This document shows, in pieces, positions 1-64,000 of a DNA stretch of 64,000 bases. Source of the stretch: Candidatus Zhuqueibacterota bacterium (GTDB lineage Bacteria; Zhuqueibacterota; Zhuqueibacteria; Thermofontimicrobiales; Thermofontimicrobiaceae); NCBI GenBank assembly GCA_049322915.1, contig JBMOPW010000014.1:637527-701526 (forward strand), read 5' to 3'. Each line of letters starts with the position of its first letter. The stretch's first letter is position 1. Both the position numbers and the translations under genes were made by a program. The notes beneath the pieces were generated by a model. The model saw only the letters and a program-made list of their open reading frames with translations, was not told the origin of the DNA and did not search any database.

Positions 1-603
1 AGCCAGGGCCTGATCCTGCTCCAGATTTTGCCTGACAGTGGCCGGATCAACGCACTCAAACCCATTTTCGATGAATTTATTGAGCAATGTATTTTCCGAG
101 ATGGTCATATCGACCGAGAGGAAATGGTAGCGATCGTACGAATGGCCGATATTCTGCTCGTCCATCATGAACATTACGCGGGGGTTGCCCATCCGCGAAA
201 GCAGATTCTGCACAGATTCCCAATCATTTTTCAGGTTGGACATTTCCAGTTCGGCGTCAACCGTCACTTCGTAGGTGGCCTCGCCGGTCTGCGCCTCCCT
301 GGCAACAGTGTATTTGCGAACATAGCCATTGGACCAGGTGAGAATATTATCCTCGACAACCATGGCATTCTCGACCAGAGTCGAAGACTGGACAAACGTG
401 CCCAGGCTCTGTTCCACGGCATTTCGCAGGGCGTCGTCGATGGCCTGGTCGCGAGCGAGCGCTTTATCATTGCCGAAGATAGTGGCCACTCCCTGGCTCG
501 TCACCATCATGGTCGTTTGCTGGGCAATTCCTGAAATTGAAAACAGAGAAAAAGCCAGAAGAGCGACCAGCGCTCCAGTTATAATTTTAGCTGATTGTTT
601 CAA
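1..603 (-). CDS. Secreted protein with FlgT N-terminal/LPP20-like domain (partial, runs off left edge; not in ORF track)
   Basis: Manual translation from TTG at 603 (GAGGG RBS upstream): MKQSAKIITGALVALLAFSLFSISGIAQQ...GVATIFGNDKALARDQAIDDALRNAVEQSLGTFVQSSTLVENAMVVEDNI...; signal peptide plus ARxxAIxDALRNAVEQ motif; open to position 1. Confidence 0.75.
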   Translation of the reverse strand, partial: MKQSAKIITGALVALLAFSLFSISGIAQQTTMMVTSQGVATIFGNDKALARDQAIDDALRNAVEQSLGTFVQSSTLVENAMVVEDNILTWSNGYVRKYTVAREAQTGEATYEVTVDAELEMSNLKNDWESVQNLLSRMGNPRVMFMMDEQNIGHSYDRYHFLSVDMTISENTLLNKFIENGFECVDPATVRQNLEQDQALA

Positions 604-712
604 TTTTTTTCCCTCATTCATTTTAATTCAATGTATTGACTGAAGCAAAACCCAATTTACAGGGAAAGAGCAACTGCACGTGAGTTGCGACATGCAGCGG
701 TTGGAGAGGACG

Positions 713-748
713 AAAAAAAACGGGTTCGAGGACCCGTCTGACCCGTTT
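713..748 (-). terminator. Terminator-like hairpin with U-tract upstream of the FlgT-like gene
   Basis: Minus strand ACGGGT-CCTCGA-ACCCGT followed by a T run; a second upstream AAACGGGT can pair alternatively. Confidence 0.45.
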
Positions 749-844
749 GTACCGTTGAGCGTTCAATAATTTTGAAGAATAAGAATTCAATCGGGTTTTA
801 CTGGCCCCCCTCATCCAGTGTGTCGCTATGTCATTTTAAAATAT

Positions 845-877
845 AAAAAAGAAGGACCGGGCAATCCCCGGTCCTTC
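845..877 (-). terminator. Rho-independent terminator of the TPR-SLH gene
   Basis: GAAGGACCGGG-caatc-CCCGGTCCTTC perfect 11-bp stem, T-tract on minus strand, 10 nt after stop. Confidence 0.85.
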
Positions 878-886
878 AAAATTCGA

Positions 887-2056
887 TTAAAAGGTGATCC
901 TCAAAGCGTTCTGGAAATCGCGAATCGCCAGGAGGGCATCCGCGCCGGACATGGTATCATTCAGTTTGAATGCGCCTGAAATCTTGTCCGCCTTCATGAT
1001 GCCACGATCTACCATGAGCGCCATGGCATTGTAAGCGAAGTGAGTACCGGACACATCCGGGAAACGAGATTGTTCACCGATATATTTGGTAGCCAGATCT
1101 TCATCGCCAGTGACGACGATCATGATGCCCTGCATCACCTGAGCGTAGTTGGCGCGAGTGATGGACTGATCCGGTTTGAAGGTGTGATCCGGATAAGGCT
1201 CTAACCCGGCAACTTCTGCGGCGAGAATTTCTTTAACCCAATTTTCAGCCCAGTGACCCTGGATATCCGTTGCAGCCGCCATTTGCGTCACTTTGGTTGC
1301 TTCCATTTTGGTTGGATCATCCGGGGCGCGGAAGCCTGTGTCGTAGGTTTTGGGGCGCTTTTTCTCAATGAGCGTCATGAGCTTCAACTCTTCCATGAGC
1401 AGCACAGCCAGATCAGCCCTATCGATTTGCGGGATGAGCGCAATCTTCGCGCCGACTTTGGTGCCGGGTTTGGCGCGTTCGATTTTTTGCACCAGTTCCC
1501 ATTCGTTATTTGCTTCTTCGGAATAGGGGCCTTTCAACTCGACAACCTTCCGAAATGCATCGACTGCTTTGCCAAAGTCAAAACCTTCTTTGTAGGTAAT
1601 GCCCAGGTAATACCAGGCTTTGCTGCTGTTGGGATCGATTTTAATGGCGCGCTCAAATGATCGCGCTGCCTTTTCCACCCAGTCTTCGCCTTTCCGCTCC
1701 ATGGTAATGACGCGCCCTTTGATAATGTGGGCGTCAATAGATTTATCATTTTTGCTGATGCCTTTGTCGGCAAATTCATAGGCCTTTGCAAAATCTCCCT
1801 GCTTGGCATAGACCAGGGCCATGCCGGAGAAGGCCAATCCGAATTCCGGATTAAGGGCTTTGGCGCGATTGAATTCGTTGAAGGCAGCGGTCATGTCGCC
1901 GCGATCAAAAAGCCTCATGCCCTGATTGAAATGGTTTTCCGGTGTATCCAGAACCGATTCTTCTTTAATCGCTTTGGTGCCGCAGCCGACGACGGTCAGC
2001 ATAAACAGCGCCAGCACGAGTGCACCAAAAATACGAAACTTATATTTCATCATCAC
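887..2056 (-). CDS. Lipoprotein with TPR repeats and C-terminal S-layer homology (SLH) domains
   Basis: Lipobox VVGC; TPR helices (AWYYLGITY..A..AFRK); SLH-like motifs DIQGHWAENWV...YPDHTFKPDQSITRA and FPDVSGTHFAY. Confidence 0.8.
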   Translation of the reverse strand: MMMKYKFRIFGALVLALFMLTVVGCGTKAIKEESVLDTPENHFNQGMRLFDRGDMTAAFNEFNRAKALNPEFGLAFSGMALVYAKQGDFAKAYEFADKGISKNDKSIDAHIIKGRVITMERKGEDWVEKAARSFERAIKIDPNSSKAWYYLGITYKEGFDFGKAVDAFRKVVELKGPYSEEANNEWELVQKIERAKPGTKVGAKIALIPQIDRADLAVLLMEELKLMTLIEKKRPKTYDTGFRAPDDPTKMEATKVTQMAAATDIQGHWAENWVKEILAAEVAGLEPYPDHTFKPDQSITRANYAQVMQGIMIVVTGDEDLATKYIGEQSRFPDVSGTHFAYNAMALMVDRGIMKADKISGAFKLNDTMSGADALLAIRDFQNALRITF

Positions 2057-2111
2057 AGATCTCCTTTTTCATGTGATTTTACAGAAGTCAGATTATTTGA
2101 CTATTCCCGGA

Positions 2112-3023
2112 TTAATTCAAAATGAACATCACTTTGCACTTATCCAGAAAATTTTGATTGGCCGCAGCCTGATGAATCATGGAAGCGTCGGCAGCAGAGA
2201 TGACAACATCTGTTTTATTGGCGCCGCTGGCGCGCAACGCTTTGACAACAAGCGGATTGTTGGTTACGCGGTCATTTTGCCTGGCTCGCATTAAGTCTTT
2301 ATCATAACCAACCATGCCAATCTCAACGGCCCATTCGCGACTTACGAATTTTGAACCATAAATCTCATTGCCCGCTTCATCGACAATTTTCGGGGCCATT
2401 GCCGGTCGGATGCCCAAACCCTTGCAGTCGATGATCAGGCCTGTGTACGTCCCTCCGGACATGGCAGGCTCTGTTCCACCGCTCTGCTGTAAGTTAACGC
2501 CGCCAGGAACCGGTTTACCATGCGGCCAGGGCTGACCGCAGGTGGGACACACCATCTGGCCGCCAGTCATAAATTGACCGCCGCCAAACTGGCCGGGCAG
2601 CAATGCATCCAAAACCTGTCCGGTCAAGGGGACTTCGACAACCACTTCCACTGAGCCATCGGATAAATAGCGGGGGCCTTCGACTTCTTTGAAATTGCGC
2701 AGGGTTCCCTCGACTTTCACTTTGATGAAGTCGCTTTCAACCATGGAGTTTTGAACCGTGGTTTCTGAATTGAGGTAAACGCCCTTGATGGTCTCAATGA
2801 GATTTCTCCATGCATCGGCTTTTGCCGCGCGAATGGCATTGGCTCGCTGAGCAGCCGGCGGAAGATTTGGTGGGGGAGCACCAATGCCGGTGGCGCGAAT
2901 CGTTTGAGTCGACCAGTTGACCGATTGATTATCTCCGACGCTTTGCACGTACTGAGCCTGTGCCAGAAACGCAACGCTCAGGACCAGCGCGAGAGTTATT
3001 CCAATAATACGTGAACCTTTCAT
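2112..3023 (-). CDS. Secreted LPP20-family-like protein with internal CxxC motif
   Basis: Signal peptide; ATGIGAPP...AIRAAKADAWRNLIETIKGV motif; C-terminal YTGLIID..PAMAPKI domain; CPTC motif. Confidence 0.65.
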   Translation of the reverse strand: MKGSRIIGITLALVLSVAFLAQAQYVQSVGDNQSVNWSTQTIRATGIGAPPPNLPPAAQRANAIRAAKADAWRNLIETIKGVYLNSETTVQNSMVESDFIKVKVEGTLRNFKEVEGPRYLSDGSVEVVVEVPLTGQVLDALLPGQFGGGQFMTGGQMVCPTCGQPWPHGKPVPGGVNLQQSGGTEPAMSGGTYTGLIIDCKGLGIRPAMAPKIVDEAGNEIYGSKFVSREWAVEIGMVGYDKDLMRARQNDRVTNNPLVVKALRASGANKTDVVISAADASMIHQAAANQNFLDKCKVMFILN

Positions 3024-3204
3024 GTTAGGCTCCTTGTTTTTCGTTAAAAAGTTTTTGTGCTACAATCTCTGACAATTAATCGTTTACTTTGTTAATTTTA
3101 CTTTTTTCCCCCTGGCTAAAAAAATCATCTCGATTGTCGGAAACAAATTTATAAGAATTGTAATATTGAACAGTGACTCTAGTCACATGGATAGAAAAAA
3201 AAAG

Positions 3205-3277
3205 AGCGAATGACGGGGGTCGAACCCGCGACAACTGGCTTGGGAAGCCAGCGCTCTACCAACTGAGCTACATTCGC
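3205..3277 (-). tRNA. tRNA-Gly (anticodon CCC), CCA not encoded
   Basis: Reverse complement GCGAATGTAGCTCAGTTGGTAGAGCGCTGGCTTCCCAAGCCAGTTGTCGCGGGTTCGACCCCCGTCATTCGCT folds as a cloverleaf; anticodon loop TTCCCAA. Confidence 0.97.
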
Positions 3278-3764
3278 CTTTGCAAATCATAAAGTTATCT
3301 GACATATTAACGTAGTATAAATTAAGCTTTTTTTGTTCAAAGTCAAGCAAAATTTTTATCCGTTAAATTAATTTAATCATTGATTCAATATGTTTTACTG
3401 AACAAAATTCAGATAGTTATTTGATGCAACATGAAATGTTTTCCTGACTTCTGACGAGCCGATTCAGTCAGCTCTCACTTGCGATGATGTAATTCAGCGC
3501 CGATGGTTTCTCTCCGCTGTGTTTCAGCCTAACCGGATCGGGCTAACTTTTCACGACAGAACTGACCATGAAGCTATGCCATTGCCAGTTCGGCGGCGTT
3601 GATTCGCCTGTCATGAAACGCCGGCTGCATTGTCATCGTGTCAAGCGCGGCTGACAGATTTGCATCGCGGATGGGTCACGATTTGGCGCGCCAGGTATGA
3701 ATCGGAGAGCTTAACTGCTTAACTTTAAATGGCTAATCATCTCCAAATGCCGCGGCGGCCGGCT

Positions 3765-3781
3765 CTGGCATATTGTTTGCC
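3765..3781 (+). promoter_or_regulatory. sigma54 (-24/-12) promoter-like element upstream of clpB
   Basis: CTGGCATATTGTTTGC matches TGGCA-N6-TTGC with exact GG-N10-GC spacing, ~50 nt before the clpB ATG. Confidence 0.65.
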
Positions 3782-3829
3782 ATCGTAAGAGTTTGTGTTA
3801 TCATTAAAATAGAAAAGGAGAAGCCAAAG

Positions 3830-6463
3830 ATGACATTTGAAAAATTTACAATAAAAGCTCAGGAAACAGTCCGACAGGCGCAGCAATTGGCCGAGCAAAA
3901 TAATCATCAGCAGATTGAGTTGGAACATCTGATAAAGGCGTTGCTGGATGATGGCGAAGGTGTGCCTCAGATCGTGCTCAAAAAGATCGGCGTCAATGTC
4001 GCCAGCGTACAGAATATGATCCAGGATGCCATTCAGCGATTGCCGCGCGTGTCAGGCGCCGGCGCGATAGGCAATGTGTACATTTCAGCGAGAGTGAATG
4101 CGGTATTCAATGCTGCAATGAATGAAATGCGCCAGTTGAAGGATGAGTTCATCAGCACCGAACATTTGCTTCTGGCAATTCTGAATGAAAAAGGGAATCC
4201 TCTGGTGGATTTTCTGAAAAAGCAGGGATTGACCAAAGAGGCCATTTACGATGTGCTGAAAGAAGTGCGTGGCACGCAGCGAATCACCGATCAGAATCCG
4301 GAGGACAAATACCAGGCGCTGCAGCGGTTCGGCAAAGACCTGACGGAACTGGCGCGACAGGAAAAGCTGGACCCGGTCATCGGCCGGGATGATGAAATCC
4401 GACGCTCCATTCAGGTGCTATCGCGTCGGACAAAGAACAATCCGGTGCTGGTCGGCGATCCAGGCGTTGGCAAAACCGCTATCATCGAAGGCATTGCCCA
4501 GCGAATTGCCCACGAAGATGTGCCGGATGGATTGAAAAACAAGCAGGTGATTCAGTTGGATCTGGGCGCCTTGATCGCCGGAGCAAAGTATCGCGGAGAG
4601 TTCGAAGACCGGCTCAAGGCGGTGCTCAAAGAAATCCAGGAATCCGATGGGAAAATTATTCTCTTTATCGATGAATTGCATACGATCGTCGGCGCCGGAG
4701 CCGCTGAAGGCGCTGTGGATGCCGGCAATATGCTCAAGCCTATGCTTGCGCGCGGCGAGCTACGGTTGATTGGCGCCACCACACTGGATGAGTACCGAAA
4801 ATATATTGAGAAAGATAAAGCGCTGGAGCGACGATTTCAGCCGGTTATGGTCGAAGAACCGTCGGTTGAAGATACCATTTCGATTCTGCGCGGATTGAAA
4901 GAGCGGTACGAAGTCCATCACGGCGTGCGAATTTCGGATGCCGCCATTGTGAGCGCGGCCATGCTTTCGCATCGCTATATCAGCGAGCGGTTTTTGCCGG
5001 ACAAAGCCATTGACCTGATGGATGAAGCTGCGGCAAAGCTGCGCACTGAAATTGATTCCATGCCGGAAGAGATCGACGAGGTTGAGCGAAGGATCAAACA
5101 ATTGGAAATTGAACAGGTCGCGCTGAAAAAAGAGAAAGATGCTGTATCCAAAGATCGCCTGACTCTGTTGCGCGAGGAATTGGCCAATCTGAAAGAGCGG
5201 AGCGACCAGCTCAAAGTCAAATGGCAGACTGAGAAGGAGCGCATTTCAGCCATCCGGACGACCAAGGAGGAGATCGAGCGGGTTCGCATCGAGGCTGAAA
5301 AAAGCGAGCGGGAAGGCGATTACAACCGCGCGGCTGAATTGAAATATGGGCGCATGAACAAGCTCAATGCAGACCTGGAAAAACTGAACGCGGAATTGAA
5401 AGCCATTCAGGAAAATGGCTCGCTGCTGAAGGAAGAAGTCGGCGAGGACGATATCGCTGAAATTGTGTCCCGCTGGACCGGCATTCCGGTCAGTAAAATG
5501 CTGGAGACCGAGAAACAGAAGATTTTAAAAATGGCCGATCGCCTCAGAGAGCGCGTGGTTGGACAGGATGAAGCGATTGAAGCGGTGTCCTTTGCAGTGC
5601 GGCGTGCCCGCGCCGGCATGGGCGAAGAGGGACGGCCAATTGGCTCGTTTATTTTTCTGGGCCCCACCGGCGTCGGCAAGACTGAACTGGCCAGGACTGT
5701 GGCGGAATTCATGTTCGATGACGAAGACGCCATTGTCCGGATCGACATGTCGGAATACATGGAACAATTCAGCGTTTCCAGGCTCATCGGCGCTCCGCCG
5801 GGCTATGTGGGATACGACGAGGGCGGCCAGTTGACCGAAGCGGTCCGGCGGCATCCCTACTCCGTCATTCTGCTGGATGAAATCGAAAAAGCCCATCCGG
5901 ATGTGTTCAATATTCTGCTCCAGGTGCTGGATGATGGTCGCTTGACCGACAGCAAAGGCCATATTGTGAACTTCAAAAATACGATCATCATCATGACATC
6001 CAATCTGGGCGCTGACCGAATTCTGGAGCAATTTCAATCGATGACTTCGGATAACGGCGGCCGGATCTATTCGCAGATCAAGCAGGAAGTGCTGGCGCTG
6101 TTGAAAAAGCGATTACGGCCGGAATTCATGAATCGCATCGATGAGGTCATTGTTTTTCATCCGCTGACGAAAGAGAATATTCGCTCGATTGTGGATATCC
6201 TGTTCGAGCGCCATGTCCGCAGCGCGCTGGTCAAGCAGGGAATGGACGCCACGTTGACGGACAGCGCCAAAGATTATCTCACCCGCGCCGGCTATGATCC
6301 GGGATTCGGAGCGCGGCCTCTGAAACGACTGATGCAGCGGGAACTGGTGAATGAAATTTCAACCCACATTCTGGAAGGCGCTTTTCAAAAAGGAGACCGA
6401 TTTGAAATTGATGTCGTGAATGAGGCATTGACCATGAAAAAAATTAGCCAAGGAGAAAATTGA
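3830..6463 (+). CDS. clpB: ATP-dependent chaperone ClpB
   Basis: Clp N domain, two AAA+ modules ([16 protein letters not shown]), coiled-coil middle domain; ATG 3830 follows AAGGAG RBS. Confidence 0.97.
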
Positions 6464-6787
6464 GTGAAGCACGCATTGCCGAAATCGTTTGATGAATTGA
6501 TTCAACACGCTGAACTGCCGATCGTCGTTGATTTTTGGGCGCCCTGGTGCGGACCGTGCAAAATGGTTTCGCCTGCGCTGGAGCGACTTGCCCGGGAATT
6601 CAAAGGCAAACTGACGGTAATCAAAATCAACACCGATGAAAAGCCGCACATCGCCGGCCGCTACCAGATTCAGGGAATTCCCACAATTATGATGTTTCGC
6701 AATGGGAATCCGGTCATGCGGCTCGTCGGCGCATTGCCTTACGAGTCGATCAAAAAAGAAGTGGAAAAGAATCTGTATGCCAACTGA
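6464..6787 (+). CDS. trxA: Thioredoxin
   Basis: DFWAPWCGPC active site, 107 aa, abuts clpB stop. Confidence 0.93.
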   Translation: MKHALPKSFDELIQHAELPIVVDFWAPWCGPCKMVSPALERLAREFKGKLTVIKINTDEKPHIAGRYQIQGIPTIMMFRNGNPVMRLVGALPYESIKKEVEKNLYAN

Positions 6788-6870
6788 TTGGGAGATGAAT
6801 TTTTTGGCGCGAGTTCGAATCAGCCCGGTCAGTAAAGAAAGATAGGGGTGACGTGGTGTTGGGTAAAACG

Positions 6871-6900
6871 GATCAGACACAGATTGCTCTGTGTCTGATC
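6871..6900. terminator. Bidirectional terminator between convergent trxA and gdh
   Basis: GATCAGACACAGA-TTGC-TCTGTGTCTGATC perfect 13-bp stem flanked by A/T tracts. Confidence 0.8.
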
Positions 6901-6933
6901 GTTATTTTTACTCGTTTATATTTCGCGAATCAG

Positions 6934-9792
6934 TTAACACGAAAAGGTCCGCAGAAAGGTATGAAAATCGATTTCATCGGCGTTCAATCCGAACCGGTAG
7001 ATGAAATGGCTGGCCAGCCACGAAGAGACAATGGCCTGCAGATAGTTTTGCGGCACGCGTTTCATCACTTTGTCCATGCCGATTTCCTTCACCAGGGTCG
7101 GCGGACAATGCTGTTCAATCACCGCTTTGAAAAGCGTCTTATCTTTCCACAGGTCAGAATTATGGATTGAATCCGTGACTTTGTTGATTTTGTCGCTCAA
7201 CTGGTCGGAGAGGATGGCCATGGGAATTTTGGTCTTGCTGTTTTCATTCCACAATACTTCAAACTCCATCCGCGCATTTTCCTTGATAAAATTCACAACG
7301 TCGGCCACATAACTTTTCCGGAATTCAGGAGTTATTCCATCTCTGACGACCATGTTTTCATTATATTCCGCGTCGGTCAAAGCCAATGACGCGAGCACTT
7401 CCAGCGAAGACGAGGTGACTCCGCCTTTGTTGGCCGAGGCATCTTTGAAAATGATGACGCCCTTACTCTCCAGGGCCAGGCGCGCCTGCTGGGTTAAAAA
7501 CAGGTTAGCGCCCTCGACAACGTATTTGAATCGGGGCACTCCATTTTCATCCAGCAGTTCCTTCCAGTTTTGAATGTTGATCGATTTGGGCCGACCGCCG
7601 CAGGGCACGAATAAATCGGCTTTCAAAATCGGATTCAAATGGAACGTGTTCCGGAAATTCAATCCATTGGCGACGAGCGAACCGTTGGGAAGCTTCACAT
7701 CCCTGTCATTGATGTGCACAAAGAATCCGTTCTTGGAGAGCTTCTGGGTATTGAACTTCTCAACCATTACTCTGGCTTTTGCCAGGCGCGTTAATTCCGT
7801 TCGGTCAATTCCGGCCGGATCGTACAGCACGCCGCTGCCATCGATGATGCAAATGGTTTTGTCTTTTGAAATTAAAATTTCATTGCTGCCGAGATCGCCA
7901 TCCGGACCGCCGGTCTGGACTTTGGTGATGTTCTCTTCGTTTATCCCCAATTTCCTCAGAATGCCGATGACATATTCGTGCACCGAATTGGTCGTCATGC
8001 CGTACAGGTCGTGCGGAATACCGCCTTCGGATAAAGGTTTTCCGGTCGAGAACGATTTCCAGAATTTATAACCGCGTTCGTGAGCGCGATTTGCAGCCCA
8101 ACTCATCACCTCTGCTGTGCCTTCATCCGGGCCCAGGAACAGAATTTCTTCCTTGCCGATGTAATCCTTCACAGATTCATTGGGCAGAATCACATCCAGC
8201 AGCCCATCGACATATTTTTCAAAGGCGACATGCCCCCTGTCCTGATATTCCAGATTCAACAGAATTGTGCCTTTGGAACCGCCTTCCGGAATGTCTTTAT
8301 TTTTCTTCTGTTGGGTGAACGCCAGATTGTAGTTTTCATCGAAGATGGAATCGGAGTTCTGGTCATAATTCTCGGCATCGCGCGAGTGAACGATGCGAAC
8401 GCCGCCGCGGGCGATATCCCGGAATCGGACATGGAAGCCGCGGAATTCTTTTCCCAGCACCATGAAGATGCCGTAGGGATTCTCCTTGTATTCAATCGAA
8501 TCCAGGAATTTGGTGGGATCCAGTCGGAACGCCAGGGATGTTTTGTTCTTCTTGTAAAAATTCGTTTTGAGCACGACGTTGTTGAACAGCAGGAAAAACT
8601 CCAGCACCGCGCGGTCAATTTCCAGAGGAATTTTGCTGAAATCAAACGTGAATTCTTCCTGTGGCGCCTGGCCATTGATGGCGAACCGTTTGGCAAAATG
8701 CAGGTACAATTTTTTTACAACGTCGGGATGATTGTGGATGGTCTGGGCGATTCTGCCTTCTGTGTAAGAATCTTTCACCAGCCGCGTGCGAAGGTTGTTC
8801 AAAATGTCCAGCAAGTCCGGCCGATCTTTGAGCACGGTGGTCAACGCCATGTATTCCATGCTGAAGCTGCTGAGAAATTGATGGGTGAATTTCCAGGCGC
8901 TGGCTGCATAAAAAGCCTCGTGCACCGAGAGTTGGTTGCTTCGGATCAGAGGAGAAAGATCATTTTCCGGATTGATGTAAATTAAACTGATATCGGTGAC
9001 GAGATCGTCCACATGGGGTCTGGCGGTTTCGGCGTCCAGATAGATGGAGATGACCAATCGGCCATTGGAAAACGGTTCGGCGTATTTATGCTTGCTCACC
9101 AGTCCATAAAAATTAATGATATCCGAGATGCCGGAAATGAAACGATAGCTTCCGGCATGGGGAATGGAAACCATGATTCTCAATTCATCGCGCACGTTAT
9201 CGGTGATTGTGATGTAAGGCTGCTTCCAGTTGATGGAATCCCGGACGATTTTTTGATAACGCTGAATGGCTTCTTTCGTGGTCATTTCCAAAAACTGCTT
9301 GTCAGCAATTTTATCGATGTCCGTCTCCATCGGATCTGCGTTGGGCAGTGCATAATCCGGCTTTTGAACAAAGTAGCTTCGAAAATGGGATTCCAGGTCC
9401 AGGCCCGGGGTACGATAGCTCTGCAGCCGGTAGGCCGGGAATACATTTTCTAAACGTCGCTCTATTTCAATGGCCTTCTCGTGATCATCGTTGATCATAT
9501 ACGTGGCAGAGTCCTGATTTTCACCGACAAAATCCACATCCAGTTCTTTGCTGCCCCGATTGATTGCAACGATTTCCGCAGCCATAATGGATTCGACATG
9601 TTTCGCAATCATTTCAACCGAGGTGGTCTGAAAATAGTAACGCACCATCCCAATTTTGCAGCAGAAATTATACAGTCCATTTCGCACCCTCTCCGGTGTG
9701 AAATTTTTATTTTGAAGAATTATCTCTTCAATTTTTTTGAGACTCGCGATTGATAAGCCCGTCTGTTTCGAGGCTTCCTGAAAGACATCCAT
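6934..9792 (-). CDS. Large NAD-specific glutamate dehydrogenase (GDH2-type, ~950 aa)
   Basis: Motifs FRDIARGGVR, KNKDIPEGGSKG, GPDEGTA, GGIPHD.YGMTT, GGPDGDLGSNEI, VEGANLF, DASANKGGV; long N-terminal extension. Confidence 0.9.
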   Translation of the reverse strand: MDVFQEASKQTGLSIASLKKIEEIILQNKNFTPERVRNGLYNFCCKIGMVRYYFQTTSVEMIAKHVESIMAAEIVAINRGSKELDVDFVGENQDSATYMINDDHEKAIEIERRLENVFPAYRLQSYRTPGLDLESHFRSYFVQKPDYALPNADPMETDIDKIADKQFLEMTTKEAIQRYQKIVRDSINWKQPYITITDNVRDELRIMVSIPHAGSYRFISGISDIINFYGLVSKHKYAEPFSNGRLVISIYLDAETARPHVDDLVTDISLIYINPENDLSPLIRSNQLSVHEAFYAASAWKFTHQFLSSFSMEYMALTTVLKDRPDLLDILNNLRTRLVKDSYTEGRIAQTIHNHPDVVKKLYLHFAKRFAINGQAPQEEFTFDFSKIPLEIDRAVLEFFLLFNNVVLKTNFYKKNKTSLAFRLDPTKFLDSIEYKENPYGIFMVLGKEFRGFHVRFRDIARGGVRIVHSRDAENYDQNSDSIFDENYNLAFTQQKKNKDIPEGGSKGTILLNLEYQDRGHVAFEKYVDGLLDVILPNESVKDYIGKEEILFLGPDEGTAEVMSWAANRAHERGYKFWKSFSTGKPLSEGGIPHDLYGMTTNSVHEYVIGILRKLGINEENITKVQTGGPDGDLGSNEILISKDKTICIIDGSGVLYDPAGIDRTELTRLAKARVMVEKFNTQKLSKNGFFVHINDRDVKLPNGSLVANGLNFRNTFHLNPILKADLFVPCGGRPKSINIQNWKELLDENGVPRFKYVVEGANLFLTQQARLALESKGVIIFKDASANKGGVTSSSLEVLASLALTDAEYNENMVVRDGITPEFRKSYVADVVNFIKENARMEFEVLWNENSKTKIPMAILSDQLSDKINKVTDSIHNSDLWKDKTLFKAVIEQHCPPTLVKEIGMDKVMKRVPQNYLQAIVSSWLASHFIYRFGLNADEIDFHTFLRTFSC

Positions 9793-10143
9793 AGCATTTC
9801 TCCATCATTTATACTTTGTGTACTTTTCAGATCATTCATCTGACCTGGAAAGATAATATTGTGACCGAATATAATTAAAATATAATATAGTTTCAAGAAA
9901 AATTTAAATGAAAGAATAAAATTATAGAATGAAAATGATCAGTGTAATTATTCCGGCCTGGCAATCCATCGCGCAGCGTCCGAAATATGATAGCAGAGTC
10001 GCCGTGCGGGTGGCGGAAGCATGACCTCACCTGTCCGAAGAGTTGATCAGCGACTTCATCCCAGTTTGCACGCCCGGGTTAACCTTATTATCTGACAAAT
10101 AATTTTCTGACCTTTTTGGGCAGAAAATTTTAATACTTTTTTT

Positions 10144-10491
10144 GTAACTGCACAGCCACCAAGTCTCAAAGGCGCGAAGAAAAAAATACATCTAACCTGA
10201 ATTATTCATGAACTGGCTCAGAATTTGAGTCAACATTCAGATTTTCAATTAGCTAAAGGCTAAGCTATTTTGAAACTCAGTTTTTTTACATTTATTCTAA
10301 AAAGAGCACCATTCAGGTTAGCCAGCCTCCTTTAAAAATACTATGAATAATGCAGGCTAAATTATCGATTCAGAAAAGCTGAACGTGGTTTAAAAGATGA
10401 ATTGCATAAAATAAGAACGAATAAAATGACATCTTCGTGCAACGCTGTGGCTTCGTGATTTCGCGGCAAGACTACATGCCTGAATAGCGAC
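10144..10491. repeat. Degenerate inverted-repeat element (CCACnAAG.. / ..CTTCGTG family) hosting the 161-bp MITE
   Basis: Left GTAACTGCACAG-CCACCAAG-TCTCAAAG-GCGCGAAG; right CTTCGTG..GTGGCTTCGTG..TTTCGCGGC..CTGAATAGCGAC; related unit at 61101-61234. Confidence 0.55.
10196..10356. mobile_element. 161-bp MITE copy 1 (IS1380-like CC...GG ends), CTAA target duplication
   Basis: TIRs CCTGAATTATTCAT / ATGAATAATGCAGG; CTAA at 10192-10195 and 10357-10360; near-identical inverted copy at 31961-32121. Confidence 0.9.
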
Positions 10492-10541
10492 GAAAATATA
10501 TTTTAACCCTGAACCGGGAACCTGAGTAGATACCTTTTTTT

Positions 10542-10657
10542 AATAGAACACGGATAATCCACCAAACAAACGGCGGACGTACCGCACTGATGACACAGAT
10601 TTATCCATATAAAGAATCCGCGAAGATCAGCGTCATCCGCGTCATCAGCGTTCTATT
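10542..10657. repeat. Inverted-repeat element with internal 9-mer tandem repeats
   Basis: AATAGAACACGGAT ... ATCAGCGTTCTATT ends (12/14); ATC(A/C)GCGTC tandem units; similar end GGAACGCGGATGACGC at 63980-63995. Confidence 0.65.
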
Positions 10658-10691
10658 TCTTTTTTGGTTCCGGCTCGTCCTGGTTAGGGAA

Positions 10692-12164
10692 CTACATAAC
10701 TTTCAGCCCACGGCTTTCATAGATTTTTATCCATTTGTTGACGCACTCTGCCAGAGTATTGCCCAATTCCCGGCCGCTGCCGTGTATGGGCCGGAATTCC
10801 TCGGCAAGTTCGGAATATCCTTTGCGGTCCAACCATGTCGAAAAATAGTCGTTATCCGAATATAACTGGATTTTGCTCGGGTGAATTGTCTTGAGCACAT
10901 TGAGCAGGTCGTAGAGATTGTAGATTTTTGTATCTTCGATCAACAGCGGCGTGAACTCCATGCGTAAAATTTCGCGCCGCGTGTGGCGCTTTAAAATCGT
11001 AATCAGCCGTTTGCCTTTATCGTACCGCGGCCTCAGTTTATCACCCAGCTCCCGAAAGCCGTGCATGTACAGCCAGGTTGAAAACCAGTCCTTGCGACCG
11101 TACCGCTCCAGTATCCCTCGCAATTTCTCCGCCTCGGGCGTATCGCTATCGGCTGTGACCACGAGGTTGTAGAGTTCTTCAATATTACGGACGCGATACT
11201 GGCATTCACCGTCGACGTCCCGAATCAGAAAATCGCCCATCCCGGTGAAGTCGTGGATGTAATTTTTCAGCGTCTGCAAGCTGCCTGAATCGCCTTTGGG
11301 CATGATGAACGCGATATCTTTCAGGCTGTTGCCCTCCTCAGCCTTGGAGGCGATGATGACCGGAATGCGCTGGTAATATTTCTGCACCAGGTCGAACAGG
11401 TCTCTGCCTGCGTCGCTCTTCAGACGATCACCGATGGGAAAATACATGTCCGTGATCAGACAGACGACGTCATCGCCCCGGCCGCGCGCTGTAAAATTAC
11501 GGTCTTCAATTTCGGACTCGCTGGAGACGCCGAAGAGGAACTGCAGGGTTTCTTCGTAGGTGCGCGTAGTCATCACATCAGCGCGCTGGCCAATGATGTT
11601 GTAGAGCACCGGCAGAAACTGGGAGAACCATCGCGGCTCATCATCAACGATGAGAAAAATGTACCGTTTAACTTTGGAATACTTTTCGATATTCAGCCGG
11701 TCTTCGGCGCAACGGACGGCTGATGGCAGAATCTGCGATGGCGTGATCTCCGAATTGTCCACGGCAAGAACCAGGTCGGCTTTGGCCGTATAGGGAAATT
11801 TTTGACGGGCGACTGCCGGGGGAGAGCAATGGATTTTACTGTTGGACGAAAGCAGCACGAGGAGTATGTCCGAATTGTTCTTTCGCAGTTCCGATTCATT
11901 CACAAAATTCAGGGCAATGTCATCGCAAATGCAGACGACCGGGCCGCTGGCTGTATAGTGATTCGCCTCAGCCGGATTGGAGAGGATATCGATATTCACC
12001 CAGGGCATGCTGCTTTTGAGCGCGCGGCTCGCCTGGCGGATGTGTTCATCGGCTGAAAAGATGGCCACGCTGGCAATTTTGACCGGATTGATGATTCGGG
12101 GGATAAATTTAAATTCCCTGTGTTTGCCCGTTGCGCGGGTCTTTCGGCTTTGGCTGTAATTCAT
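10692..12164 (-). CDS. Receiver-domain protein with duplicated C-terminal FSTWL repeat; resembles the N-terminal half of gdh-associated PEP/pyruvate-binding-domain proteins
   Basis: Receiver motifs LIVDD...LITD...IIAS...MPK; GMGDFL; two repeats KDWFSTWLYMHGFRELGDKLRP / NDYFSTWLDRKGYSELAEEFRP. Confidence 0.7.
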   Translation of the reverse strand: MNYSQSRKTRATGKHREFKFIPRIINPVKIASVAIFSADEHIRQASRALKSSMPWVNIDILSNPAEANHYTASGPVVCICDDIALNFVNESELRKNNSDILLVLLSSNSKIHCSPPAVARQKFPYTAKADLVLAVDNSEITPSQILPSAVRCAEDRLNIEKYSKVKRYIFLIVDDEPRWFSQFLPVLYNIIGQRADVMTTRTYEETLQFLFGVSSESEIEDRNFTARGRGDDVVCLITDMYFPIGDRLKSDAGRDLFDLVQKYYQRIPVIIASKAEEGNSLKDIAFIMPKGDSGSLQTLKNYIHDFTGMGDFLIRDVDGECQYRVRNIEELYNLVVTADSDTPEAEKLRGILERYGRKDWFSTWLYMHGFRELGDKLRPRYDKGKRLITILKRHTRREILRMEFTPLLIEDTKIYNLYDLLNVLKTIHPSKIQLYSDNDYFSTWLDRKGYSELAEEFRPIHGSGRELGNTLAECVNKWIKIYESRGLKVM

Positions 12165-12179
12165 AGTATTGGTTGTCTG

Positions 12180-13835
12180 TTATTGCGAAACAATGACACA
12201 GCGCTGGTGGACCGAATCGGCGTAAATGGACACCGGCTGTGGAAATTTCAACACATAGACCGCATCATCAGCGGATGACGGCGTGAAAAACCAGGGGTCC
12301 AGGCTGTCTTCAATCGGTGAAATGAAACCGTAAATGACATTATTGCTCATCAGGTTGGTCAAAAAATGGGTGCCCTGCGTGCCGTACATCCGGGTCTGTT
12401 GTCGTTTCTGCTCCTCATCGAAACCACCCTGAATCATGTATAAAAAATGGCTGCCGTAGATACCGCCGGTCGGATCGCTGGCCTCTTTCTGCGGTTCTGC
12501 CCGGCCGGAGATATCGACGCCGTATTCGAACAATGCCACTGCTCCGGCCACATCGCGGTACTCCACCTGAATGCCCCAGTTGCGATTGCTGCTGCCCAGA
12601 CGGCCGGGAGCGATGAGCACATAGCCCTGGCCCTGGCGCTGTAATTCCTGGTTGATGGCGGCGATTTTTTTCAGGACTGCGTCGTGCTCTCGCTGCGAAT
12701 AAATGAACGGCGACACGGTCACCGCGTAATTCACCCCGGTTTTGATGCCGTGTCCCTGAAAATTGGAAATGGACAGGTACTGATGGTTGAAGTTCTCAGG
12801 GAAGGTGATGGCCTCAAATTTCAACACAGGCAATTGCGTCAATTGGACCACATGAAATTGCCCGCTCAGTCCGCTTTCGCTGGTCTCGGTCAGATTGAAT
12901 ACAAATTCGATTTGATAATGGGCGGTGATTTTGGCCGAGATGATATCCAGAATGGTGCACAAACCGCTTTTAAAACCGAAACGGTCCTGCTGAATCAGAT
13001 TTTCCAGGGTGATCATGTTTTTCTGCTCGCCCACCAGCGAGGCAAAGCGCCGATGAGAAAACCGCACGTGCAGTTTTTTCATGGTCTCCAATTCTTCGCC
13101 GGAGAGATGCGCGTTTTTGGACATATCGATGGCGTAAAAGACCGACTGATCGTTCTCCAAAAGCTCCAGCGAAATGGGATTGCGGATGGTCACCATGGAC
13201 TTGACCGGGAAATCGTCCAGCACGGTGGCATACCCATGTCCCAGCGCGATGCGGGCGAATCCCTCATCCGGATTTTGATTTTTCAAGGCGTACGGGAAAA
13301 ACGAATTGGCCACGCCGGAGACCAGGGGATAATAGATAGGACCGGCATCGGAATTGTCGAACAACCCCGGGATGGGATTGATGACGATGGCCATTTTTTC
13401 GCGGCTGTCCGGTGGTTGTTTTTTGAGGAAATCAGAGTAAATGAATTCAATCGCCTGAATGAACTGGTGGAATCGCGTGGCAGCATCCGGGTGATTGTTC
13501 GGGAGCATGTAGGATGTGTTTTCGCCGGCATGAACAGAGCCGCCGCCCTCCTGGGTTGTAATCGCTTCATTCGTCGCCGAAGATCGCACGCTGATGGGAA
13601 TATTGCCCAATTGCTCCAGGAGGCCGGACAGAATTTCCAGTTCTTCGCCGGTAAATCTGCGGTCGTTCATTAAATAGTGGTCGAAGAAAACAGTGGTGAG
13701 TACGCGAGTGGGCAATTTGTGCGCGGCCGGGATATTGCATTCGTTGATCTTTACAAGCCCTTCGCCTTTTCCACCCATGGATCCGGCGCCGTAAATTTTA
13801 ACGTCGCCAATTTTTTCAACAACTTTTATGCTCAT
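12180..13835 (-). CDS. PPDK/PEP-synthase N-terminal-type ATP-grasp protein lacking the pyruvate-binding barrel
   Basis: GGKGEGL, SVRSSA, HAGENTS, MAIVI, IEFVF motifs; C-terminal APGRLGSS and G(S/T)HF motifs; probable ATG 13835 after GAAGGTG. Confidence 0.75.
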   Translation of the reverse strand: MSIKVVEKIGDVKIYGAGSMGGKGEGLVKINECNIPAAHKLPTRVLTTVFFDHYLMNDRRFTGEELEILSGLLEQLGNIPISVRSSATNEAITTQEGGGSVHAGENTSYMLPNNHPDAATRFHQFIQAIEFIYSDFLKKQPPDSREKMAIVINPIPGLFDNSDAGPIYYPLVSGVANSFFPYALKNQNPDEGFARIALGHGYATVLDDFPVKSMVTIRNPISLELLENDQSVFYAIDMSKNAHLSGEELETMKKLHVRFSHRRFASLVGEQKNMITLENLIQQDRFGFKSGLCTILDIISAKITAHYQIEFVFNLTETSESGLSGQFHVVQLTQLPVLKFEAITFPENFNHQYLSISNFQGHGIKTGVNYAVTVSPFIYSQREHDAVLKKIAAINQELQRQGQGYVLIAPGRLGSSNRNWGIQVEYRDVAGAVALFEYGVDISGRAEPQKEASDPTGGIYGSHFLYMIQGGFDEEQKRQQTRMYGTQGTHFLTNLMSNNVIYGFISPIEDSLDPWFFTPSSADDAVYVLKFPQPVSIYADSVHQRCVIVSQ

Positions 13836-14001
13836 GAATTGTTGAACACCTTCAATCCCAAAATGTTCTTTTTGAAGTCGCCGTTCCCACAACAGCGATG
13901 TCGAGGCAGAGACACATTTGCACATTCCAATCACATGAGGCAGAAAGTCGACCTCACGGGATGGAATTTCCCGATTGAATCAGTGACACATTAAAATGAA
14001 A

Positions 14002-14032
14002 AGAGTGCGATGCTGAGAATGCATCGCACTCT
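14002..14032 (-). terminator. Terminator hairpin downstream of the glutamate-synthase-like gene
   Basis: AGAGTGCGATGC-7nt-GCATCGCACTCT perfect 12-bp stem followed by TTTCATTTT on minus strand. Confidence 0.75.
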
Positions 14033-14058
14033 GTTTTGATGTTGCCAAATTTGGTGTG

Positions 14059-15636
14059 TTAGCTGGCCAGAATTTGCTCGACTTCGTCGCGATCGGCATC
14101 CATGATATAGGTGATGCCGCTGATTTCAGCCGATTCCGCCGTCAACGCAGCGATATCGTTTCGGTCGATATGGGCCAGGGAGAACTTCCGGTTGCCGCAC
14201 ATCAATTGACGCAGGCCCTGGGCCAGGCGTTCGAAATAAGTGTACAACCCAATCGCGCCGGTGGGCAATTCTTTAAAAGTGTCGTTGCCCAGTTCGCGTT
14301 TCAGATCGGTTGCCGTCACGAACACTTCTTCGATATTCGAGCCGAATCGCTCCACATAAACGGGCAGCATGCCTTCATTGATTCGCTTCCCAATTGTCTT
14401 GCCAACCATCGCCGCAGCCAATGGCCCTCGCGCCATGCCGATCAGTTTGGCATAGGGCGCCAAAAGCGCCAGGCCTTTGAACATTTGATCTTCGAACGTA
14501 AATCCACCGGCCGGCGCTATTGCCGGGACATAGTCTCCATTCTGCGCCAATTGATGAACGTAATCATAGAGCAGCGAATGGAGTTCCACCGCCGGAACGC
14601 CCCATTCGTTCATCATCCGCCACGGGCTCATGCCGGTGCCGCCGCCGGCGCCGTCCACGGTGAGCAGATCGATTTTAGCTTTGGAGGCATATTTCACCGC
14701 GCGGGCCAAATCGGCCGGGCGATAGGCGCCTGTTTTCAGGAACACATATTTCGCGCCGGCGTCGCGCAGTTCCTGCACCCGTTCCATGAAGCTCTCTTCC
14801 GAAACCATGCCAACTCGCGAATGGCGCTCGAATTCCTTGAATGCCCCGGCTTCGAAGGCTTTGATCACGTTTTCGTCCATTGGATCCGGCAGCACGATGT
14901 AGCCGCGTTTTCTGAGGAGTTGCGCTTTGGCTAAATTTTTGATTTTCACTTCGCCGCCGATGTCTTTGGCGCCCTGGCCCCATTTCAATTCGACAGCTTC
15001 GACGCCCAATTCCCGAATAGCGTATTCCTGAGCGCCCAGCCGGGTGTCTTCCACGTTGGCCTGGCACACGATGACGCCGTAGCCATCCCGCTGCCATTTC
15101 TGGAACATTTTCACGCGACGCGCCAGCTCCGGAGATTTTTTCACTCTCCCGTTCACGATTTCGGATTCAGCATCCATACCCACAACATTTTCACCAATGG
15201 TGAGACCGGTGCCGGCCAGCGCTGTTCCAATGGCCAGACCTTCCCAGTTATTCAATGCAACATTGGTCGAACCCAGACCGGGAATCATGATCGGCAGTTT
15301 GAATTTCAATTTGCCAATGCGGGATTCCAGATTCACATTGGGGAAAATTGCTATGTCGCTATCCGCCTTAATTCCATGTGCGCCAACTGCCGTGCCCAGA
15401 ATTGTAAAATGAGAATAATCGACCGGGTAATTTTTTTCCGATGCGGTGGTGATGATGCCAAATGGCTGTGGGTAAATGACTTCATGTCCGCGATAGGCTG
15501 ATTTGCCAATTTCGCACATTCCAACGCAACCATCGATGCAGGTTACACACATACCGCTGAACGGGCTGATAGAATCTTCGGTTCTATTCTTTGTTAAAGT
15601 CGCCGCAGAACGATTTAAACTGGTTAAAGATGGCAT
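14059..15636 (-). CDS. Stand-alone FMN-binding glutamate synthase family protein
   Basis: IGEN, ELKWGQGAK..GG, LKTG, TVDGAGGGTG, WGVP, AGG motifs of the GltB FMN barrel; N-terminal CxxCxxxCxxxC; no amidotransferase domain. Confidence 0.88.
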   Translation of the reverse strand: MPSLTSLNRSAATLTKNRTEDSISPFSGMCVTCIDGCVGMCEIGKSAYRGHEVIYPQPFGIITTASEKNYPVDYSHFTILGTAVGAHGIKADSDIAIFPNVNLESRIGKLKFKLPIMIPGLGSTNVALNNWEGLAIGTALAGTGLTIGENVVGMDAESEIVNGRVKKSPELARRVKMFQKWQRDGYGVIVCQANVEDTRLGAQEYAIRELGVEAVELKWGQGAKDIGGEVKIKNLAKAQLLRKRGYIVLPDPMDENVIKAFEAGAFKEFERHSRVGMVSEESFMERVQELRDAGAKYVFLKTGAYRPADLARAVKYASKAKIDLLTVDGAGGGTGMSPWRMMNEWGVPAVELHSLLYDYVHQLAQNGDYVPAIAPAGGFTFEDQMFKGLALLAPYAKLIGMARGPLAAAMVGKTIGKRINEGMLPVYVERFGSNIEEVFVTATDLKRELGNDTFKELPTGAIGLYTYFERLAQGLRQLMCGNRKFSLAHIDRNDIAALTAESAEISGITYIMDADRDEVEQILAS

Positions 15637-15692
15637 TGCAAATCTCCTTAATTATTCCAAAATTAAATTCTGATTTCTTCGTTAATTACAGG

Positions 15693-16391
15693 TTATCTGC
15701 TGTGTTTCGGGATTCGTCCGGAAGCCTGTTCGCAGGCCACGCAGGGATCCATGTAACACATCATATTGTCAAAATACTCCACGCAGGGCGGTTCCAGATT
15801 GGAGCAGGCGTTGCAGATCGCGCCATCCGACTGGAAATTCGGGCCGATACACCGCATCTGGCAGGCGGGACAAATGTACATGCAACCGCCGCAGAGACGG
15901 CATTCTTCGGAGCGAATATCGAACGGCGTGGTGATGTGGCGATTGTGTCCGCGTCCGACGAATCCGATGGCTTTGCCCATCATCTGCTCGGCGCACATAC
16001 GCACACAAAGGCCGCAGTTGATGCAATCTTCGTATTCCTGTTTGAAACGCACCTGGTGCACACCGTGCTTCGAGGCCAGGTCCTGAATCACTTTAGAGCC
16101 GGGACATGTGGCCAAATGAAGTTCAATGACCATTTTCCTGGCGTCCAGGACCCGCTGGGAATTGGTGAAAACTTTCAGCCCCTCGGTGGCCGGATAGGTG
16201 CAGGAACTCACAATTTTGGTGGAGGCGCCACTGGCTATTTCCACAACGCACAACCGGCATGCGCCGTAGGGGCTCAGACCGTCGTGATAACACAATGTGG
16301 GAATGTGGAACCCATATAAATTAGCGGCCTCAAGCAAGGTGGTCCCTTCCTCTACCTGCACATCGAGACCATTCATTGTTAAATTAATCAT
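15693..16391 (-). CDS. HydA/NuoG N-terminal-like Fe-S protein (2Fe-2S + 2x4Fe-4S) with Cys-rich tail, no catalytic domain
   Basis: IPTLCYH..GACRLC..SC; CINCGLCVRMC; CRLCGGCMYICP; extra C-terminal Cys motifs. Confidence 0.85.
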   Translation of the reverse strand: MINLTMNGLDVQVEEGTTLLEAANLYGFHIPTLCYHDGLSPYGACRLCVVEIASGASTKIVSSCTYPATEGLKVFTNSQRVLDARKMVIELHLATCPGSKVIQDLASKHGVHQVRFKQEYEDCINCGLCVRMCAEQMMGKAIGFVGRGHNRHITTPFDIRSEECRLCGGCMYICPACQMRCIGPNFQSDGAICNACSNLEPPCVEYFDNMMCYMDPCVACEQASGRIPKHSR

Positions 16392-16663
16392 GGATTGCTC
16401 CCTTATTTCAGTTCAGATGATTTAATACCTATGATTCTAAAATGAAGTTTTTAAACGCCAATCGTCAAATGCCAAAAAAATTTCAATAATCAAAAAGATA
16501 CATTCGAAACTCAAACACAAGCTGATTTCATGCAGGAAGCGAACATCCGTTTGAAAATTGAAATTTGGTCATTGTCAGTTATTTGTGATTTAAAAATAAA
16601 TTTTTGGAATTTGCAGAATTTCATTTTAGAAATTCAGGTAATACATCAACATCTATCGTTTCA

Positions 16664-19600
16664 TTATTCCTGCTTCAGCAACGCCACTTCCAGCTCGCAG
16701 CGCAGACAGCGTTGGGCTTCCTTCATGGCCATTTCCTTGCTGTACACTTGCTCGACTTCTGCGAAGTTCTGAACACGATCTTTCAGAGGCAATTTGTCAG
16801 GAACCACCATGGGATAATCGACCGGGTCGGCGTCGATATCGAACGCCACGTCGGCCGGTTTATGTATTCTCCAGGGATAAACTCGCTCTCCCTTTGTCAG
16901 AAATTGATCGATGGATTCGGCAATATGCTGCCCCGCAGCGACCGCTTTGATGACGGTGGCAGGCCCGGTGGTGACATCGCCGCCGGCGAAAACATTGGGT
17001 ATACTTGTCTGGCCGGTCTTGCTGATTTTGATTGTGCCATCTTCCCATGTTTCCACCTCCAGCCCGGCGAACAATTGCTCCACGTCGGCAAATTCACCAA
17101 TGGCCGGGATGATGATATCCGCGTCCAGCATGAATTCGGAGCCTTTGCGCGGAATGGGCTTGCGTCGGCCATCTTTTCCAAAGATGTCCAGATCCATGCG
17201 GATGCACTGAATGCCGGTCACCTTTTGTCCATCGCCTAAAATCTGAACCGGCGCGGATAAAATTTCCAGCCTGGCGCCTTCTTCAATGCCGTCGTCAATT
17301 TCATCTTTGAATGCCGGCATCTCTTCCCTGGTTCGGCGGTAGACGATTGTCACGTTTCTGGCGCCCATGCGGATGCAGGTTCTGGCTGCATCGACGGCTG
17401 TATTGCCGCCGCCAACCACCACAACGCGCATGTCTTTGATATACGGCTTTTTGCCGATTTTAATATCGCGCAGAAAATCCACGCCCTGGTAAACGCCAAG
17501 CAGATTCTCGCCGTCGACGCCGAGCGAACGGTCACCGTACATTCCCACGGCCACGAAAAATGCGTCGTAGCCATCATTCATCAGGGTTTTGAAAGGAATG
17601 TCCACGCCAATTTTTGTATTTAATTTGATGTCAACGCCCATGTCTTTGATCGCATCGATTTCCCGTTGCAGGACGGAATTGGGCAGCCGACTCGCCGGGA
17701 TGGCTTCGGCCATCATGCCGCCGGCCACTTCATGGGCTTCAAAGACAGTGACCTGGTAACCCAACCGCGCCAGGAAATAAGCAGCGCTCAAACCGGCCGG
17801 GCCTCCGCCAATGACGCCGATATGATGAGGCAGTTTGGTCTTGGGAATCGGTATTTTGGGGAATTGTCCTTTTTCAGTGAGATGATCGCCGGCAAATCGC
17901 TTCAGCGCGCGGATGGCCACCGGCCCGTCGATCTGATTGCGCCGGCACTTAAACTGACAGGGATGGTCGCACACGCGGCCGCACACGGATGGGAATGGAT
18001 TGGTGTTGAGAATTTCCAGCAGGGCGTCCTCAAACCGGCCCGCGGCCGTGTACGCAATGTATGCCGGAGCGTTTGTCCCGGCCGGACAGCTATTTTGACA
18101 GGGTGAAATGTAGAGATTGCGGCACACGCTGGCGGAGCATTTCTTCTCGACGATGTGCTCGATATATTCATGTCGGAAATAGCGCAGCGTGCTCAGCACC
18201 GGATTGGACGCCGTCTGTCCCAGGCCGCACTGAGTGGTATCCGCCACCACATGAGCCAGTTCCTCTAACAGCGCCAGTTTTTCCAGCGTGCCGCGGCCTT
18301 CGGTAATATCGGTGACCAGTTCCAGCATTCGCTGAATGCCCTTGCGACAGGTGAAACATTTGCCGCACGATTCATCAAGCAGGAATGTGAGAAAATACCT
18401 GGCGACGTCCACCATGCAGGTGTCTTCGTCCATCACCACCATACCGCCTGAGCCCATGATGGAGCCGGCTTCGGCCAATTTTTCGTAATCCACCGGCAGG
18501 TTGAGCATTTCAATGGGCAGGCAGCCGCCGGAAGGTCCGCCGGTCTGCACGGCCTTAAATTTTTTGCCGCCGGGAATGCCGCCGCCGATATTGAAAATGA
18601 TGTCGCCCAGCGGAATGCCCATCGGCACTTCGACCAGACCGGTGTTATTTATCTTGCCAACCAGCGAGAAAATTTTAGTGCCTTTGCTCTTTTCAGTGCC
18701 CAGACTGGCGAACCATTCGGCGCCGCGAGTGATGATATTGGGCACGTTGGCCCAGGTCTCGACATTGTTGATGTTGGTCGGCTGGCCCCAGAGTCCGCGC
18801 TGAATGGGATAGGGTGGACGCTGTTTCGGCTCGCCCACACGTCCCTGAATCGACGCCAGGAGCGCCGTCTCTTCGCCGCAGACAAACGCGCCGGCGCCGC
18901 GCACTACTTTAAGTCGGAACGAAAATCCGCTCCCCAAAATATCATCGCCCAGCAAGCCGTATTCTTCCGCCTGTTTGATGGCCAGATTGACGCGCTTCAC
19001 GGCCAGAGGATATTCATCGCGGACGTAAACGTATCCCTCCGACGCGCCGATGGCATAGGCGCCAATGATCATGCCTTCCAGAACTGCATGGGGATCGGAT
19101 TCCAGAATGCTCCGATCCATGAACGCGCCGGGGTCGCCTTCATCGGCGTTGCACACCACATATTTTTCGGAACCGCGCGATTTGCGGCACAACTCCCATT
19201 TTAACCCGGTGGGGAAACCGGCGCCGCCACGGCCCCGAAGTCCAGAGGCCTTGATGGCTGCGATGAGTTCATCCGGTTTAAATTCGGTGAGCGCTTTGGC
19301 TAATGCGTCGTATCCGCCAAAGGCAATATATTCATCGATGATCTCGGGATCGATGCGCCCCCGATTTTTTAACACAATCAGTCGCTGATGTTTGAAGAAC
19401 TCGATATCGTTCATGGTGGGAACAGGTTCTTCTTTCTCAGGTGGGACATACATGAATTCTTTGACAGGCCGGCCTTTTTTGAAATGTTCTTCGACAAGAT
19501 GAGGTATGTTCTCCACTTTAAGTTGCTGATAAAAGATTCCTTCCGGTTGGACCACAACGATGGGTCCCCGCTCGCAAAATCCATTGCAGCCCGTGGTAAT

Positions 19601-19729
19601 CACCTGGATTTCGTTGTGAAGCCCCTGTTTCTGCAACTCCTGTTCTAACGCTGCTTTAATTTTGAAGGAACCATTGGAAACACAACCTGTACCGGCGCAA
19701 ACCAATAAATGTGCTCGATATTGTTTCAA
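16664..19729 (-). CDS. NuoF/HydB-like NADH:FMN subunit fused to GltD-like FAD/NADPH oxidoreductase
   Basis: N-terminal 2Fe-2S (CAGTGC..GCNGFC), GRGGAGFP, NADEGDPGAFMDR, GAGAFVCGEET, ESCGKCFTC..CGLG; then PCQNSCP..CGRVCDHPC, GGGPAG, GGGNTA..YRR, FAGGD, EAQRCLRC. Confidence 0.92.
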   Translation of the reverse strand: MKQYRAHLLVCAGTGCVSNGSFKIKAALEQELQKQGLHNEIQVITTGCNGFCERGPIVVVQPEGIFYQQLKVENIPHLVEEHFKKGRPVKEFMYVPPEKEEPVPTMNDIEFFKHQRLIVLKNRGRIDPEIIDEYIAFGGYDALAKALTEFKPDELIAAIKASGLRGRGGAGFPTGLKWELCRKSRGSEKYVVCNADEGDPGAFMDRSILESDPHAVLEGMIIGAYAIGASEGYVYVRDEYPLAVKRVNLAIKQAEEYGLLGDDILGSGFSFRLKVVRGAGAFVCGEETALLASIQGRVGEPKQRPPYPIQRGLWGQPTNINNVETWANVPNIITRGAEWFASLGTEKSKGTKIFSLVGKINNTGLVEVPMGIPLGDIIFNIGGGIPGGKKFKAVQTGGPSGGCLPIEMLNLPVDYEKLAEAGSIMGSGGMVVMDEDTCMVDVARYFLTFLLDESCGKCFTCRKGIQRMLELVTDITEGRGTLEKLALLEELAHVVADTTQCGLGQTASNPVLSTLRYFRHEYIEHIVEKKCSASVCRNLYISPCQNSCPAGTNAPAYIAYTAAGRFEDALLEILNTNPFPSVCGRVCDHPCQFKCRRNQIDGPVAIRALKRFAGDHLTEKGQFPKIPIPKTKLPHHIGVIGGGPAGLSAAYFLARLGYQVTVFEAHEVAGGMMAEAIPASRLPNSVLQREIDAIKDMGVDIKLNTKIGVDIPFKTLMNDGYDAFFVAVGMYGDRSLGVDGENLLGVYQGVDFLRDIKIGKKPYIKDMRVVVVGGGNTAVDAARTCIRMGARNVTIVYRRTREEMPAFKDEIDDGIEEGARLEILSAPVQILGDGQKVTGIQCIRMDLDIFGKDGRRKPIPRKGSEFMLDADIIIPAIGEFADVEQLFAGLEVETWEDGTIKISKTGQTSIPNVFAGGDVTTGPATVIKAVAAGQHIAESIDQFLTKGERVYPWRIHKPADVAFDIDADPVDYPMVVPDKLPLKDRVQNFAEVEQVYSKEMAMKEAQRCLRCELEVALLKQE

Positions 19730-19761
19730 GTTATTCTCCCTGTTAATATGAGGTTAGGTCG

Positions 19762-20145
19762 CTAAAAGGTTCGCTCACTTCCTATCGCCAAGGCGTATTT
19801 GGTGACAATGTTGCCGCCCAAAATATGTTCGCTCAAGATGGTTTTAATTTTTTCGCGGGTCAACTCCACGTATTTGACCGGCGGTTTGCCGGGAATTTCC
19901 ACCGTCACCATCGGTTCCTTGCTGCACAGTCCGGCGCAGCCTGATGTGGTGACAATGACATCCGTGATATGGCGCGATTCAAGTTCACCCATCAATGCTT
20001 CCATAATATCGCGAGCCCCGGAGGCAATGCCACACGTTCCCATGTGCACAATCACTTTCGCTCTCCCCGCTCCTTCACGAAGCACGACAGTTCCCCGGGC
20101 TTTTTCCCGGATGTTTTTCAAATCTTCAAGGGTGAGTTTAGGCAT
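19762..20145 (-). CDS. Thioredoxin-like [2Fe-2S] ferredoxin (HndB/HydD-like)
   Basis: VHMGTCGIASGAR...SGCAGLCSKEP motif, 127 aa. Confidence 0.85.
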   Translation of the reverse strand: MPKLTLEDLKNIREKARGTVVLREGAGRAKVIVHMGTCGIASGARDIMEALMGELESRHITDVIVTTSGCAGLCSKEPMVTVEIPGKPPVKYVELTREKIKTILSEHILGGNIVTKYALAIGSERTF

Positions 20146-20210
20146 AGTGTATTCCTTTTCAATTATGATACATTAAATGGAATTATCTAAACAAGCACGT
20201 GTGACATGAC

Positions 20211-20693
20211 CTACTCGGCTTTTTCCTTCGCTCCATTATGATTGCTGTATTGATCCAGAATGGCATTGACCTTCTGGGGTCGGGTATTGCCGTGATAGGT
20301 TTCGTCGACCACAACGATGGGACCCAGGGCGCAGGCGCCGAGACAGTTGACTGTCTTCAACGTGAATAACCGGTCGTCTGTGGTTTCGCCGGCCACAATG
20401 TCCAATTTCTTTTCCACCTTTTCGAGAACCCGATGTGCTCCGCGAACATGACATGCGGTTCCCAGACATACCTGCACCAGGTGCTTCCCCCGCGGCGTGA
20501 GGCTGAAGGAATTGTAAAACGAAGCGATGCCGAAAAGATCGATCAGGGGTATTTCCATTTTTTCCGAGATGTAGCGGAGTGAATCCTCAGGCAGGTAATT
20601 GTAAACTGCCTGAACATCCTGTAAAATAGCAATAATCCCGGAACGGTTTTTCCCATTTCGTTCTAAAATCTCGGCGATTGTCTCTTGTTCCAT
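20211..20693 (-). CDS. NuoE/HydC-like [2Fe-2S] subunit
   Basis: ASFY, VCLGTACHVRG, CLGAC..GP motifs. Confidence 0.92.
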   Translation of the reverse strand: MEQETIAEILERNGKNRSGIIAILQDVQAVYNYLPEDSLRYISEKMEIPLIDLFGIASFYNSFSLTPRGKHLVQVCLGTACHVRGAHRVLEKVEKKLDIVAGETTDDRLFTLKTVNCLGACALGPIVVVDETYHGNTRPQKVNAILDQYSNHNGAKEKAE

Positions 20694-21529
20694 ACGTTCA
20701 CTCCAGATTAAATTTGTATTTTATCTCAGTTACAATTTGCCAAAATAATCCAGCGAAGTGCGCGCTCCCCATTGCTTTTAACTGGCTGTATTTTCGACAC
20801 AGGCGGCAGTGCTCCTTCAATTCGCGCCGGGGAACGAATCTGAATTTCGCAGGGAGGTCACATCGATGGCCGTCGTCACGTCTCCGGCGCAGGAATCCAA
20901 ATGACCTTGCCGGCCAAATTCAGCAATTCTGGCCCGTGGGCCCAATGCTGAAGATGCATCCTTGCAATGCGCATTTTGCTGGAATATATCACATCTTCAA
21001 CAATGTATTTGGCCATAGATTTTCCCTCGTACATCTAATTGAGTTTCAGATCTCAAAAAAAACTGGTAAAATCATGTTTATCATGAGAAATATCGGATAA
21101 GACTGAACTGATGGAGAATTGGTAATATGAAGTGTGAAGCGCGAAATGGTAGCATAACACTGCTGGAATGATGAGCCTCTGCGGCGTGCACCCACGTGAG
21201 TCATTAAGTTTGTTAAAGACGCTAATACCAGATCTGTTGGGCATCATACTTGATTCAGTTCGATTATCGTTGGGTGAGGGTCGCAATCTTAACAGAATCA
21301 GATTGTATATTCAACAAATATTTATCTTAAACAAGAGTTGATTTTCGGGAGTGAATCGATTTTTCAAAATCAGCGCACCCCATCGGATTTTGGTAATGGC
21401 TGAATTTGCTTGTTCAAATTATGAATTTATTCTGTCTGGTAAAAGAATATTAGTTGAATTGGAGGCTCAACATACAAAATTATTTTCAAAGATGCAATAA
21501 CTATTTCGCTTGAAAAAAGAATTTCAACA

Positions 21530-22054
21530 TCATTTACTTTTTTGGAAAGCGCTCAGATCGACTTCGTGCCAGCCTTCGGCAAACGGCAATGGAGAAGGAC
21601 ACCAGAGAAGAATATTATAGCGGTTGGAAATTTTCTGTTGTAACTGCTGAAAGTGTTCGAAGCTGTTATCCGTATCAAATTCGTTTTTATCAAAATTTCG
21701 AATGAGCGGCTGAATGTACTTGATGTCGAAGATGATGTAACTGCCGTGGTCGACTCCAAAGATCACTTTGTTCCCTGTCGTTTCCACATCCCAGAACTGC
21801 ACCCTTTCCGCATCAAAATCATAGGTGCCCGGCCCGTCGCTGAGGCGGACCAATCCGACAAGTTCTCCGCAACCATTCGGAAATAAATGCTGGCTCAGCA
21901 GTTGAGCGGCAAGCTCCGGGGCGCTGAGGAAGTCGATGCCCGACGCTTCGATCGAGTTGGCCAGTTTCAAATAAGTCGGATCAATGATGATGAGAAAACC
22001 GGTTTCAGAAAAAATTTTCATAGAAACCTCCAAATTTATTGGACTGCTTTCCAT
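21530..22054 (-). CDS. Hypothetical protein
   Basis: 174-aa ORF with protein-like composition; no recognisable motif; start uncertain (a GGAGG-preceded ATG at 22021 is plausible). Confidence 0.55.
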   Translation of the reverse strand: MESSPINLEVSMKIFSETGFLIIIDPTYLKLANSIEASGIDFLSAPELAAQLLSQHLFPNGCGELVGLVRLSDGPGTYDFDAERVQFWDVETTGNKVIFGVDHGSYIIFDIKYIQPLIRNFDKNEFDTDNSFEHFQQLQQKISNRYNILLWCPSPLPFAEGWHEVDLSAFQKSK

Positions 22055-22420
22055 GTTTTAGTGTATCTGTAACGATGGACTGGATGTTTTAACGGTCAAT
22101 CGCAGGCTCGCATCGCACAGGCAGATAGCCTGATGATTGTCTGCAACGGCTCTCTGCAAACAGCACCCATTTCAATGGACGGAGTTGCCTGGTATTTCCC
22201 CATTGATGCCGCCCGGCGCTTCGATACAATAGGGAGTCCCAGTGACTTGTGAATTTAAAGAGTGTCTGTCCGAAAACACCTGAATTTGCTATGGGGCTGA
22301 TATTTTCAAACTTCATTACTTTAGACCTCATTCCCTAATACCCTCCTTTACCCTGCCGGCAAGAAGGGGAACATCTGTACACCCTCTCCTTCCAGGCTCA
22401 TCCTTGCCCATATCTTTTCT

Positions 22421-22634
22421 AACGCAGAGGTCGCATAGACCGCAGAGGTGCGCAGAGTTTTGGTGTTGAAAAAAAGCTGTTTGCAAACTTATGAAACCAG
22501 GTATTTTCCTGGTTATTTTGGTCTTCTGTTGCTTTTGATGAACATGATTTTCATTGTTTGATTGAAAATTTTAAAATCGCTCAGGTCAATTTAAAGCTGG
22601 TCATTTCTCTGCGCCCTTCGCGACCTCTGCATTT
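22421..22634. repeat. CGCAGAG-type tandem/inverted repeat element
   Basis: AACGCAGAGGTCGCATAGACCGCAGAGGTGCGCAGAG at left; CTCTGCGCCCTTCGCGACCTCTGC at right. Confidence 0.65.
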
Positions 22635-22649
22635 CATTTGATTTGTTAA

Positions 22650-22749
22650 CCCTACTACGTCACATAGATTTTTTATCGTTGTATATTGTATTTTTGATAG
22701 ATGAAAAACTCAACATATTGTGATAAATTTACTAAATGACGTTGTAGGG
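22650..22749. mobile_element. 100-bp MITE with 18-bp TIRs flanked by TTAA
   Basis: TTAA|CCCTACTACGTCACATAG ... CTAAATGACGTTGTAGGG|TTAA (15/18 match). Confidence 0.75.
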
Positions 22750-22846
22750 TTAATATCCCCCAACTTATGGGTAAGGATTAGCCTTTAGGACAGGGTTGGG
22801 GTGATGTCAATAATAGCAGTTTTCGGACAGACTCTAAATAGCGAGG

Positions 22847-24046
22847 TTAATCGACGATATCATATTTCACAATCTGACCGATACTGGTTGTCATGTTCGG
22901 CCAGATTTTCCGGCCGGGATACACGGAAGTGTGGATCCCGGTTCGCACGCCGTCGCCAATGGCGGTGCCGAACTTCCTGAGCCGCGTATCAACGAGTGCG
23001 CCTTTGACGGCGGAGCGCACATTCGCCCCGTCGTGGCGCACATTCGCCGAGATGAACCCTGCTCCCAGATTGACTCTCTCGCCGATCACGGAATCGCCCA
23101 CATAGCTGAGATGGCAGATGTTGGTCCTGTCAAAAATGACGGAGTTTTTTATTTCCACACTGTGCCCGATGACGCAGTGGTCGCCGATAGAGGTGCAGCC
23201 CCGAATGTAGCAATTGGGCCCGATGCGGCAGTCCGAGCCGATGAACACCGGGCCTTCGATATACGCCCCGGACTTGACGATGGTATTCGCACCGATGCGC
23301 ACAGTTCCCCTGAGCATCACGTTCGCCTCCACCTGTCCCAGGATGCTGCTTTCGGTCTCGCGCTTCATAAAAAATTCCTGGGAGTTGAGCAATTCCCAGG
23401 GATAGCCGTTCGCCAGCCAGAAGCCGGTGAGCGGCTCGACAAAAAACGGCTCTTTCCTGGCGCAGTCGAGTATGGAACTGGTGATTTCGATCTCGCCGCG
23501 TTCGCTGAGCGGTGTGGTTTTGATGTATTCGAAAAACGCCTTGTCGAACATGTAACAGCCGACGTTCGTGAGATTGCCGATGAATTGTTTCGGCTTTTCC
23601 ACGAGGTTCAACACGCGGTTTTGCTCGTCCACCTGGTACACGCCATACTGGGATGGATCTTCTTCAAAGCGAACCAGGGCAGCGTATTTGAATTTGACCA
23701 GCTTTTTCATATCCTCGTGCGCGTAAATATCATCACCGTTCAGAGCGATGAAGCGGTCTTTGATGAAAGGCTCAGTCTGCAGAATGGCATGGCCGGTTCC
23801 CAATTGCTCCTTCTGCTCGCAATAGGTGATTTTTATCGAACGCCACTGGCTGCCCAATCGCTCTTTGATCATCTCCTGCCGATAGCCGACAATCAAAATG
23901 ACCTCATCGACGAGCCCCTCCAGATTTTCCAGATTGTACTCGATAATGGTTTTATTCCCGATGGCCAACAGCGGCTTGGGTCGGGTGAGCGTGAGCGGAT
24001 AGGTACGCGTACTTTTCCCCGCCACTAACATCACTGCCTGCATCAT
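22847..24046 (-). CDS. Bifunctional sugar-1-phosphate nucleotidylyltransferase/acetyltransferase (archaeal GlmU-like)
   Basis: LVAGKSTRTYPLT..RPKPLL, QLGTGHA, NGD, SERGEIEIT; hexapeptide repeats; HLSYVGDS..NLGAG..RKFG. Confidence 0.85.
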   Translation of the reverse strand: MMQAVMLVAGKSTRTYPLTLTRPKPLLAIGNKTIIEYNLENLEGLVDEVILIVGYRQEMIKERLGSQWRSIKITYCEQKEQLGTGHAILQTEPFIKDRFIALNGDDIYAHEDMKKLVKFKYAALVRFEEDPSQYGVYQVDEQNRVLNLVEKPKQFIGNLTNVGCYMFDKAFFEYIKTTPLSERGEIEITSSILDCARKEPFFVEPLTGFWLANGYPWELLNSQEFFMKRETESSILGQVEANVMLRGTVRIGANTIVKSGAYIEGPVFIGSDCRIGPNCYIRGCTSIGDHCVIGHSVEIKNSVIFDRTNICHLSYVGDSVIGERVNLGAGFISANVRHDGANVRSAVKGALVDTRLRKFGTAIGDGVRTGIHTSVYPGRKIWPNMTTSIGQIVKYDIVD

Positions 24047-24185
24047 ACGTGCTCCTCTTTCGCGTTATAATTTTCTATTCATGAAATTGTAAAGGACAGA
24101 CCATACTGAAGCAATGCGCTGGTTTAAAATTGTACCAACACCACGATGTATCGTTGTGTTCAAAAATTGATACTTTTATGTTTAT

Positions 24186-24213
24186 GTAGTGGACGGTCGC
24201 GACCGTTCACTAC
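24186..24213. repeat. GTAG-type REP-like palindrome
   Basis: GTAGTGGACGGTCGCGACCGTTCACTAC, near-perfect palindrome starting GTAG and ending CTAC. Confidence 0.7.
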
Positions 24214-24441
24214 GCGCATGTCCAATAATAATGAAGGCGCAAAATATTAACTGGTCATTCAAATTACAAATGAAATGATTCTAACCTTGAACCCGGAACT
24301 CGAACCAGCCAACCTGGGTAGATACAAAAATACAAGAAAAATTATCAGAGTCAAGTCTATTTTCAGTTATGTTGAAAAATTCACCTTGACTTTCAAAAAA
24401 TATTTTTTTAGTATACTCTCGATTAGCGCATGGAGGAAAAG

Positions 24442-25305
24442 ATGAAATGGACATCCCGCATTTTTGTGTGTTGGCTCACCATTCTGGTTGGTTCAGGATT
24501 GGCACAGACAACTGAGCCGGATGAACGGGGATACATTGTTCAGGTCGGGCAGTCAGTTGAAAATTTTGAAGTGAAGCTCATCGATGGACAGGTGAAGAAA
24601 TTATCGGAGTTCAACGCGCCGGTGCTGGTGCTCAATTTCTTCGCATCATGGTGTGTGGTCTGCCGCAATGAAATTCCCCATCTTGAAAAGGAAGTCTGGC
24701 AGGCCATGAAGGAAAAAGGGCTGGTCATCCTCGGCGTCGATTACAAAGAAGCGCCGGCTGTCGCGGATAAATTTGCGAAGGAGATGCACATCACCTATCC
24801 GGTGGCGCTGGACACCACTGGCTCGATTTTCGAGCGATTCGCGCGGGGCGGCGTCACCCGAAATATTGTGCTGGACAGGAATTGCACCATCATCTTTCTG
24901 ACGCGGTTGTTCGACCCGGCGGAATTCAACGCCATGAAAAAAACGATCGGATTGGAATTGCAGAAAAATCCGCAATCGACACTCACCCCACCGGAGGTTC
25001 GGGAAAAGATGGATTCGCTATATTTAACCGATCTGGCAAAATCGGGGAAACGGATTGCGCTGGAATACCAGGGCGCGCATCCGCTTCATCTGGAAGGATC
25101 GATCAACGCCGTCGGCTGGAGAAAAATGGACGTGGGGATTTCATTGTTCAAAGGCGATGTCGTTTCCAGGCATTACGACAAAAAGACCCGGACGCTGCGC
25201 ATTGGCTACCGCCATTTCAGCGGCGTGCGCATCGCCATTTTACCCATGACGTCGTTCTCTGTGCCCAAGGGCATTGAGAGGATTGTGATTTTCGATGAAA
25301 AGTGA
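24442..25305 (+). CDS. Secreted TlpA-family thiol-disulfide oxidoreductase with extra C-terminal domain
   Basis: Signal peptide; LNFFASWCVVCRNEIP; YPVALD; ~100-aa unknown C-terminal extension. Confidence 0.8.
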   Translation: MKWTSRIFVCWLTILVGSGLAQTTEPDERGYIVQVGQSVENFEVKLIDGQVKKLSEFNAPVLVLNFFASWCVVCRNEIPHLEKEVWQAMKEKGLVILGVDYKEAPAVADKFAKEMHITYPVALDTTGSIFERFARGGVTRNIVLDRNCTIIFLTRLFDPAEFNAMKKTIGLELQKNPQSTLTPPEVREKMDSLYLTDLAKSGKRIALEYQGAHPLHLEGSINAVGWRKMDVGISLFKGDVVSRHYDKKTRTLRIGYRHFSGVRIAILPMTSFSVPKGIERIVIFDEK

Positions 25306-25433
25306 GGGGCGTATCCGATCTCCGATTGAGTAAAATCAAACCCGGGACGTTGCGCCCAACAATACCTTTCCGCGCTGACCTGAAGCACACCTGATTGAAT
25401 GCCTGACCGGGCCATGAATCGATCTGCCGGGAA

Positions 25434-25904
25434 TTAATACCGCAATGTCGCTTTGCACCGCTGGGATTTCAGCAGCAGATCGAGTCCGGACAGAATATGC
25501 GTCACAACGATATCCGCTGCAGCAATGGCTCTGGCGGCGCAACCCTCGCCTTCGATCACAGCGATGCCCACGCGCGCCGTCTCCAGCATGCCGCGATCGT
25601 TGTTGCCATTGCCAATCGCCGCAACCGTGCGCCGACCCAGGCCGGCCACGTATTGAGTTTTTTGCACGTCCTCATTGCCTTCGGATAAAATGTGGAGCTG
25701 CACCGGCAGATCGGCGAGCTGCGAGGCTGCCCGTCCAAATGTGTCAGCGGTGATGACGTGCACCGTGGCCAGATTCGCCAACTGCATCAACCGCTCTTTC
25801 ACTCCGTCGATTAAAAAGCCATCAATGGCCAGTGTGCCATTGTAATCTGAAACGATGTGCGCAAGCTCCGTATCGCCAAAGCCGGGGATAGTTATTTTTA
25901 TCAT
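25434..25904 (-). CDS. HAD-family hydrolase (soluble P-type ATPase-like)
   Basis: DYNGTLA, TADTFG, GNGNND motifs. Confidence 0.85.
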   Translation of the reverse strand: MIKITIPGFGDTELAHIVSDYNGTLAIDGFLIDGVKERLMQLANLATVHVITADTFGRAASQLADLPVQLHILSEGNEDVQKTQYVAGLGRRTVAAIGNGNNDRGMLETARVGIAVIEGEGCAARAIAAADIVVTHILSGLDLLLKSQRCKATLRY

Positions 25905-26159
25905 TGGACACACCCTTAATTTTTCTTCCATCATTTCACAAACTGCCCGATTGAATCGCTCCTAATTTACAATGCATTGCTGCCAATTTCAAGGAGAAAA
26001 TTCAGCGCGGCATTGCCTGGCCGAAATTTCACCCGTTGAAAAAATGGATTTGAGAGAATGGCTCAGGCTTGCCTCCGGGCCAGAACGATGGCATGAGTGT
26101 GCTTCATGCAGAGTTACTTTGCCATGAGATGAGAATTTTTCCCGGGTCGGCGCATATTT

Positions 26160-26184
26160 ATACTTGACTATTATGGTAGAGTAT
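26160..26184 (+). promoter_or_regulatory. IscR type-1-like operator overlapping the -35 of the Rrf2-iscS operon
   Basis: ATACTTGACTATTATGGTAGAGTAT resembles the ATAsyyGACTrwwwyAGTCrrsTAT palindrome; lies directly upstream of the Rrf2 gene. Confidence 0.6.
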
Positions 26185-26225
26185 GGTATATTGGGTCGCT
26201 TCCAACCAAAGAGGAGTGACATCCA

Positions 26226-26669
26226 TTGAAATTATCAGCCAGAGGAAATTACGGAATGCGCGCTGCGTTCGAGTTAGCGCGGCACTACGGCAAAGGGCCC
26301 TTGCCGGTGAAATTGATTTCAGAGCGGCAGGATATCCCGCTCAAGTACCTGGAACAATTGCTGTTTCAGTTGAAGAAAGGCGGGATTATCAAGAGCGTCC
26401 GCGGTCCGGCCGGCGGATATGTGCTGACGCGCAGTCCTGATAATTTCAGCATCGGCGATGTAATAAAAATATTGGAAGGACCGCTGCACATGTCTGGCTG
26501 CGTGGTGAGTGGAGACGGACGCCATTGTCAGCGTTATGAAAGCTGCGTTTCGAAAATACTTTGGTCGAAAATTGAAAAGAGAATTGATCTCGTCCTGAGC
26601 GAGATTTCACTCGAGGATCTATCTGCATTTGGTGAAGAGAGTGCTTCTGAACCGAAGTTCCAGGATTGA
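26226..26669 (+). CDS. Rrf2-family transcriptional regulator (IscR-like, three Cys)
   Basis: YLEQL..LKK.G...SVRGPAGGY; C-x8-C-x5-C; precedes iscS. Confidence 0.9.
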   Translation: MKLSARGNYGMRAAFELARHYGKGPLPVKLISERQDIPLKYLEQLLFQLKKGGIIKSVRGPAGGYVLTRSPDNFSIGDVIKILEGPLHMSGCVVSGDGRHCQRYESCVSKILWSKIEKRIDLVLSEISLEDLSAFGEESASEPKFQD

Positions 26670-26766
26670 TCCGTGAGGCAAATGCTTCGATTGAGCCAAA
26701 TGGCGCGCGTATTTGATTCGAAATAATGTAAGTCAATTGATGATAAAGGTGAAAAGGAGTCGGTAA

Positions 26767-27921
26767 ATGAGAAAAGTGTATTTTGACCACAGTGCAACTA
26801 CAGCCGTGGACCCAGAGGTTGTGGAGGCGATGATCCCGTTCATGAGTGAAAAATTTGGGAATCCATCCAGCATTCATTCATTCGGGCGGGAAGTGAAAGT
26901 TGCGCTGGAGGAAGCCCGCGAAACAATTGCAGGCTTTTTGAATGTGCGCGCCGCAGATATTTATTTCAACAGTGGGGGCACTGAATCCGACAACATGGCA
27001 ATTCAAGGTACGGCCTATCAACTGAAATCCAAAGGAAAGCATATCATCACCTCCAAAGTGGAGCACCATGCTGTGCTTCATACCTGCCAGGCGCTGGAAA
27101 ACGAGGGGTTCGAGGTGACGTACCTCGCGCCTGATAAATACGGAATGATTCATGCAGAATCGGTCGCCGAGGCGATTCGGAAGGATACGATTTTAATTTC
27201 AATCATGCACGCCAATAACGAAGTCGGCACGGTGAATCCCATCGAAAAAATTGGTGGAATCGCCCGTCAACATGACATATTATTCCACTGCGACGCGGTT
27301 CAATCTTTCGGAAAAATTCCAATCGATCTGTCCAGGCTGCCGATTGATCTTCTCTCAGCTTCCGGCCACAAAATCTATGGGCCGAAAGGCGTCGGGATTT
27401 TGTACATCAAAAAAGGCGTGCGGTTGGAGAAGCTCATGTTTGGCGGCGAGCACGAACGAAGCCGACGCCCGGGAACGGAGAACATCCCCGGCATCATTGG
27501 CCTGGCAAAAGCGGTGGAGATGCGTCGTGCACGGATGAAAACCGATTCGAAACATGTGAAGAAGCTGCGCGATATGCTTTATGAAAAAATTATGGAAAAG
27601 CTGCCGCGCGTCTTTCTCAATGGGCATACAGAAGAGCGATTGTACAGTCATCTGAATGTTTCATTTCAGGGAATCGAAGGCGAAGCCTTGCTATTGAGCC
27701 TGGATTTGAAAGGTGTGGCTGCATCGAGCGGTTCTGCCTGCACATCAGGCAGTATCGATCCGTCGCATGTATTGTCCGCCATGGGCATAAAACCGGAATT
27801 GGCCCAGTCGTCCATCCGATTCACCCTGGGGAAAGACAACAGCCAGGAGGATGTGGAATACACGATGGAGGTCCTGCCGGAAATCGTACAGCGGCTGAGA
27901 AGCATGTCCCCCATTGAATAA
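26767..27921 (+). CDS. iscS: Cysteine desulfurase (IscS/NifS class I)
   Basis: YFDHSATT, GNPSS, SGGTES, SGHKIYGPKG, SSGSACTSG. Confidence 0.93.
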   Translation: MRKVYFDHSATTAVDPEVVEAMIPFMSEKFGNPSSIHSFGREVKVALEEARETIAGFLNVRAADIYFNSGGTESDNMAIQGTAYQLKSKGKHIITSKVEHHAVLHTCQALENEGFEVTYLAPDKYGMIHAESVAEAIRKDTILISIMHANNEVGTVNPIEKIGGIARQHDILFHCDAVQSFGKIPIDLSRLPIDLLSASGHKIYGPKGVGILYIKKGVRLEKLMFGGEHERSRRPGTENIPGIIGLAKAVEMRRARMKTDSKHVKKLRDMLYEKIMEKLPRVFLNGHTEERLYSHLNVSFQGIEGEALLLSLDLKGVAASSGSACTSGSIDPSHVLSAMGIKPELAQSSIRFTLGKDNSQEDVEYTMEVLPEIVQRLRSMSPIE

Positions 27922-27960
27922 TTTTGCAGAACACCCCAAAATCTGAAATAAAAAAAGGAG

Positions 27961-28005
27961 TGCATCGCCCTGGTGCGATATACTGCGATGCATAGGGCAT
28001 CGCAC
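27961..28005. repeat. TGCATCG/TGCGATGCA palindromic repeat (related copy at 47689-47727)
   Basis: TGCATCGCCCTGGTGCGATATACTGCGATGCATAGGGCATCGCAC aligns with TGCATCGTCTTTATGCGATGCCTGCGATGCATAAAGGCA. Confidence 0.55.
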
Positions 28006-28049
28006 GCCTCCGGTCAGGCAGCCATGATTGATCAAAGATTGAGTGTGTT

Positions 28050-29207
28050 GTGAATAAAACGGTAGCAGTCGCCATGAGCGGCGGCGTGGATAGCTCGGTC
28101 GCCGCGGCATTGTTGAAAGACCAGGGCTATCGGGTCATCGGATTGACCATGCATCTGTGGGATTACAGCGGCGTGGGCGGCAATGTATTTCACGAGAGCA
28201 GTTGCTGCTCCGTGGAGACGATGAACGATGCGCGCTCGGTTTGCGTTGCGCTGGGGATTCCGCATTACGTCATTGATGTCCGCGATGAATTTGAACGCGA
28301 TGTGATCTCCAATTTTGGCGACGAATATCTTCGGGGACGCACGCCGAATCCCTGTGTCTTGTGCAATTCAAAAATTAAATGGCAGGCGCTGCTCAGCAAG
28401 GCTGTTGAATTGGAATGCGACTATTTTTCCACCGGCCATTACGCTCGCGTTCAGTACAATGAAGCCACCGGCCGCTATCTCCTCCGGCGCGGCGCGGATG
28501 CTGCCAAAGACCAGGCCTATGCGCTGTGGGGACTCACCCAGGCCCAGTTGCGACGGACGATTTTTCCGTTGGGTGAAATGACCAAAACAGAAGTCCGCCA
28601 ATACGCAGCCGGTTTGAATCTCAAAACCAAAAACAAGCAGGAGAGCCAGGAAATTTGCTTTGTCCCGGACAATAACTACGCGCGATTCCTGACCGAGAAA
28701 TATCCGCAGCAGGTCGCTGCCATCGGCCTGGGTGAGATTGTGGACGTTCATGGGGATGTGAAAGGGTCTCATCGGGGATACCCATTTTACACCATTGGTC
28801 AGCGTAAAGGGCTGGGAATTGCGCTGGGCAGGCCCGTGTACGTGACGCGCATCGAAGCCGGGTCGAATCGCATTGTCATCGGCGATAAAGAACATTTGAA
28901 CAGCGCCGGTCTCATCGCCGGCCGGGCTAACTGGATCGCCATCGAAACGCTCACCCGGCCGATGCACGTGGAAGCGCAGATTCGTTACAATGACCCGGGG
29001 AAAAATGCCACCATCGTGCCGCAGGAAGATGGTCGGGTGAAGGTGAATTTCGATACGTTTCACAGCGCCGTGACGCCGGGTCAGTCCGTGGTATTCTTTC
29101 AGGATGATGTCGTCATTGGAGGTGGAATAATCGAGAGCAGTTTCAATAGTGAAAAGAATAAGAATCCGGAGGAAACTGATGAAAACAACGTGGGAACAAT
29201 TCTTTGA
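28050..29207 (+). CDS. mnmA: tRNA-specific 2-thiouridylase MnmA
   Basis: AMSGGVDSS, TPNPCVLCN, TGHYA, KDQ, ESQEICF, TIGQRKGLG, TPGQ. Confidence 0.96.
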   Translation: MNKTVAVAMSGGVDSSVAAALLKDQGYRVIGLTMHLWDYSGVGGNVFHESSCCSVETMNDARSVCVALGIPHYVIDVRDEFERDVISNFGDEYLRGRTPNPCVLCNSKIKWQALLSKAVELECDYFSTGHYARVQYNEATGRYLLRRGADAAKDQAYALWGLTQAQLRRTIFPLGEMTKTEVRQYAAGLNLKTKNKQESQEICFVPDNNYARFLTEKYPQQVAAIGLGEIVDVHGDVKGSHRGYPFYTIGQRKGLGIALGRPVYVTRIEAGSNRIVIGDKEHLNSAGLIAGRANWIAIETLTRPMHVEAQIRYNDPGKNATIVPQEDGRVKVNFDTFHSAVTPGQSVVFFQDDVVIGGGIIESSFNSEKNKNPEETDENNVGTIL

Positions 29208-29961
29208 CGCACATGCGCCGTTATACGAAGGTAATATTTTCACAAAGAACACCGTGGCTGAGGTGGATTTTCTGCTTGAAGAATTGCGCCTGGCGCCGGG
29301 GAGCGCCATCCTCGATGTGGGTTGCGGCACCGGTCGCCACACAATAGAGTTGGCGAAGCGCGGTTATGCCATGACCGGATTGGATCTATCGTCGGGAATG
29401 CTCGCCCAGGCGGCGGAATCAGCCAGAAAAGCCCGTGTCCATGTGGACTGGGTGCGTTCGAACGCGACTCAATTTGCTCTCCATCGGAAGTTCGATGCTG
29501 CAATCTGTCTCTGCGAAGGTTCTTTTGGACTTCTCAGTCAGAGCGATGATCCGATCGATCAGCCACTATCCATTCTGTGCAATATTTCCTGCAGCCTGAA
29601 ACCGCAGGCTAAAGCGATTATGACGGTTCTCAACGCGGCGTCGTTAATCCGCAAGTACCAGAACAAGGATGTGGCAGAGGGGCGATTTGATCCTTTCACC
29701 CTGGTCGAATCGAATGTCATGCCGCCGCGGGAGGATTTACCCGGGGTGCCGGTCCGCGAGCGGGCGTTTGTCCCGACGGAGTTGCATCTGCTCTATCATC
29801 TGGCTGGCATGTCTGTCCTCGCCATGTGGGGAGGTACCGCCGGCAACTGGGGACGACGGTCGCTGGATCTGGATGAGATTGAGATTATGGTCGTGGCCCG
29901 TCAGAAGTCCGAGCCTTTGGATGTGGGCCGCGTCGGACGGCTGCGAAATTCAGAAGTTTGA
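29179..29961 (+). CDS. Class I SAM-dependent methyltransferase
   Basis: ILDVGCGTGRH, GLDLS; ATG 29179 after GGAGG, overlaps mnmA end. Confidence 0.85.
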   Translation: MKTTWEQFFDAHAPLYEGNIFTKNTVAEVDFLLEELRLAPGSAILDVGCGTGRHTIELAKRGYAMTGLDLSSGMLAQAAESARKARVHVDWVRSNATQFALHRKFDAAICLCEGSFGLLSQSDDPIDQPLSILCNISCSLKPQAKAIMTVLNAASLIRKYQNKDVAEGRFDPFTLVESNVMPPREDLPGVPVRERAFVPTELHLLYHLAGMSVLAMWGGTAGNWGRRSLDLDEIEIMVVARQKSEPLDVGRVGRLRNSEV

Positions 29962-30063
29962 AATCAGACAAAAAGCTGACTCCGGCTAGCATTTCGGTTG
30001 CGGTCAGGAGGTCGCCGGACAAAATCGATTGCAGGGTATGGTTGTAAAAATCAGGAACAGGCT

Positions 30064-30885
30064 ATGGAAACGCGTAAAGTTACAGCACCAATTATCACGG
30101 CGATGAAAGCGCAGGGCGAAAAGATCGCGGCGCTCACGGCGTACGATTATCTCTTCGCTTTATTCCTGGACGATGCCGGTATCGATTTGATTTTGGTCGG
30201 TGATTCCGGAGCCATGGTGTTTTCCGGCTATGAATCCACCATCCCCATCACCATGGATGAAATGCTCTATCATACCCGAGCCGCCAGTCGCGGCGTGAAG
30301 CGCGCGCTGCTTGTGGCGGATATGCCCTTTCTGTCGTACCAGGTGAGTTCCGAGGAAGCGCTGCGCAACGCCGGCCGATTCATCAAAGAAGGAGGCGCCG
30401 AATCTGTGAAAATGGAAGGCGGTCTGCCCATTGCCGAGACGGTGGCGCGGGTGGTCAATGCCGGCATTCCGGTGATGGGCCATCTCGGATTGACGCCCCA
30501 ATCCATCCATAAATTCGGTGGCTACAAGGTACAGGTTCGCACCGATGAGGAAGTCGAAAAGTTGATCGCCGATGCCCTGGCGTTGCAACAAGCCGGTGCG
30601 TTTTCGATTGTGCTGGAAAAAATCCCGGCTTTGGCAGCCAAGCAGGTGACCGAGAAGCTGCGTGTGCCCACTGTGGGCATTGGCGCCGGGCCCTTCTGCG
30701 ATGGACAAATACTCGTCACCCATGATTTGTTGGGCCTGTTTGAAAAATTCCGGCCGAAATTCGTCCGAGCGTACAAGGAATTAGGTCATGAAATACGCGA
30801 GGCATGCGCCATGTATGCCGAAGATGTGAAGCAGGGAAAATTCCCCAATGAAGAAGAAAGCTACTGGATTAAACCGACCGAGTGA
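30064..30885 (+). CDS. panB: 3-methyl-2-oxobutanoate hydroxymethyltransferase
   Basis: LTAYD, LVGDS, DMPF, VKMEGG, GHLGLTPQ, GIGAG..DGQILV. Confidence 0.96.
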   Translation: METRKVTAPIITAMKAQGEKIAALTAYDYLFALFLDDAGIDLILVGDSGAMVFSGYESTIPITMDEMLYHTRAASRGVKRALLVADMPFLSYQVSSEEALRNAGRFIKEGGAESVKMEGGLPIAETVARVVNAGIPVMGHLGLTPQSIHKFGGYKVQVRTDEEVEKLIADALALQQAGAFSIVLEKIPALAAKQVTEKLRVPTVGIGAGPFCDGQILVTHDLLGLFEKFRPKFVRAYKELGHEIREACAMYAEDVKQGKFPNEEESYWIKPTE

Positions 30886-30888
30886 ACC

Positions 30889-31767
30889 ATGAAAATCATT
30901 AATTCAATTTCTGAAATGCAGCGGTTAGCGGACACGTTGCACCAGGACGGGAAGATCATTGGCCTTGTGCCAACCATGGGCTACCTTCACGAAGGCCATT
31001 TGAGTCTGGTCCGCGAAGCGAAGCAGCGCTGCGATGTGGCGGTCATGAGCATTTTTGTCAATCCCACTCAGTTTTCGCCGCACGAAGATCTGGAAGCGTA
31101 TCCGCGGGACATGGATCGGGATGTGGAGCTTGCGAAAACCGTCGGGTGCGATATCGTCTTTCACCCGCAATCCAGCGAGATTTATCCGGAAGGGTATTTG
31201 ACTTACGTTCAGGTGGAGAAAATTACCAGGCTGTTGTGCGGCAAGTCACGTCCCACTCATTTTCGCGGCGTGACCACCATTGTGGCCAAGCTGTTCAATA
31301 TCGTGAAGCCTCATATTGCGGTGTTTGGTCAGAAAGACGCGCAGCAAGCTCTGGTGATTCGGCGAATGGTCGATGATCTGAATTTTGACATCGAAATCGT
31401 GGTGGCGCCCATCGTTCGGGAGCGCGATGGTCTGGCCATGAGCTCCCGCAATACCTATTTGTCGGCTGGCCAGAGAAACCAGGCCGTGGCGCTGAGCCAG
31501 GCGCTTTTCATTGCCAAAGAGGAAATCGAGGAAGGCGAACGCGATTCGGCTGCGCTTAAAAAAATCATTCGAAACCGACTGAGTCAACTGCCGGAAGGTG
31601 AAATCGATTACATCGAGATCGTCGATACCGGAAATCTGAGACCGGTCAAAAAGCTATCCGGTGAAGTGCTGGTTGCGCTGGCCGTGAAAATAGGCAAGAC
31701 GCGATTGATAGACAATTTTATTATCGAGGTAGAAAACACAGGAACGAACCACCGGACAATTCGTTAA
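30889..31767 (+). CDS. panC: Pantoate--beta-alanine ligase
   Basis: VPTMGYLHEGH, SIFVNPTQF, FGQKDAQQ, GLAMSSRN, RLIDN. Confidence 0.96.
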   Translation: MKIINSISEMQRLADTLHQDGKIIGLVPTMGYLHEGHLSLVREAKQRCDVAVMSIFVNPTQFSPHEDLEAYPRDMDRDVELAKTVGCDIVFHPQSSEIYPEGYLTYVQVEKITRLLCGKSRPTHFRGVTTIVAKLFNIVKPHIAVFGQKDAQQALVIRRMVDDLNFDIEIVVAPIVRERDGLAMSSRNTYLSAGQRNQAVALSQALFIAKEEIEEGERDSAALKKIIRNRLSQLPEGEIDYIEIVDTGNLRPVKKLSGEVLVALAVKIGKTRLIDNFIIEVENTGTNHRTIR

Positions 31768-31960
31768 ATCCATTTGAACAATCCTGGCGTCTAAAGAATG
31801 GCGTCGCGGTGATTCAGGAATTGCTCAGCCTGGTTACTTCAGGAGGGAACAGGTTCGTTCCCTGGCGCATTGCGACAGCGGAAAATTTTTTCATCGGTTA
31901 CGAGACGTGAATTCCCTCAAAAAAAATATTGACTTTTATCAAAAATATTTCTTTATTTAG

Positions 31961-32121
31961 CCTGCATTATTTATAATATTTTTAAAGGAGGCTGGCTAAC
32001 CTGAATGGTGCTCTTTTTAGAATAAACGTATAAAAACTGAGTTTCAAAATAGCTTAGCCTTTAGCTAATTGAAAATCTGAATGTTGACTCAAATTATAAG
32101 CAAGTTCATGAATAATTCAGG
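31961..32121. mobile_element. 161-bp MITE copy 2 (inverted relative to copy 1), TTAG target duplication
   Basis: TTAG|CCTGCATTAT...AATAATTCAGG|TTAG; reverse complement nearly identical to 10196-10356. Confidence 0.9.
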
Positions 32122-32156
32122 TTAGAGGAGCAGTTATTGGAAGGAGGTTGGTTGTT

Positions 32157-32669
32157 ATGTACAAAATGCTGATGAGTGTCATCCTTGTTATCTGCCTTAT
32201 ACCGGCGATCGCTCTGGGTCAATTGAAAATTCAGGATAAGGCAACGGACGTGAGCAGCGAATTGAGGAAGACGTTTCCGAATCAATTCTCCCTCTTCGGC
32301 TTCCTTGATCCCTCGAAATTCAGCATGTCGCACAGTGTTTCCATGTCTTATTTTTCCGTTGGCGGCAGCGGCATTGCTCAGAATATGTATTTGAACACCA
32401 TGTCCTATCAGATTGCAGATCCGCTACTGCTTCGGGTGCAATGGGGAGTTCAAAATTACCCGTTCAATAATCTGGCGAAAGATAATCCGCTGTTTCAGAG
32501 TGGATTTTTCCTGTCCGGCGCGGAGTTGAATTACAAGCCGAGCGATAACATGGAATTCAAAATTCAATTCAGCCGCATGCCGGGCTCCATGTACAACAAT
32601 TATCGATATTATCGGGATCCGTTCAGTATTTACAACCGATCGATGTTTCAGGATGATGACGAAAATTGA
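32157..32669 (+). CDS. Secreted hypothetical protein (possible beta-rich outer-membrane protein)
   Basis: AAGGAGG RBS, signal peptide, alternating aromatic beta-strand pattern. Confidence 0.7.
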   Translation: MYKMLMSVILVICLIPAIALGQLKIQDKATDVSSELRKTFPNQFSLFGFLDPSKFSMSHSVSMSYFSVGGSGIAQNMYLNTMSYQIADPLLLRVQWGVQNYPFNNLAKDNPLFQSGFFLSGAELNYKPSDNMEFKIQFSRMPGSMYNNYRYYRDPFSIYNRSMFQDDDEN

Positions 32670-32705
32670 AGCAGCGATTGGGCGATGAAGGATTTTATTG
32701 ATGTC

Positions 32706-32737
32706 AATAACCGAGAGAGTTCTCGGTTATTTTTTTG
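32706..32737 (+). terminator. Rho-independent terminator
   Basis: AATAACCGAGA-GAGT-TCTCGGTTATT followed by T tract. Confidence 0.85.
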
Positions 32738-32794
32738 ATTTGAACGGCAGTCACTCAATATGAAATTTTTCATCTGAAGCAGACTCAACAACCT

Positions 32795-33343
32795 ATGGTT
32801 GACAAAAACAGTGTAAACAAAAAGGGCCTTCGAAAGACGTTAGGCAAAGAAACTGAAGAGAAGAAAAAGAAAGAATCCCAGCAGCAGTGGCAGGGTTTCT
32901 TGCTATCAGTATTCATGTACTTTCTCATCGGCGCAAACTTGATGTTTGTGGCTTCGTTATTAGTACAGAAATTATTAGCGCGCCAGACGCCAACGATTGT
33001 ATCCCCCATTCAGATTGAACGGCCACTGCTTGAAGATCGCGAGAATGTGATCAAAGTTGAAGTGCTCAATGGCTGCGGTGCTGGCGGGGTCGCGACTCAA
33101 TTGACGGATTATCTCAGAAAAAACAACGTCGACGTCGTTTATTTCGGTAATTTTGAAACCTGGAATACCCCTGAAACCTGGGTGATCGATCGAAGAGATC
33201 GGAAGATGAAAAAAGCCAAAACAATTGGCGATCTCATCGGATTGGATGATAGTCGAATTCATTACCAGATAAGTCCTGAACGACAATTGGATGTGACCAT
33301 TGTGATTGGCAAGAATTACTCCCAATTGAAAGCTTTCAAGTAA
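32795..33343 (+). CDS. LytR C-terminal domain membrane protein
   Basis: One TM helix; VEVLNGCGAGGVA...GN...DVTIVIGKNY. Confidence 0.85.
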   Translation: MVDKNSVNKKGLRKTLGKETEEKKKKESQQQWQGFLLSVFMYFLIGANLMFVASLLVQKLLARQTPTIVSPIQIERPLLEDRENVIKVEVLNGCGAGGVATQLTDYLRKNNVDVVYFGNFETWNTPETWVIDRRDRKMKKAKTIGDLIGLDDSRIHYQISPERQLDVTIVIGKNYSQLKAFK

Positions 33344-33385
33344 GAACCGGTTTATTCAGGACAGGCTGGGTTTGCTGGAGATAGG

Positions 33386-34705
33386 ATGAAACGGACACTT
33401 CTGGTTCTTTACAATATTGTCTTTGTACCTCTATTCTTTGTTGCCCTCTTCCTGGCGAGTTGGGTCAATTCAAAAATCAGACGGGGAGTCCGTGGAAGGA
33501 AGAATCTTCTGGGTCGTATCCGGATGGATATGGCCAAGCTGGGCCTGGATAAACCGAAAATTTGGATTCATGTTTCCTCGTATGGTGAATTTCTGCAAGT
33601 CAAACCGGTGCTCTATCAACTCAAAGCGCTGAACCCGAACATCATCACCTTCATCACGTTCTTTTCACCGTCCGGCTACGAGAATGTCCAGGTCGAACAT
33701 CCGGTGGATTGCATCAGCTATCTGCCGCTGGATTCGTATTTTCACGCCAGGAAATTTGTGTCCGTGGTGAATCCGCAGCTTGCCGTGATTGTGCGGCATG
33801 ATATCTGGCCGAATTTCGTCTGGCGTTTGCATCGCAACACGATTCCGCTGGTGCTGATCGATGCGACATTGCCGGATAATTCATCCCGTTTCTGGCCAAT
33901 TCTGAGAGGAATAAACAGGAAGCTATTCGAATTCCTGAGCGCGATTCTGGTGGTGTCGGAAGAGGAAAAATTGAAATTCCAGCGCGTGGTGACCAGTCCG
34001 GAAAAGATCATCGTGGCCGGTGAAACCAAATACGATCAGGTGATCGAGCGGTCGAAAAATTTAAGTCCAATTGAACATCTTCTGAACCATCGCTACCTAT
34101 CAACCCAACGGGTCCTTGTCGTTGGCAGCAGTTGGGAGAGCGACGAGTCCGTGCTGATCCCGGCGTTCGGCGAGCTGTCCGCCGTATTCGAAGACCTTGT
34201 GCTCATTATTGCCCCGCATGAACCGGCGCCTCACCGCGTCGACGAAATTAAAAATCGTCTCCATAGTTTAAAACTCCCGGCTGTGAGCCTTTCCGAATTG
34301 ACCCCTGCGGACGCTTCGTTCAAATGCCTGATCATCGATCGGATTGGCATTCTGGCGAATGTGTATTATCTGGGCGCTCTGGCATTTGTTGGCGGCAGTT
34401 TTCATTCTAAAATTCACAATGTGCTGGAGCCGGCAGTGTATGGCCGGCCGGTCATTTTCGGCCCGAAGATGAAGACCTCGGCCGAGGCGATTCAACTGCT
34501 CAAACACAACGCGGCCATTCAGGTACATTCGAAACAGGAATTCGTCACCGCCGTCACTGACTTGCTGCGGCATCCGGATCGCGCAGCTCAGTTTGGCCAG
34601 GCTGCCAGACAGACCGTGATGAAAAATGTCGGCAATTCGAAAAGTATCGCCGAGTACCTGTTGACGTTCATTCCCGGCAAAACAGCCGCAGCCACCAGCG
34701 CTTGA
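33386..34705 (+). CDS. waaA: 3-deoxy-D-manno-octulosonic acid (Kdo) transferase
   Basis: WIHVSSYGE, FFSPSG, YLPLD, IWPN, GETKYD, APH, FVGGSF..HNVLEPA. Confidence 0.9.
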   Translation: MKRTLLVLYNIVFVPLFFVALFLASWVNSKIRRGVRGRKNLLGRIRMDMAKLGLDKPKIWIHVSSYGEFLQVKPVLYQLKALNPNIITFITFFSPSGYENVQVEHPVDCISYLPLDSYFHARKFVSVVNPQLAVIVRHDIWPNFVWRLHRNTIPLVLIDATLPDNSSRFWPILRGINRKLFEFLSAILVVSEEEKLKFQRVVTSPEKIIVAGETKYDQVIERSKNLSPIEHLLNHRYLSTQRVLVVGSSWESDESVLIPAFGELSAVFEDLVLIIAPHEPAPHRVDEIKNRLHSLKLPAVSLSELTPADASFKCLIIDRIGILANVYYLGALAFVGGSFHSKIHNVLEPAVYGRPVIFGPKMKTSAEAIQLLKHNAAIQVHSKQEFVTAVTDLLRHPDRAAQFGQAARQTVMKNVGNSKSIAEYLLTFIPGKTAAATSA

Positions 34706-35034
34706 TGATTTTTTCCGGCATGCATTTCCGAAATGAGGGGGCTTTCAACGACCGGACAATTGACACGAGTATCGCGCCATGGCCCGATGAAAATTGAGCC
34801 GGGCCACTCATCTTGCCTTTGGGATGAACCCCACTGTGCGACCCTCGTTGACGCCGGCTGAGGATTTACTTTTTTGATGGCGCGACGATAAAGTGTTAGT
34901 GTGCAAAAGCCGATCACGCGAAGACGAGGCGCCCGGGCGGAAAATTACTTGAGGGCTGGGCTGGCTCTGAATGGCTGTAATGGCGCCAATCAGCGCCGGG
35001 CGTGGAACAACATGAATTTAATCAGGGAGCGGGT

Positions 35035-36051
35035 ATGCAGATCAACACAATTCAGTGGGTGGATGGCAAGGTTGTCATCATCGATCAGACGCGGCTGCCG
35101 CTGGAGGAAATTTATCTGGACATTACGGATTTTCGGATTCTGGCGGCGGGGATCAAGTCGTTGAAAGTGCGGGGAGCGCCGGCCATAGGCATTGCCGGGG
35201 CGTTCGGCGTATGTCTGGGGGCCAATGAGATTCAGACCGATGATGTTGCGGAATTCAAAACGCGGGTCAAAGCCATCATCGACGAACTGGCAGCGACAAG
35301 GCCGACCGCGGTGAATCTGTTCTGGGCGTTGGAAAAAATGCGCGCCAAAGTGAATTTTCCTGATGACGCCAGTGTGCCACGCATCAGGCAGCGGTTGCTG
35401 GACCAGGCGTTGCTGATTGAAGACGAGGACCGGCGCACCTGCCGGCGGATGGGCGAACATGGCGCGATGTTATTGAAGGACGGGGATACGGTGCTCACGC
35501 ACTGCAATGCCGGCGCGCTGGCGACCAGCGATTTCGGGACCGCTCTCGGCGTCATTTATAGCGCGCAGGCCGCTGGAAAAACGATAAAAGTCTACGCCGA
35601 TGAAACGCGGCCTCTGCTGCAGGGCGCGCGACTCACCTCCTGGGAACTGATGAAATCCGGCATCGATGTTACCTTGATCTGCGACGACATGGCCGCATCG
35701 GTCATGCAGCGGGGATTGATAGGCGCGGTCATTGTCGGCGCCGATCGCATTGCCCAAAACGGGGATACAGCCAACAAGATCGGAACATTGAATCTGGCCG
35801 TACTGGCGCATTATTTCGGCATTCCGTTTTACGTTGTGGCGCCGACATCCACCATCGACTCTTCGCTCGGTTCCGGGAAGGAAATCCCCATTGAGTTGCG
35901 CAGCCCCGACGAAGTGACGCAGGGTTTTGGCAGACGAACAGCGCCGGAGGGCGTCTCTGTTTTCAATCCGGCCTTTGATGTGACACCGCATGAATTGATC
36001 ACAGCGATTGTCACTGAAAACGGCGTGTCGTACCCGCCGTATAAATTCTAA
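35035..36051 (+). CDS. mtnA: S-methyl-5-thioribose-1-phosphate isomerase
   Basis: DQTRLP, VRGAPAIG, RPTAVNL, THCNAG, ETRPLLQGARLT, NKIGT, NPAFDVTP. Confidence 0.95.
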   Translation: MQINTIQWVDGKVVIIDQTRLPLEEIYLDITDFRILAAGIKSLKVRGAPAIGIAGAFGVCLGANEIQTDDVAEFKTRVKAIIDELAATRPTAVNLFWALEKMRAKVNFPDDASVPRIRQRLLDQALLIEDEDRRTCRRMGEHGAMLLKDGDTVLTHCNAGALATSDFGTALGVIYSAQAAGKTIKVYADETRPLLQGARLTSWELMKSGIDVTLICDDMAASVMQRGLIGAVIVGADRIAQNGDTANKIGTLNLAVLAHYFGIPFYVVAPTSTIDSSLGSGKEIPIELRSPDEVTQGFGRRTAPEGVSVFNPAFDVTPHELITAIVTENGVSYPPYKF

Positions 36052-36386
36052 AATTAATTAGTTACAATTGGCATTGTCTCAAAAAAGCGAAAATAATTCT
36101 TGACTAAAGATTATTTTTGAGTTATATTTTGACACTTTAATTGAACGGATTTTCAGGAGGCTGCTTAGCGTCGGCGCGACGGGAGAGAGCGTTTTCGCAG
36201 AAGAAAAAAAGCGGTCTTGATCATTGAACCTGGTTTAAAAAGCATGAAATGACGTCAGTTCTTTTTAGAGTGGACGCGTTCTTCAAAGCCATCGCTTCAT
36301 CGGCCGCGAACCGACAGCAGGTTTGACGAATTATTATTTTGAATAAATCAATAATGACTGTTTGAAAAACATTAAGGAGAAAGGTA

Positions 36387-37523
36387 ATGAGAAAAAGCAA
36401 TTCACTGATGACACTCGGTTTGGTACTTCTGCTTTTAGGGGTGATGTTATTTGGTTGCCGCTCGAAAGAAGTGGAATCCGCTTTGATCTACATCAATCAA
36501 CAGAATGATTGGGACAAAGCCATGGAACAATTGAATCTTGCGCTTCAGGTGAATCCTGCTGATATCGAGGCGCTGACGTTACGCGGCGAGGGCTATGGAC
36601 GATTGGCTGAATACGAAAAAATGAATGAAGATTTCACAGCAGCAGAGAAATTAATGGCAAACGCCCCAAGCGCCAATGCCAAAATGGCTGAGAAAGTAAC
36701 TTTCTTGAAAGACAAGTACTGGCGTCAGTCGTTCAATAAGGGCGTGGGCAATGTGAAGAGCGAAAAGCTGGAGGATGCCGGAAAGGACTTCCAAAATTGT
36801 ATAATCATCGATGACAAACGACAGGAAGCCTATAAAAATCTGGCGTATGTCCAGGTGCAGTTGAATCAAACGGACGCTGCCATGGCGAGCTACCGGGAAG
36901 TCATTAAAATTGATCCAAAAGATGTGGACGCCATGACGGCTCTGGCCAATCTGAATTTGATGGCCAAAAATTTCCAGGAAGTGATCGATCTGATGGACCA
37001 GGTGTTGGCCGTTGACCCAACCAATGTGGATGCCATTGCGCAGAAAGCCATGGCCTATGACTATCTGGGCGAAACCGACAAAGCTTTTGCAGCTTATGAA
37101 GAAGCATTGGCCAGTCGCCCGGACGATAAAGACTTGATTTTCAACCTGGGCCGGCTCTATTTCATGAAGAATGAGTATACCAAAGCGATCGACCAATTCA
37201 ATAAAGTCATCGCCACCACCCCGGATGATTTTGAGGCGAATCTCAATATCGGAAATGCTTACCTGAGTATGGCGGAGCAGGTTCGCAAATCATTGACCGA
37301 TCTCGATGACAAACAACTGGAGAAGATGCCTGAAGCCGAATTGAAAGCAAAACGCGATCTCACTAAAAAATATTTCACCGATGCCATACCCTATCTGGAA
37401 AAAGCTGTGAGCATTAAATCGGACAATGCGGTTGTCTGGAACAATCTGGGCGTTGCTTACATCAATGCCGGCATGGAAGATAAAGGCGCTGAAGCATTCA
37501 AGAAGGCTGAAGAGCTCAAGTAG
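36387..37523 (+). CDS. TPR-repeat lipoprotein
   Basis: Lipobox LFGC; multiple TPR units (AYKNLA, FNLG, WNNLG); AAGGAG RBS. Confidence 0.85.
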   Translation: MRKSNSLMTLGLVLLLLGVMLFGCRSKEVESALIYINQQNDWDKAMEQLNLALQVNPADIEALTLRGEGYGRLAEYEKMNEDFTAAEKLMANAPSANAKMAEKVTFLKDKYWRQSFNKGVGNVKSEKLEDAGKDFQNCIIIDDKRQEAYKNLAYVQVQLNQTDAAMASYREVIKIDPKDVDAMTALANLNLMAKNFQEVIDLMDQVLAVDPTNVDAIAQKAMAYDYLGETDKAFAAYEEALASRPDDKDLIFNLGRLYFMKNEYTKAIDQFNKVIATTPDDFEANLNIGNAYLSMAEQVRKSLTDLDDKQLEKMPEAELKAKRDLTKKYFTDAIPYLEKAVSIKSDNAVVWNNLGVAYINAGMEDKGAEAFKKAEELK

Positions 37524-37581
37524 TTGCTCGGCACAACTGATGTGAATGCTGCATTATCATTCGATTTCAGAGACAAGTTGG

Positions 37582-37620
37582 AACCCCCGATTCATCCAAA
37601 ATAATCGGGGGTTTTTATTT
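37582..37620 (+). terminator. Rho-independent terminator
   Basis: AACCCCCGATT...AATCGGGGGTT then TTTATTT. Confidence 0.75.
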
Positions 37621-37879
37621 ATTCGAAGATCCGGCCGGAATGAAAGCGCGATTAAGGCATCGAATGTAGCTCGTGCCGCAATGAGCAAACTGCCATTTCT
37701 CCAGAGATTCGTTCATCATTGCAGCCGAATCGGCGGCCGGATGGGGTCGAAAAATGTGCTTGACATTTAGTTGAATTTACATTACATTTCACAATTCTTT
37801 TTTCAAACGAGGTGCATCTCTGTGTGGCGGAGCGCACCTGCAGGGTGATTACAAACGGAGCGTTTTTAAGGATCGAACG

Positions 37880-38653
37880 GTGGAAGCGAACGATTTAAAA
37901 GACAGGATTCTGGAGAACGGAAATATCCCTGAGCATGTTGCAATCATCATGGATGGCAATGGCCGCTGGGCCAAGTCCAGAGGGCTGAGCCGAATCAGAG
38001 GACACGAGGAAGGAATTAAATCGGTGCGGGAGGTCGTGGAAGCGTGCGGTGAGATTGGCGTTAAAATTCTCACCTTGTATACGTTTTCAAAAGAGAACTG
38101 GCGCCGGCCCAAGACAGAGATTGCCGGGCTCTGGCGGCTTTTATTGCGGACAGTGCGCCATGAAGTCCCTGATTTGATGAAGAATAACGTGCGGATGAAC
38201 GTCATTGGCGTTATTGCCGATTTACCATTGGGCGCGCGTGAGGGCATGCTGTACGCGATCAATGAATTGAAAAATAACACCGGCCTGATTCTCAATCTGG
38301 CATTGAGCTATAGCTCGCGTCAGGAAATTACCCAGGCTGTGCAGCGAATCAGCGAAGATGTATCCAATGGTCTGCTCGCGCCTAAAGATATTACCGAGAA
38401 AGTCATTTCCGATCGACTGTACACCGCCGGTATGCCCGATCCGGATCTGCTCATTCGCACGAGCGGAGAACAGCGCATCAGCAATTTTCTCCTGTGGCAA
38501 ATCGCCTACTCGGAACTTTGCATCACCGAAGTGCTCTGGCCTGATTTTCGCAAGAGGGAATTCTTCCAGACCATCGAAGCGTACCAGCATCGGGAGCGTC
38601 GTTACGGCATGGTGAGCGAACAGGTTACAATCGCCGGGAATGGTTCATTTTAA
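37880..38653 (+). CDS. uppS: Undecaprenyl diphosphate synthase (isoprenyl transferase)
   Basis: HVAIIMDGNGRWA, FSKENWRRP, DLLIRTSGEQRISNFLLWQ. Confidence 0.96.
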   Translation: MEANDLKDRILENGNIPEHVAIIMDGNGRWAKSRGLSRIRGHEEGIKSVREVVEACGEIGVKILTLYTFSKENWRRPKTEIAGLWRLLLRTVRHEVPDLMKNNVRMNVIGVIADLPLGAREGMLYAINELKNNTGLILNLALSYSSRQEITQAVQRISEDVSNGLLAPKDITEKVISDRLYTAGMPDPDLLIRTSGEQRISNFLLWQIAYSELCITEVLWPDFRKREFFQTIEAYQHRERRYGMVSEQVTIAGNGSF

Positions 38654-38806
38654 ATAAGTTGGGAGGATCAATCGCGCGTTGCTGTGAAGGAACTTTGCTT
38701 TTCGTGACTACGTTCAACAGATGAATTTTCGACAAGTGACTGCTTTGTCTGGCGATTCTGGTGATAATGAATCGCCTTTTTGTTATAGAAATATTCATAA
38801 ACCTAT

Positions 38807-41800
38807 ATGAAATCAAGACGCTGGATTCTTGTCCTTGCTCTGTTTATAGCAACGACTGCCCTCATTGTTTATTATGGCTGGAACCTGTTCGAAGCAAATG
38901 CAAGAATTAAAAGTTACTTGTTAGCTAAAATTAAGCCTGTTCTGGGCGAGGATTGTAATATCCGCGAGCTTGAAATGGCGCTCGGCGCTGTCCACCTGAA
39001 AGGCGTCGAAGTACATTTTAAGGATGACTATTTTACACTGTGGGTGCAAGATTTACGTGTCGGCCTCAATCTGTTCAATCTGATCCAGAACGGTTTTCGT
39101 CCCCAAAAAATTCCTCATGACATAATTTTCGTCAATCCCCGATTGACGATAAAACCTAAATACCAACAGTCCTCCAACGATTCGACAGCCGATTCCGAAT
39201 CCTTTGCTATTTCTCCGGATAAGTATCTGGAAAAAGTGAAGAATCTTGATTTCATCAAGCGAATGACTATCTCCAAAGGTGAAATTAATCTGGTTGACTC
39301 CCTGTCCCGGACAGTGCAGCTCGCTCACGATATCAACGGCTGGTTCAGTTCAAGAAATATTGGCTTTATATACACGCGGCTGGTGGGAAAATTATTCCAC
39401 AGCGATGACTACAATCTTATGATCACCGGCAACATCGACGTCGGTTTGGGGCGCATCGATTCGCTGAACATCAAATTGAAAAATTTTCAATGGCGCGAGC
39501 GAATTCCTGTCTTCATCCCAAGCTATTTTGAAATTGAACAGGGCATCATCGATGGCGCGCTGACGCTGTACGAGAAAGGTCCGGGCAAATCCGGATTCGA
39601 TGTGACCGGAGCGATTGAAGTGCGCCAGGCGACCTTTGAGGTGCTCAGTAAAAAATTGCTATTTGAGGACGTCAATCTGAAGGCGAAAATTGAAGACTGG
39701 GATTGCCTGGTCGATACGTCCAGATTTTTACTCAATGGTTCGCCGGTGACGGTCGCGGGACGAATAAAAAACATTCTCAATCCGCGACTGGATTTCAACG
39801 TGAGGGCTCGTCAGTTCGATATCAGAAAGACGCTCGCCAATTTCGCGCCGAAGTTGAAATTTCAGGGGTTAGCCGATCTGGAATTCGACATTGCCAACAC
39901 CTATGCCAATCCAACTATTACCGGACATCTGGCCAGTCAGCGCCTTCTCGTCGAAGGCAAACAGATCTCGCGCCTCTCGACGGCCATTGCTTTCAGCGAT
40001 TCGGTGCTCGCGTTATCCCGATTTTCCTGCTGGATCGATAGCGTCTCGTTCGGCGGCAATGGTTCCATCGATTTTACCCGCAGTGACAATAATATCCGAT
40101 TGGCGCTAACCAGTCATGGCCCCATGTTTCGTCAATTGCTGCCCCTGCCCGGCAGCGTTTTGAGCAGCAGCGCCAGTGAGGTGCAGTTGCAGTGCGCCGG
40201 GGATTGGAAGCAAATTGCCGGCAACCTGACGCTCCATGTACAATCCGATGACGCGCCGGACACGAACTATGCGTTCAATGTTAATTTTGCGCTGGCCGAA
40301 AAGGTACTCTCGCTCAATGTCGACTCGAAAACTCATTTGTTCAAAGCCCAGGGCCGGATCAATTATGCTGACGGGCTGCCGGTCTACAACGTGAAATTGA
40401 CCGATATTCACGATGTGCTGTTTGGCATCTCTCCGCTGGACAGGGCTAAAATTATTTTCGATCTGAAATCATCGACATTTAAAATCGCCGGCAAAGCGAG
40501 CGACCTGCACATTGACGGGGACGTCGTGTGGAATCAGGAGAAAGAGGATCTGAAGCGCTCAGCGGTCATGTCCTGCGATATAACTTCCCGTCGCTCCCGA
40601 AGTCAACTCGAAATGGTATGGGATATATCCAGCGGCGGCGCCCGGTTCACGTCTACCATGAAATTGGAGAAAACGCCGGACTATCTTGAAATCAAAAACT
40701 TCGAAATTGATCGCATTTTATTTTGCACCGGCAAAATGCAGTTGACTGCTGACCAGTTGATTGAGGCGAATATTATTATCCCGGATGCATCTTTGCCGGA
40801 TTTGAATCGTCTAATATTTAGCCATGAGCGATCGGCCCAAAATGGAAAACTGTACGGTTCCATCGGCATTGGCGGTTCTTTGAAAAAATTAGAACTTTCC
40901 GGTAAACTCGATTTCCTCGATGTGATCATCAATCAAATCGGAACATACGAAGGTTCGGTGGCGTTTCAATCGACCGATCGAACCGTGAAATTAAACGAAC
41001 TGGCAGTCAAATATCAGGGGGATCTGGTGCTGACGAGCCAGGGAGCATACCAGTTCGACCGGGATTCGCTCGATCTCAAACTTCATGGTGTGGGGATCGA
41101 TCTCAATTCCCTGATGACGACACTTTTCAACAAACCCAATGTGCTCAAAGGTCTCGGCGACGCTGATATGCAGGTGCGCGGTCGGCTGCGCCAGCCGGAA
41201 TTTGCCGGCACTGTGGAAGTGCAAAAAGGCGCGCTGGGGATGTTCACGTTCGACAGAATGGTTTGGGAACTGGGTGAATCGTCGGGTTCCCTGCCTTCAA
41301 ACTGGACAGGCGCAGCGCCCCAAACCCTGAATGGTTTGCTGTTGCGTCGCGTGTCCATTGTGCGAACCGGCCAGTTCCAGATGACCGGCAGCGGAGTGAT
41401 TCCCTTTTCAAATGAAGCGACCATGGACATCCGGCTCAATGGACAGGGTAATATTCTGTCGATTCTGCCTGAGATCACACCGTTCTTTCTTGAAACGGGC
41501 AGCAACGGGACATGGGCGTTTCATTTTACCGGCAGCCCCGGCAATTTAACTGTTGCCGATGCGCAGTTGAATCTCACCAATGGCTATTTGCGACTTGGGG
41601 ACGTGGCTCCGGAAATTGATGATATTCAGGTCGCAATTGAATTGGAACAGGATGGCTTTTTAAATGTAAAATTCATATCCGGAAAAATCAAAAAGCGGCC
41701 GTTCGCGTTTCGAAATATGCAGGCTGCGCCCGAGGTGGTGGATATCAATCTGCAACCATTTACCATACCGGAACTTGGGCTGAACCTGGGAATTTTTACG

Positions 41801-42997
41801 CTGGAGACCTCGTCCAAAGGGGTGCCGCTGTACATCCCCGGTTTTATGGAGCGGGGCGAGATCGGTCATTTCGAGTTCTCAGGAAAGAATGCCCAGGAGA
41901 GGTTCTACCTCGCCGGGCCAACCGAGCAACCTGTGGTGCGGGGAAAAATTGTCCTGCAGAATGTGAATTTCACCTATCCTTTTATCACTGAAAATGCTGA
42001 AGCGGCTGATTCCAGTCTTGTGGTTCGCGTGCTTCAGATGATCGATTGGAACGTAAGAGCGGAGGTTGGAAAGGATTTGCATTATCAGCGTCAGATACCG
42101 AGCGGCGTGGATAATGTTTACGTGGACCTGATTGTGGATGCCGGCGTGGGCGGGCTGGATTTCAACGGGGTGCTTGATGATAAAACGTTCGGCGTCATTG
42201 GTGAAATGGAATCGTCGCGGGGAACAGTGGAATATCTGGATCTGGATTTTCAAGTAACCAAGGCTGGCGTCGAATTTGATATGGACGTGTCACGAGCCTC
42301 GGATGTGGAGTTCGATAAAAGCACACTGCTGCCTATCATTTACGGGGAAGCCAGGACAACAGTCACCGATTCGACTGGATTTCCTTATTACATTTACCTC
42401 ACCATGCTGACCGTGGATAAAATCACCGGCCATAAACTGAAGCGCGGCCGGCTCAGCGATGTGGTGTTTGAGCTATCATCCGAGAATCAGGAGCTGGGCG
42501 ATTCCGAGGGGGAAATTCTGGCCTCGCTGGGATACTCAGTGACTAACATCCGAGAGAAGGCGACTGATATCATCGGCATCAGCACGGACAACCTGGTGTT
42601 CCGGCCGTTATTCCGGCCATTCGAGCGCCAGCTCGAGCGCACCTTTGGCCTGGACATGGTTCGATTCAGTTCCCGCTTCACGCGGAATCTGATTGAGATG
42701 AACGTCAAAGATGAGCGGAACTTCCAATTCGATTCGAAGTTATTCCTGCTGCGGAGCACGAAACTGATGGTCGGTAAATACCTTGCCGACGGATTGTTTT
42801 TACTTTACACCGGCCAGTTAGAGGCCGGGCTGGATTATCGGTATCAGCAGGAGGGATTCGGACTGCGCCACACGCTGGGGCTTGAATATCGTATCAATTC
42901 CAGCCTGCTGTTGCAGATGGAGTACGATTATAACAGTCTGCTCTTATGGCAACGCGAGGATAAAAAGATTTTACTGCGGCACTCGTTCCCGTTTTAA
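38807..42997 (+). CDS. TamB/AsmA-like large periplasmic beta-taco protein
   Basis: N-terminal membrane anchor, 1396 aa of beta-rich repeats, C-terminal GKYL..GLEYRI..; directly upstream of bamA. Confidence 0.7.
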   Translation: MKSRRWILVLALFIATTALIVYYGWNLFEANARIKSYLLAKIKPVLGEDCNIRELEMALGAVHLKGVEVHFKDDYFTLWVQDLRVGLNLFNLIQNGFRPQKIPHDIIFVNPRLTIKPKYQQSSNDSTADSESFAISPDKYLEKVKNLDFIKRMTISKGEINLVDSLSRTVQLAHDINGWFSSRNIGFIYTRLVGKLFHSDDYNLMITGNIDVGLGRIDSLNIKLKNFQWRERIPVFIPSYFEIEQGIIDGALTLYEKGPGKSGFDVTGAIEVRQATFEVLSKKLLFEDVNLKAKIEDWDCLVDTSRFLLNGSPVTVAGRIKNILNPRLDFNVRARQFDIRKTLANFAPKLKFQGLADLEFDIANTYANPTITGHLASQRLLVEGKQISRLSTAIAFSDSVLALSRFSCWIDSVSFGGNGSIDFTRSDNNIRLALTSHGPMFRQLLPLPGSVLSSSASEVQLQCAGDWKQIAGNLTLHVQSDDAPDTNYAFNVNFALAEKVLSLNVDSKTHLFKAQGRINYADGLPVYNVKLTDIHDVLFGISPLDRAKIIFDLKSSTFKIAGKASDLHIDGDVVWNQEKEDLKRSAVMSCDITSRRSRSQLEMVWDISSGGARFTSTMKLEKTPDYLEIKNFEIDRILFCTGKMQLTADQLIEANIIIPDASLPDLNRLIFSHERSAQNGKLYGSIGIGGSLKKLELSGKLDFLDVIINQIGTYEGSVAFQSTDRTVKLNELAVKYQGDLVLTSQGAYQFDRDSLDLKLHGVGIDLNSLMTTLFNKPNVLKGLGDADMQVRGRLRQPEFAGTVEVQKGALGMFTFDRMVWELGESSGSLPSNWTGAAPQTLNGLLLRRVSIVRTGQFQMTGSGVIPFSNEATMDIRLNGQGNILSILPEITPFFLETGSNGTWAFHFTGSPGNLTVADAQLNLTNGYLRLGDVAPEIDDIQVAIELEQDGFLNVKFISGKIKKRPFAFRNMQAAPEVVDINLQPFTIPELGLNLGIFTLETSSKGVPLYIPGFMERGEIGHFEFSGKNAQERFYLAGPTEQPVVRGKIVLQNVNFTYPFITENAEAADSSLVVRVLQMIDWNVRAEVGKDLHYQRQIPSGVDNVYVDLIVDAGVGGLDFNGVLDDKTFGVIGEMESSRGTVEYLDLDFQVTKAGVEFDMDVSRASDVEFDKSTLLPIIYGEARTTVTDSTGFPYYIYLTMLTVDKITGHKLKRGRLSDVVFELSSENQELGDSEGEILASLGYSVTNIREKATDIIGISTDNLVFRPLFRPFERQLERTFGLDMVRFSSRFTRNLIEMNVKDERNFQFDSKLFLLRSTKLMVGKYLADGLFLLYTGQLEAGLDYRYQQEGFGLRHTLGLEYRINSSLLLQMEYDYNSLLLWQREDKKILLRHSFPF

Positions 42998-43086
42998 AGT
43001 TACAAAAAATTAAAGCTATCTGATTTTTCTCTTTACAAATATATAAAAATTTCTTATTTTACACTTCAAGTTATTGGAGGTTGAAC

Positions 43087-45411
43087 ATGCACCCTGGTGT
43101 TAATAATAAACGACTCGCCATTCAAGGGTTTCTTCTGATTATATTCCTGGCCGTTCCGTTCATGAGTTACGGGCAACGGGCATCGGTGAAAGTGCTGGGC
43201 GTGACGGCTGAAGGGCAGAAGACCGCGGATCCCACAATCATTCAGATCAATTCAGGATTGACATCAGGGAAAGAGATTACCAGCGATGAAATCCAGACCG
43301 CGATTAAAAATTTGTGGAGCCTCAATATATTTTCGGATATTCAGGTGCTGCTTGATAAAGAAGTCGCCGGCGGCGTGTACCTCACCATTCGCGTCAAAGA
43401 GTACCCCCGACTCGAAAAGGTTGAGCTCGAAGGCAATAAAAAATTGAAAAAGGACGAGATCGATAAAGAGCTGGATTTCTACAAAGGTCAGGTCCTTTCC
43501 GCGCATCAAATCAATCAGGCCAAACGAAAGATAAAAAAGCTGTACGCGGACAAGGGGTATTTATTGGCCGAGGTAGCGCCGGAGACGTTCGATTCGGAAA
43601 AAGAAGGGAAGGTCATCCTTCGAATTAAAATAAAGGAAGGCAACAAGGTTCAGGTTAAAAAGATTAACTTTTTTGGCAATGAGAATTTCTCCGATGGCAA
43701 GCTGCGCAAGCAAATGAAAGAGACGAAGGAAGACAGATGGTGGCGCGGCGCAGATTTCGACAGAAAAAAATTCGATGAAGATGCTGTGAAAGTGGTCGAG
43801 TTTTATCGGAATGAAGGTTTCCGCGATGCCGAAATTGTCAGCGATTCTGTCTATTTCGATGCGGCTAAAAAGGATATCTTCATTGATATTACTGTGACCG
43901 AGGGCAATCGGTATTACGTGGGCGATATTTCCTGGGAAGGGAATAAAATCCAATCCAATGAACGGCTGGAGTCGCTGTTGGGTTTTGAATCCGGCGATGT
44001 GTATAATCAGGAAAAACTCCAGAAAGCGATCATCGAGCGGTTGGGCACACTCTATTATGATTCAGGCTACATCTATTCCCAGATCAATCCCAAAGAAACT
44101 CCGGTCGCTTCGGATACAGTCGACATTCACTTTGTCATCAGTGAAGGCGAGCCGGTAAAAATCAATCTGGTGCATATTTCCGGTAATTCGCGGACAAAAG
44201 AGAAGGTCATTCGGCGGGAATTGATCATCAGTCCCGGCGATGTCTTCAGCAAGGCCGCCCTGGAGCGAAGTCAGCGCGAAGTGTGGGTTTTGAATTATTT
44301 CTCCGATGTGAAAATCGATTATTGGCCGGTGGATGAAGATGAGATCGATCTGAAATTTAACGTCGAAGAAAAGTCGACCGATCTGGCCAATATGTCCGCT
44401 GGCTGGAGCGAGCGGGATAAAGTCATCGGGAGCATCGGGGTTGCCATGAACAATCTGTTCGGCAACGGGCAACGCCTCAGCTTTGACTGGAACTTCGGAC
44501 GCTATTACCGGTCATTCCAGATTAGCTTCACAGAGCCGTGGCTGCGCGATACGCCGACGCTGGCCGGTTTCAGCTTTTACGACACCAATCGGGACGCTAC
44601 CTACATCGGGTATCGCCAGCGAAGCACCGGCGGGCAGTTGCGCCTGGGACGCCGGTTCCGTTGGCCGGATAATTATTTTCGCGGCGACTGGATTTACCGA
44701 ATCGATAGCACCGAACTTTCTGATTTCATCGACAGTATTGTCGCAGCCAATCCGCGGAATATTGTGGGCACCGACTGGCCGCTCATTTCCAGCAGCGTCA
44801 CGCAAATCATCAGCCGGAATAGTCTGAACCGGCCGGAGTTCCCCACCGAGGGTTCGGAAGTGTCGCTATCCACAGAATTTGCCGGCGGATTTTTGGGCGG
44901 CAATGTGGGTTACCAAAAATACATGTTCTCCGCCAGTTGGTTCACCCCGGCAATTTGGAAATTTGTACTGTATAATCACACCACAGCCGGCTTCATGGAT
45001 GGCTGGACCAGCGACTCAAAAATTCCGTACCTGGAATACTTCTTCCTGGGCGGCGAAGGCATGTCGCGCTCCACGCCATTGCGCGGTTACGACGATCCTC
45101 TGGCCGGATACGCCACGTCGGAAGGCGGAAAAGTACTGCTGAAATACACGACCGAAATACGTTTCCCGATTATTCCCAATCCGACCATGTTTGGTCTTAT
45201 ATTTGCCGAAGCCGGGAATACCTGGGCCAATGTCACTGATACGGATCCGTTTGATCTGCGGCGCTCCGTGGGCATCGGCGCTCGAATCTACATGCCTATG
45301 ATTGGCATCATCGGATTCGATTATGCCTATGGTTTTGATAATTATAACACATCGACCGGGAAGCGTTACGGTCAATGGAAACCTCATTTCGTATTTGGCA
45401 GAAGTTTTTAA
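43087..45411 (+). CDS. bamA: Outer membrane protein assembly factor BamA
   Basis: POTRA repeats (GN....L, RTKEKVIRRE), NNLFGNGQ, FTEPW, LRGY, C-terminal FVFGRSF. Confidence 0.95.
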   Translation: MHPGVNNKRLAIQGFLLIIFLAVPFMSYGQRASVKVLGVTAEGQKTADPTIIQINSGLTSGKEITSDEIQTAIKNLWSLNIFSDIQVLLDKEVAGGVYLTIRVKEYPRLEKVELEGNKKLKKDEIDKELDFYKGQVLSAHQINQAKRKIKKLYADKGYLLAEVAPETFDSEKEGKVILRIKIKEGNKVQVKKINFFGNENFSDGKLRKQMKETKEDRWWRGADFDRKKFDEDAVKVVEFYRNEGFRDAEIVSDSVYFDAAKKDIFIDITVTEGNRYYVGDISWEGNKIQSNERLESLLGFESGDVYNQEKLQKAIIERLGTLYYDSGYIYSQINPKETPVASDTVDIHFVISEGEPVKINLVHISGNSRTKEKVIRRELIISPGDVFSKAALERSQREVWVLNYFSDVKIDYWPVDEDEIDLKFNVEEKSTDLANMSAGWSERDKVIGSIGVAMNNLFGNGQRLSFDWNFGRYYRSFQISFTEPWLRDTPTLAGFSFYDTNRDATYIGYRQRSTGGQLRLGRRFRWPDNYFRGDWIYRIDSTELSDFIDSIVAANPRNIVGTDWPLISSSVTQIISRNSLNRPEFPTEGSEVSLSTEFAGGFLGGNVGYQKYMFSASWFTPAIWKFVLYNHTTAGFMDGWTSDSKIPYLEYFFLGGEGMSRSTPLRGYDDPLAGYATSEGGKVLLKYTTEIRFPIIPNPTMFGLIFAEAGNTWANVTDTDPFDLRRSVGIGARIYMPMIGIIGFDYAYGFDNYNTSTGKRYGQWKPHFVFGRSF

Positions 45412-45669
45412 TTTGATATGAATATTTCAGGATTGGATTCATTTAAATCACCATAGAAATCAATTGATTGGGAGAGAAAAATTCACAGCGGCGGGCGTGA
45501 TCGTTGCAAGAGGGGATGCACAGCCTAAAGTCGTTTCTGACTGATGCATTCGAAAGAATCAAACACGCGTCGCACTCCCTGGATTGATGTTCACCGTTCT
45601 CATAAATTGAAAAAGTCAGGATGATATTGTGAGATCGAATCAACAGCAAAATATAATTTGGAGGAAAAA

Positions 45670-46239
45670 ATGATGTTACGACATGTCGTTAAGGCGTCTC
45701 TGGTCGTGTTACTTGTGCTGCTGGTTGCAGCTCCCGGATTCGGACAGAAATTGAAGGTTGGATTTGTTCATTCTCAGAAATTATTGACGACGTTTCAGGA
45801 TGCCATTGATGCCAATAAAAAATTGGAAGAAATCGATCGGCAGTGGAAGACTGAAGGTCTGGAAATGCAGAAGGAAATGGAGCGGCTCAATGAGCAGTTC
45901 GAAACACAAAGTCTTTTATTGAGCGACGCCAAGAAGAAAGAGAAGCAGCAGGAAATTCAGACCCTTTACATGAAGATTCAACAATTTCAGCAGGATAAAT
46001 ACAATCCTCAGAATGGAGAGATTTACCGGAAACAGGCGGAATTGATGCAGCCGGTGTACGACAAGATCAATGAAGTCATTAAAAAAATCGGCGACGATGA
46101 AAAGTATGATATGATTCTGGATACAGCCTCTGGAATTTTCCTGCATGTCAGCAGCGCTGTGACCGATCTGACGGAACAGGTCATATCCGAGCTGAATAAA
46201 GGACAAAACGTCCCTAAAGAGACGACTGAAAATAAATAG
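45670..46239 (+). CDS. skp: Periplasmic chaperone Skp/OmpH
   Basis: Signal peptide, KVGFV, long coiled coil, YDMILD..DLT; follows bamA. Confidence 0.9.
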   Translation: MMLRHVVKASLVVLLVLLVAAPGFGQKLKVGFVHSQKLLTTFQDAIDANKKLEEIDRQWKTEGLEMQKEMERLNEQFETQSLLLSDAKKKEKQQEIQTLYMKIQQFQQDKYNPQNGEIYRKQAELMQPVYDKINEVIKKIGDDEKYDMILDTASGIFLHVSSAVTDLTEQVISELNKGQNVPKETTENK

Positions 46240-46530
46240 CCAACGCCCAATCCCTGACCCAACTGATCGTAAGGCAATAGGTATCAACCAGCAGTTCGTT
46301 TTTTTTGCAGATTGGGACAGAGGCGCCTGAACCAGGTTGACACGTCGTGGATCTGAAATTGAACGCGTTGATTTGTTTTCCGCGGTGGAGCACATATTTT
46401 TTTGTTTCACCGCGATGGCGTTTTCAGGCATACCGGCAGTGTCACCGTTTGGGCATGAGTCATTGAAAAATGGCCGGGCGTTCGTACGCCCTGCAGGATG
46501 CTGTTTTGACGCCGAATAGACAGGATAACT

Positions 46531-47553
46531 ATGGAACTATCGTTAGCTGAGATCGCACAGATTGTATCGGGTTCGTTCGAGGGGGACGGTTCTGTTAAAA
46601 TACGCAATGTTGCCAAGATCGAAGAGGCGGTTGCGGGAGAGATTACATTTATTTCCAATCCAAAATATGCCAGGTTCATCGAGACGACGAATGCGTCTGC
46701 GGTGCTTGTGGGAAAGGATTTTCCGGCAACGGACAAAACGATTATCCGCACGGAGAATCCCTATTTCTCGTTTTTGAAAATTTTACGGCTATTCCATCCG
46801 CCGGCGGGAATCGTCCCGCGCGGAATTCATCCCACAGCGGTCATCGAAGATTCGGCGACGATTGGAGCTGATGCGCATATTGGCGCGCTGGTCTATGTCG
46901 GCAGCAACTGCATCATCGGGAAAAATGTGACGCTGCATCCCGGCGTCATCATCAGTTCGAATGTGCAGATTGGCGATAATACCCTGATTTACGCCAACGT
47001 GTCCGTCCGTGAAAACATCAGGATCGGAAGCAAGGTCATCATCCATAGCGGAACGGTGTTGGGATCCGATGGATTTGGCTTTGCCCGGGAAGGCCAGGAG
47101 TATCATAAAATTCCGCAGGTTGGGACGGTGGTCATTGAGGATGATGTGGAAATCGGAGCGAATTGTTCCATCGATCGGGCGACGCTGGGTCAGACGGTCA
47201 TTCGCAAGGGCGCGAAGCTGGACAACCTCATTCAAATCGCGCATAACGTGGAAGTGGGTGAAAATACAGTGATTGCCGCGCAGACGGGTATTTCAGGCAG
47301 TACAAAAATTGGCCGGAACAATATCATCGGGGGACAGGTCGGTTTTGTCGGGCACATCGAAACAGGGGAGAATGTCACCATTGGCGCGCAGTCCGGCGTA
47401 TCGAAAAGTCTACCAGCCAATTCAGTTTATTTTGGTTACCCGGCGCGGCCCATCATGCAGGCAAAACGGGAAGAGGCTGCCCTACGCAGGCTGCCCGAAT
47501 TGCTGAAGCGTATCTCAGAACTGGAAGAGAAGCTGAATCGGCCGGATAAATAG
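46531..47553 (+). CDS. lpxD: UDP-3-O-acylglucosamine N-acyltransferase
   Basis: Hexapeptide repeats, GSDGFGF, KIPQVG, IDRATL, KLDNLIQIAHNV. Confidence 0.96.
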   Translation: MELSLAEIAQIVSGSFEGDGSVKIRNVAKIEEAVAGEITFISNPKYARFIETTNASAVLVGKDFPATDKTIIRTENPYFSFLKILRLFHPPAGIVPRGIHPTAVIEDSATIGADAHIGALVYVGSNCIIGKNVTLHPGVIISSNVQIGDNTLIYANVSVRENIRIGSKVIIHSGTVLGSDGFGFAREGQEYHKIPQVGTVVIEDDVEIGANCSIDRATLGQTVIRKGAKLDNLIQIAHNVEVGENTVIAAQTGISGSTKIGRNNIIGGQVGFVGHIETGENVTIGAQSGVSKSLPANSVYFGYPARPIMQAKREEAALRRLPELLKRISELEEKLNRPDK

Positions 47554-47917
47554 GTCTGAATTTTTCAGGCAGAGAAGCAGTAACTTCAGATTTGAATCAG
47601 AGTGGGCACCAGCTATGAATTTCAAATGATATCTATAATTCTAAAATGAAAAGAAGTCGAAGGGATATCATGAATTGCTCCCATGGATTGCATCGTCTTT
47701 ATGCGATGCCTGCGATGCATAAAGGCACTCCGGAATAATTTCAAAAACAAGAGTTTAAGTTATATTTCTAAAAATCAGTTTAGAAATTTAGGTAACAGTC
47801 GCGTATCACTGAAGCCGGGCGACCGGCCGGGAAGCGATTCGCCGGCATCGGAAAGAACGAATTGTAGCATCTGAATATAGAGTCAGTTAACATCGTGTTT
47901 GTTGGATCGGAGGAAAA

Positions 47918-49315
47918 ATGCTGAAACAGCAGCGAACAATTAAGGAACCTGTATCTATTTCTGGAATTGGACTTCACACCGGCAACAGTTCCAATCTCAC
48001 ATTCAAACCGGCGCCGGAAAATTCAGGGATTCGATTCAAGAGAACTGATATTGAAAATTGTCCGGAGATTCTTGCGGATATCGATCACGTGGTTGATATT
48101 TCCCGGGGCACCACCATCAGCCAGAATGGCGCGGTGATACACACCGTGGAACATGTGCTGGCGGCTGTCGCTGGTCTGGAAATTGACAATATTCTGGTGG
48201 AGTTGACCAACAACGAACCCCCGGTTGTTGACGGCAGTTCCCTGCCGTTCACCGATATTCTGACGAAATCCGGATTTGTGGAACAGAGTTCGCCCAAGGA
48301 TTACGTCGTCATCGACAGCACCATCGCCTATCGCGACGACAGGCGAAGGATCGATATTGTAGTGGTTCCGTCGGACCATTTTCGGATTACGTTCATGGTC
48401 GATTATCAAAATCCCGCATTGGGGACGCAGTACACCTCGCTCTACTCGCTTGAAGATGAATTCTTGTCTGAGTTCGCTCCGGCGCGGACGTTCTGCTTTC
48501 TCCACGAAGTGGAAATGCTCAAAGAGCATGGACTCATCAAAGGCGGCAATGTGGATAACGCCATTGTGATTATCGATCGGAAAATCGAAGAGAGCGAGTT
48601 CGAACGGTTGAAGCGCCTGTTCAAAATTCCAGAGAAGACCATCCTCGGTGAAAATGGAATTCTCGATGGAAAAGAGCTGCGCTTTGTGAACGAGCCGGTG
48701 CGCCATAAGGCGCTGGACCTGGTCGGCGATCTGGCGCTGCTGGGCGCCCCGCTGATTGGGCACATAATGGCCGCTCGATCCGGTCATGCTGCCAACGTGG
48801 AACTGGTCAAATTGCTACGCAAGGAAGTTGAAAAGAAGAAGATAACGACAAAATACCAATCCCGTCCGGCCGGGAAAAATGTGGTTCTGGATATCAACGC
48901 CATTCAAAAGATACTGCCTCATCGGTATCCGTTTTTATTGATCGACAAAATCACAGACCTCATTCCCAAAGAGCATGTGTCCGGCATTAAGAACGTGACG
49001 GTCAACGAGCCGTTTTTCATCGGGCATTTCCCTGGTCGCCCCATCATGCCCGGTGTTCTGATCATTGAAGCTATGGCGCAGGTCGGCGGCATCCTCCTGT
49101 TGGATTCCGAGGGAAACCCGTCCGACAAGCTGGTCTATTTCACCGGCATTGACAATGTGAAATTCCGAAAACCGGTGGTGCCCGGAGACCAACTTCGGTT
49201 CGAGCTGGATATGATTCGTTACCGGCGATCGATCTGCCGAATGGGCGGCAAGGCCTATGTGGACGGCGATCTTGTGTGCGAGGCGGAACTGTCCGCCGCG
49301 GTTGTGGATCGCTGA
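47918..49315 (+). CDS. lpxC: Bifunctional LpxC deacetylase / FabZ dehydratase fusion
   Basis: GIGLHTG, TVEHVLAA, APARTF, RHKALDLVGD; C-terminal LPHRYPFLL..GHFP..MPGVLIIEAMAQ. Confidence 0.95.
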   Translation: MLKQQRTIKEPVSISGIGLHTGNSSNLTFKPAPENSGIRFKRTDIENCPEILADIDHVVDISRGTTISQNGAVIHTVEHVLAAVAGLEIDNILVELTNNEPPVVDGSSLPFTDILTKSGFVEQSSPKDYVVIDSTIAYRDDRRRIDIVVVPSDHFRITFMVDYQNPALGTQYTSLYSLEDEFLSEFAPARTFCFLHEVEMLKEHGLIKGGNVDNAIVIIDRKIEESEFERLKRLFKIPEKTILGENGILDGKELRFVNEPVRHKALDLVGDLALLGAPLIGHIMAARSGHAANVELVKLLRKEVEKKKITTKYQSRPAGKNVVLDINAIQKILPHRYPFLLIDKITDLIPKEHVSGIKNVTVNEPFFIGHFPGRPIMPGVLIIEAMAQVGGILLLDSEGNPSDKLVYFTGIDNVKFRKPVVPGDQLRFELDMIRYRRSICRMGGKAYVDGDLVCEAELSAAVVDR

Positions 49316-49442
49316 ACCTGTGACGGTTACATTTCGTCCGTTGAAAATTCAATAAAATTTATGTGATAAATTCAACCGTTTTTATGAACCGGATGTGTTT
49401 GATTGAAGACTAAAAATTGAACAGAAAAAGAGGAGTCGAACG

Positions 49443-50213
49443 GTGGCGAATATTCATTCGACCGCGATTGTAGATGCACATGCTAATCTGGGCGACGATG
49501 TAACTGTCGGCCCCTATTCTATCATTGAAGCTGATGTCACCATTGGAAACGGCAGTCAGATTGCTTCCCATGTTCTGATCAGCGCCGGGACCACTCTGGG
49601 GCAAAATTGCCGCGTGTTAAAAGGTGCAGTGCTGGGAACCGATCCCCAGGATTTGAAATTTGCCCAGGAAAAAACGACGCTGGAAATCGGCGATAACACA
49701 ACGATCCGTGAATACTGCACGTTGAACCGGGGCACCAGGCACAGCAAGAAGACAGTCGTTGGAAGCAATTGCCTGCTGATGGCCTATGTCCATGTGGCTC
49801 ATGATTGCCGAATCGGCAGTAACGTTATTCTGGCCAATGCGGTGAACATGGCCGGCCATGTGACCATCGAAGATTTCGCATCGGTGGGCGGAATGAGTCC
49901 GATTCACCAGTTTGTAATTATCGGCAAACACGCTTTCATCGGCGGTGGCATGAAGGTCCGCAAGGATGTGCCGCCGTACATTTTAGCGGCTGGTGAACCA
50001 TTAAAATTCGCTGGGATCAATCGCATTGGATTGACGCGCCGGGGATTTTCAGCGGACGCGTTGCTGCAATTGCGACGCGCTTATAAATTGATCTACCGCT
50101 CGAAATTGAATGTGAGCCAGGCCGTGAGCCAGATTAAAGAAACCATGGAAATCACTCCTGAGATACAGGACATTCTTGATTTCATCGCGAAAAGCGAACG
50201 GGGCATCATTTAA
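49443..50213 (+). CDS. lpxA: Acyl-ACP--UDP-N-acetylglucosamine O-acyltransferase
   Basis: IHSTAIV, PQDLKF, IRE..T.NRGT, HVAHDC, HQF. Confidence 0.96.
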   Translation: MANIHSTAIVDAHANLGDDVTVGPYSIIEADVTIGNGSQIASHVLISAGTTLGQNCRVLKGAVLGTDPQDLKFAQEKTTLEIGDNTTIREYCTLNRGTRHSKKTVVGSNCLLMAYVHVAHDCRIGSNVILANAVNMAGHVTIEDFASVGGMSPIHQFVIIGKHAFIGGGMKVRKDVPPYILAAGEPLKFAGINRIGLTRRGFSADALLQLRRAYKLIYRSKLNVSQAVSQIKETMEITPEIQDILDFIAKSERGII

Positions 50214-50266
50214 ATCAAAAATGCTCGCACGTGGGCGATTGTTTTTTTCCGGGGGCTTAGAAGACA

Positions 50267-51091
50267 ATGAACAACTGGAGATTCCTCAACACGGGACTGC
50301 AAGATGGCTTCACGAACATGGCCATCGACGAGGTTTTGACGACGAAATCCGTTCCGGCCGATAAAAGTTCGATCTTCCGAATTTATGGCTGGAAGCCCTA
50401 TGCGATTTCTTTAGGTTACAACCAGGACGCCAACGAGTTGAACCTGGCCAAATGCAAAAAAAATGGAATTGATATTGTCCGACGCCCCACCGGCGGCAGG
50501 GCAGTCCTTCATGCGGAGGAGGTCACCTACAGCGTGATCATTCCGAAGAATTCTGATTTTTATTCCCAGGATATTTTAGCCACATACAATAAAATCAGTG
50601 AAGGATTGCTGGCCGGGCTTTTGTTGGCCGGCGTGAAAGCCGAACTGGTGGAGCGTTTTGCCAATGAAACCGAGAAGAGCTCTGCCTACAAAAATAGCAT
50701 CCCCTGTTTTTCGCATTCGGCCAAATACGAGATCGCGGTGCAGAATAAAAAGCTGGTTGGCAGCGCGCAGCGACGGTATGAGAATGCCATCTTACAGCAC
50801 GGCTCCATCCTCGTGGGCAAATATCATCTTCATCTTGCCGAATATATCCGGCAGGTGGATGAAAACCATGTGCTCGTTTTTCAGCAGGCCATGGAAAAGA
50901 AGACGATCTCTATTTCCGAAGTGCTGCCCCATGCGATCAGCTACGACAAGCTAATCTGGGCGATTAAGACCGGATTTCAGCAGCATTTTAATATTCACTT
51001 TTTCGAAGGCCAACTCACGCCGCGTGAGCGGATCGAAGTGAAAGCTATTGTTGGCAAATATAAAAAAGTCGTGTCAGAAGTTGTCGACTAG
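50267..51091 (+). CDS. Lipoate-protein ligase family protein (LipM/LplA-like)
   Basis: NMAIDE, SLGYNQ, RRPTGGRAVLH, KKLVGSAQRR, LQHGSI. Confidence 0.88.
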   Translation: MNNWRFLNTGLQDGFTNMAIDEVLTTKSVPADKSSIFRIYGWKPYAISLGYNQDANELNLAKCKKNGIDIVRRPTGGRAVLHAEEVTYSVIIPKNSDFYSQDILATYNKISEGLLAGLLLAGVKAELVERFANETEKSSAYKNSIPCFSHSAKYEIAVQNKKLVGSAQRRYENAILQHGSILVGKYHLHLAEYIRQVDENHVLVFQQAMEKKTISISEVLPHAISYDKLIWAIKTGFQQHFNIHFFEGQLTPRERIEVKAIVGKYKKVVSEVVD

Positions 51092-51233
51092 TCACGGCCT
51101 TGATAACTGCGGAGTCCTCATGAATTTTACAGATGAGATGCCTGTTTATCAGCTTCAACGATTACAGGTACGGATTGCTCCGCATGTTGGAAGGTTACCT
51201 TCAGAAAACCATACCAGAAATGGAGGCGTTTTT

Positions 51234-52079
51234 ATGAAAACAAAATATGGAATTGCCTTAGTCATCATGATGCTCTTCAGCGGATTGAGCAGCGTGTCGT
51301 ATGCCCAGGATTTGGATTTGGCGGCCATCATTACTCCGGCGAATAGTCAGGCGTCGGACGCCTTGTCCCAGGCCGAGGCCAATCTGGATGAAATTGTGGA
51401 TCCACTGCTCGATTTATTTGGCTTTTACACCGGCGGCGGTGTCTATCATTCCGCCAACGTGCACGGCATTGGTGGATTCGATGTGGGGGTTCGCGTTGTC
51501 TCCATGATGGTATCTGACGATCAAAAGCCAACGCTTCCTAACGGACAGTCCGAATTCAACGGCGGCGTCTTTCGCGATGTGGCGGCTGTGCCGCTGCCAG
51601 TGCTGCAACTGAGTTTGGGACTGCCGGGGAATCTGGAGGCGACCGGCCGATTTATGACCTACTCAATTGGCGAAGATGAAAAGAAGGGCAATGTGACCCT
51701 GGTCGGTGTGGGTTTGAAATACGGCGTGCTGCAGAATATGCTGTTACCCAAAGTCGCCCTTGCAGCGACCTACCACTATTTGACCGTGCCTGATGAATTT
51801 GATTTTAACACGGTGAACAGTTTCAATACATCGCTGATTGTGAGCAAAGGTTTCCTGCTCATCGATTTTTACGGCGGTCTGGGTTACGATTGGAATAAAT
51901 TCACGGCTGAGGTCGACCTGGGTTCCATTGGGACGATCAATAAAGATTACAGCAAAGGGAATTGGAGAGGGAATGTCGGTGTGAAAGTCAAACCATTTCC
52001 ATTGATCTACATTCATGCAGATTATGACTTCGGCCCGGTGAAAGGATTTAGCGCTGGCCTGGGAGTTAATTTCCTATAA
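51234..52079 (+). CDS. Putative outer-membrane beta-barrel protein
   Basis: GGAGG RBS, signal peptide, amphipathic beta strands, C-terminal GLGVNFL. Confidence 0.7.
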   Translation: MKTKYGIALVIMMLFSGLSSVSYAQDLDLAAIITPANSQASDALSQAEANLDEIVDPLLDLFGFYTGGGVYHSANVHGIGGFDVGVRVVSMMVSDDQKPTLPNGQSEFNGGVFRDVAAVPLPVLQLSLGLPGNLEATGRFMTYSIGEDEKKGNVTLVGVGLKYGVLQNMLLPKVALAATYHYLTVPDEFDFNTVNSFNTSLIVSKGFLLIDFYGGLGYDWNKFTAEVDLGSIGTINKDYSKGNWRGNVGVKVKPFPLIYIHADYDFGPVKGFSAGLGVNFL

Positions 52080-52088
52080 GAGAATATC

Positions 52089-52120
52089 AGCGCCCGGCGC
52101 TGCGAAAGCGACCGGGCGCT
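52089..52120 (+). terminator. GC-rich hairpin (possible terminator or stabiliser)
   Basis: AGCGCCCGG...CCGGGCGCT stem after stop; weak U tract. Confidence 0.45.
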
Positions 52121-52146
52121 TAAATTATGAATAGAATGTTTGTTTC

Positions 52147-53322
52147 ATGAAACGTATTACTTTACTCGGCTCGACCGGATCGATTGGCAGAAGTTGTCTT
52201 GATATTGTAAAAAACTATCCTGATGAATTTCGAATTGTAGCGCTTTCCACCCACCGACGGGTGGATTTGCTTTATGAGCAGTGTGTGTCATTCAAGCCGG
52301 ACATGGTTTGCATAACGGGCGACGATGTCCCGCTTGAAAGTTTTGAACGAATCAAACAGTTGGGAATTTCGGTTGTCGCCGGGAAAGAGGGATTGATTGA
52401 ACTGGCGTCGCTGCCAAATGTGGATATGCTGGTAAACGGGCTGGTTGGCGCCATCGGTCTCCTGCCCACGCTCACCGCGATCAACAGGAACGTCCATATT
52501 GCCCTGGCCAATAAAGAGACGCTGGTCATGGCCGGCGAAATTGTGACATCGCTGGCGCGCCAGAAGAATGTGCGCATTCTGCCGGTGGACAGCGAACACA
52601 GCGCCATTTTTCAATGCATCCGCGGGGAAAACGAATCGGATGTGTCGCGGCTTATCCTGACCGCTTCCGGTGGCCCGTTTCAAAGCTTGACGGCACGCGA
52701 GATGGAGCACGTCACTGTTGAACAGGCGCTCCAGCATCCCAACTGGTGTATGGGCAGTAAAATTACGATTGATTCGGCCACCATGATGAATAAAGGGCTG
52801 GAAGTGATTGAGGCTTACTGGCTTTTCCACATACCGCTCTCCCGAATTGAAGTCCTGATACACCCACAGTCGATTGTTCATTCTCTTGTCGAATTTGTCG
52901 ATGGTTCAGTGAAGGCGCAATTGGGGACGCCGGATATGCGCATTCCCATTCAATACGCGCTCACCTATCCGGAGCGCCGGCATCTTCAGTGCGAGCGAAT
53001 CTCGGTGAGCCAGCTTTCCGGACTCAGTTTTGAGCGACCGGACTTTCACAGATTTCCGGCATGCGCTCTGGCCTATGAATCGCTCGAAATGGGCGGCACA
53101 GCGCCAGCCGTACTGAACGCGGCCAATGAGATCGCTGTCAATTATTTCATTAACCGAAAGATAAAATTCACCCGGATTTCCCAATTGGTCGAGGACGCTG
53201 TCTATCACCATCGGCCGATTTCAGCGCCCAATCTGGATGATGTGCTGGCTGCGGATCTCTGGGCGCGCGAATTTGTAAAGGAACGGGTGGAAAAGAATGA
53301 GGTGCTGGTCGTCGCTTTTTGA
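52147..53322 (+). CDS. dxr: 1-deoxy-D-xylulose-5-phosphate reductoisomerase
   Basis: LGSTGSIG, LANKE, LPVDSEHSA, TASGGPF, HPNW.MG.KITIDSATMMNKGLE. Confidence 0.97.
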   Translation: MKRITLLGSTGSIGRSCLDIVKNYPDEFRIVALSTHRRVDLLYEQCVSFKPDMVCITGDDVPLESFERIKQLGISVVAGKEGLIELASLPNVDMLVNGLVGAIGLLPTLTAINRNVHIALANKETLVMAGEIVTSLARQKNVRILPVDSEHSAIFQCIRGENESDVSRLILTASGGPFQSLTAREMEHVTVEQALQHPNWCMGSKITIDSATMMNKGLEVIEAYWLFHIPLSRIEVLIHPQSIVHSLVEFVDGSVKAQLGTPDMRIPIQYALTYPERRHLQCERISVSQLSGLSFERPDFHRFPACALAYESLEMGGTAPAVLNAANEIAVNYFINRKIKFTRISQLVEDAVYHHRPISAPNLDDVLAADLWAREFVKERVEKNEVLVVAF

Positions 53323-53526
53323 GCCATTGCGCCGGCAAGGAGGTCGGCATTGGGAATGAACTCAAATCCCTGCGCGTGGCGATTCGTTGATGTCGGGGTG
53401 CGTCGCAGGCAGGCAGCGAGCGAAGGGACGATTCAAAATTTCATTAAGCATATTTTCTGCGATTCAGGTTCGATCCGGCGGGAAAGGCTTGTTAAATCAC
53501 ATCATGATTAGATACGGAGTGAATCC

Positions 53527-54798
53527 ATGGAAGCTGTAATTAGATTGATTATTGGGTTGGGAATATTGGTATTTGTCCATGAATTGGGGCATTTTATATT
53601 GGCGAAGCTGGTGGGTATTCGCGTCGAGCGTTTCTCACTGGGCTTTCCGCCGCGGATGGTCGGCAAGCAAATCGGGGAGACCGATTACTGCATTTCATGG
53701 GTTCCGCTCGGCGGCTATGTGAAAATGGCCGGCATGATCGACGAAAGCATGGATGCGGATTCCATCAAGGGCGAGCCGTGGGAATTCATGTCCAAACCGA
53801 TCTACCAGCGGTTTCTGGTGATTTTCGCCGGTCCGGCCATGAATATCCTTCTGGCTATTCTGATCTTCGGTTTGATCACCTACTTCACCGGCCTGAGAGA
53901 ATCGGTCGGCGTTTCAGTGGGTGAAATGAATCCCCGCATCGCAGCCGCCACCACCATGCAGCCGGGAGACATGATTCTTGGCATCAATGGCCAGACCGTG
54001 AAAACCTGGTCCGAAGTGTCCTCTCTGACCGACATGTCCGAGCCAATTAACGTGACATTCGAGCGCCACAAACAAGAATTGTCGGCAACATTTCATGCGT
54101 CGCTGCTGGATAGCATGGAACAAACCCTGCCCCCTGTGGTGGGTTCGCTGCAGGAAGATTTCCCGGCCGTAAAAGCCGGGATGCAGATCGGCGATAGAAT
54201 CGTCGCCATTGACAGCGACACCGTGAAAACCTGGTCCGATATGACCGACCTGATTCACAGCAAGCCCGAGCAGACGCTGCACATCACCTGGGAGCGGGAC
54301 GGCCAACTTATGGCTGCCGACATGACCACGTTAAAACAGACGGCCCAGGGAAAGATCATCGGCTTGATCGGCGTGGCGTTCCCGACAAAAGAGATTGATA
54401 TCAGCCTGGCCTACGCCCTGGGTCACGGCGCCCGTTATTCATGGCAGATCACTAAACTTATCGGATATTCCATTCAGATGATCATCACCGGCGAGCAGAA
54501 ATTTAAGGAAGCCTTTGCCGGCCCAATTATGATCGCCAAGCTTGCTAAAGACAGCGCCCGCGAGGGGGAATCCAACTTCATCGCCTTCATCGCGTTTCTG
54601 AGTTTGAACCTCGGCCTGTTGAATTTGCTGCCCATCCCGGTGCTGGATGGCGGCCACATTGTTTTCCTCGCCATCGAAGCCATTATCCGAAGACCGATTT
54701 CTCCCAAGGCAAAAATGGTCATTCAGCAGGTGGGCATGGCGCTCTTGTTAGCGTTCATGTTATTTGTCATTGTCAATGATATCAGGAGGATATTGTAA
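53527..54798 (+). CDS. rseP: RIP metalloprotease RseP
   Basis: HELGH, PLGGYV, AGP, two PDZ-like regions, NLLPIPVLDGG. Confidence 0.94.
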   Translation: MEAVIRLIIGLGILVFVHELGHFILAKLVGIRVERFSLGFPPRMVGKQIGETDYCISWVPLGGYVKMAGMIDESMDADSIKGEPWEFMSKPIYQRFLVIFAGPAMNILLAILIFGLITYFTGLRESVGVSVGEMNPRIAAATTMQPGDMILGINGQTVKTWSEVSSLTDMSEPINVTFERHKQELSATFHASLLDSMEQTLPPVVGSLQEDFPAVKAGMQIGDRIVAIDSDTVKTWSDMTDLIHSKPEQTLHITWERDGQLMAADMTTLKQTAQGKIIGLIGVAFPTKEIDISLAYALGHGARYSWQITKLIGYSIQMIITGEQKFKEAFAGPIMIAKLAKDSAREGESNFIAFIAFLSLNLGLLNLLPIPVLDGGHIVFLAIEAIIRRPISPKAKMVIQQVGMALLLAFMLFVIVNDIRRIL

Positions 54799-55148
54799 TC
54801 AGGCGCTCAGCCAATGAGCGCAGGCGACGCCGATTCGTGATATGGCGATTGGGCGAAAAGCTCCATCGTCCAGGGTGGTTGCAGCGCGCCTGTTCTATTC
54901 AGGAATGGTCATCCGTGAACCGGACGCTGACTTCAAAAGCGATAGTTTCTTAAGACAGGCGAATTGAAGCCATGTCGGAAATTTTTCCGGAGTGGAGAAT
55001 TCGCTTGACAATGAGATTTATTTTTACTATTTTTTTTAAAATTTAAAGCTGAGATTTCTAACTTCAGCCTTATTAAAAATTAAGAAACGATAAAACCACC
55101 TAATATTATTTTACTGAATGGGAGTTTTAAATTGGAAGGGGTAAGCGT

Positions 55149-56321
55149 ATGATGAATTTAGCTGAGAGAATGTCGCGCCTGGGTACCGAAACAGCCTTTG
55201 AAGTGCTGGCTAAAGCCAAAGCGCTGGAAGCCAAAGGCAAGGAGGTTGTTCACCTGGAAATTGGTGAGCCTGATTTTGATACCCCCAGAAACATCATTGA
55301 TGCAGCCATCAAGGCATTGAACGAAGGAAAGACCCACTATTGTCCAGCCGCAGGCATCCCTGAATTGCGGAATGCATTGGCAGCCGATATGAGCAAACTC
55401 AGAAATATTTCGATTTCACCCGATGAAATTGTGGTGACCCCTGGCGCAAAGCCCATCCTGTTTTTCACCATCCTGGCCCTCGTCAATGAAGGTGAGGAAG
55501 TGATGTACCCCAATCCGGGATTCCCCATCTACGAATCCGTCATCGACTTTATTGGCGCTAAATCGGTGCCCTATCCGCTGCGGGAAGAGCGCGAATTCAG
55601 TTTCGATATAGATGAATTTTTATCCCTGATTTCAGATAAAACCCGGCTGATCATTTTGAACACGCCCCAAAATCCCACGGGCGGAATTCTGACTCTGGAT
55701 GACCTCAAAGCCGTGGCCAAAGTGGCTCAGGAAAAAAATATTTACATCCTGTCCGATGAAGTGTATTTGAATATTATTTACGAGGGGAAGCATCACAGCA
55801 TCGCTTCGCTGCCGGGTATGAAAGAACGAACCGTCATTCTCGATGGCTTCTCGAAAACCTATGCCATGACCGGCTGGCGAATGGGGTACGGCGCTATGCC
55901 GACCCATCTGGCCAGCAAAGTGACTCAGTTGCAAATCAATAGCAATTCCTGCACCAGCACCTTCTCGCAATATGCGGCTGTGGAAGCGATCCTGGGGCCG
56001 CAGAATGAGGTCCACAAAATGGTGGCTGAATTTAAAAAACGACGCGATGTGATTGTGGATGGTCTGAATGCAATTGACGGGGTTTCCTGCCTGAAGCCGC
56101 ACGGCGCGTTTTACGTTTTCCCCAATATCAAACAGTTGGGCATGGATGGCAAGAAATTTTCTGAATTGCTGCTGGAAAAATACGGCGTGGCCGCTCTCTC
56201 CGGCACCGCATTTGGCAAATATGGCGCTGGTTATTTGAGATTTTCGTATGCGAATTCTGTGGAAAATATTAAAAAGGCATTGGAACGAATTGAACAGGCT
56301 ATGACTGATTTGAAAAAGTAA
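55149..56321 (+). CDS. PLP-dependent class I aminotransferase (aspartate aminotransferase-like)
   Basis: IGEPDF, NPTG, SDEVY, FSKTYAMTGWRMGY, GAFY, LRFSY. Confidence 0.92.
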   Translation: MMNLAERMSRLGTETAFEVLAKAKALEAKGKEVVHLEIGEPDFDTPRNIIDAAIKALNEGKTHYCPAAGIPELRNALAADMSKLRNISISPDEIVVTPGAKPILFFTILALVNEGEEVMYPNPGFPIYESVIDFIGAKSVPYPLREEREFSFDIDEFLSLISDKTRLIILNTPQNPTGGILTLDDLKAVAKVAQEKNIYILSDEVYLNIIYEGKHHSIASLPGMKERTVILDGFSKTYAMTGWRMGYGAMPTHLASKVTQLQINSNSCTSTFSQYAAVEAILGPQNEVHKMVAEFKKRRDVIVDGLNAIDGVSCLKPHGAFYVFPNIKQLGMDGKKFSELLLEKYGVAALSGTAFGKYGAGYLRFSYANSVENIKKALERIEQAMTDLKK

Positions 56322-56347
56322 TCTGGACTGAAGAAAGGAAGCATACT

Positions 56348-57436
56348 TTGGAAATAAAGAAGACTGCGTTGTACGAGACGCATGTGAAACTTGGAGCGAA
56401 GATCGTCGAGTTTGCCGGCTTTTACATGCCCATTCAATACAAAGGGATAAATGAAGAGCATATCAGAATTCGCACCAGCGTTGGACTGTTCGATGTGTCG
56501 CACATGGGTGAGTTCGAAGTTACAGGTCCTGCGGCCGAGGACTTTCTGCAGTACATGACTTTAAACGATGTCAAAACGCTGAACACGTACCAGGCGCAAT
56601 ACTCCGCCATGTGCTACGAGGATGGCGGCATTGTGGATGATCTGTTGGTGTATCGGCTACCCGATCGGTTTTTGATTGTTGTCAATGCGGCCAATTTGCA
56701 GAAAGATTTTGACTGGCTGCAAAATCACCTCAGAAAGGGTGTGACGCTGAAAGACCGCAGCGATGAATTTACATTAATCGCCGTGCAGGGGAGAAGAGCA
56801 ATCGATACCCTGCAAAAATTGACCGATGTGAAATTGGCTCAGATAAATACCTACTGGTTCGGTGAGGGGAAGCTGGCCGATGTTCCGATGATCATCGCAC
56901 GGACTGGCTACACCGGCGAAGACGGCTTTGAACTGATGCTGCCTCCGGACAAGTCTGTACACGTCTGGGACGCTCTGATGGATGCCGGCCGCGAGTTCGA
57001 CGTGGAGCCCATTGGGCTCGGCGCCAGAGATACCCTGCGCATGGAAGTGAAGTACTGCCTGTACGGGAACGATATCGATCAGACAACCAATCCACTGGAA
57101 GCCGGGCTGGGATGGATCACTAAAATCGATAAAGGTGATTTCATCGGCCGAAACGCCATCGTCGCCGTGAAAGAAGCAGGACTGAAGCGAAAATTAATCG
57201 GATTTGAACTGGAAGGAAAAGCGATTCCGCGGCATGGGTATCCCATTGCCAAAAACGAGAAAACGATCGGCGTGGTCACCAGCGGAATGTTCTCTCCGAT
57301 ATTGAAACAGCCGATTGGTTTGGGCTATGTTGAAGCAGGCTCCTCCAAAGTTGGCGATCAATTTGATGTGGATATTCGCGGACGAAAGATCCCTGCCCGC
57401 GTCGTGAAAACTCCATTCTATAAAAGGGACTATTAG
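56348..57436 (+). CDS. gcvT: Glycine cleavage system aminomethyltransferase T
   Basis: GLFDVSHMG, RTGYTGEDGFE, GLGARDTLRME, TSG..SP. Confidence 0.96.
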   Translation: MEIKKTALYETHVKLGAKIVEFAGFYMPIQYKGINEEHIRIRTSVGLFDVSHMGEFEVTGPAAEDFLQYMTLNDVKTLNTYQAQYSAMCYEDGGIVDDLLVYRLPDRFLIVVNAANLQKDFDWLQNHLRKGVTLKDRSDEFTLIAVQGRRAIDTLQKLTDVKLAQINTYWFGEGKLADVPMIIARTGYTGEDGFELMLPPDKSVHVWDALMDAGREFDVEPIGLGARDTLRMEVKYCLYGNDIDQTTNPLEAGLGWITKIDKGDFIGRNAIVAVKEAGLKRKLIGFELEGKAIPRHGYPIAKNEKTIGVVTSGMFSPILKQPIGLGYVEAGSSKVGDQFDVDIRGRKIPARVVKTPFYKRDY

Positions 57437-57613
57437 AAGCACGGCTGCCGGATTCGGCTCTGGAATCTCATATCGCGAATGTCGCTGGGACGGTAATAAT
57501 CGGTAGCGTAATTCGCGATTTTTATAAAAGAGCCATCGTGGGGATGGTTGCTGAGCAGGATAAAATGACTTAAGTGTGTCTTTCGTTTTGTGACTTAAGC
57601 ACAGGATTCAGGG

Positions 57614-59938
57614 ATGGACAATAAGAAAAAATTTAAAGCCGTTGGTCTGCTGTTGATTTCCCTGGGAATTTTTATCTTCCTGAGTTTGTACTATTTTGAC
57701 CCGACCGATGTCGAAGATGTGAGCGTGAATAACGTGAAGCATGCCATGGGCTTCATCGGTTTCAAGGTTTCGGCTTTTCTTTTTCGGCAGACGATTGGCT
57801 GGGCCAGCTACATTTTTCCCATCCTGATTATTCTCTGGGGAATCAATCAACTCCTGAAAACGAAATTAAAATGGCTCAGAAAAGTCTCTTTATACACGAT
57901 GCTGTTCGGTTTGTACGTATCAGTGGGCTGGGCGCTGATTGAGTTGATAAAAATTTCCGCATCCGGGACGCCGAACGAGATCAATATGACCCATGAAAAC
58001 TGGGGCAAGATTGGCGCCCTGATCGGCGATGCTTTTTATGGCCTGTTTGGGACCATCGGATCTGTGGTTATTTTCCCAACTATCTTCGTCGTGACCGTGC
58101 TGTTAGCCGTTGATATCAAATTCGATAAGCTCTTTCAAAAACTGGACAGGGAATTCAAGAAGGCGCTGGCCCATCTGTTTTTGAAATACGACCCACGTAT
58201 GTTCAAGCCCACGCGGCCGACCCCCACGCTGAATGAAATATTTGGGAGAAAGTCCGGGGAAAAGGAGAGTTCCCCTGAATCCGCGGACGTCCCGTTTCAG
58301 GATAGCGAGGAAGTGGACATGGAAGAGCCGCCCGGGGATTTCGTTCGTCCCGGCGTCGAGAAGCCGGTCGCTGATGTCGAGAGGGAAAGCCGCCGGCCCG
58401 AAAGGCCTGTCCCGGGGACTGAGCCTGCTCCAGCGACGAGAACAACCCGAAAGTATTATTATCCGTCTGTCCAGCTCTTGGATGAACCGCCGGTTGAGGC
58501 CGAAGATGAAGTGACCTGGGATGAGCTCATGAGCAGCGCGAAAATCCTCGAGGAAAAGCTGCTCGATTTTGGAATCCAGGGTAAAGTGGTGGAAATCAAC
58601 CCGGGTCCGGTCATCACCCGATTCGAGATTGAACCAGCTCCCGGCGTAAAAATCAGTCGTTTCACCAGTCTGGCGGATGATCTGGCGCTGGTCATGCGCG
58701 CGAAACGGATCCGCGTGGTGGCGCCCATCCCGGGAAAGGCTGCTGTCGGCATTGAAATCCCGAACCGAAAACCATCCATTGTTTTTCTGCGCAGCGTGCT
58801 GGATTCTTCCAAATTCAAATCGGCAAATTCCCCGCTGACCATGGCCCTGGGCAAGACCATTGCCGGAGATATTTTTATCGATGATTTGGCGCGAATGCCG
58901 CATCTGCTCATTGCCGGCGCGACCGGGGCAGGAAAAAGCGTCTGCCTGAACACCATCATCGCCAGCATTCTGTACAAGTCGCTGCCGTCGCAGGTGCAAT
59001 TCGTCATGATCGATCCGAAACGGCTGGAACTGAGCGGCTATGCGGCGCTGAAACATCATCATCTCACCTATCGGGATGACCTGCAGGAGGAGGTGATCAC
59101 CAATCCATCCAATGCAGTGGCGATTCTCCGCAGTCTGGAGATGGAAATGGAGCGGCGGTACGAGCTCCTGGCGCGTGCCGGCGTTCGCAACATTGAGGAT
59201 TATAATCAGTGGATAAAAAATATGCCGCCTTCGCAGCAGGAAGAAAATCAGAGCCATCGACACCTGGAATATATTGTGCTGATCATCGACGAGTTGGCCG
59301 ACCTGATGGTGACTGCTGCGCGGGAAGTGGAAGAACCCATTGCGCGGCTCACTCAAATGTCCCGGGCCGTGGGCATTCACTTGATTGTTGCCACCCAGCG
59401 GCCATCTGTCGACGTCATTACCGGCGTGATTAAGGCCAATTTCCCGGCGCGCATCGCGTTTCAGGTCGCTTCGAAAACAGACTCCCGCACCATTCTGGAT
59501 ATGAACGGAGCGGAGAAATTGTTAGGCCGCGGGGACATGCTGTTCATACCGCCGGGAAGCCCGGAGCCGATTCGCATTCACTCTCCGTTCATTTCTCACG
59601 AAGAAGTGAAACGGATTATCGAACATATCCGTCAGCAACCTGCTCAGGATCCAAAGACCAAACTGCCCACTGAAAATGATGATATGGTCTCCAATACCGC
59701 CAGAAAATTGCGCAACAGCGACCGGGACGAGTTGTTCAATGAGGCGTTGAAACTGGTCGTCAGGCACCAGCAGGGATCGGTCTCGCTACTGCAACGCCGC
59801 CTGAAAATTGGTTATGCCCGCGCAGCCCGGCTCATCGATCAACTGGAAGACGCCGGTTATGTGGGCCCGTTTGATGGGAGCAAGGCGCGCGAGGTCCTGG
59901 TTGATGAAGAACAGCTCATTGAATTGGGACTTATTTAA
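57614..59938 (+). CDS. ftsK: DNA translocase FtsK
   Basis: 4TM N-terminus, MPHLLIAGATGAGKS, IDELADLM, ATQRPS, gamma domain SLLQRRLKIGYARAAR. Confidence 0.96.
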   Translation: MDNKKKFKAVGLLLISLGIFIFLSLYYFDPTDVEDVSVNNVKHAMGFIGFKVSAFLFRQTIGWASYIFPILIILWGINQLLKTKLKWLRKVSLYTMLFGLYVSVGWALIELIKISASGTPNEINMTHENWGKIGALIGDAFYGLFGTIGSVVIFPTIFVVTVLLAVDIKFDKLFQKLDREFKKALAHLFLKYDPRMFKPTRPTPTLNEIFGRKSGEKESSPESADVPFQDSEEVDMEEPPGDFVRPGVEKPVADVERESRRPERPVPGTEPAPATRTTRKYYYPSVQLLDEPPVEAEDEVTWDELMSSAKILEEKLLDFGIQGKVVEINPGPVITRFEIEPAPGVKISRFTSLADDLALVMRAKRIRVVAPIPGKAAVGIEIPNRKPSIVFLRSVLDSSKFKSANSPLTMALGKTIAGDIFIDDLARMPHLLIAGATGAGKSVCLNTIIASILYKSLPSQVQFVMIDPKRLELSGYAALKHHHLTYRDDLQEEVITNPSNAVAILRSLEMEMERRYELLARAGVRNIEDYNQWIKNMPPSQQEENQSHRHLEYIVLIIDELADLMVTAAREVEEPIARLTQMSRAVGIHLIVATQRPSVDVITGVIKANFPARIAFQVASKTDSRTILDMNGAEKLLGRGDMLFIPPGSPEPIRIHSPFISHEEVKRIIEHIRQQPAQDPKTKLPTENDDMVSNTARKLRNSDRDELFNEALKLVVRHQQGSVSLLQRRLKIGYARAARLIDQLEDAGYVGPFDGSKAREVLVDEEQLIELGLI

Positions 59939-60041
59939 TTTTATACCAATAATTCTAAAATAGATACGTTAAGTACCACTCTTCAAATATTGAAATTTGG
60001 TCGTTGGTATTTATCACTACATAGTCAGATTACCCTTCGCC

Positions 60042-60184
60042 TGTCATTTCCGCTGGAATTCCTTCGATCTCCTGCGCGTTTTTTGCAGGAATCTCATTCT
60101 TAATCGTAAGGAGATTCCCGCTAAAAGCAAAGTCTGCCTTCATCTAAAAATAAAATGCAACTTTGCAGGCATGCGGGAATGACA
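60042..60184. repeat. GTCATTCCCGC/GCGGGAATGAC-type palindromic repeat
   Basis: TGTCATTTCCGC ... GCAGGAATCTC ... GAGATTCCCGC ... GCGGGAATGACA nested inverted arms. Confidence 0.65.
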
Positions 60185-60314
60185 AAAACGGAGGTGATGA
60201 TGCTTCGTATTTCGGGACGTTTTTTAATTTGACTATGTAGAATTATTTGTGATTTAAAAATTCTGGTTATGAGCATATCAAATTTCACCTGTAAAAAAGA
60301 ATTTGAGGTTTCCA

Positions 60315-60974
60315 ATGAATAAATTAAAAGAGATAGCGACGTACATCCTACTCGCGACAATGCTGCTGTTGCAGGGTGCGGAAGCACTTTGCGCTGGCGA
60401 TAAAAAAGCAGAAGACATTATTGATCAGGCAAAGAAGAAGTACGATGAGTTGAAATCGCTCAAAGCAAGTTTCACCCAGGAATTTCAATGGAAACTGGCT
60501 GAAAATATTCATCAACAGCAGGGGACCATCTGGCTCAAGGGGAAAGATAAATTTAAAATCGAAACGCAGGATCAAGTCGTTGTTTCCGATGGCGTGAATG
60601 TCTGGACGTATTCGGCGGCTAACAAGCAGGTCATCATCGATCTCGTGGACAAGAGCGCCGATATCACATTGCCAAAGGATTTGCTCCTGAGTTATTCGAA
60701 GCGCTACATCCCGAAATATCTTTCCATTGAAAAGATCGGCGCTATCGATTGCCACGTCATTGAACTGACGTCGGATATGGAAGATATATTCATCACCTAT
60801 ATGAAAATATGGATCAACAGCGATACATTGATCCCGGCGAAGATTCAGCAGACAGATCTGAACGAAAATATAAATACGTATATTCTCTCCGGCATTGAAA
60901 TTGATACGCCAATGCCTGACGATCTTTTTCACTATAAATCTCAAAGTGATGTTGAAGTCATCGATATGCGGTGA
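60315..60974 (+). CDS. lolA: Outer-membrane lipoprotein carrier LolA-like protein
   Basis: Signal peptide; SLKASFTQ, G.IWLK..KFKI, VSDG..VW.Y..NKQV; follows ftsK as usual. Confidence 0.85.
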   Translation: MNKLKEIATYILLATMLLLQGAEALCAGDKKAEDIIDQAKKKYDELKSLKASFTQEFQWKLAENIHQQQGTIWLKGKDKFKIETQDQVVVSDGVNVWTYSAANKQVIIDLVDKSADITLPKDLLLSYSKRYIPKYLSIEKIGAIDCHVIELTSDMEDIFITYMKIWINSDTLIPAKIQQTDLNENINTYILSGIEIDTPMPDDLFHYKSQSDVEVIDMR

Positions 60975-61100
60975 GCCTGCTGACAATCCCTGTTAGTCTG
61001 ATTTAAGCATGGTAAATTACTCTCTTTTTCAACGTGTTATACCATTTTAACTTTTATGTGGCATCGATAGGTGGCTGTTCCGTATCAACGCTGAGTATCT

Positions 61101-61234
61101 GCCACGAAGACACGAAGCCGCTAAGAGAGTAAAATACAAACAACGTGTACCGAATAATTCCTTTTATTGAATTCCTTTTCAGTCAAGAATTGCAAAATGC
61201 TCGGGCTATCTTGGTGTCTTGGCGCCTTTAAGGC
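61101..61234. repeat. CCACGAAG octamer inverted-repeat element
   Basis: GCCACGAAGACACGAAGCCGCTAAG ... CTTGGTGTCTTGGCGCCTTTAAGGC. Confidence 0.6.
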
Positions 61235-61557
61235 AACGAGGATTTCCGGATGCAAAATCCATCGGTATGCCACTCAAAGGTTAACATGCTATTACATCCG
61301 TTTTATGCGTCGCTATACAGGCATGTAGTCTTGCCGAATCCGCAAAAAGAAAATTCGTTCTCCGACTCGACATACCGTCTCTCTCCCTTGTATTTCCACA
61401 GTGATTATCTCTTCGCACCCTCTGCCGGTGAATGACTATTAAGATTTCTTAAGAAATGGGAATTAGCTTGACTAAAGAGAAAAAGATTAGTATTATTGTA
61501 TGCTTTTTTTGAAAGATATAAGAATTCTTTTGCCGAACAACGACAAGGAGAAGTTTC

Positions 61558-63918
61558 ATGGATCAGCAACACGAACGACAAGCAAATATTTATGATTATA
61601 TACGAATGTTCTATAAAGGACGATGGATTATCCTCATTTCATTTTTGACCGTCTTTGGATTTGTAACCTACTATACGTTCACCACAGCTCCTACCTACCA
61701 GGCAACCGCCAAGGTGATGATCAAAGAAAATAAGAATCAGATATTCAACGCCTTTTCTGGTAACTATTTTGAAAAAGATAAAATCATCAATAATCAGGTC
61801 GAGATTTTAAAAAGCCGGACATTGGCCGAAAGAGTGGTTGTCAAATTGCAGAAATCTGAAAGAGCGAACCGGCTGAGAGTTTTGGGCTATATCCCTGAAA
61901 GTGAAAAAAGTCGTTTCAGCTTCAAATCAAAGATAAAGAAATTTGTCGCCGGGTTCTGGGGCTCTGAAAATGGCGACTCAACAGGGAGCGCCGACCATGA
62001 AATGCAAAATCCTGTGGAGCGATATGCTGAATCGTTGCGTACGTCGGTGAACGTCCAGCCGATTCGGAACACGGATATGATTGAAATCAGCGTCACAGGC
62101 TCATCGCCGGAGGAGGCAGCATACATTACTAATGCAGTCGCTTTGGTCTATCAGGAACAAAATCAAATGGAGAGCCAGGAAGAGGTCAAAAAAGTCAAGG
62201 ACTTCCTGTCCGAACAATTGAAAATTTTCCAGGCGCAGCTTCAGCAATCCGAGCAGGAATTGAAACAGTATAAAGAACAAGAAAAAATGGTAGCTCTGCC
62301 TCAGGAGATTGAGGAAATGGTCAGCAAACTTGCAGAGTTTGAAACGCTGTACCATGAGGCAGACCTTGAATTGAGTTCGAATCGGAAACGCCTCTCCTAT
62401 ATTGACGATCAACTCAATGAGAATAAACAAAATCTGAACATGGAGAACATTCTCACGGCTCCGTACTTGCAACAATTGCTGACACAGATGGCTGAGTTGG
62501 AGTCGAAAAAAGCGAAATATATTTCCAGCCTGATCAATGAGAATGTGTACGACCCGGACAATCAGACCGTAAAAAACTATGAAGAACAAAAAAAGGTATT
62601 AGCGGATAAGCTCAAGGATGGGATAACACAATTGGCAGCGGCAGAGACTGGCGATCCCATCACCCTTTCGGAAACCCTGTTCCAGCGGAAAATTGAAATC
62701 GAAGCGACGATTCAATCTTTACTGCCCAAAGTATCGGCGCTTAAAAAAATTGTTGACGAATACAGTCAGAGTCTCGAGACGGTTCCGGAGCGAAGCTTGA
62801 AATTGGCGCGATTGGAGCGCTCCGCACGACTTGATGAAAAAATTACGTTGATGATGAAAGAGAAATACGAAGAGTCGAGAATTTCAGAAGTCGGCCAATT
62901 GGGCAATGTTCGAATTATTGATCCGGCAAAACCGGTCCATGCGCCAATTAAACCCAAGAAAAAAATGAATCTCATCATGGGAGTGATATTGGGGCTCGGG
63001 CTTGGCGTTGGAATAACATTCATGCTGGAATACTTCGATAATTCTGTGCGTTCGGTCGAGGATGTTGAGAGAGCCGGGATTCCCATATTAGGGTCGATTC
63101 CAGTGATCAAACTCGAAGAAGCGGCCAGGAAAATTCAGCAAAGCCGGAAACTTGAATCTGGTAAATCTCCATTGAATCCTCATGAGGCGCGCACGATTGC
63201 CGGCCGGCTCATCACACATTTTGCGCCCAAGTCCCCGATCTCCGAGGCCTACCGCAGTTTACGTACAAGCATTCAATACGCCAAAGCGGACACGCCCATC
63301 AAAACGATCGTTGTCACGAGCCCCGGCCCGCAGGAAGGGAAATCCACGACGGTTGCTAATCTGGCAATCACCATCGCGCAGATGGGTACGCGCGTGCTGC
63401 TCGTGGATACGGATTTGCGCCGGCCAGTGCTGCATTCCATCTTCAATCTCAATCGCTCCAAAGGTATTTCCAATTATTTAATAGGGAAAATACCTATTGA
63501 TGAAGCGATTTTTAAGACTGACATCGATAATCTGTACTTGATGCCATGCGGAACATTGCCGCCCAATCCGTCTGAATTGCTGGGTTCCAAGGCGATGCAA
63601 AAATGTATTGCTGAACTCCGGGAGATGTTCGATATTGTCTTGTTCGATAGCCCGCCGGTTATGGCTGTGACCGATGCGGCGGTGCTCAGTTCCGGAGTGG
63701 ATGGATTGATTTTAGTGGTTAAATCCGGGCAGACCGATAGAAACGCCATTGCGCGGAGTTATGAAATCCTGAAGAACATACCGAACAACATTCTCGGCGC
63801 GTTATTGAACGTGGTCAATGTGGAAGGCGTCTACGGATCGTATTATTACTATTATTATCACTATTATTACTACGGAAAAGATGGCACCAAAAAGTCCCGC
63901 AGAATCAAACGGGCATAG
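61558..63918 (+). CDS. Polysaccharide co-polymerase / tyrosine autokinase (Wzc/GumC family)
   Basis: Two TM helices, periplasmic coiled coil, SEAYRSLRT, Walker A GPQEGKST, DTDLRRP, DSPP, C-terminal Tyr cluster. Confidence 0.93.
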   Translation: MDQQHERQANIYDYIRMFYKGRWIILISFLTVFGFVTYYTFTTAPTYQATAKVMIKENKNQIFNAFSGNYFEKDKIINNQVEILKSRTLAERVVVKLQKSERANRLRVLGYIPESEKSRFSFKSKIKKFVAGFWGSENGDSTGSADHEMQNPVERYAESLRTSVNVQPIRNTDMIEISVTGSSPEEAAYITNAVALVYQEQNQMESQEEVKKVKDFLSEQLKIFQAQLQQSEQELKQYKEQEKMVALPQEIEEMVSKLAEFETLYHEADLELSSNRKRLSYIDDQLNENKQNLNMENILTAPYLQQLLTQMAELESKKAKYISSLINENVYDPDNQTVKNYEEQKKVLADKLKDGITQLAAAETGDPITLSETLFQRKIEIEATIQSLLPKVSALKKIVDEYSQSLETVPERSLKLARLERSARLDEKITLMMKEKYEESRISEVGQLGNVRIIDPAKPVHAPIKPKKKMNLIMGVILGLGLGVGITFMLEYFDNSVRSVEDVERAGIPILGSIPVIKLEEAARKIQQSRKLESGKSPLNPHEARTIAGRLITHFAPKSPISEAYRSLRTSIQYAKADTPIKTIVVTSPGPQEGKSTTVANLAITIAQMGTRVLLVDTDLRRPVLHSIFNLNRSKGISNYLIGKIPIDEAIFKTDIDNLYLMPCGTLPPNPSELLGSKAMQKCIAELREMFDIVLFDSPPVMAVTDAAVLSSGVDGLILVVKSGQTDRNAIARSYEILKNIPNNILGALLNVVNVEGVYGSYYYYYYHYYYYGKDGTKKSRRIKRA

Positions 63919-64000
63919 CCAGAGGAAATAAATGAGTAGCAGTCAAAAATCTGTTGCGGTGAACGTCCAGGAAAAACATGGAACGCGGATGACGCTTTTT

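What the first reader, a model, noticed from the sequence alone, without database searches (positions are those of the whole stretch)
14059..20693. HydABC/Nuo-like flavin-FeS module apparently wired to a stand-alone glutamate-synthase FMN barrel instead of a hydrogenase or formate dehydrogenase
Seen: a five-gene run of nuoE-like, ferredoxin, NuoF-GltD fusion, HydA-N-only Fe-S protein and GltB-FMN protein, closed by a terminator. No H-cluster, NiFe or Mo/W catalytic subunit is present, nor a glutamine amidotransferase or GXGXG subunit. Inference: the FMN protein replaces the missing catalytic domain, giving a multi-subunit, ammonia-using NAD(P)H-linked glutamate synthase/dehydrogenase, possibly coupling two nicotinamide pools.
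Basis: partly seen in the sequence, partly recalled or inferred. Interest (0 to 1): 0.78.

Follow-up and report, generated by a model that had tools for sequence, protein, structure and literature searches.

The report
Hydrogenase-like redox complex with glutamate-synthase-like subunit
Five adjacent genes encode an NADH-handling iron-sulfur flavoprotein module of the kind found in electron-bifurcating hydrogenases, joined to a very conserved distant relative of the glutamate synthase active-site domain; this widespread, apparently uncharacterised enzyme of uncultured anaerobes probably interconverts 2-oxoglutarate plus ammonia and glutamate.

Summary
Window 14059-20693 (minus strand) encodes five genes: a NuoE/BfuC-like protein, a small thioredoxin-like [2Fe-2S] protein, a NuoF/BfuB::GltD fusion, a short HydA/NuoG-N-terminal Fe-S protein (BfuA-like) and a 525-aa FMN protein. 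A strong hairpin closes the run. The operon holds no hydrogenase, FDH, amidotransferase or GXGXG part.

The wiring is not chance. In 80 related loci from many phyla, the BfuA-like gene sits directly upstream of the FMN gene in 76 of 76 testable loci, and BfuB in 62 of 62.

The FMN protein is a very divergent glutamate-synthase (GltS) FMN domain (hhalign 98.8%). It keeps the GltS catalytic motifs, lacks the [3Fe-4S] cysteines and has an N-terminal Cys4 motif instead.

New here:
- BfuB's ferredoxin-like C-terminal domain and the GltD module replace each other at one junction, repeatedly in evolution.
- Glutamate dehydrogenase lies nearby in 9 of 80 loci and in this window.
- 38 of 56 carrier genomes have no other GltS-type protein.
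- One complete chromosome has neither GOGAT nor GDH.

Best reading (about 0.5): a Bfu-type, ammonia-dependent glutamate synthase/dehydrogenase. The substrate and bifurcation are inferred.

This scan found the same operon at least nine times before on other DNA. My searches found no paper describing it.

The parts
20211..20693 (-). BfuC/HydC/NuoE-like [2Fe-2S] subunit (160 aa)
   Evidence: PF01257 at 166.9 bits. The best solved relatives are bifurcating HydC proteins: 8a6t_C (E 6.1e-47) and 7t2r_C. A homolog lies upstream in 55 of 56 related loci with at least 5 kb upstream.
19762..20145 (-). Small thioredoxin-like [2Fe-2S]-type protein (127 aa) with only three Cys plus a conserved His at the fourth ligand position
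   Evidence: PF01257 at 24.4 bits (cut-off 24.8); NCBIfam fdxn_Clost at E 1.1e-11. A separate homolog is found in 5 of 80 loci. In 6 of 6 sequences H34 aligns with the first Cys ligand of the BfuB N-terminal domain, and C38, C70 and C74 are kept.
16664..19729 (-). BfuB/HydB/NuoF-like FMN subunit (residues 1-530, with an N-terminal [2Fe-2S] domain) fused to a GltD-like dicluster/FAD/NAD(P)H module (residues about 531-950)
   Evidence: PF01512, PF10589, PF14691 and PF07992. Best solved relative: 7t2r_B, the bifurcating NiFe-HydB (799.9 bits, residues 3-539). The GltD part matches 9bov_A, 9n5u_A (NfnA) and 8oh5_C. The junction with the short-form relatives is shown.
16392..16663 (-). 272-bp AT-rich intergenic gap between the BfuB::GltD and BfuA-like genes
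   Evidence: Sequence read. There is one sigma-70-like consensus match (16461-16434, 9 of 12) and no terminator-like site in the gap. No Rfam match at E up to 1. Related loci have gaps of about 20-180 bp at this place (coordinates).
15693..16391 (-). Short BfuA-like Fe-S subunit (232 aa): [2Fe-2S], two ferredoxin-type 4-Cys motifs and a C-terminal tail with 8 further invariant Cys
   Evidence: PF13510 plus PF12838. Best solved relative: 9mqx_A, WorA of WorABCSL (E 6.6e-37, residues 2-183, aligned without the insertion that HydA has). Invariant Cys are listed. The gene lies directly upstream of the FMN gene in 76 of 76 loci with at least 750 bp upstream.
14059..15636 (-). GltS-like FMN TIM-barrel subunit (525 aa) with an N-terminal Cys-x2-Cys-x3-Cys-x3-Cys motif (C30, C33, C37, C41); the proposed catalytic subunit
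   Evidence: PF01645 at 47.8 bits, residues 277-350 only. hhalign against canonical GltS FMN domains gives 98.8%, E 1.3e-16, 343 columns. AlphaFold2 model: pLDDT 84.7. Azospirillum GltS 6s6s_A: Z 20.3, 347 residues aligned. 1ofd_A: Foldseek rank 5. More than 8000 close homologs, about 75% identical across phyla.
14002..14032 (-). Intrinsic-terminator-like hairpin closing the operon
   Evidence: 12-bp stem with 7 G-C pairs, followed by a T-rich tail on the minus strand.
10692..13934 (-). Two downstream genes (584 aa and 490 aa) of a PPDK_N-like / receiver-domain regulator type; possibly associated, function unknown
   Evidence: The window proteins have no Pfam match themselves. They are 24-25% identical by tblastn to proteins next to the cluster in L018, L036, L049 and L086. 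Those proteins carry Response_reg, DUF5752 and PPDK_N domains.
6934..9792 (-). Large NAD-type glutamate dehydrogenase (952 aa), the genome's only ELFV-type GDH; possibly a functional partner
   Evidence: PF00208, PF23152, PF05088 and PF23147. It is the only PF00208 match in the 6.25-Mb genome.

Best explanation

Proposed parts (all wiring inferred, not shown):
- NADH is handled at the FMN of the NuoF-like subunit.
- A short WorA-like A subunit relays electrons to or from a separate catalytic subunit. It carries a [2Fe-2S] site, two [4Fe-4S] motifs and a Cys-rich tail.
- The catalytic subunit is a very divergent glutamate-synthase FMN domain. It has lost the GltS [3Fe-4S] ligands and gained an N-terminal Cys4 site.

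Proposed reaction at that FMN: reversible reduction of 2-iminoglutarate, formed from 2-oxoglutarate and free ammonia, to L-glutamate.

The arm of the core that ends in a ferredoxin-docking dicluster domain in solved Bfu enzymes is replaced in this window by a GltD-type dicluster/FAD/NAD(P)H module. So here the second partner is probably NADP(H), and in the short-form relatives it is ferredoxin.

Net reaction proposed (direction set by physiology): 2-oxoglutarate + NH4+ + 2 NADH + (Fd-ox or NADP+) <-> glutamate + 2 NAD+ + (Fd-red or NADPH).

Shown here: gene content, domain make-up, strict synteny, conserved motifs, the domain swap and the phyletic pattern. Inferred: physical assembly, substrate, ammonia use, nucleotide specificity and bifurcation.
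For: 1. Core. All three core subunits score best against solved bifurcating enzymes:
- B: 7t2r_B 799.9 bits, 7q4v_B, 9mqx_B, 9n5u_B.
- A: 9mqx_A, E 6.6e-37.
- C: 8a6t_C, 7t2r_C.
BfuB also keeps the N-terminal [2Fe-2S] domain (PF01257, residues 5-81).

2. Wiring:
- BfuA-like gene directly upstream of the FMN gene in 76 of 76 loci.
- BfuB in 62 of 62.
- NuoE in 55 of 56.
The loci come from many phyla. The FMN protein is about 75% identical across them.

3. GltS-type active site.
- hhalign 98.8%, E 1.3e-16.
- Residues that are invariant in 14 canonical or stand-alone GltS FMN domains align with invariant residues here: G148-E149; K218-x2-Q221-G-A-K224-x2-G227-G228; R244; K301; D328-x2-G-G-G-T-G-x-S-P338; G377-G378.
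- Pfam finds no other FMN family.

4. Link to glutamate.
- ELFV glutamate dehydrogenase is adjacent in 9 of 80 loci.
- The genome's only GDH lies 4.3 kb downstream in this window.

5. Complementary distribution.
- Another PF01645 protein at E <= 1e-20 occurs in 18 of 56 carrier genomes, against 43 of 71 non-carriers of the two phyla sampled.
- Frames of canonical GltB size (about 1500-1610 aa) occur in 0 of 56 carriers, against 20 of 71 non-carriers.
- The single-contig chromosome G124 has no other PF01645 match, no ELFV GDH at E <= 1e-3, and two glutamine synthetase genes.

6. No amidotransferase/GXGXG homolog in 0 of 80 loci, nor in the recurrent neighbour clusters that I scanned.

7. The Fd-like domain and the GltD module replace each other at the same junction. 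On a tree of the BfuB core, 11 changes are needed, 6 of them forced by well-supported branches.

8. Thermodynamic precedent. FngABC couples a high-potential donor (-190 mV) plus ferredoxin to NAD reduction (abstract of PMC13689815).
Against:
- The relation to GltS is distant. The family profile finds no GltS chain in the PDB at E <= 1. Pfam aligns only 74 residues.
- By VIA-align the model scores higher against alpha-hydroxy-acid dehydrogenases/oxidases and type-2 IPP isomerase (Z 25.8-24.0) than against GltS (Z 20.3, rank 21).
- Two canonical invariant motifs are not kept: M-S-x-G and S-P. The residue aligned with the Q/H of the GG(Q/H)LPG motif is an invariant Glu.
- The phyletic contrast is modest in Planctomycetota taken alone (3 of 10 against 27 of 51). 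Many genomes are MAGs of unknown completeness, and related genomes are not independent.
- Carriers without GOGAT may simply rely on GDH (4 of 5 complete chromosomes have it) or on imported amino acids.
- This genome has both a GDH and a giant GltS-type fusion protein, so the complex is not needed here for glutamate synthesis.
- The 2-oxoglutarate/glutamate couple is, from recall, about -0.12 to -0.14 V. That is much higher than the third substrates of characterised Bfu enzymes, so the roles of the branches would have to differ from the solved cases.
Confidence: 0.5

Rival explanations
1. Same complex, different substrate. The GltS-like FMN subunit reduces or oxidises some other 2-oxo, 2-hydroxy or imino acid (for example 2-hydroxyglutarate, lactate or another amino-acid-derived imine). 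The link with glutamate metabolism is then indirect.
For: - The model's best structural matches are mandelate/lactate dehydrogenases and oxidases and IDI-2 (Z 25.8-24.0), above GltS (Z 20.3) (Foldseek).
- The family profile finds no GltS chain in the PDB at E <= 1.
- Some canonical GltS invariants are changed. A family-specific invariant stretch, F-x-E-F-E-R-H-S-R (residues 266-274), has no canonical counterpart.
- GDH next door would supply 2-oxoglutarate for a following step.
Against: - Pfam matches only Glu_synthase, not FMN_dh or IMPDH.
- The K-x2-Q-G-A-K-x2-G-G and R244 motif block is GltS-specific and invariant.
- GltS gives the longest structural alignment (347 residues), and the highest TM-score and identity normalised to the query in Foldseek (1ofd_A: TMq 0.48, 17%).
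- The anticorrelation with other GltS-type genes is not expected for an unrelated substrate.
Confidence: 0.25
2. An Nfn/Stn-like transhydrogenase. The complex merely balances NADH, NADPH and ferredoxin, and the GltS-like protein is a structural or electron-storing remnant, like the inactive FDH-like part of the Sporomusa Stn enzyme.
For: - The GltD module matches the NADPH-binding parts of NfnA (9n5u_A), 9bov_A and Stn (8oh5_C).
- Stn carries a large non-catalytic NuoG/FDH-like domain (passages of PMC10482914).
- HydB::GltD fusions exist in archaeal hybrid hydrogenases (passages of PMC11216029).
Against: - 19 of 72 relatives have no GltD module at all, yet keep the GltS-like gene just as conserved.
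- The FMN-binding and catalytic motifs are invariant at about 75% overall identity across phyla. That argues for an active site under selection.
- Here GltD is fused to B, not to A as in Nfn/Stn.
Confidence: 0.1
3. A conventional glutamine-dependent glutamate synthase of the split (archaeal) type. Its amidotransferase and GXGXG subunits are encoded elsewhere, and a NuoEF-type module is the electron donor.
For: - Split GltS with stand-alone FMN subunits of about 500-560 aa exists in related genomes (frames).
- This genome encodes GATase_6 and GXGXG domains, though inside the giant fusion protein.
Against: - No homolog of that amidotransferase/GXGXG region in 0 of 80 loci.
- PF00310 has no match in this genome, which is 96.3% complete.
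- 38 of 56 carriers have no other GltS-type protein, so presumably no spare partner subunits.
- The regions that contact the other domains in canonical GltS are not conserved, and the [3Fe-4S] site is absent.
Confidence: 0.07
4. Two independent enzymes whose genes merely lie together: a Bfu-type or NADH-oxidising module that serves a hydrogenase or FDH encoded elsewhere, and a free-standing FMN protein.
For: - The genome has six further NuoF-type genes, so such modules are plentiful.
- There is a 272-bp gap with a promoter-like match inside the operon.
Against: - The order BfuB - BfuA-like - FMN gene is kept in every locus that can be tested (76 of 76, 62 of 62) across many phyla, amid otherwise unrelated neighbours.
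- The BfuA-like protein has no catalytic domain of its own. Its closest solved relative docks a separate catalytic module.
- The other NuoF paralogs can serve the other enzymes.
Confidence: 0.05

Closest known systems
WorABCSL (Wor-Bfu, tungsten aldehyde oxidoreductase with a BfuABC core) of Acetomicrobium mobile; PDB 9mqx; PMC12318220 (passages read)
   Same: It has a BfuBC-type core and a short A subunit of about 240 aa. That subunit has only the N-terminal Fe-S domain and a Cys-rich C-terminal part, and it docks a separate catalytic module. 9mqx_A is the best solved match of the window's A subunit (E 6.6e-37). 9mqx_B and 9mqx_C are also strong matches.
   Different: The catalytic module here is a GltS-like FMN protein, not a W-pterin enzyme with a polyferredoxin. 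The A-subunit tail has 8 invariant Cys, where WorA is described with one zinc finger and a helix. BfuB here ends in a GltD module.
Bfu/HydABC family of electron-bifurcating enzymes (Schut et al. 2022, PMC9304861; abstract, outline and passages read)
   Same: FMN-binding NuoF-like B subunit with an N-terminal [2Fe-2S] domain, NuoE-like C subunit, and an A subunit with 2Fe-2S and ferredoxin-type domains. The third reaction sits on an extra subunit, as in that paper's Type 2/3.
   Different: The words glutamate, GltB and GltD each occur 0 times in that paper's main text. Its list of third substrates does not include 2-oxoglutarate/glutamate. In the window's B subunit the ferredoxin-type C-terminal domain, which is part of the paper's definition, is replaced by a GltD-type module. 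I did not read its supplementary tables. They may list short-form members of this group among clades of unknown function.
FMN (synthase) domain of glutamate synthase (GltB / Fd-GltS; PF01645; PDB 1ofd, 6s6s)
   Same: FMN TIM barrel. The motif block E, K-x2-Q-G-A-K-x2-G-G, R, K and D-G-x-G-G-G-T-G-x-S-P is conserved. Structural alignment covers 347 residues.
   Different: Very distant (Pfam aligns 74 residues; no PDB hit by profile). There is no amidotransferase, central or GXGXG domain. The [3Fe-4S] cysteines are absent and an N-terminal Cys4 motif is present instead. The electron donor is a Bfu-type module rather than GltD alone or ferredoxin.
NfnABC / StnABC Bfu-type transhydrogenases (PDB 9n5u, 8oh5; PMC12018979 and PMC10482914, passages read), and archaeal hybrid hydrogenases with a GltA/GltD domain on HydB (PMC11216029, passages)
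   Same: A GltD-like dicluster/FAD/NADPH module attached to a HydBC-type core. A HydB::GltD fusion as such is on record in the archaeal hybrid hydrogenases.
   Different: In Nfn/Stn the GltD module is part of the A-type subunit and feeds the mid-potential path. Here it replaces the ferredoxin-docking domain of B. A further catalytic subunit, the GltS-like one, is present.

Membership tests
Bfu (BfuABC/HydABC-type) family as defined in PMC9304861 | BfuB with a NuoF FMN-binding domain and a NuoF [4Fe-4S] domain | tested here: met
   PF01512 at 162 bits and PF10589 at 101.8 bits. 7t2r_B at 799.9 bits over residues 3-539.
Bfu (BfuABC/HydABC-type) family as defined in PMC9304861 | BfuB soluble-ligand-binding (SLBB) domain | tested here: inconclusive
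   PF10531 at 22.1 bits, below its 27-bit cut-off. The region aligns throughout with solved HydB chains.
Bfu (BfuABC/HydABC-type) family as defined in PMC9304861 | BfuB C-terminal ferredoxin-type 2x[4Fe-4S] domain (B3/B4, the ferredoxin docking site) | tested here: not met
   In the window protein a GltD-type Fer4_20 dicluster domain follows the conserved K-x-C-x-A-x-V-C junction instead. The canonical domain is present in the 19 short-form relatives of 72. InterPro itself could not be run.
Bfu (BfuABC/HydABC-type) family as defined in PMC9304861 | NuoE-like BfuC, and BfuA with 2Fe-2S and ferredoxin-type 4Fe-4S domains | tested here: met
   PF01257 at 166.9 bits; PF13510 plus PF12838. Best solved matches are bifurcating HydC and WorA.
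Bfu (BfuABC/HydABC-type) family as defined in PMC9304861 | Electron bifurcation between NAD, ferredoxin and a third substrate | not testable with these tools
   Needs enzyme assays.
Glutamate synthase FMN (synthase) domain, PF01645 | Match to the family model above its curated cut-off, and homology over the whole domain | tested here: met
   47.8 bits against a 20.4 cut-off, but only residues 277-350. hhalign over 343 columns: 98.8%, E 1.3e-16.
Glutamate synthase FMN (synthase) domain, PF01645 | Catalytic and FMN-binding motif block (G-E; K-x2-Q-G-A-K-x2-G-G; R; K; D-G-x-G-G-T-G-x-x-P) | tested here: met
   E149, K218, Q221, K224, G227-G228, R244, K301 and D328...P338 are invariant or nearly so, and align with canonical invariants. 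The canonical M-S-x-G and S-P motifs are not kept.
Glutamate synthase FMN (synthase) domain, PF01645 | [3Fe-4S] cluster cysteines (G-C-x5-C-x4-C) after the barrel | tested here: not met
   The aligned stretch, V-G-K-T-I-G-K-R-I-N-E-G, has no Cys. Four N-terminal Cys (30, 33, 37, 41) are conserved instead.
Glutamine-dependent glutamate synthase (GOGAT holoenzyme) | Class-II amidotransferase, central and GXGXG domains, in the protein or as partner subunits | tested here: not met
   Absent from the 525-aa protein and from the operon. 0 of 80 loci hold a homolog of the genome's GATase_6/GXGXG region. PF00310 has no match in this genome.
NfnABC / StnABC transhydrogenase | GltD-like FAD/NADPH module carried on the NuoG-like A-type subunit, with no further catalytic subunit | tested here: not met
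   The GltD module is present (NF009410 at 482 bits; 9n5u_A and 8oh5_C), but it is fused to B. The A subunit is only 232 aa, and a GltS-like subunit follows.
FMN-dependent alpha-hydroxy-acid dehydrogenase/oxidase family (PF01070) | Sequence match to the family; fold similarity | tested here: inconclusive
   No PF01070 match at E <= 0.001. The best structural Z scores go to this family (1huv_A: Z 25.8, 299 residues aligned, rmsd 3.3). I did not map its catalytic residues.

The most novel reading that the evidence does not exclude
This is an undescribed, very widespread class of Bfu enzyme: an ATP-independent, ammonia-dependent glutamate synthase that stands in for GS-GOGAT and GDH. It is the main entry or exit point of nitrogen in many uncultured anaerobes (Zixibacteria, KSB1, Aminicenantes, Planctomycetota, Ignavibacteria and others). 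NADH oxidation would be split between the high-potential iminoglutarate and a low-potential acceptor. That acceptor has been switched repeatedly in evolution between ferredoxin (short form) and NADP+ (GltD form), by swapping one C-terminal module.
Probability: 0.3. Interest if true: 0.85.

Novelty: new variant of a known kind. Interest (0 to 1): 0.7.

Why it matters
If the reading holds, a central step of nitrogen metabolism runs through an enzyme type that no textbook pathway or annotation pipeline recognises. That step is the making or breaking of glutamate, in a large share of uncultured anaerobic bacteria. Databases call the catalytic subunit only 'FMN-binding glutamate synthase family protein', and at least one genome paper read the neighbouring genes as a bifurcating hydrogenase (PMC6338057 passages).

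It would add a high-potential, nitrogen-linked third substrate to the Bfu family. The Fd-domain/GltD swap is a natural experiment on what the low-potential branch of these enzymes can deliver to. Metabolic reconstructions of these phyla, covering hydrogen budgets, NADPH supply and ammonia assimilation, would need correcting.

Tried and rejected
- Complex prediction (BfuA-like with GltS-like, alignments A2 and A1) was not available. Nothing was folded, so physical contact is untested.
Co-transcription is untested.
- The sequence search of the 525-aa protein against PDB chains found nothing at E <= 1. The family profile found only a chance-level OMP decarboxylase match (E 0.038).
- The first structure model (19 close sequences) was poor (pLDDT 67.3, N-terminal 100 residues under 50). 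With it GltS ranked only 37th (Z 14.2). The model from a more diverse alignment superseded it.
- A sigma-54 promoter search (TGGCAC-N5-TTGCW, up to 2 mismatches) gave 31 matches against 36 expected. None lies in the 836-bp region upstream of the first gene. The GAF-kinase / sigma-54 regulator pair seen upstream in 35 of 80 loci is not in this window.
- No Rfam family matches 13900-21600 at E <= 1.
- The PF01645 hit on contig C39 is IMP dehydrogenase, not a paralog.
- The long NuoE forms of relatives (about 283 aa) do not contain the window's separate 127-aa protein. Their extension is an unrelated Cys-rich tail.
- Literature: seven full-text searches and passages of eleven papers gave no description of a Bfu or NuoEF-type module with a GltB-like subunit. 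Subscription journals and supplementary tables were not seen.
- The recurrent neighbour clusters c6, c8, c13 and c14 gave nothing relevant.

Full report
**What is there.**

Between 14059 and 20693 the minus strand carries five ORFs in a row:
- A 160-aa NuoE/HoxE-like [2Fe-2S] protein (PF01257, 166.9 bits).
- A 127-aa thioredoxin-like ferredoxin-type protein (PF01257 at 24.4 bits, just under the cut-off; NCBIfam fdxn_Clost at E 1.1e-11).
- A 1021-aa fusion of a NuoF/HydB-like FMN subunit with a GltD-like dicluster/FAD/NAD(P)H module (PF01512, PF10589, PF14691, PF07992).
- A 232-aa protein with a [2Fe-2S] domain and a ferredoxin-type dicluster domain (PF13510, PF12838).
- A 525-aa protein whose only Pfam match is Glu_synthase, 47.8 bits over residues 277-350.

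A 12-bp-stem hairpin with a T-rich tail follows at 14002-14032. The 272-bp AT-rich gap at 16392-16663 is real. It holds one weak sigma-70-like match, no terminator-like site and no Rfam match. The operon contains no hydrogenase, molybdopterin, amidotransferase or GXGXG domain.

**The module is a Bfu-type core.**

The NuoF-like part (residues 3-539) scores best against the B subunits of solved electron-bifurcating enzymes:
- NiFe-HydB 7t2r_B (799.9 bits), FeFe-HydB 7q4v_B, WorB 9mqx_B, NfnB 9n5u_B and 8a6t_B.
- Complex I Nqo1 scores far lower (383 bits, core only).

The GltD part matches 9bov_A, NfnA 9n5u_A and 8oh5_C. The B subunit keeps the N-terminal thioredoxin-like [2Fe-2S] domain. The NuoE-like protein is closest to HydC 8a6t_C and 7t2r_C.

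The 232-aa protein is closest to WorA, 9mqx_A (E 6.6e-37). It aligns over residues 2-183 without the insertion that HydA proteins have. In the Wor-Bfu structure, WorA is a short A subunit. Its Cys-rich C-terminal part docks a separate catalytic module (passages of PMC12318220).

An alignment of 21 A-subunit homologs shows these invariant cysteines:
- The [2Fe-2S] ligands.
- Two C-x2-C-x2-C-x3-C motifs.
- Eight further invariant Cys in the last 55 residues.

**The FMN protein belongs to the module.**

The 525-aa protein has more than 8000 close homologs, about 75% identical across phyla. Where they are named at all, they are called 'FMN-binding glutamate synthase family protein'.

I fetched 80 loci from one-genome-per-species contigs. 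They include Zixibacteria, Latescibacteria, Aminicenantes, Planctomycetota, Ignavibacteria, Bacteroidota, Deltaproteobacteria, Firmicutes, Spirochaetes and others. I mapped the window's proteins on them:
- The A-like gene lies directly upstream of the FMN gene in 76 of 76 loci with at least 750 bp upstream.
- BfuB is present in 62 of 62 loci with at least 4 kb upstream.
- NuoE is present in 55 of 56 loci with at least 5 kb upstream. The exception, L026, has it further upstream.

Other neighbours vary. This is as strong as synteny evidence gets. Physical assembly remains inferred, because the complex predictor was unavailable.

**What the FMN protein is.**

By sequence it is a very distant GltS FMN domain:
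- It has no PDB hit as a single sequence or as a family profile.
- A profile-profile comparison with 14 canonical and stand-alone GltS FMN domains taken from related genomes gives 98.8% probability, E 1.3e-16, over 343 columns.

Residues that are invariant in the canonical set align with residues that are invariant here:
- G148-E149 (canonical S-G-E-G-G).
- K218-W-G-Q221-G-A-K224-D-I-G227-G228 (canonical I-K-x-A-Q-G-A-K-P-G-x-G-G).
- R244 and K301.
- D328-G-A-G-G-G-T-G-M-S-P338.
- G377-G378.

From recall, not from any call, the Q-G-A-K lysine and the following arginine correspond to the 2-oxoglutarate-binding K972 and R992 of the Azospirillum enzyme.

Not conserved:
- The canonical M-S-x-G and S-P motifs.
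- The Q/H of GG(Q/H)LPG, which is an invariant Glu here.
- The three [3Fe-4S] cysteines, which are absent.

Instead, C30, C33, C37 and C41 near the N-terminus are conserved, even in members only 31-54% identical.

A model built with the diverse alignment is good (pLDDT 84.7, pTM 0.87). Its fold matches were:
- VIA-align: mandelate dehydrogenase 1huv_A (Z 25.8, 299 residues, rmsd 3.3), IDI-2 2zru_A (Z 25.7) and lactate oxidases rank above Azospirillum GltS 6s6s_A. GltS has Z 20.3, rank 21, but the longest alignment: 347 residues, model 23-509 on chain 788-1189.
- Foldseek: Fd-GltS 1ofd_A is fifth (E 3.5e-9), with the highest query-normalised TM-score (0.48) and identity (17%) in the list.

So the fold is an FMN TIM barrel of the GltS / hydroxy-acid-oxidase / IDI-2 / IMPDH group. 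The specific link to GltS rests on sequence profiles and motifs, not on fold rank.

**Two forms of the B subunit.**

Of the 72 loci with a BfuB hit, 53 have the long GltD-fused form and 19 a short form of about 616 aa. An alignment shows that both share the sequence up to a conserved K-R-C-x-A-x-V-C junction:
- The short form continues with the usual HydB ferredoxin-like 2x[4Fe-4S] domain.
- The long form continues with the GltD dicluster domain and its FAD/NAD(P)H part.

In solved Bfu enzymes that C-terminal domain (clusters B3/B4) is the end of the low-potential branch and the ferredoxin docking site (passages of PMC12018979 and PMC10482914).

On a FastTree of the B core (54 rows), the long/short label needs 11 changes. 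Six of these are forced by well-supported branches. That is no fewer than shuffled labels need (mean 12.6). One row, L070, was mislabelled short because its ORF is cut by the contig end, so the true numbers may be one lower. The module has therefore been exchanged repeatedly. The window's own clade of five holds three long and two short forms.

I infer that the GltD module takes over the role of ferredoxin as partner of that branch. A HydB::GltD fusion as such has been noted in archaeal hybrid hydrogenases (passages of PMC11216029).

**Links to glutamate.**

- An ELFV glutamate dehydrogenase lies beside the cluster in 9 of 80 loci: L011, L033, L035, L036, L038, L048, L049, L059 and L084. A stricter tblastn count gave 8.
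- In this window, the genome's only ELFV-type GDH (a 952-aa NAD-type enzyme, 6934-9792) lies 4.3 kb downstream on the same strand.
- Between it and the operon are two genes (12180-13934 and 10692-12164). Their homologs carry receiver, DUF5752 and PPDK_N domains and sit next to the cluster in L018, L036 and L049, with GDH also adjacent in L036 and L049.
- In 35 of 80 loci, a GAF histidine kinase and a sigma-54-dependent response regulator precede the operon. They are not in this window, and I found no sigma-54 promoter here.

**Phyletic pattern.**

In a sample of the window's phylum, 18 of 121 genomes carry the gene. In a Planctomycetota sample, 10 of 61 do. It is therefore an accessory, patchily distributed module.

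I then asked which genomes hold another PF01645 protein at E <= 1e-20:
- Own phylum: 7 of 17 carriers against 16 of 20 non-carriers. The 20 were those listed by handle, out of 103 non-carriers.
- 30 carriers that I picked from other lineages, including five complete chromosomes: 8 of 30.
- Planctomycetota: 3 of 10 carriers against 27 of 51 non-carriers.

Taken together, 18 of 56 carriers and 43 of 71 non-carriers hold one. Open frames of canonical GltB size (about 1500-1610 aa) occur in 0 of 56 carriers and 20 of 71 non-carriers. One carrier, G063, has a 928-aa frame that scores like a canonical GltB, probably cut by its contig.

The single-contig chromosome G124 (locus L037, short form) has the following:
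- No PF01645 match other than this gene (44.7 bits).
- No ELFV GDH at E <= 1e-3.
- Two glutamine synthetase genes.

The other four complete chromosomes have one to three GDH matches each.

These contrasts fit a stand-in for GOGAT. They are weakened by unknown MAG completeness, by relatedness among genomes, and by a modest effect in Planctomycetota alone. The window's own genome is not a clean case. It has the GDH and, on contig C20, a 2888-aa protein combining FAD_binding_4, a 4Fe-4S dicluster, a GltS FMN domain (213 bits), GATase_6 and GXGXG. PF00310 itself has no match in this genome.

**No amidotransferase partner.**

The GATase_6/GXGXG region of that giant protein has no tblastn match (E <= 1e-3) in any of the 80 loci. 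None of the recurrent neighbour clusters that I scanned is such a protein.

**Mechanism proposed.**

The wiring below is inferred. NADH binds at the B-subunit FMN. One path runs through the A subunit ([2Fe-2S], two [4Fe-4S], Cys-rich tail) to the N-terminal Cys4 site and the FMN of the GltS-like subunit. There 2-iminoglutarate, formed from 2-oxoglutarate and free ammonia, is reduced to glutamate. The other path runs through the NuoE-like [2Fe-2S] to the C-terminal module of B, then to ferredoxin (short form) or via FAD to NADP+ (this window).

The relevant potentials are:
- 2-oxoglutarate/glutamate couple: about -0.12 to -0.14 V (recalled).
- NADH under cell conditions: about -280 mV (PMC9304861 passages).
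- Ferredoxin: about -500 mV (same passages).

The energetics would therefore resemble NADH-driven bifurcation to a high- and a low-potential acceptor. In reverse, glutamate plus reduced ferredoxin would reduce NAD+. This parallels the recently described FngABC, which couples glycerol-3-phosphate (-190 mV) and ferredoxin to NAD (abstract of PMC13689815). Whether the enzyme bifurcates at all, and in which direction it works in cells, is open.

**Comparison with the literature and earlier notes.**

Schut et al. 2022 list hydrogen peroxide, pyruvate, CO, aldehydes, aryl-CoA esters, NADP, F420, formate and quinones as third substrates, 'as well as many yet to be discovered'. Glutamate, GltB and GltD do not occur in the main text. 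I did not read its supplements.

Seven full-text searches found no description of this enzyme. A paper on an Ignavibacteria-related MAG reads NuoEFG/HydABC-like genes elsewhere in the genome as a bifurcating hydrogenase (PMC6338057 passages). That may be this cluster, but I did not check.

This scan has met the same operon on other genomes at least nine times. Those notes reach the same architecture and also found no paper.

My tests repeat their architecture independently. They add the domain-swap analysis, the GDH statistics, the carrier/non-carrier comparison and the G124 case.

**Verdict.**

This is a real, strictly conserved operon for a Bfu-type flavin/Fe-S complex with a GltS-like catalytic subunit. 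It is a new variant of a known kind of enzyme. The main rival is the same complex acting on another substrate.

Noticed in passing
own genome, contig C20 (locus L087:4412-13078, + strand); outside the window: A single 2888-aa ORF combines FAD_binding_4 (GlcD-like), a 4Fe-4S dicluster, a GltS FMN domain (213 bits), GATase_6 and GXGXG. The order is permuted relative to canonical GltB. Frames of about 2800-3030 aa with the same partial PF01645 match occur in at least six other genomes of the phylum: G113, G070, G084, G054, G046 and G022.
   Followed up: partly
window 10692-13934, minus strand: Two genes (584 aa and 490 aa) have no Pfam match themselves. Their homologs, fused to about 1000 aa in L036 and L049 and split in L018, carry Response_reg, DUF5752 and PPDK_N domains. 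Those homologs sit beside the Bfu/GltS-like cluster, with glutamate dehydrogenase also adjacent in L036 and L049. They may be a regulator of this gene set.
   Followed up: partly
window 6934-9792, minus strand: A 952-aa large NAD-type glutamate dehydrogenase (GDH2_N, GDH_2nd, Bac_GDH_CD, ELFV_dehydrog). It is the only ELFV-type GDH found in the genome.
   Followed up: partly
window 19762-20145, minus strand, and homologs in L015, L026, L033, L060, L071: The small thioredoxin-like ferredoxin-type protein has only three Cys. A conserved His (H34, in V-H-M-G-T-C-G) aligns with the first Cys ligand of the BfuB N-terminal [2Fe-2S] domain in 6 of 6 sequences. This could be a His/Cys3-ligated cluster or no cluster at all.
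   Followed up: partly
window 20694-21529: An 836-bp stretch without an ORF of 60 aa or more on the minus strand lies upstream of the first gene of the operon. I found no sigma-54-type promoter there, although 35 of 80 related loci have a GAF kinase / sigma-54 regulator pair upstream.
   Followed up: partly
L026:2300-5245 and L071 (related loci): Between the NuoE-like and BfuB genes, two relatives carry a 427-632-aa protein with an [FeFe]-hydrogenase large-subunit C-terminal domain plus ferredoxin motifs, and a HATPase_c protein. This looks like a sensory-hydrogenase-type regulator set.
   Followed up: no
15 related loci, e.g. L016:4724-5179, L035:4845-5180, L038:3771-4070: A small conserved ORF (about 100-150 aa, cluster c6, no Pfam match) sits between the sigma-54 regulator and the NuoE-like gene.
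   Followed up: no
L016:5234-6082 and most related loci: The NuoE-like protein is about 283 aa in most relatives. It carries a C-terminal extension of about 130 aa rich in C-x2-C pairs (zinc-ribbon-like). The 160-aa protein of this window lacks it, and it is unrelated to the window's separate 127-aa protein.
   Followed up: partly
own genome, six other contigs: Six further NuoF-type (PF01512) genes are present, in frames of 419-666 aa. Two of them (607 and 666 aa) are of HydB size and probably belong to other Bfu-type enzymes.
   Followed up: no
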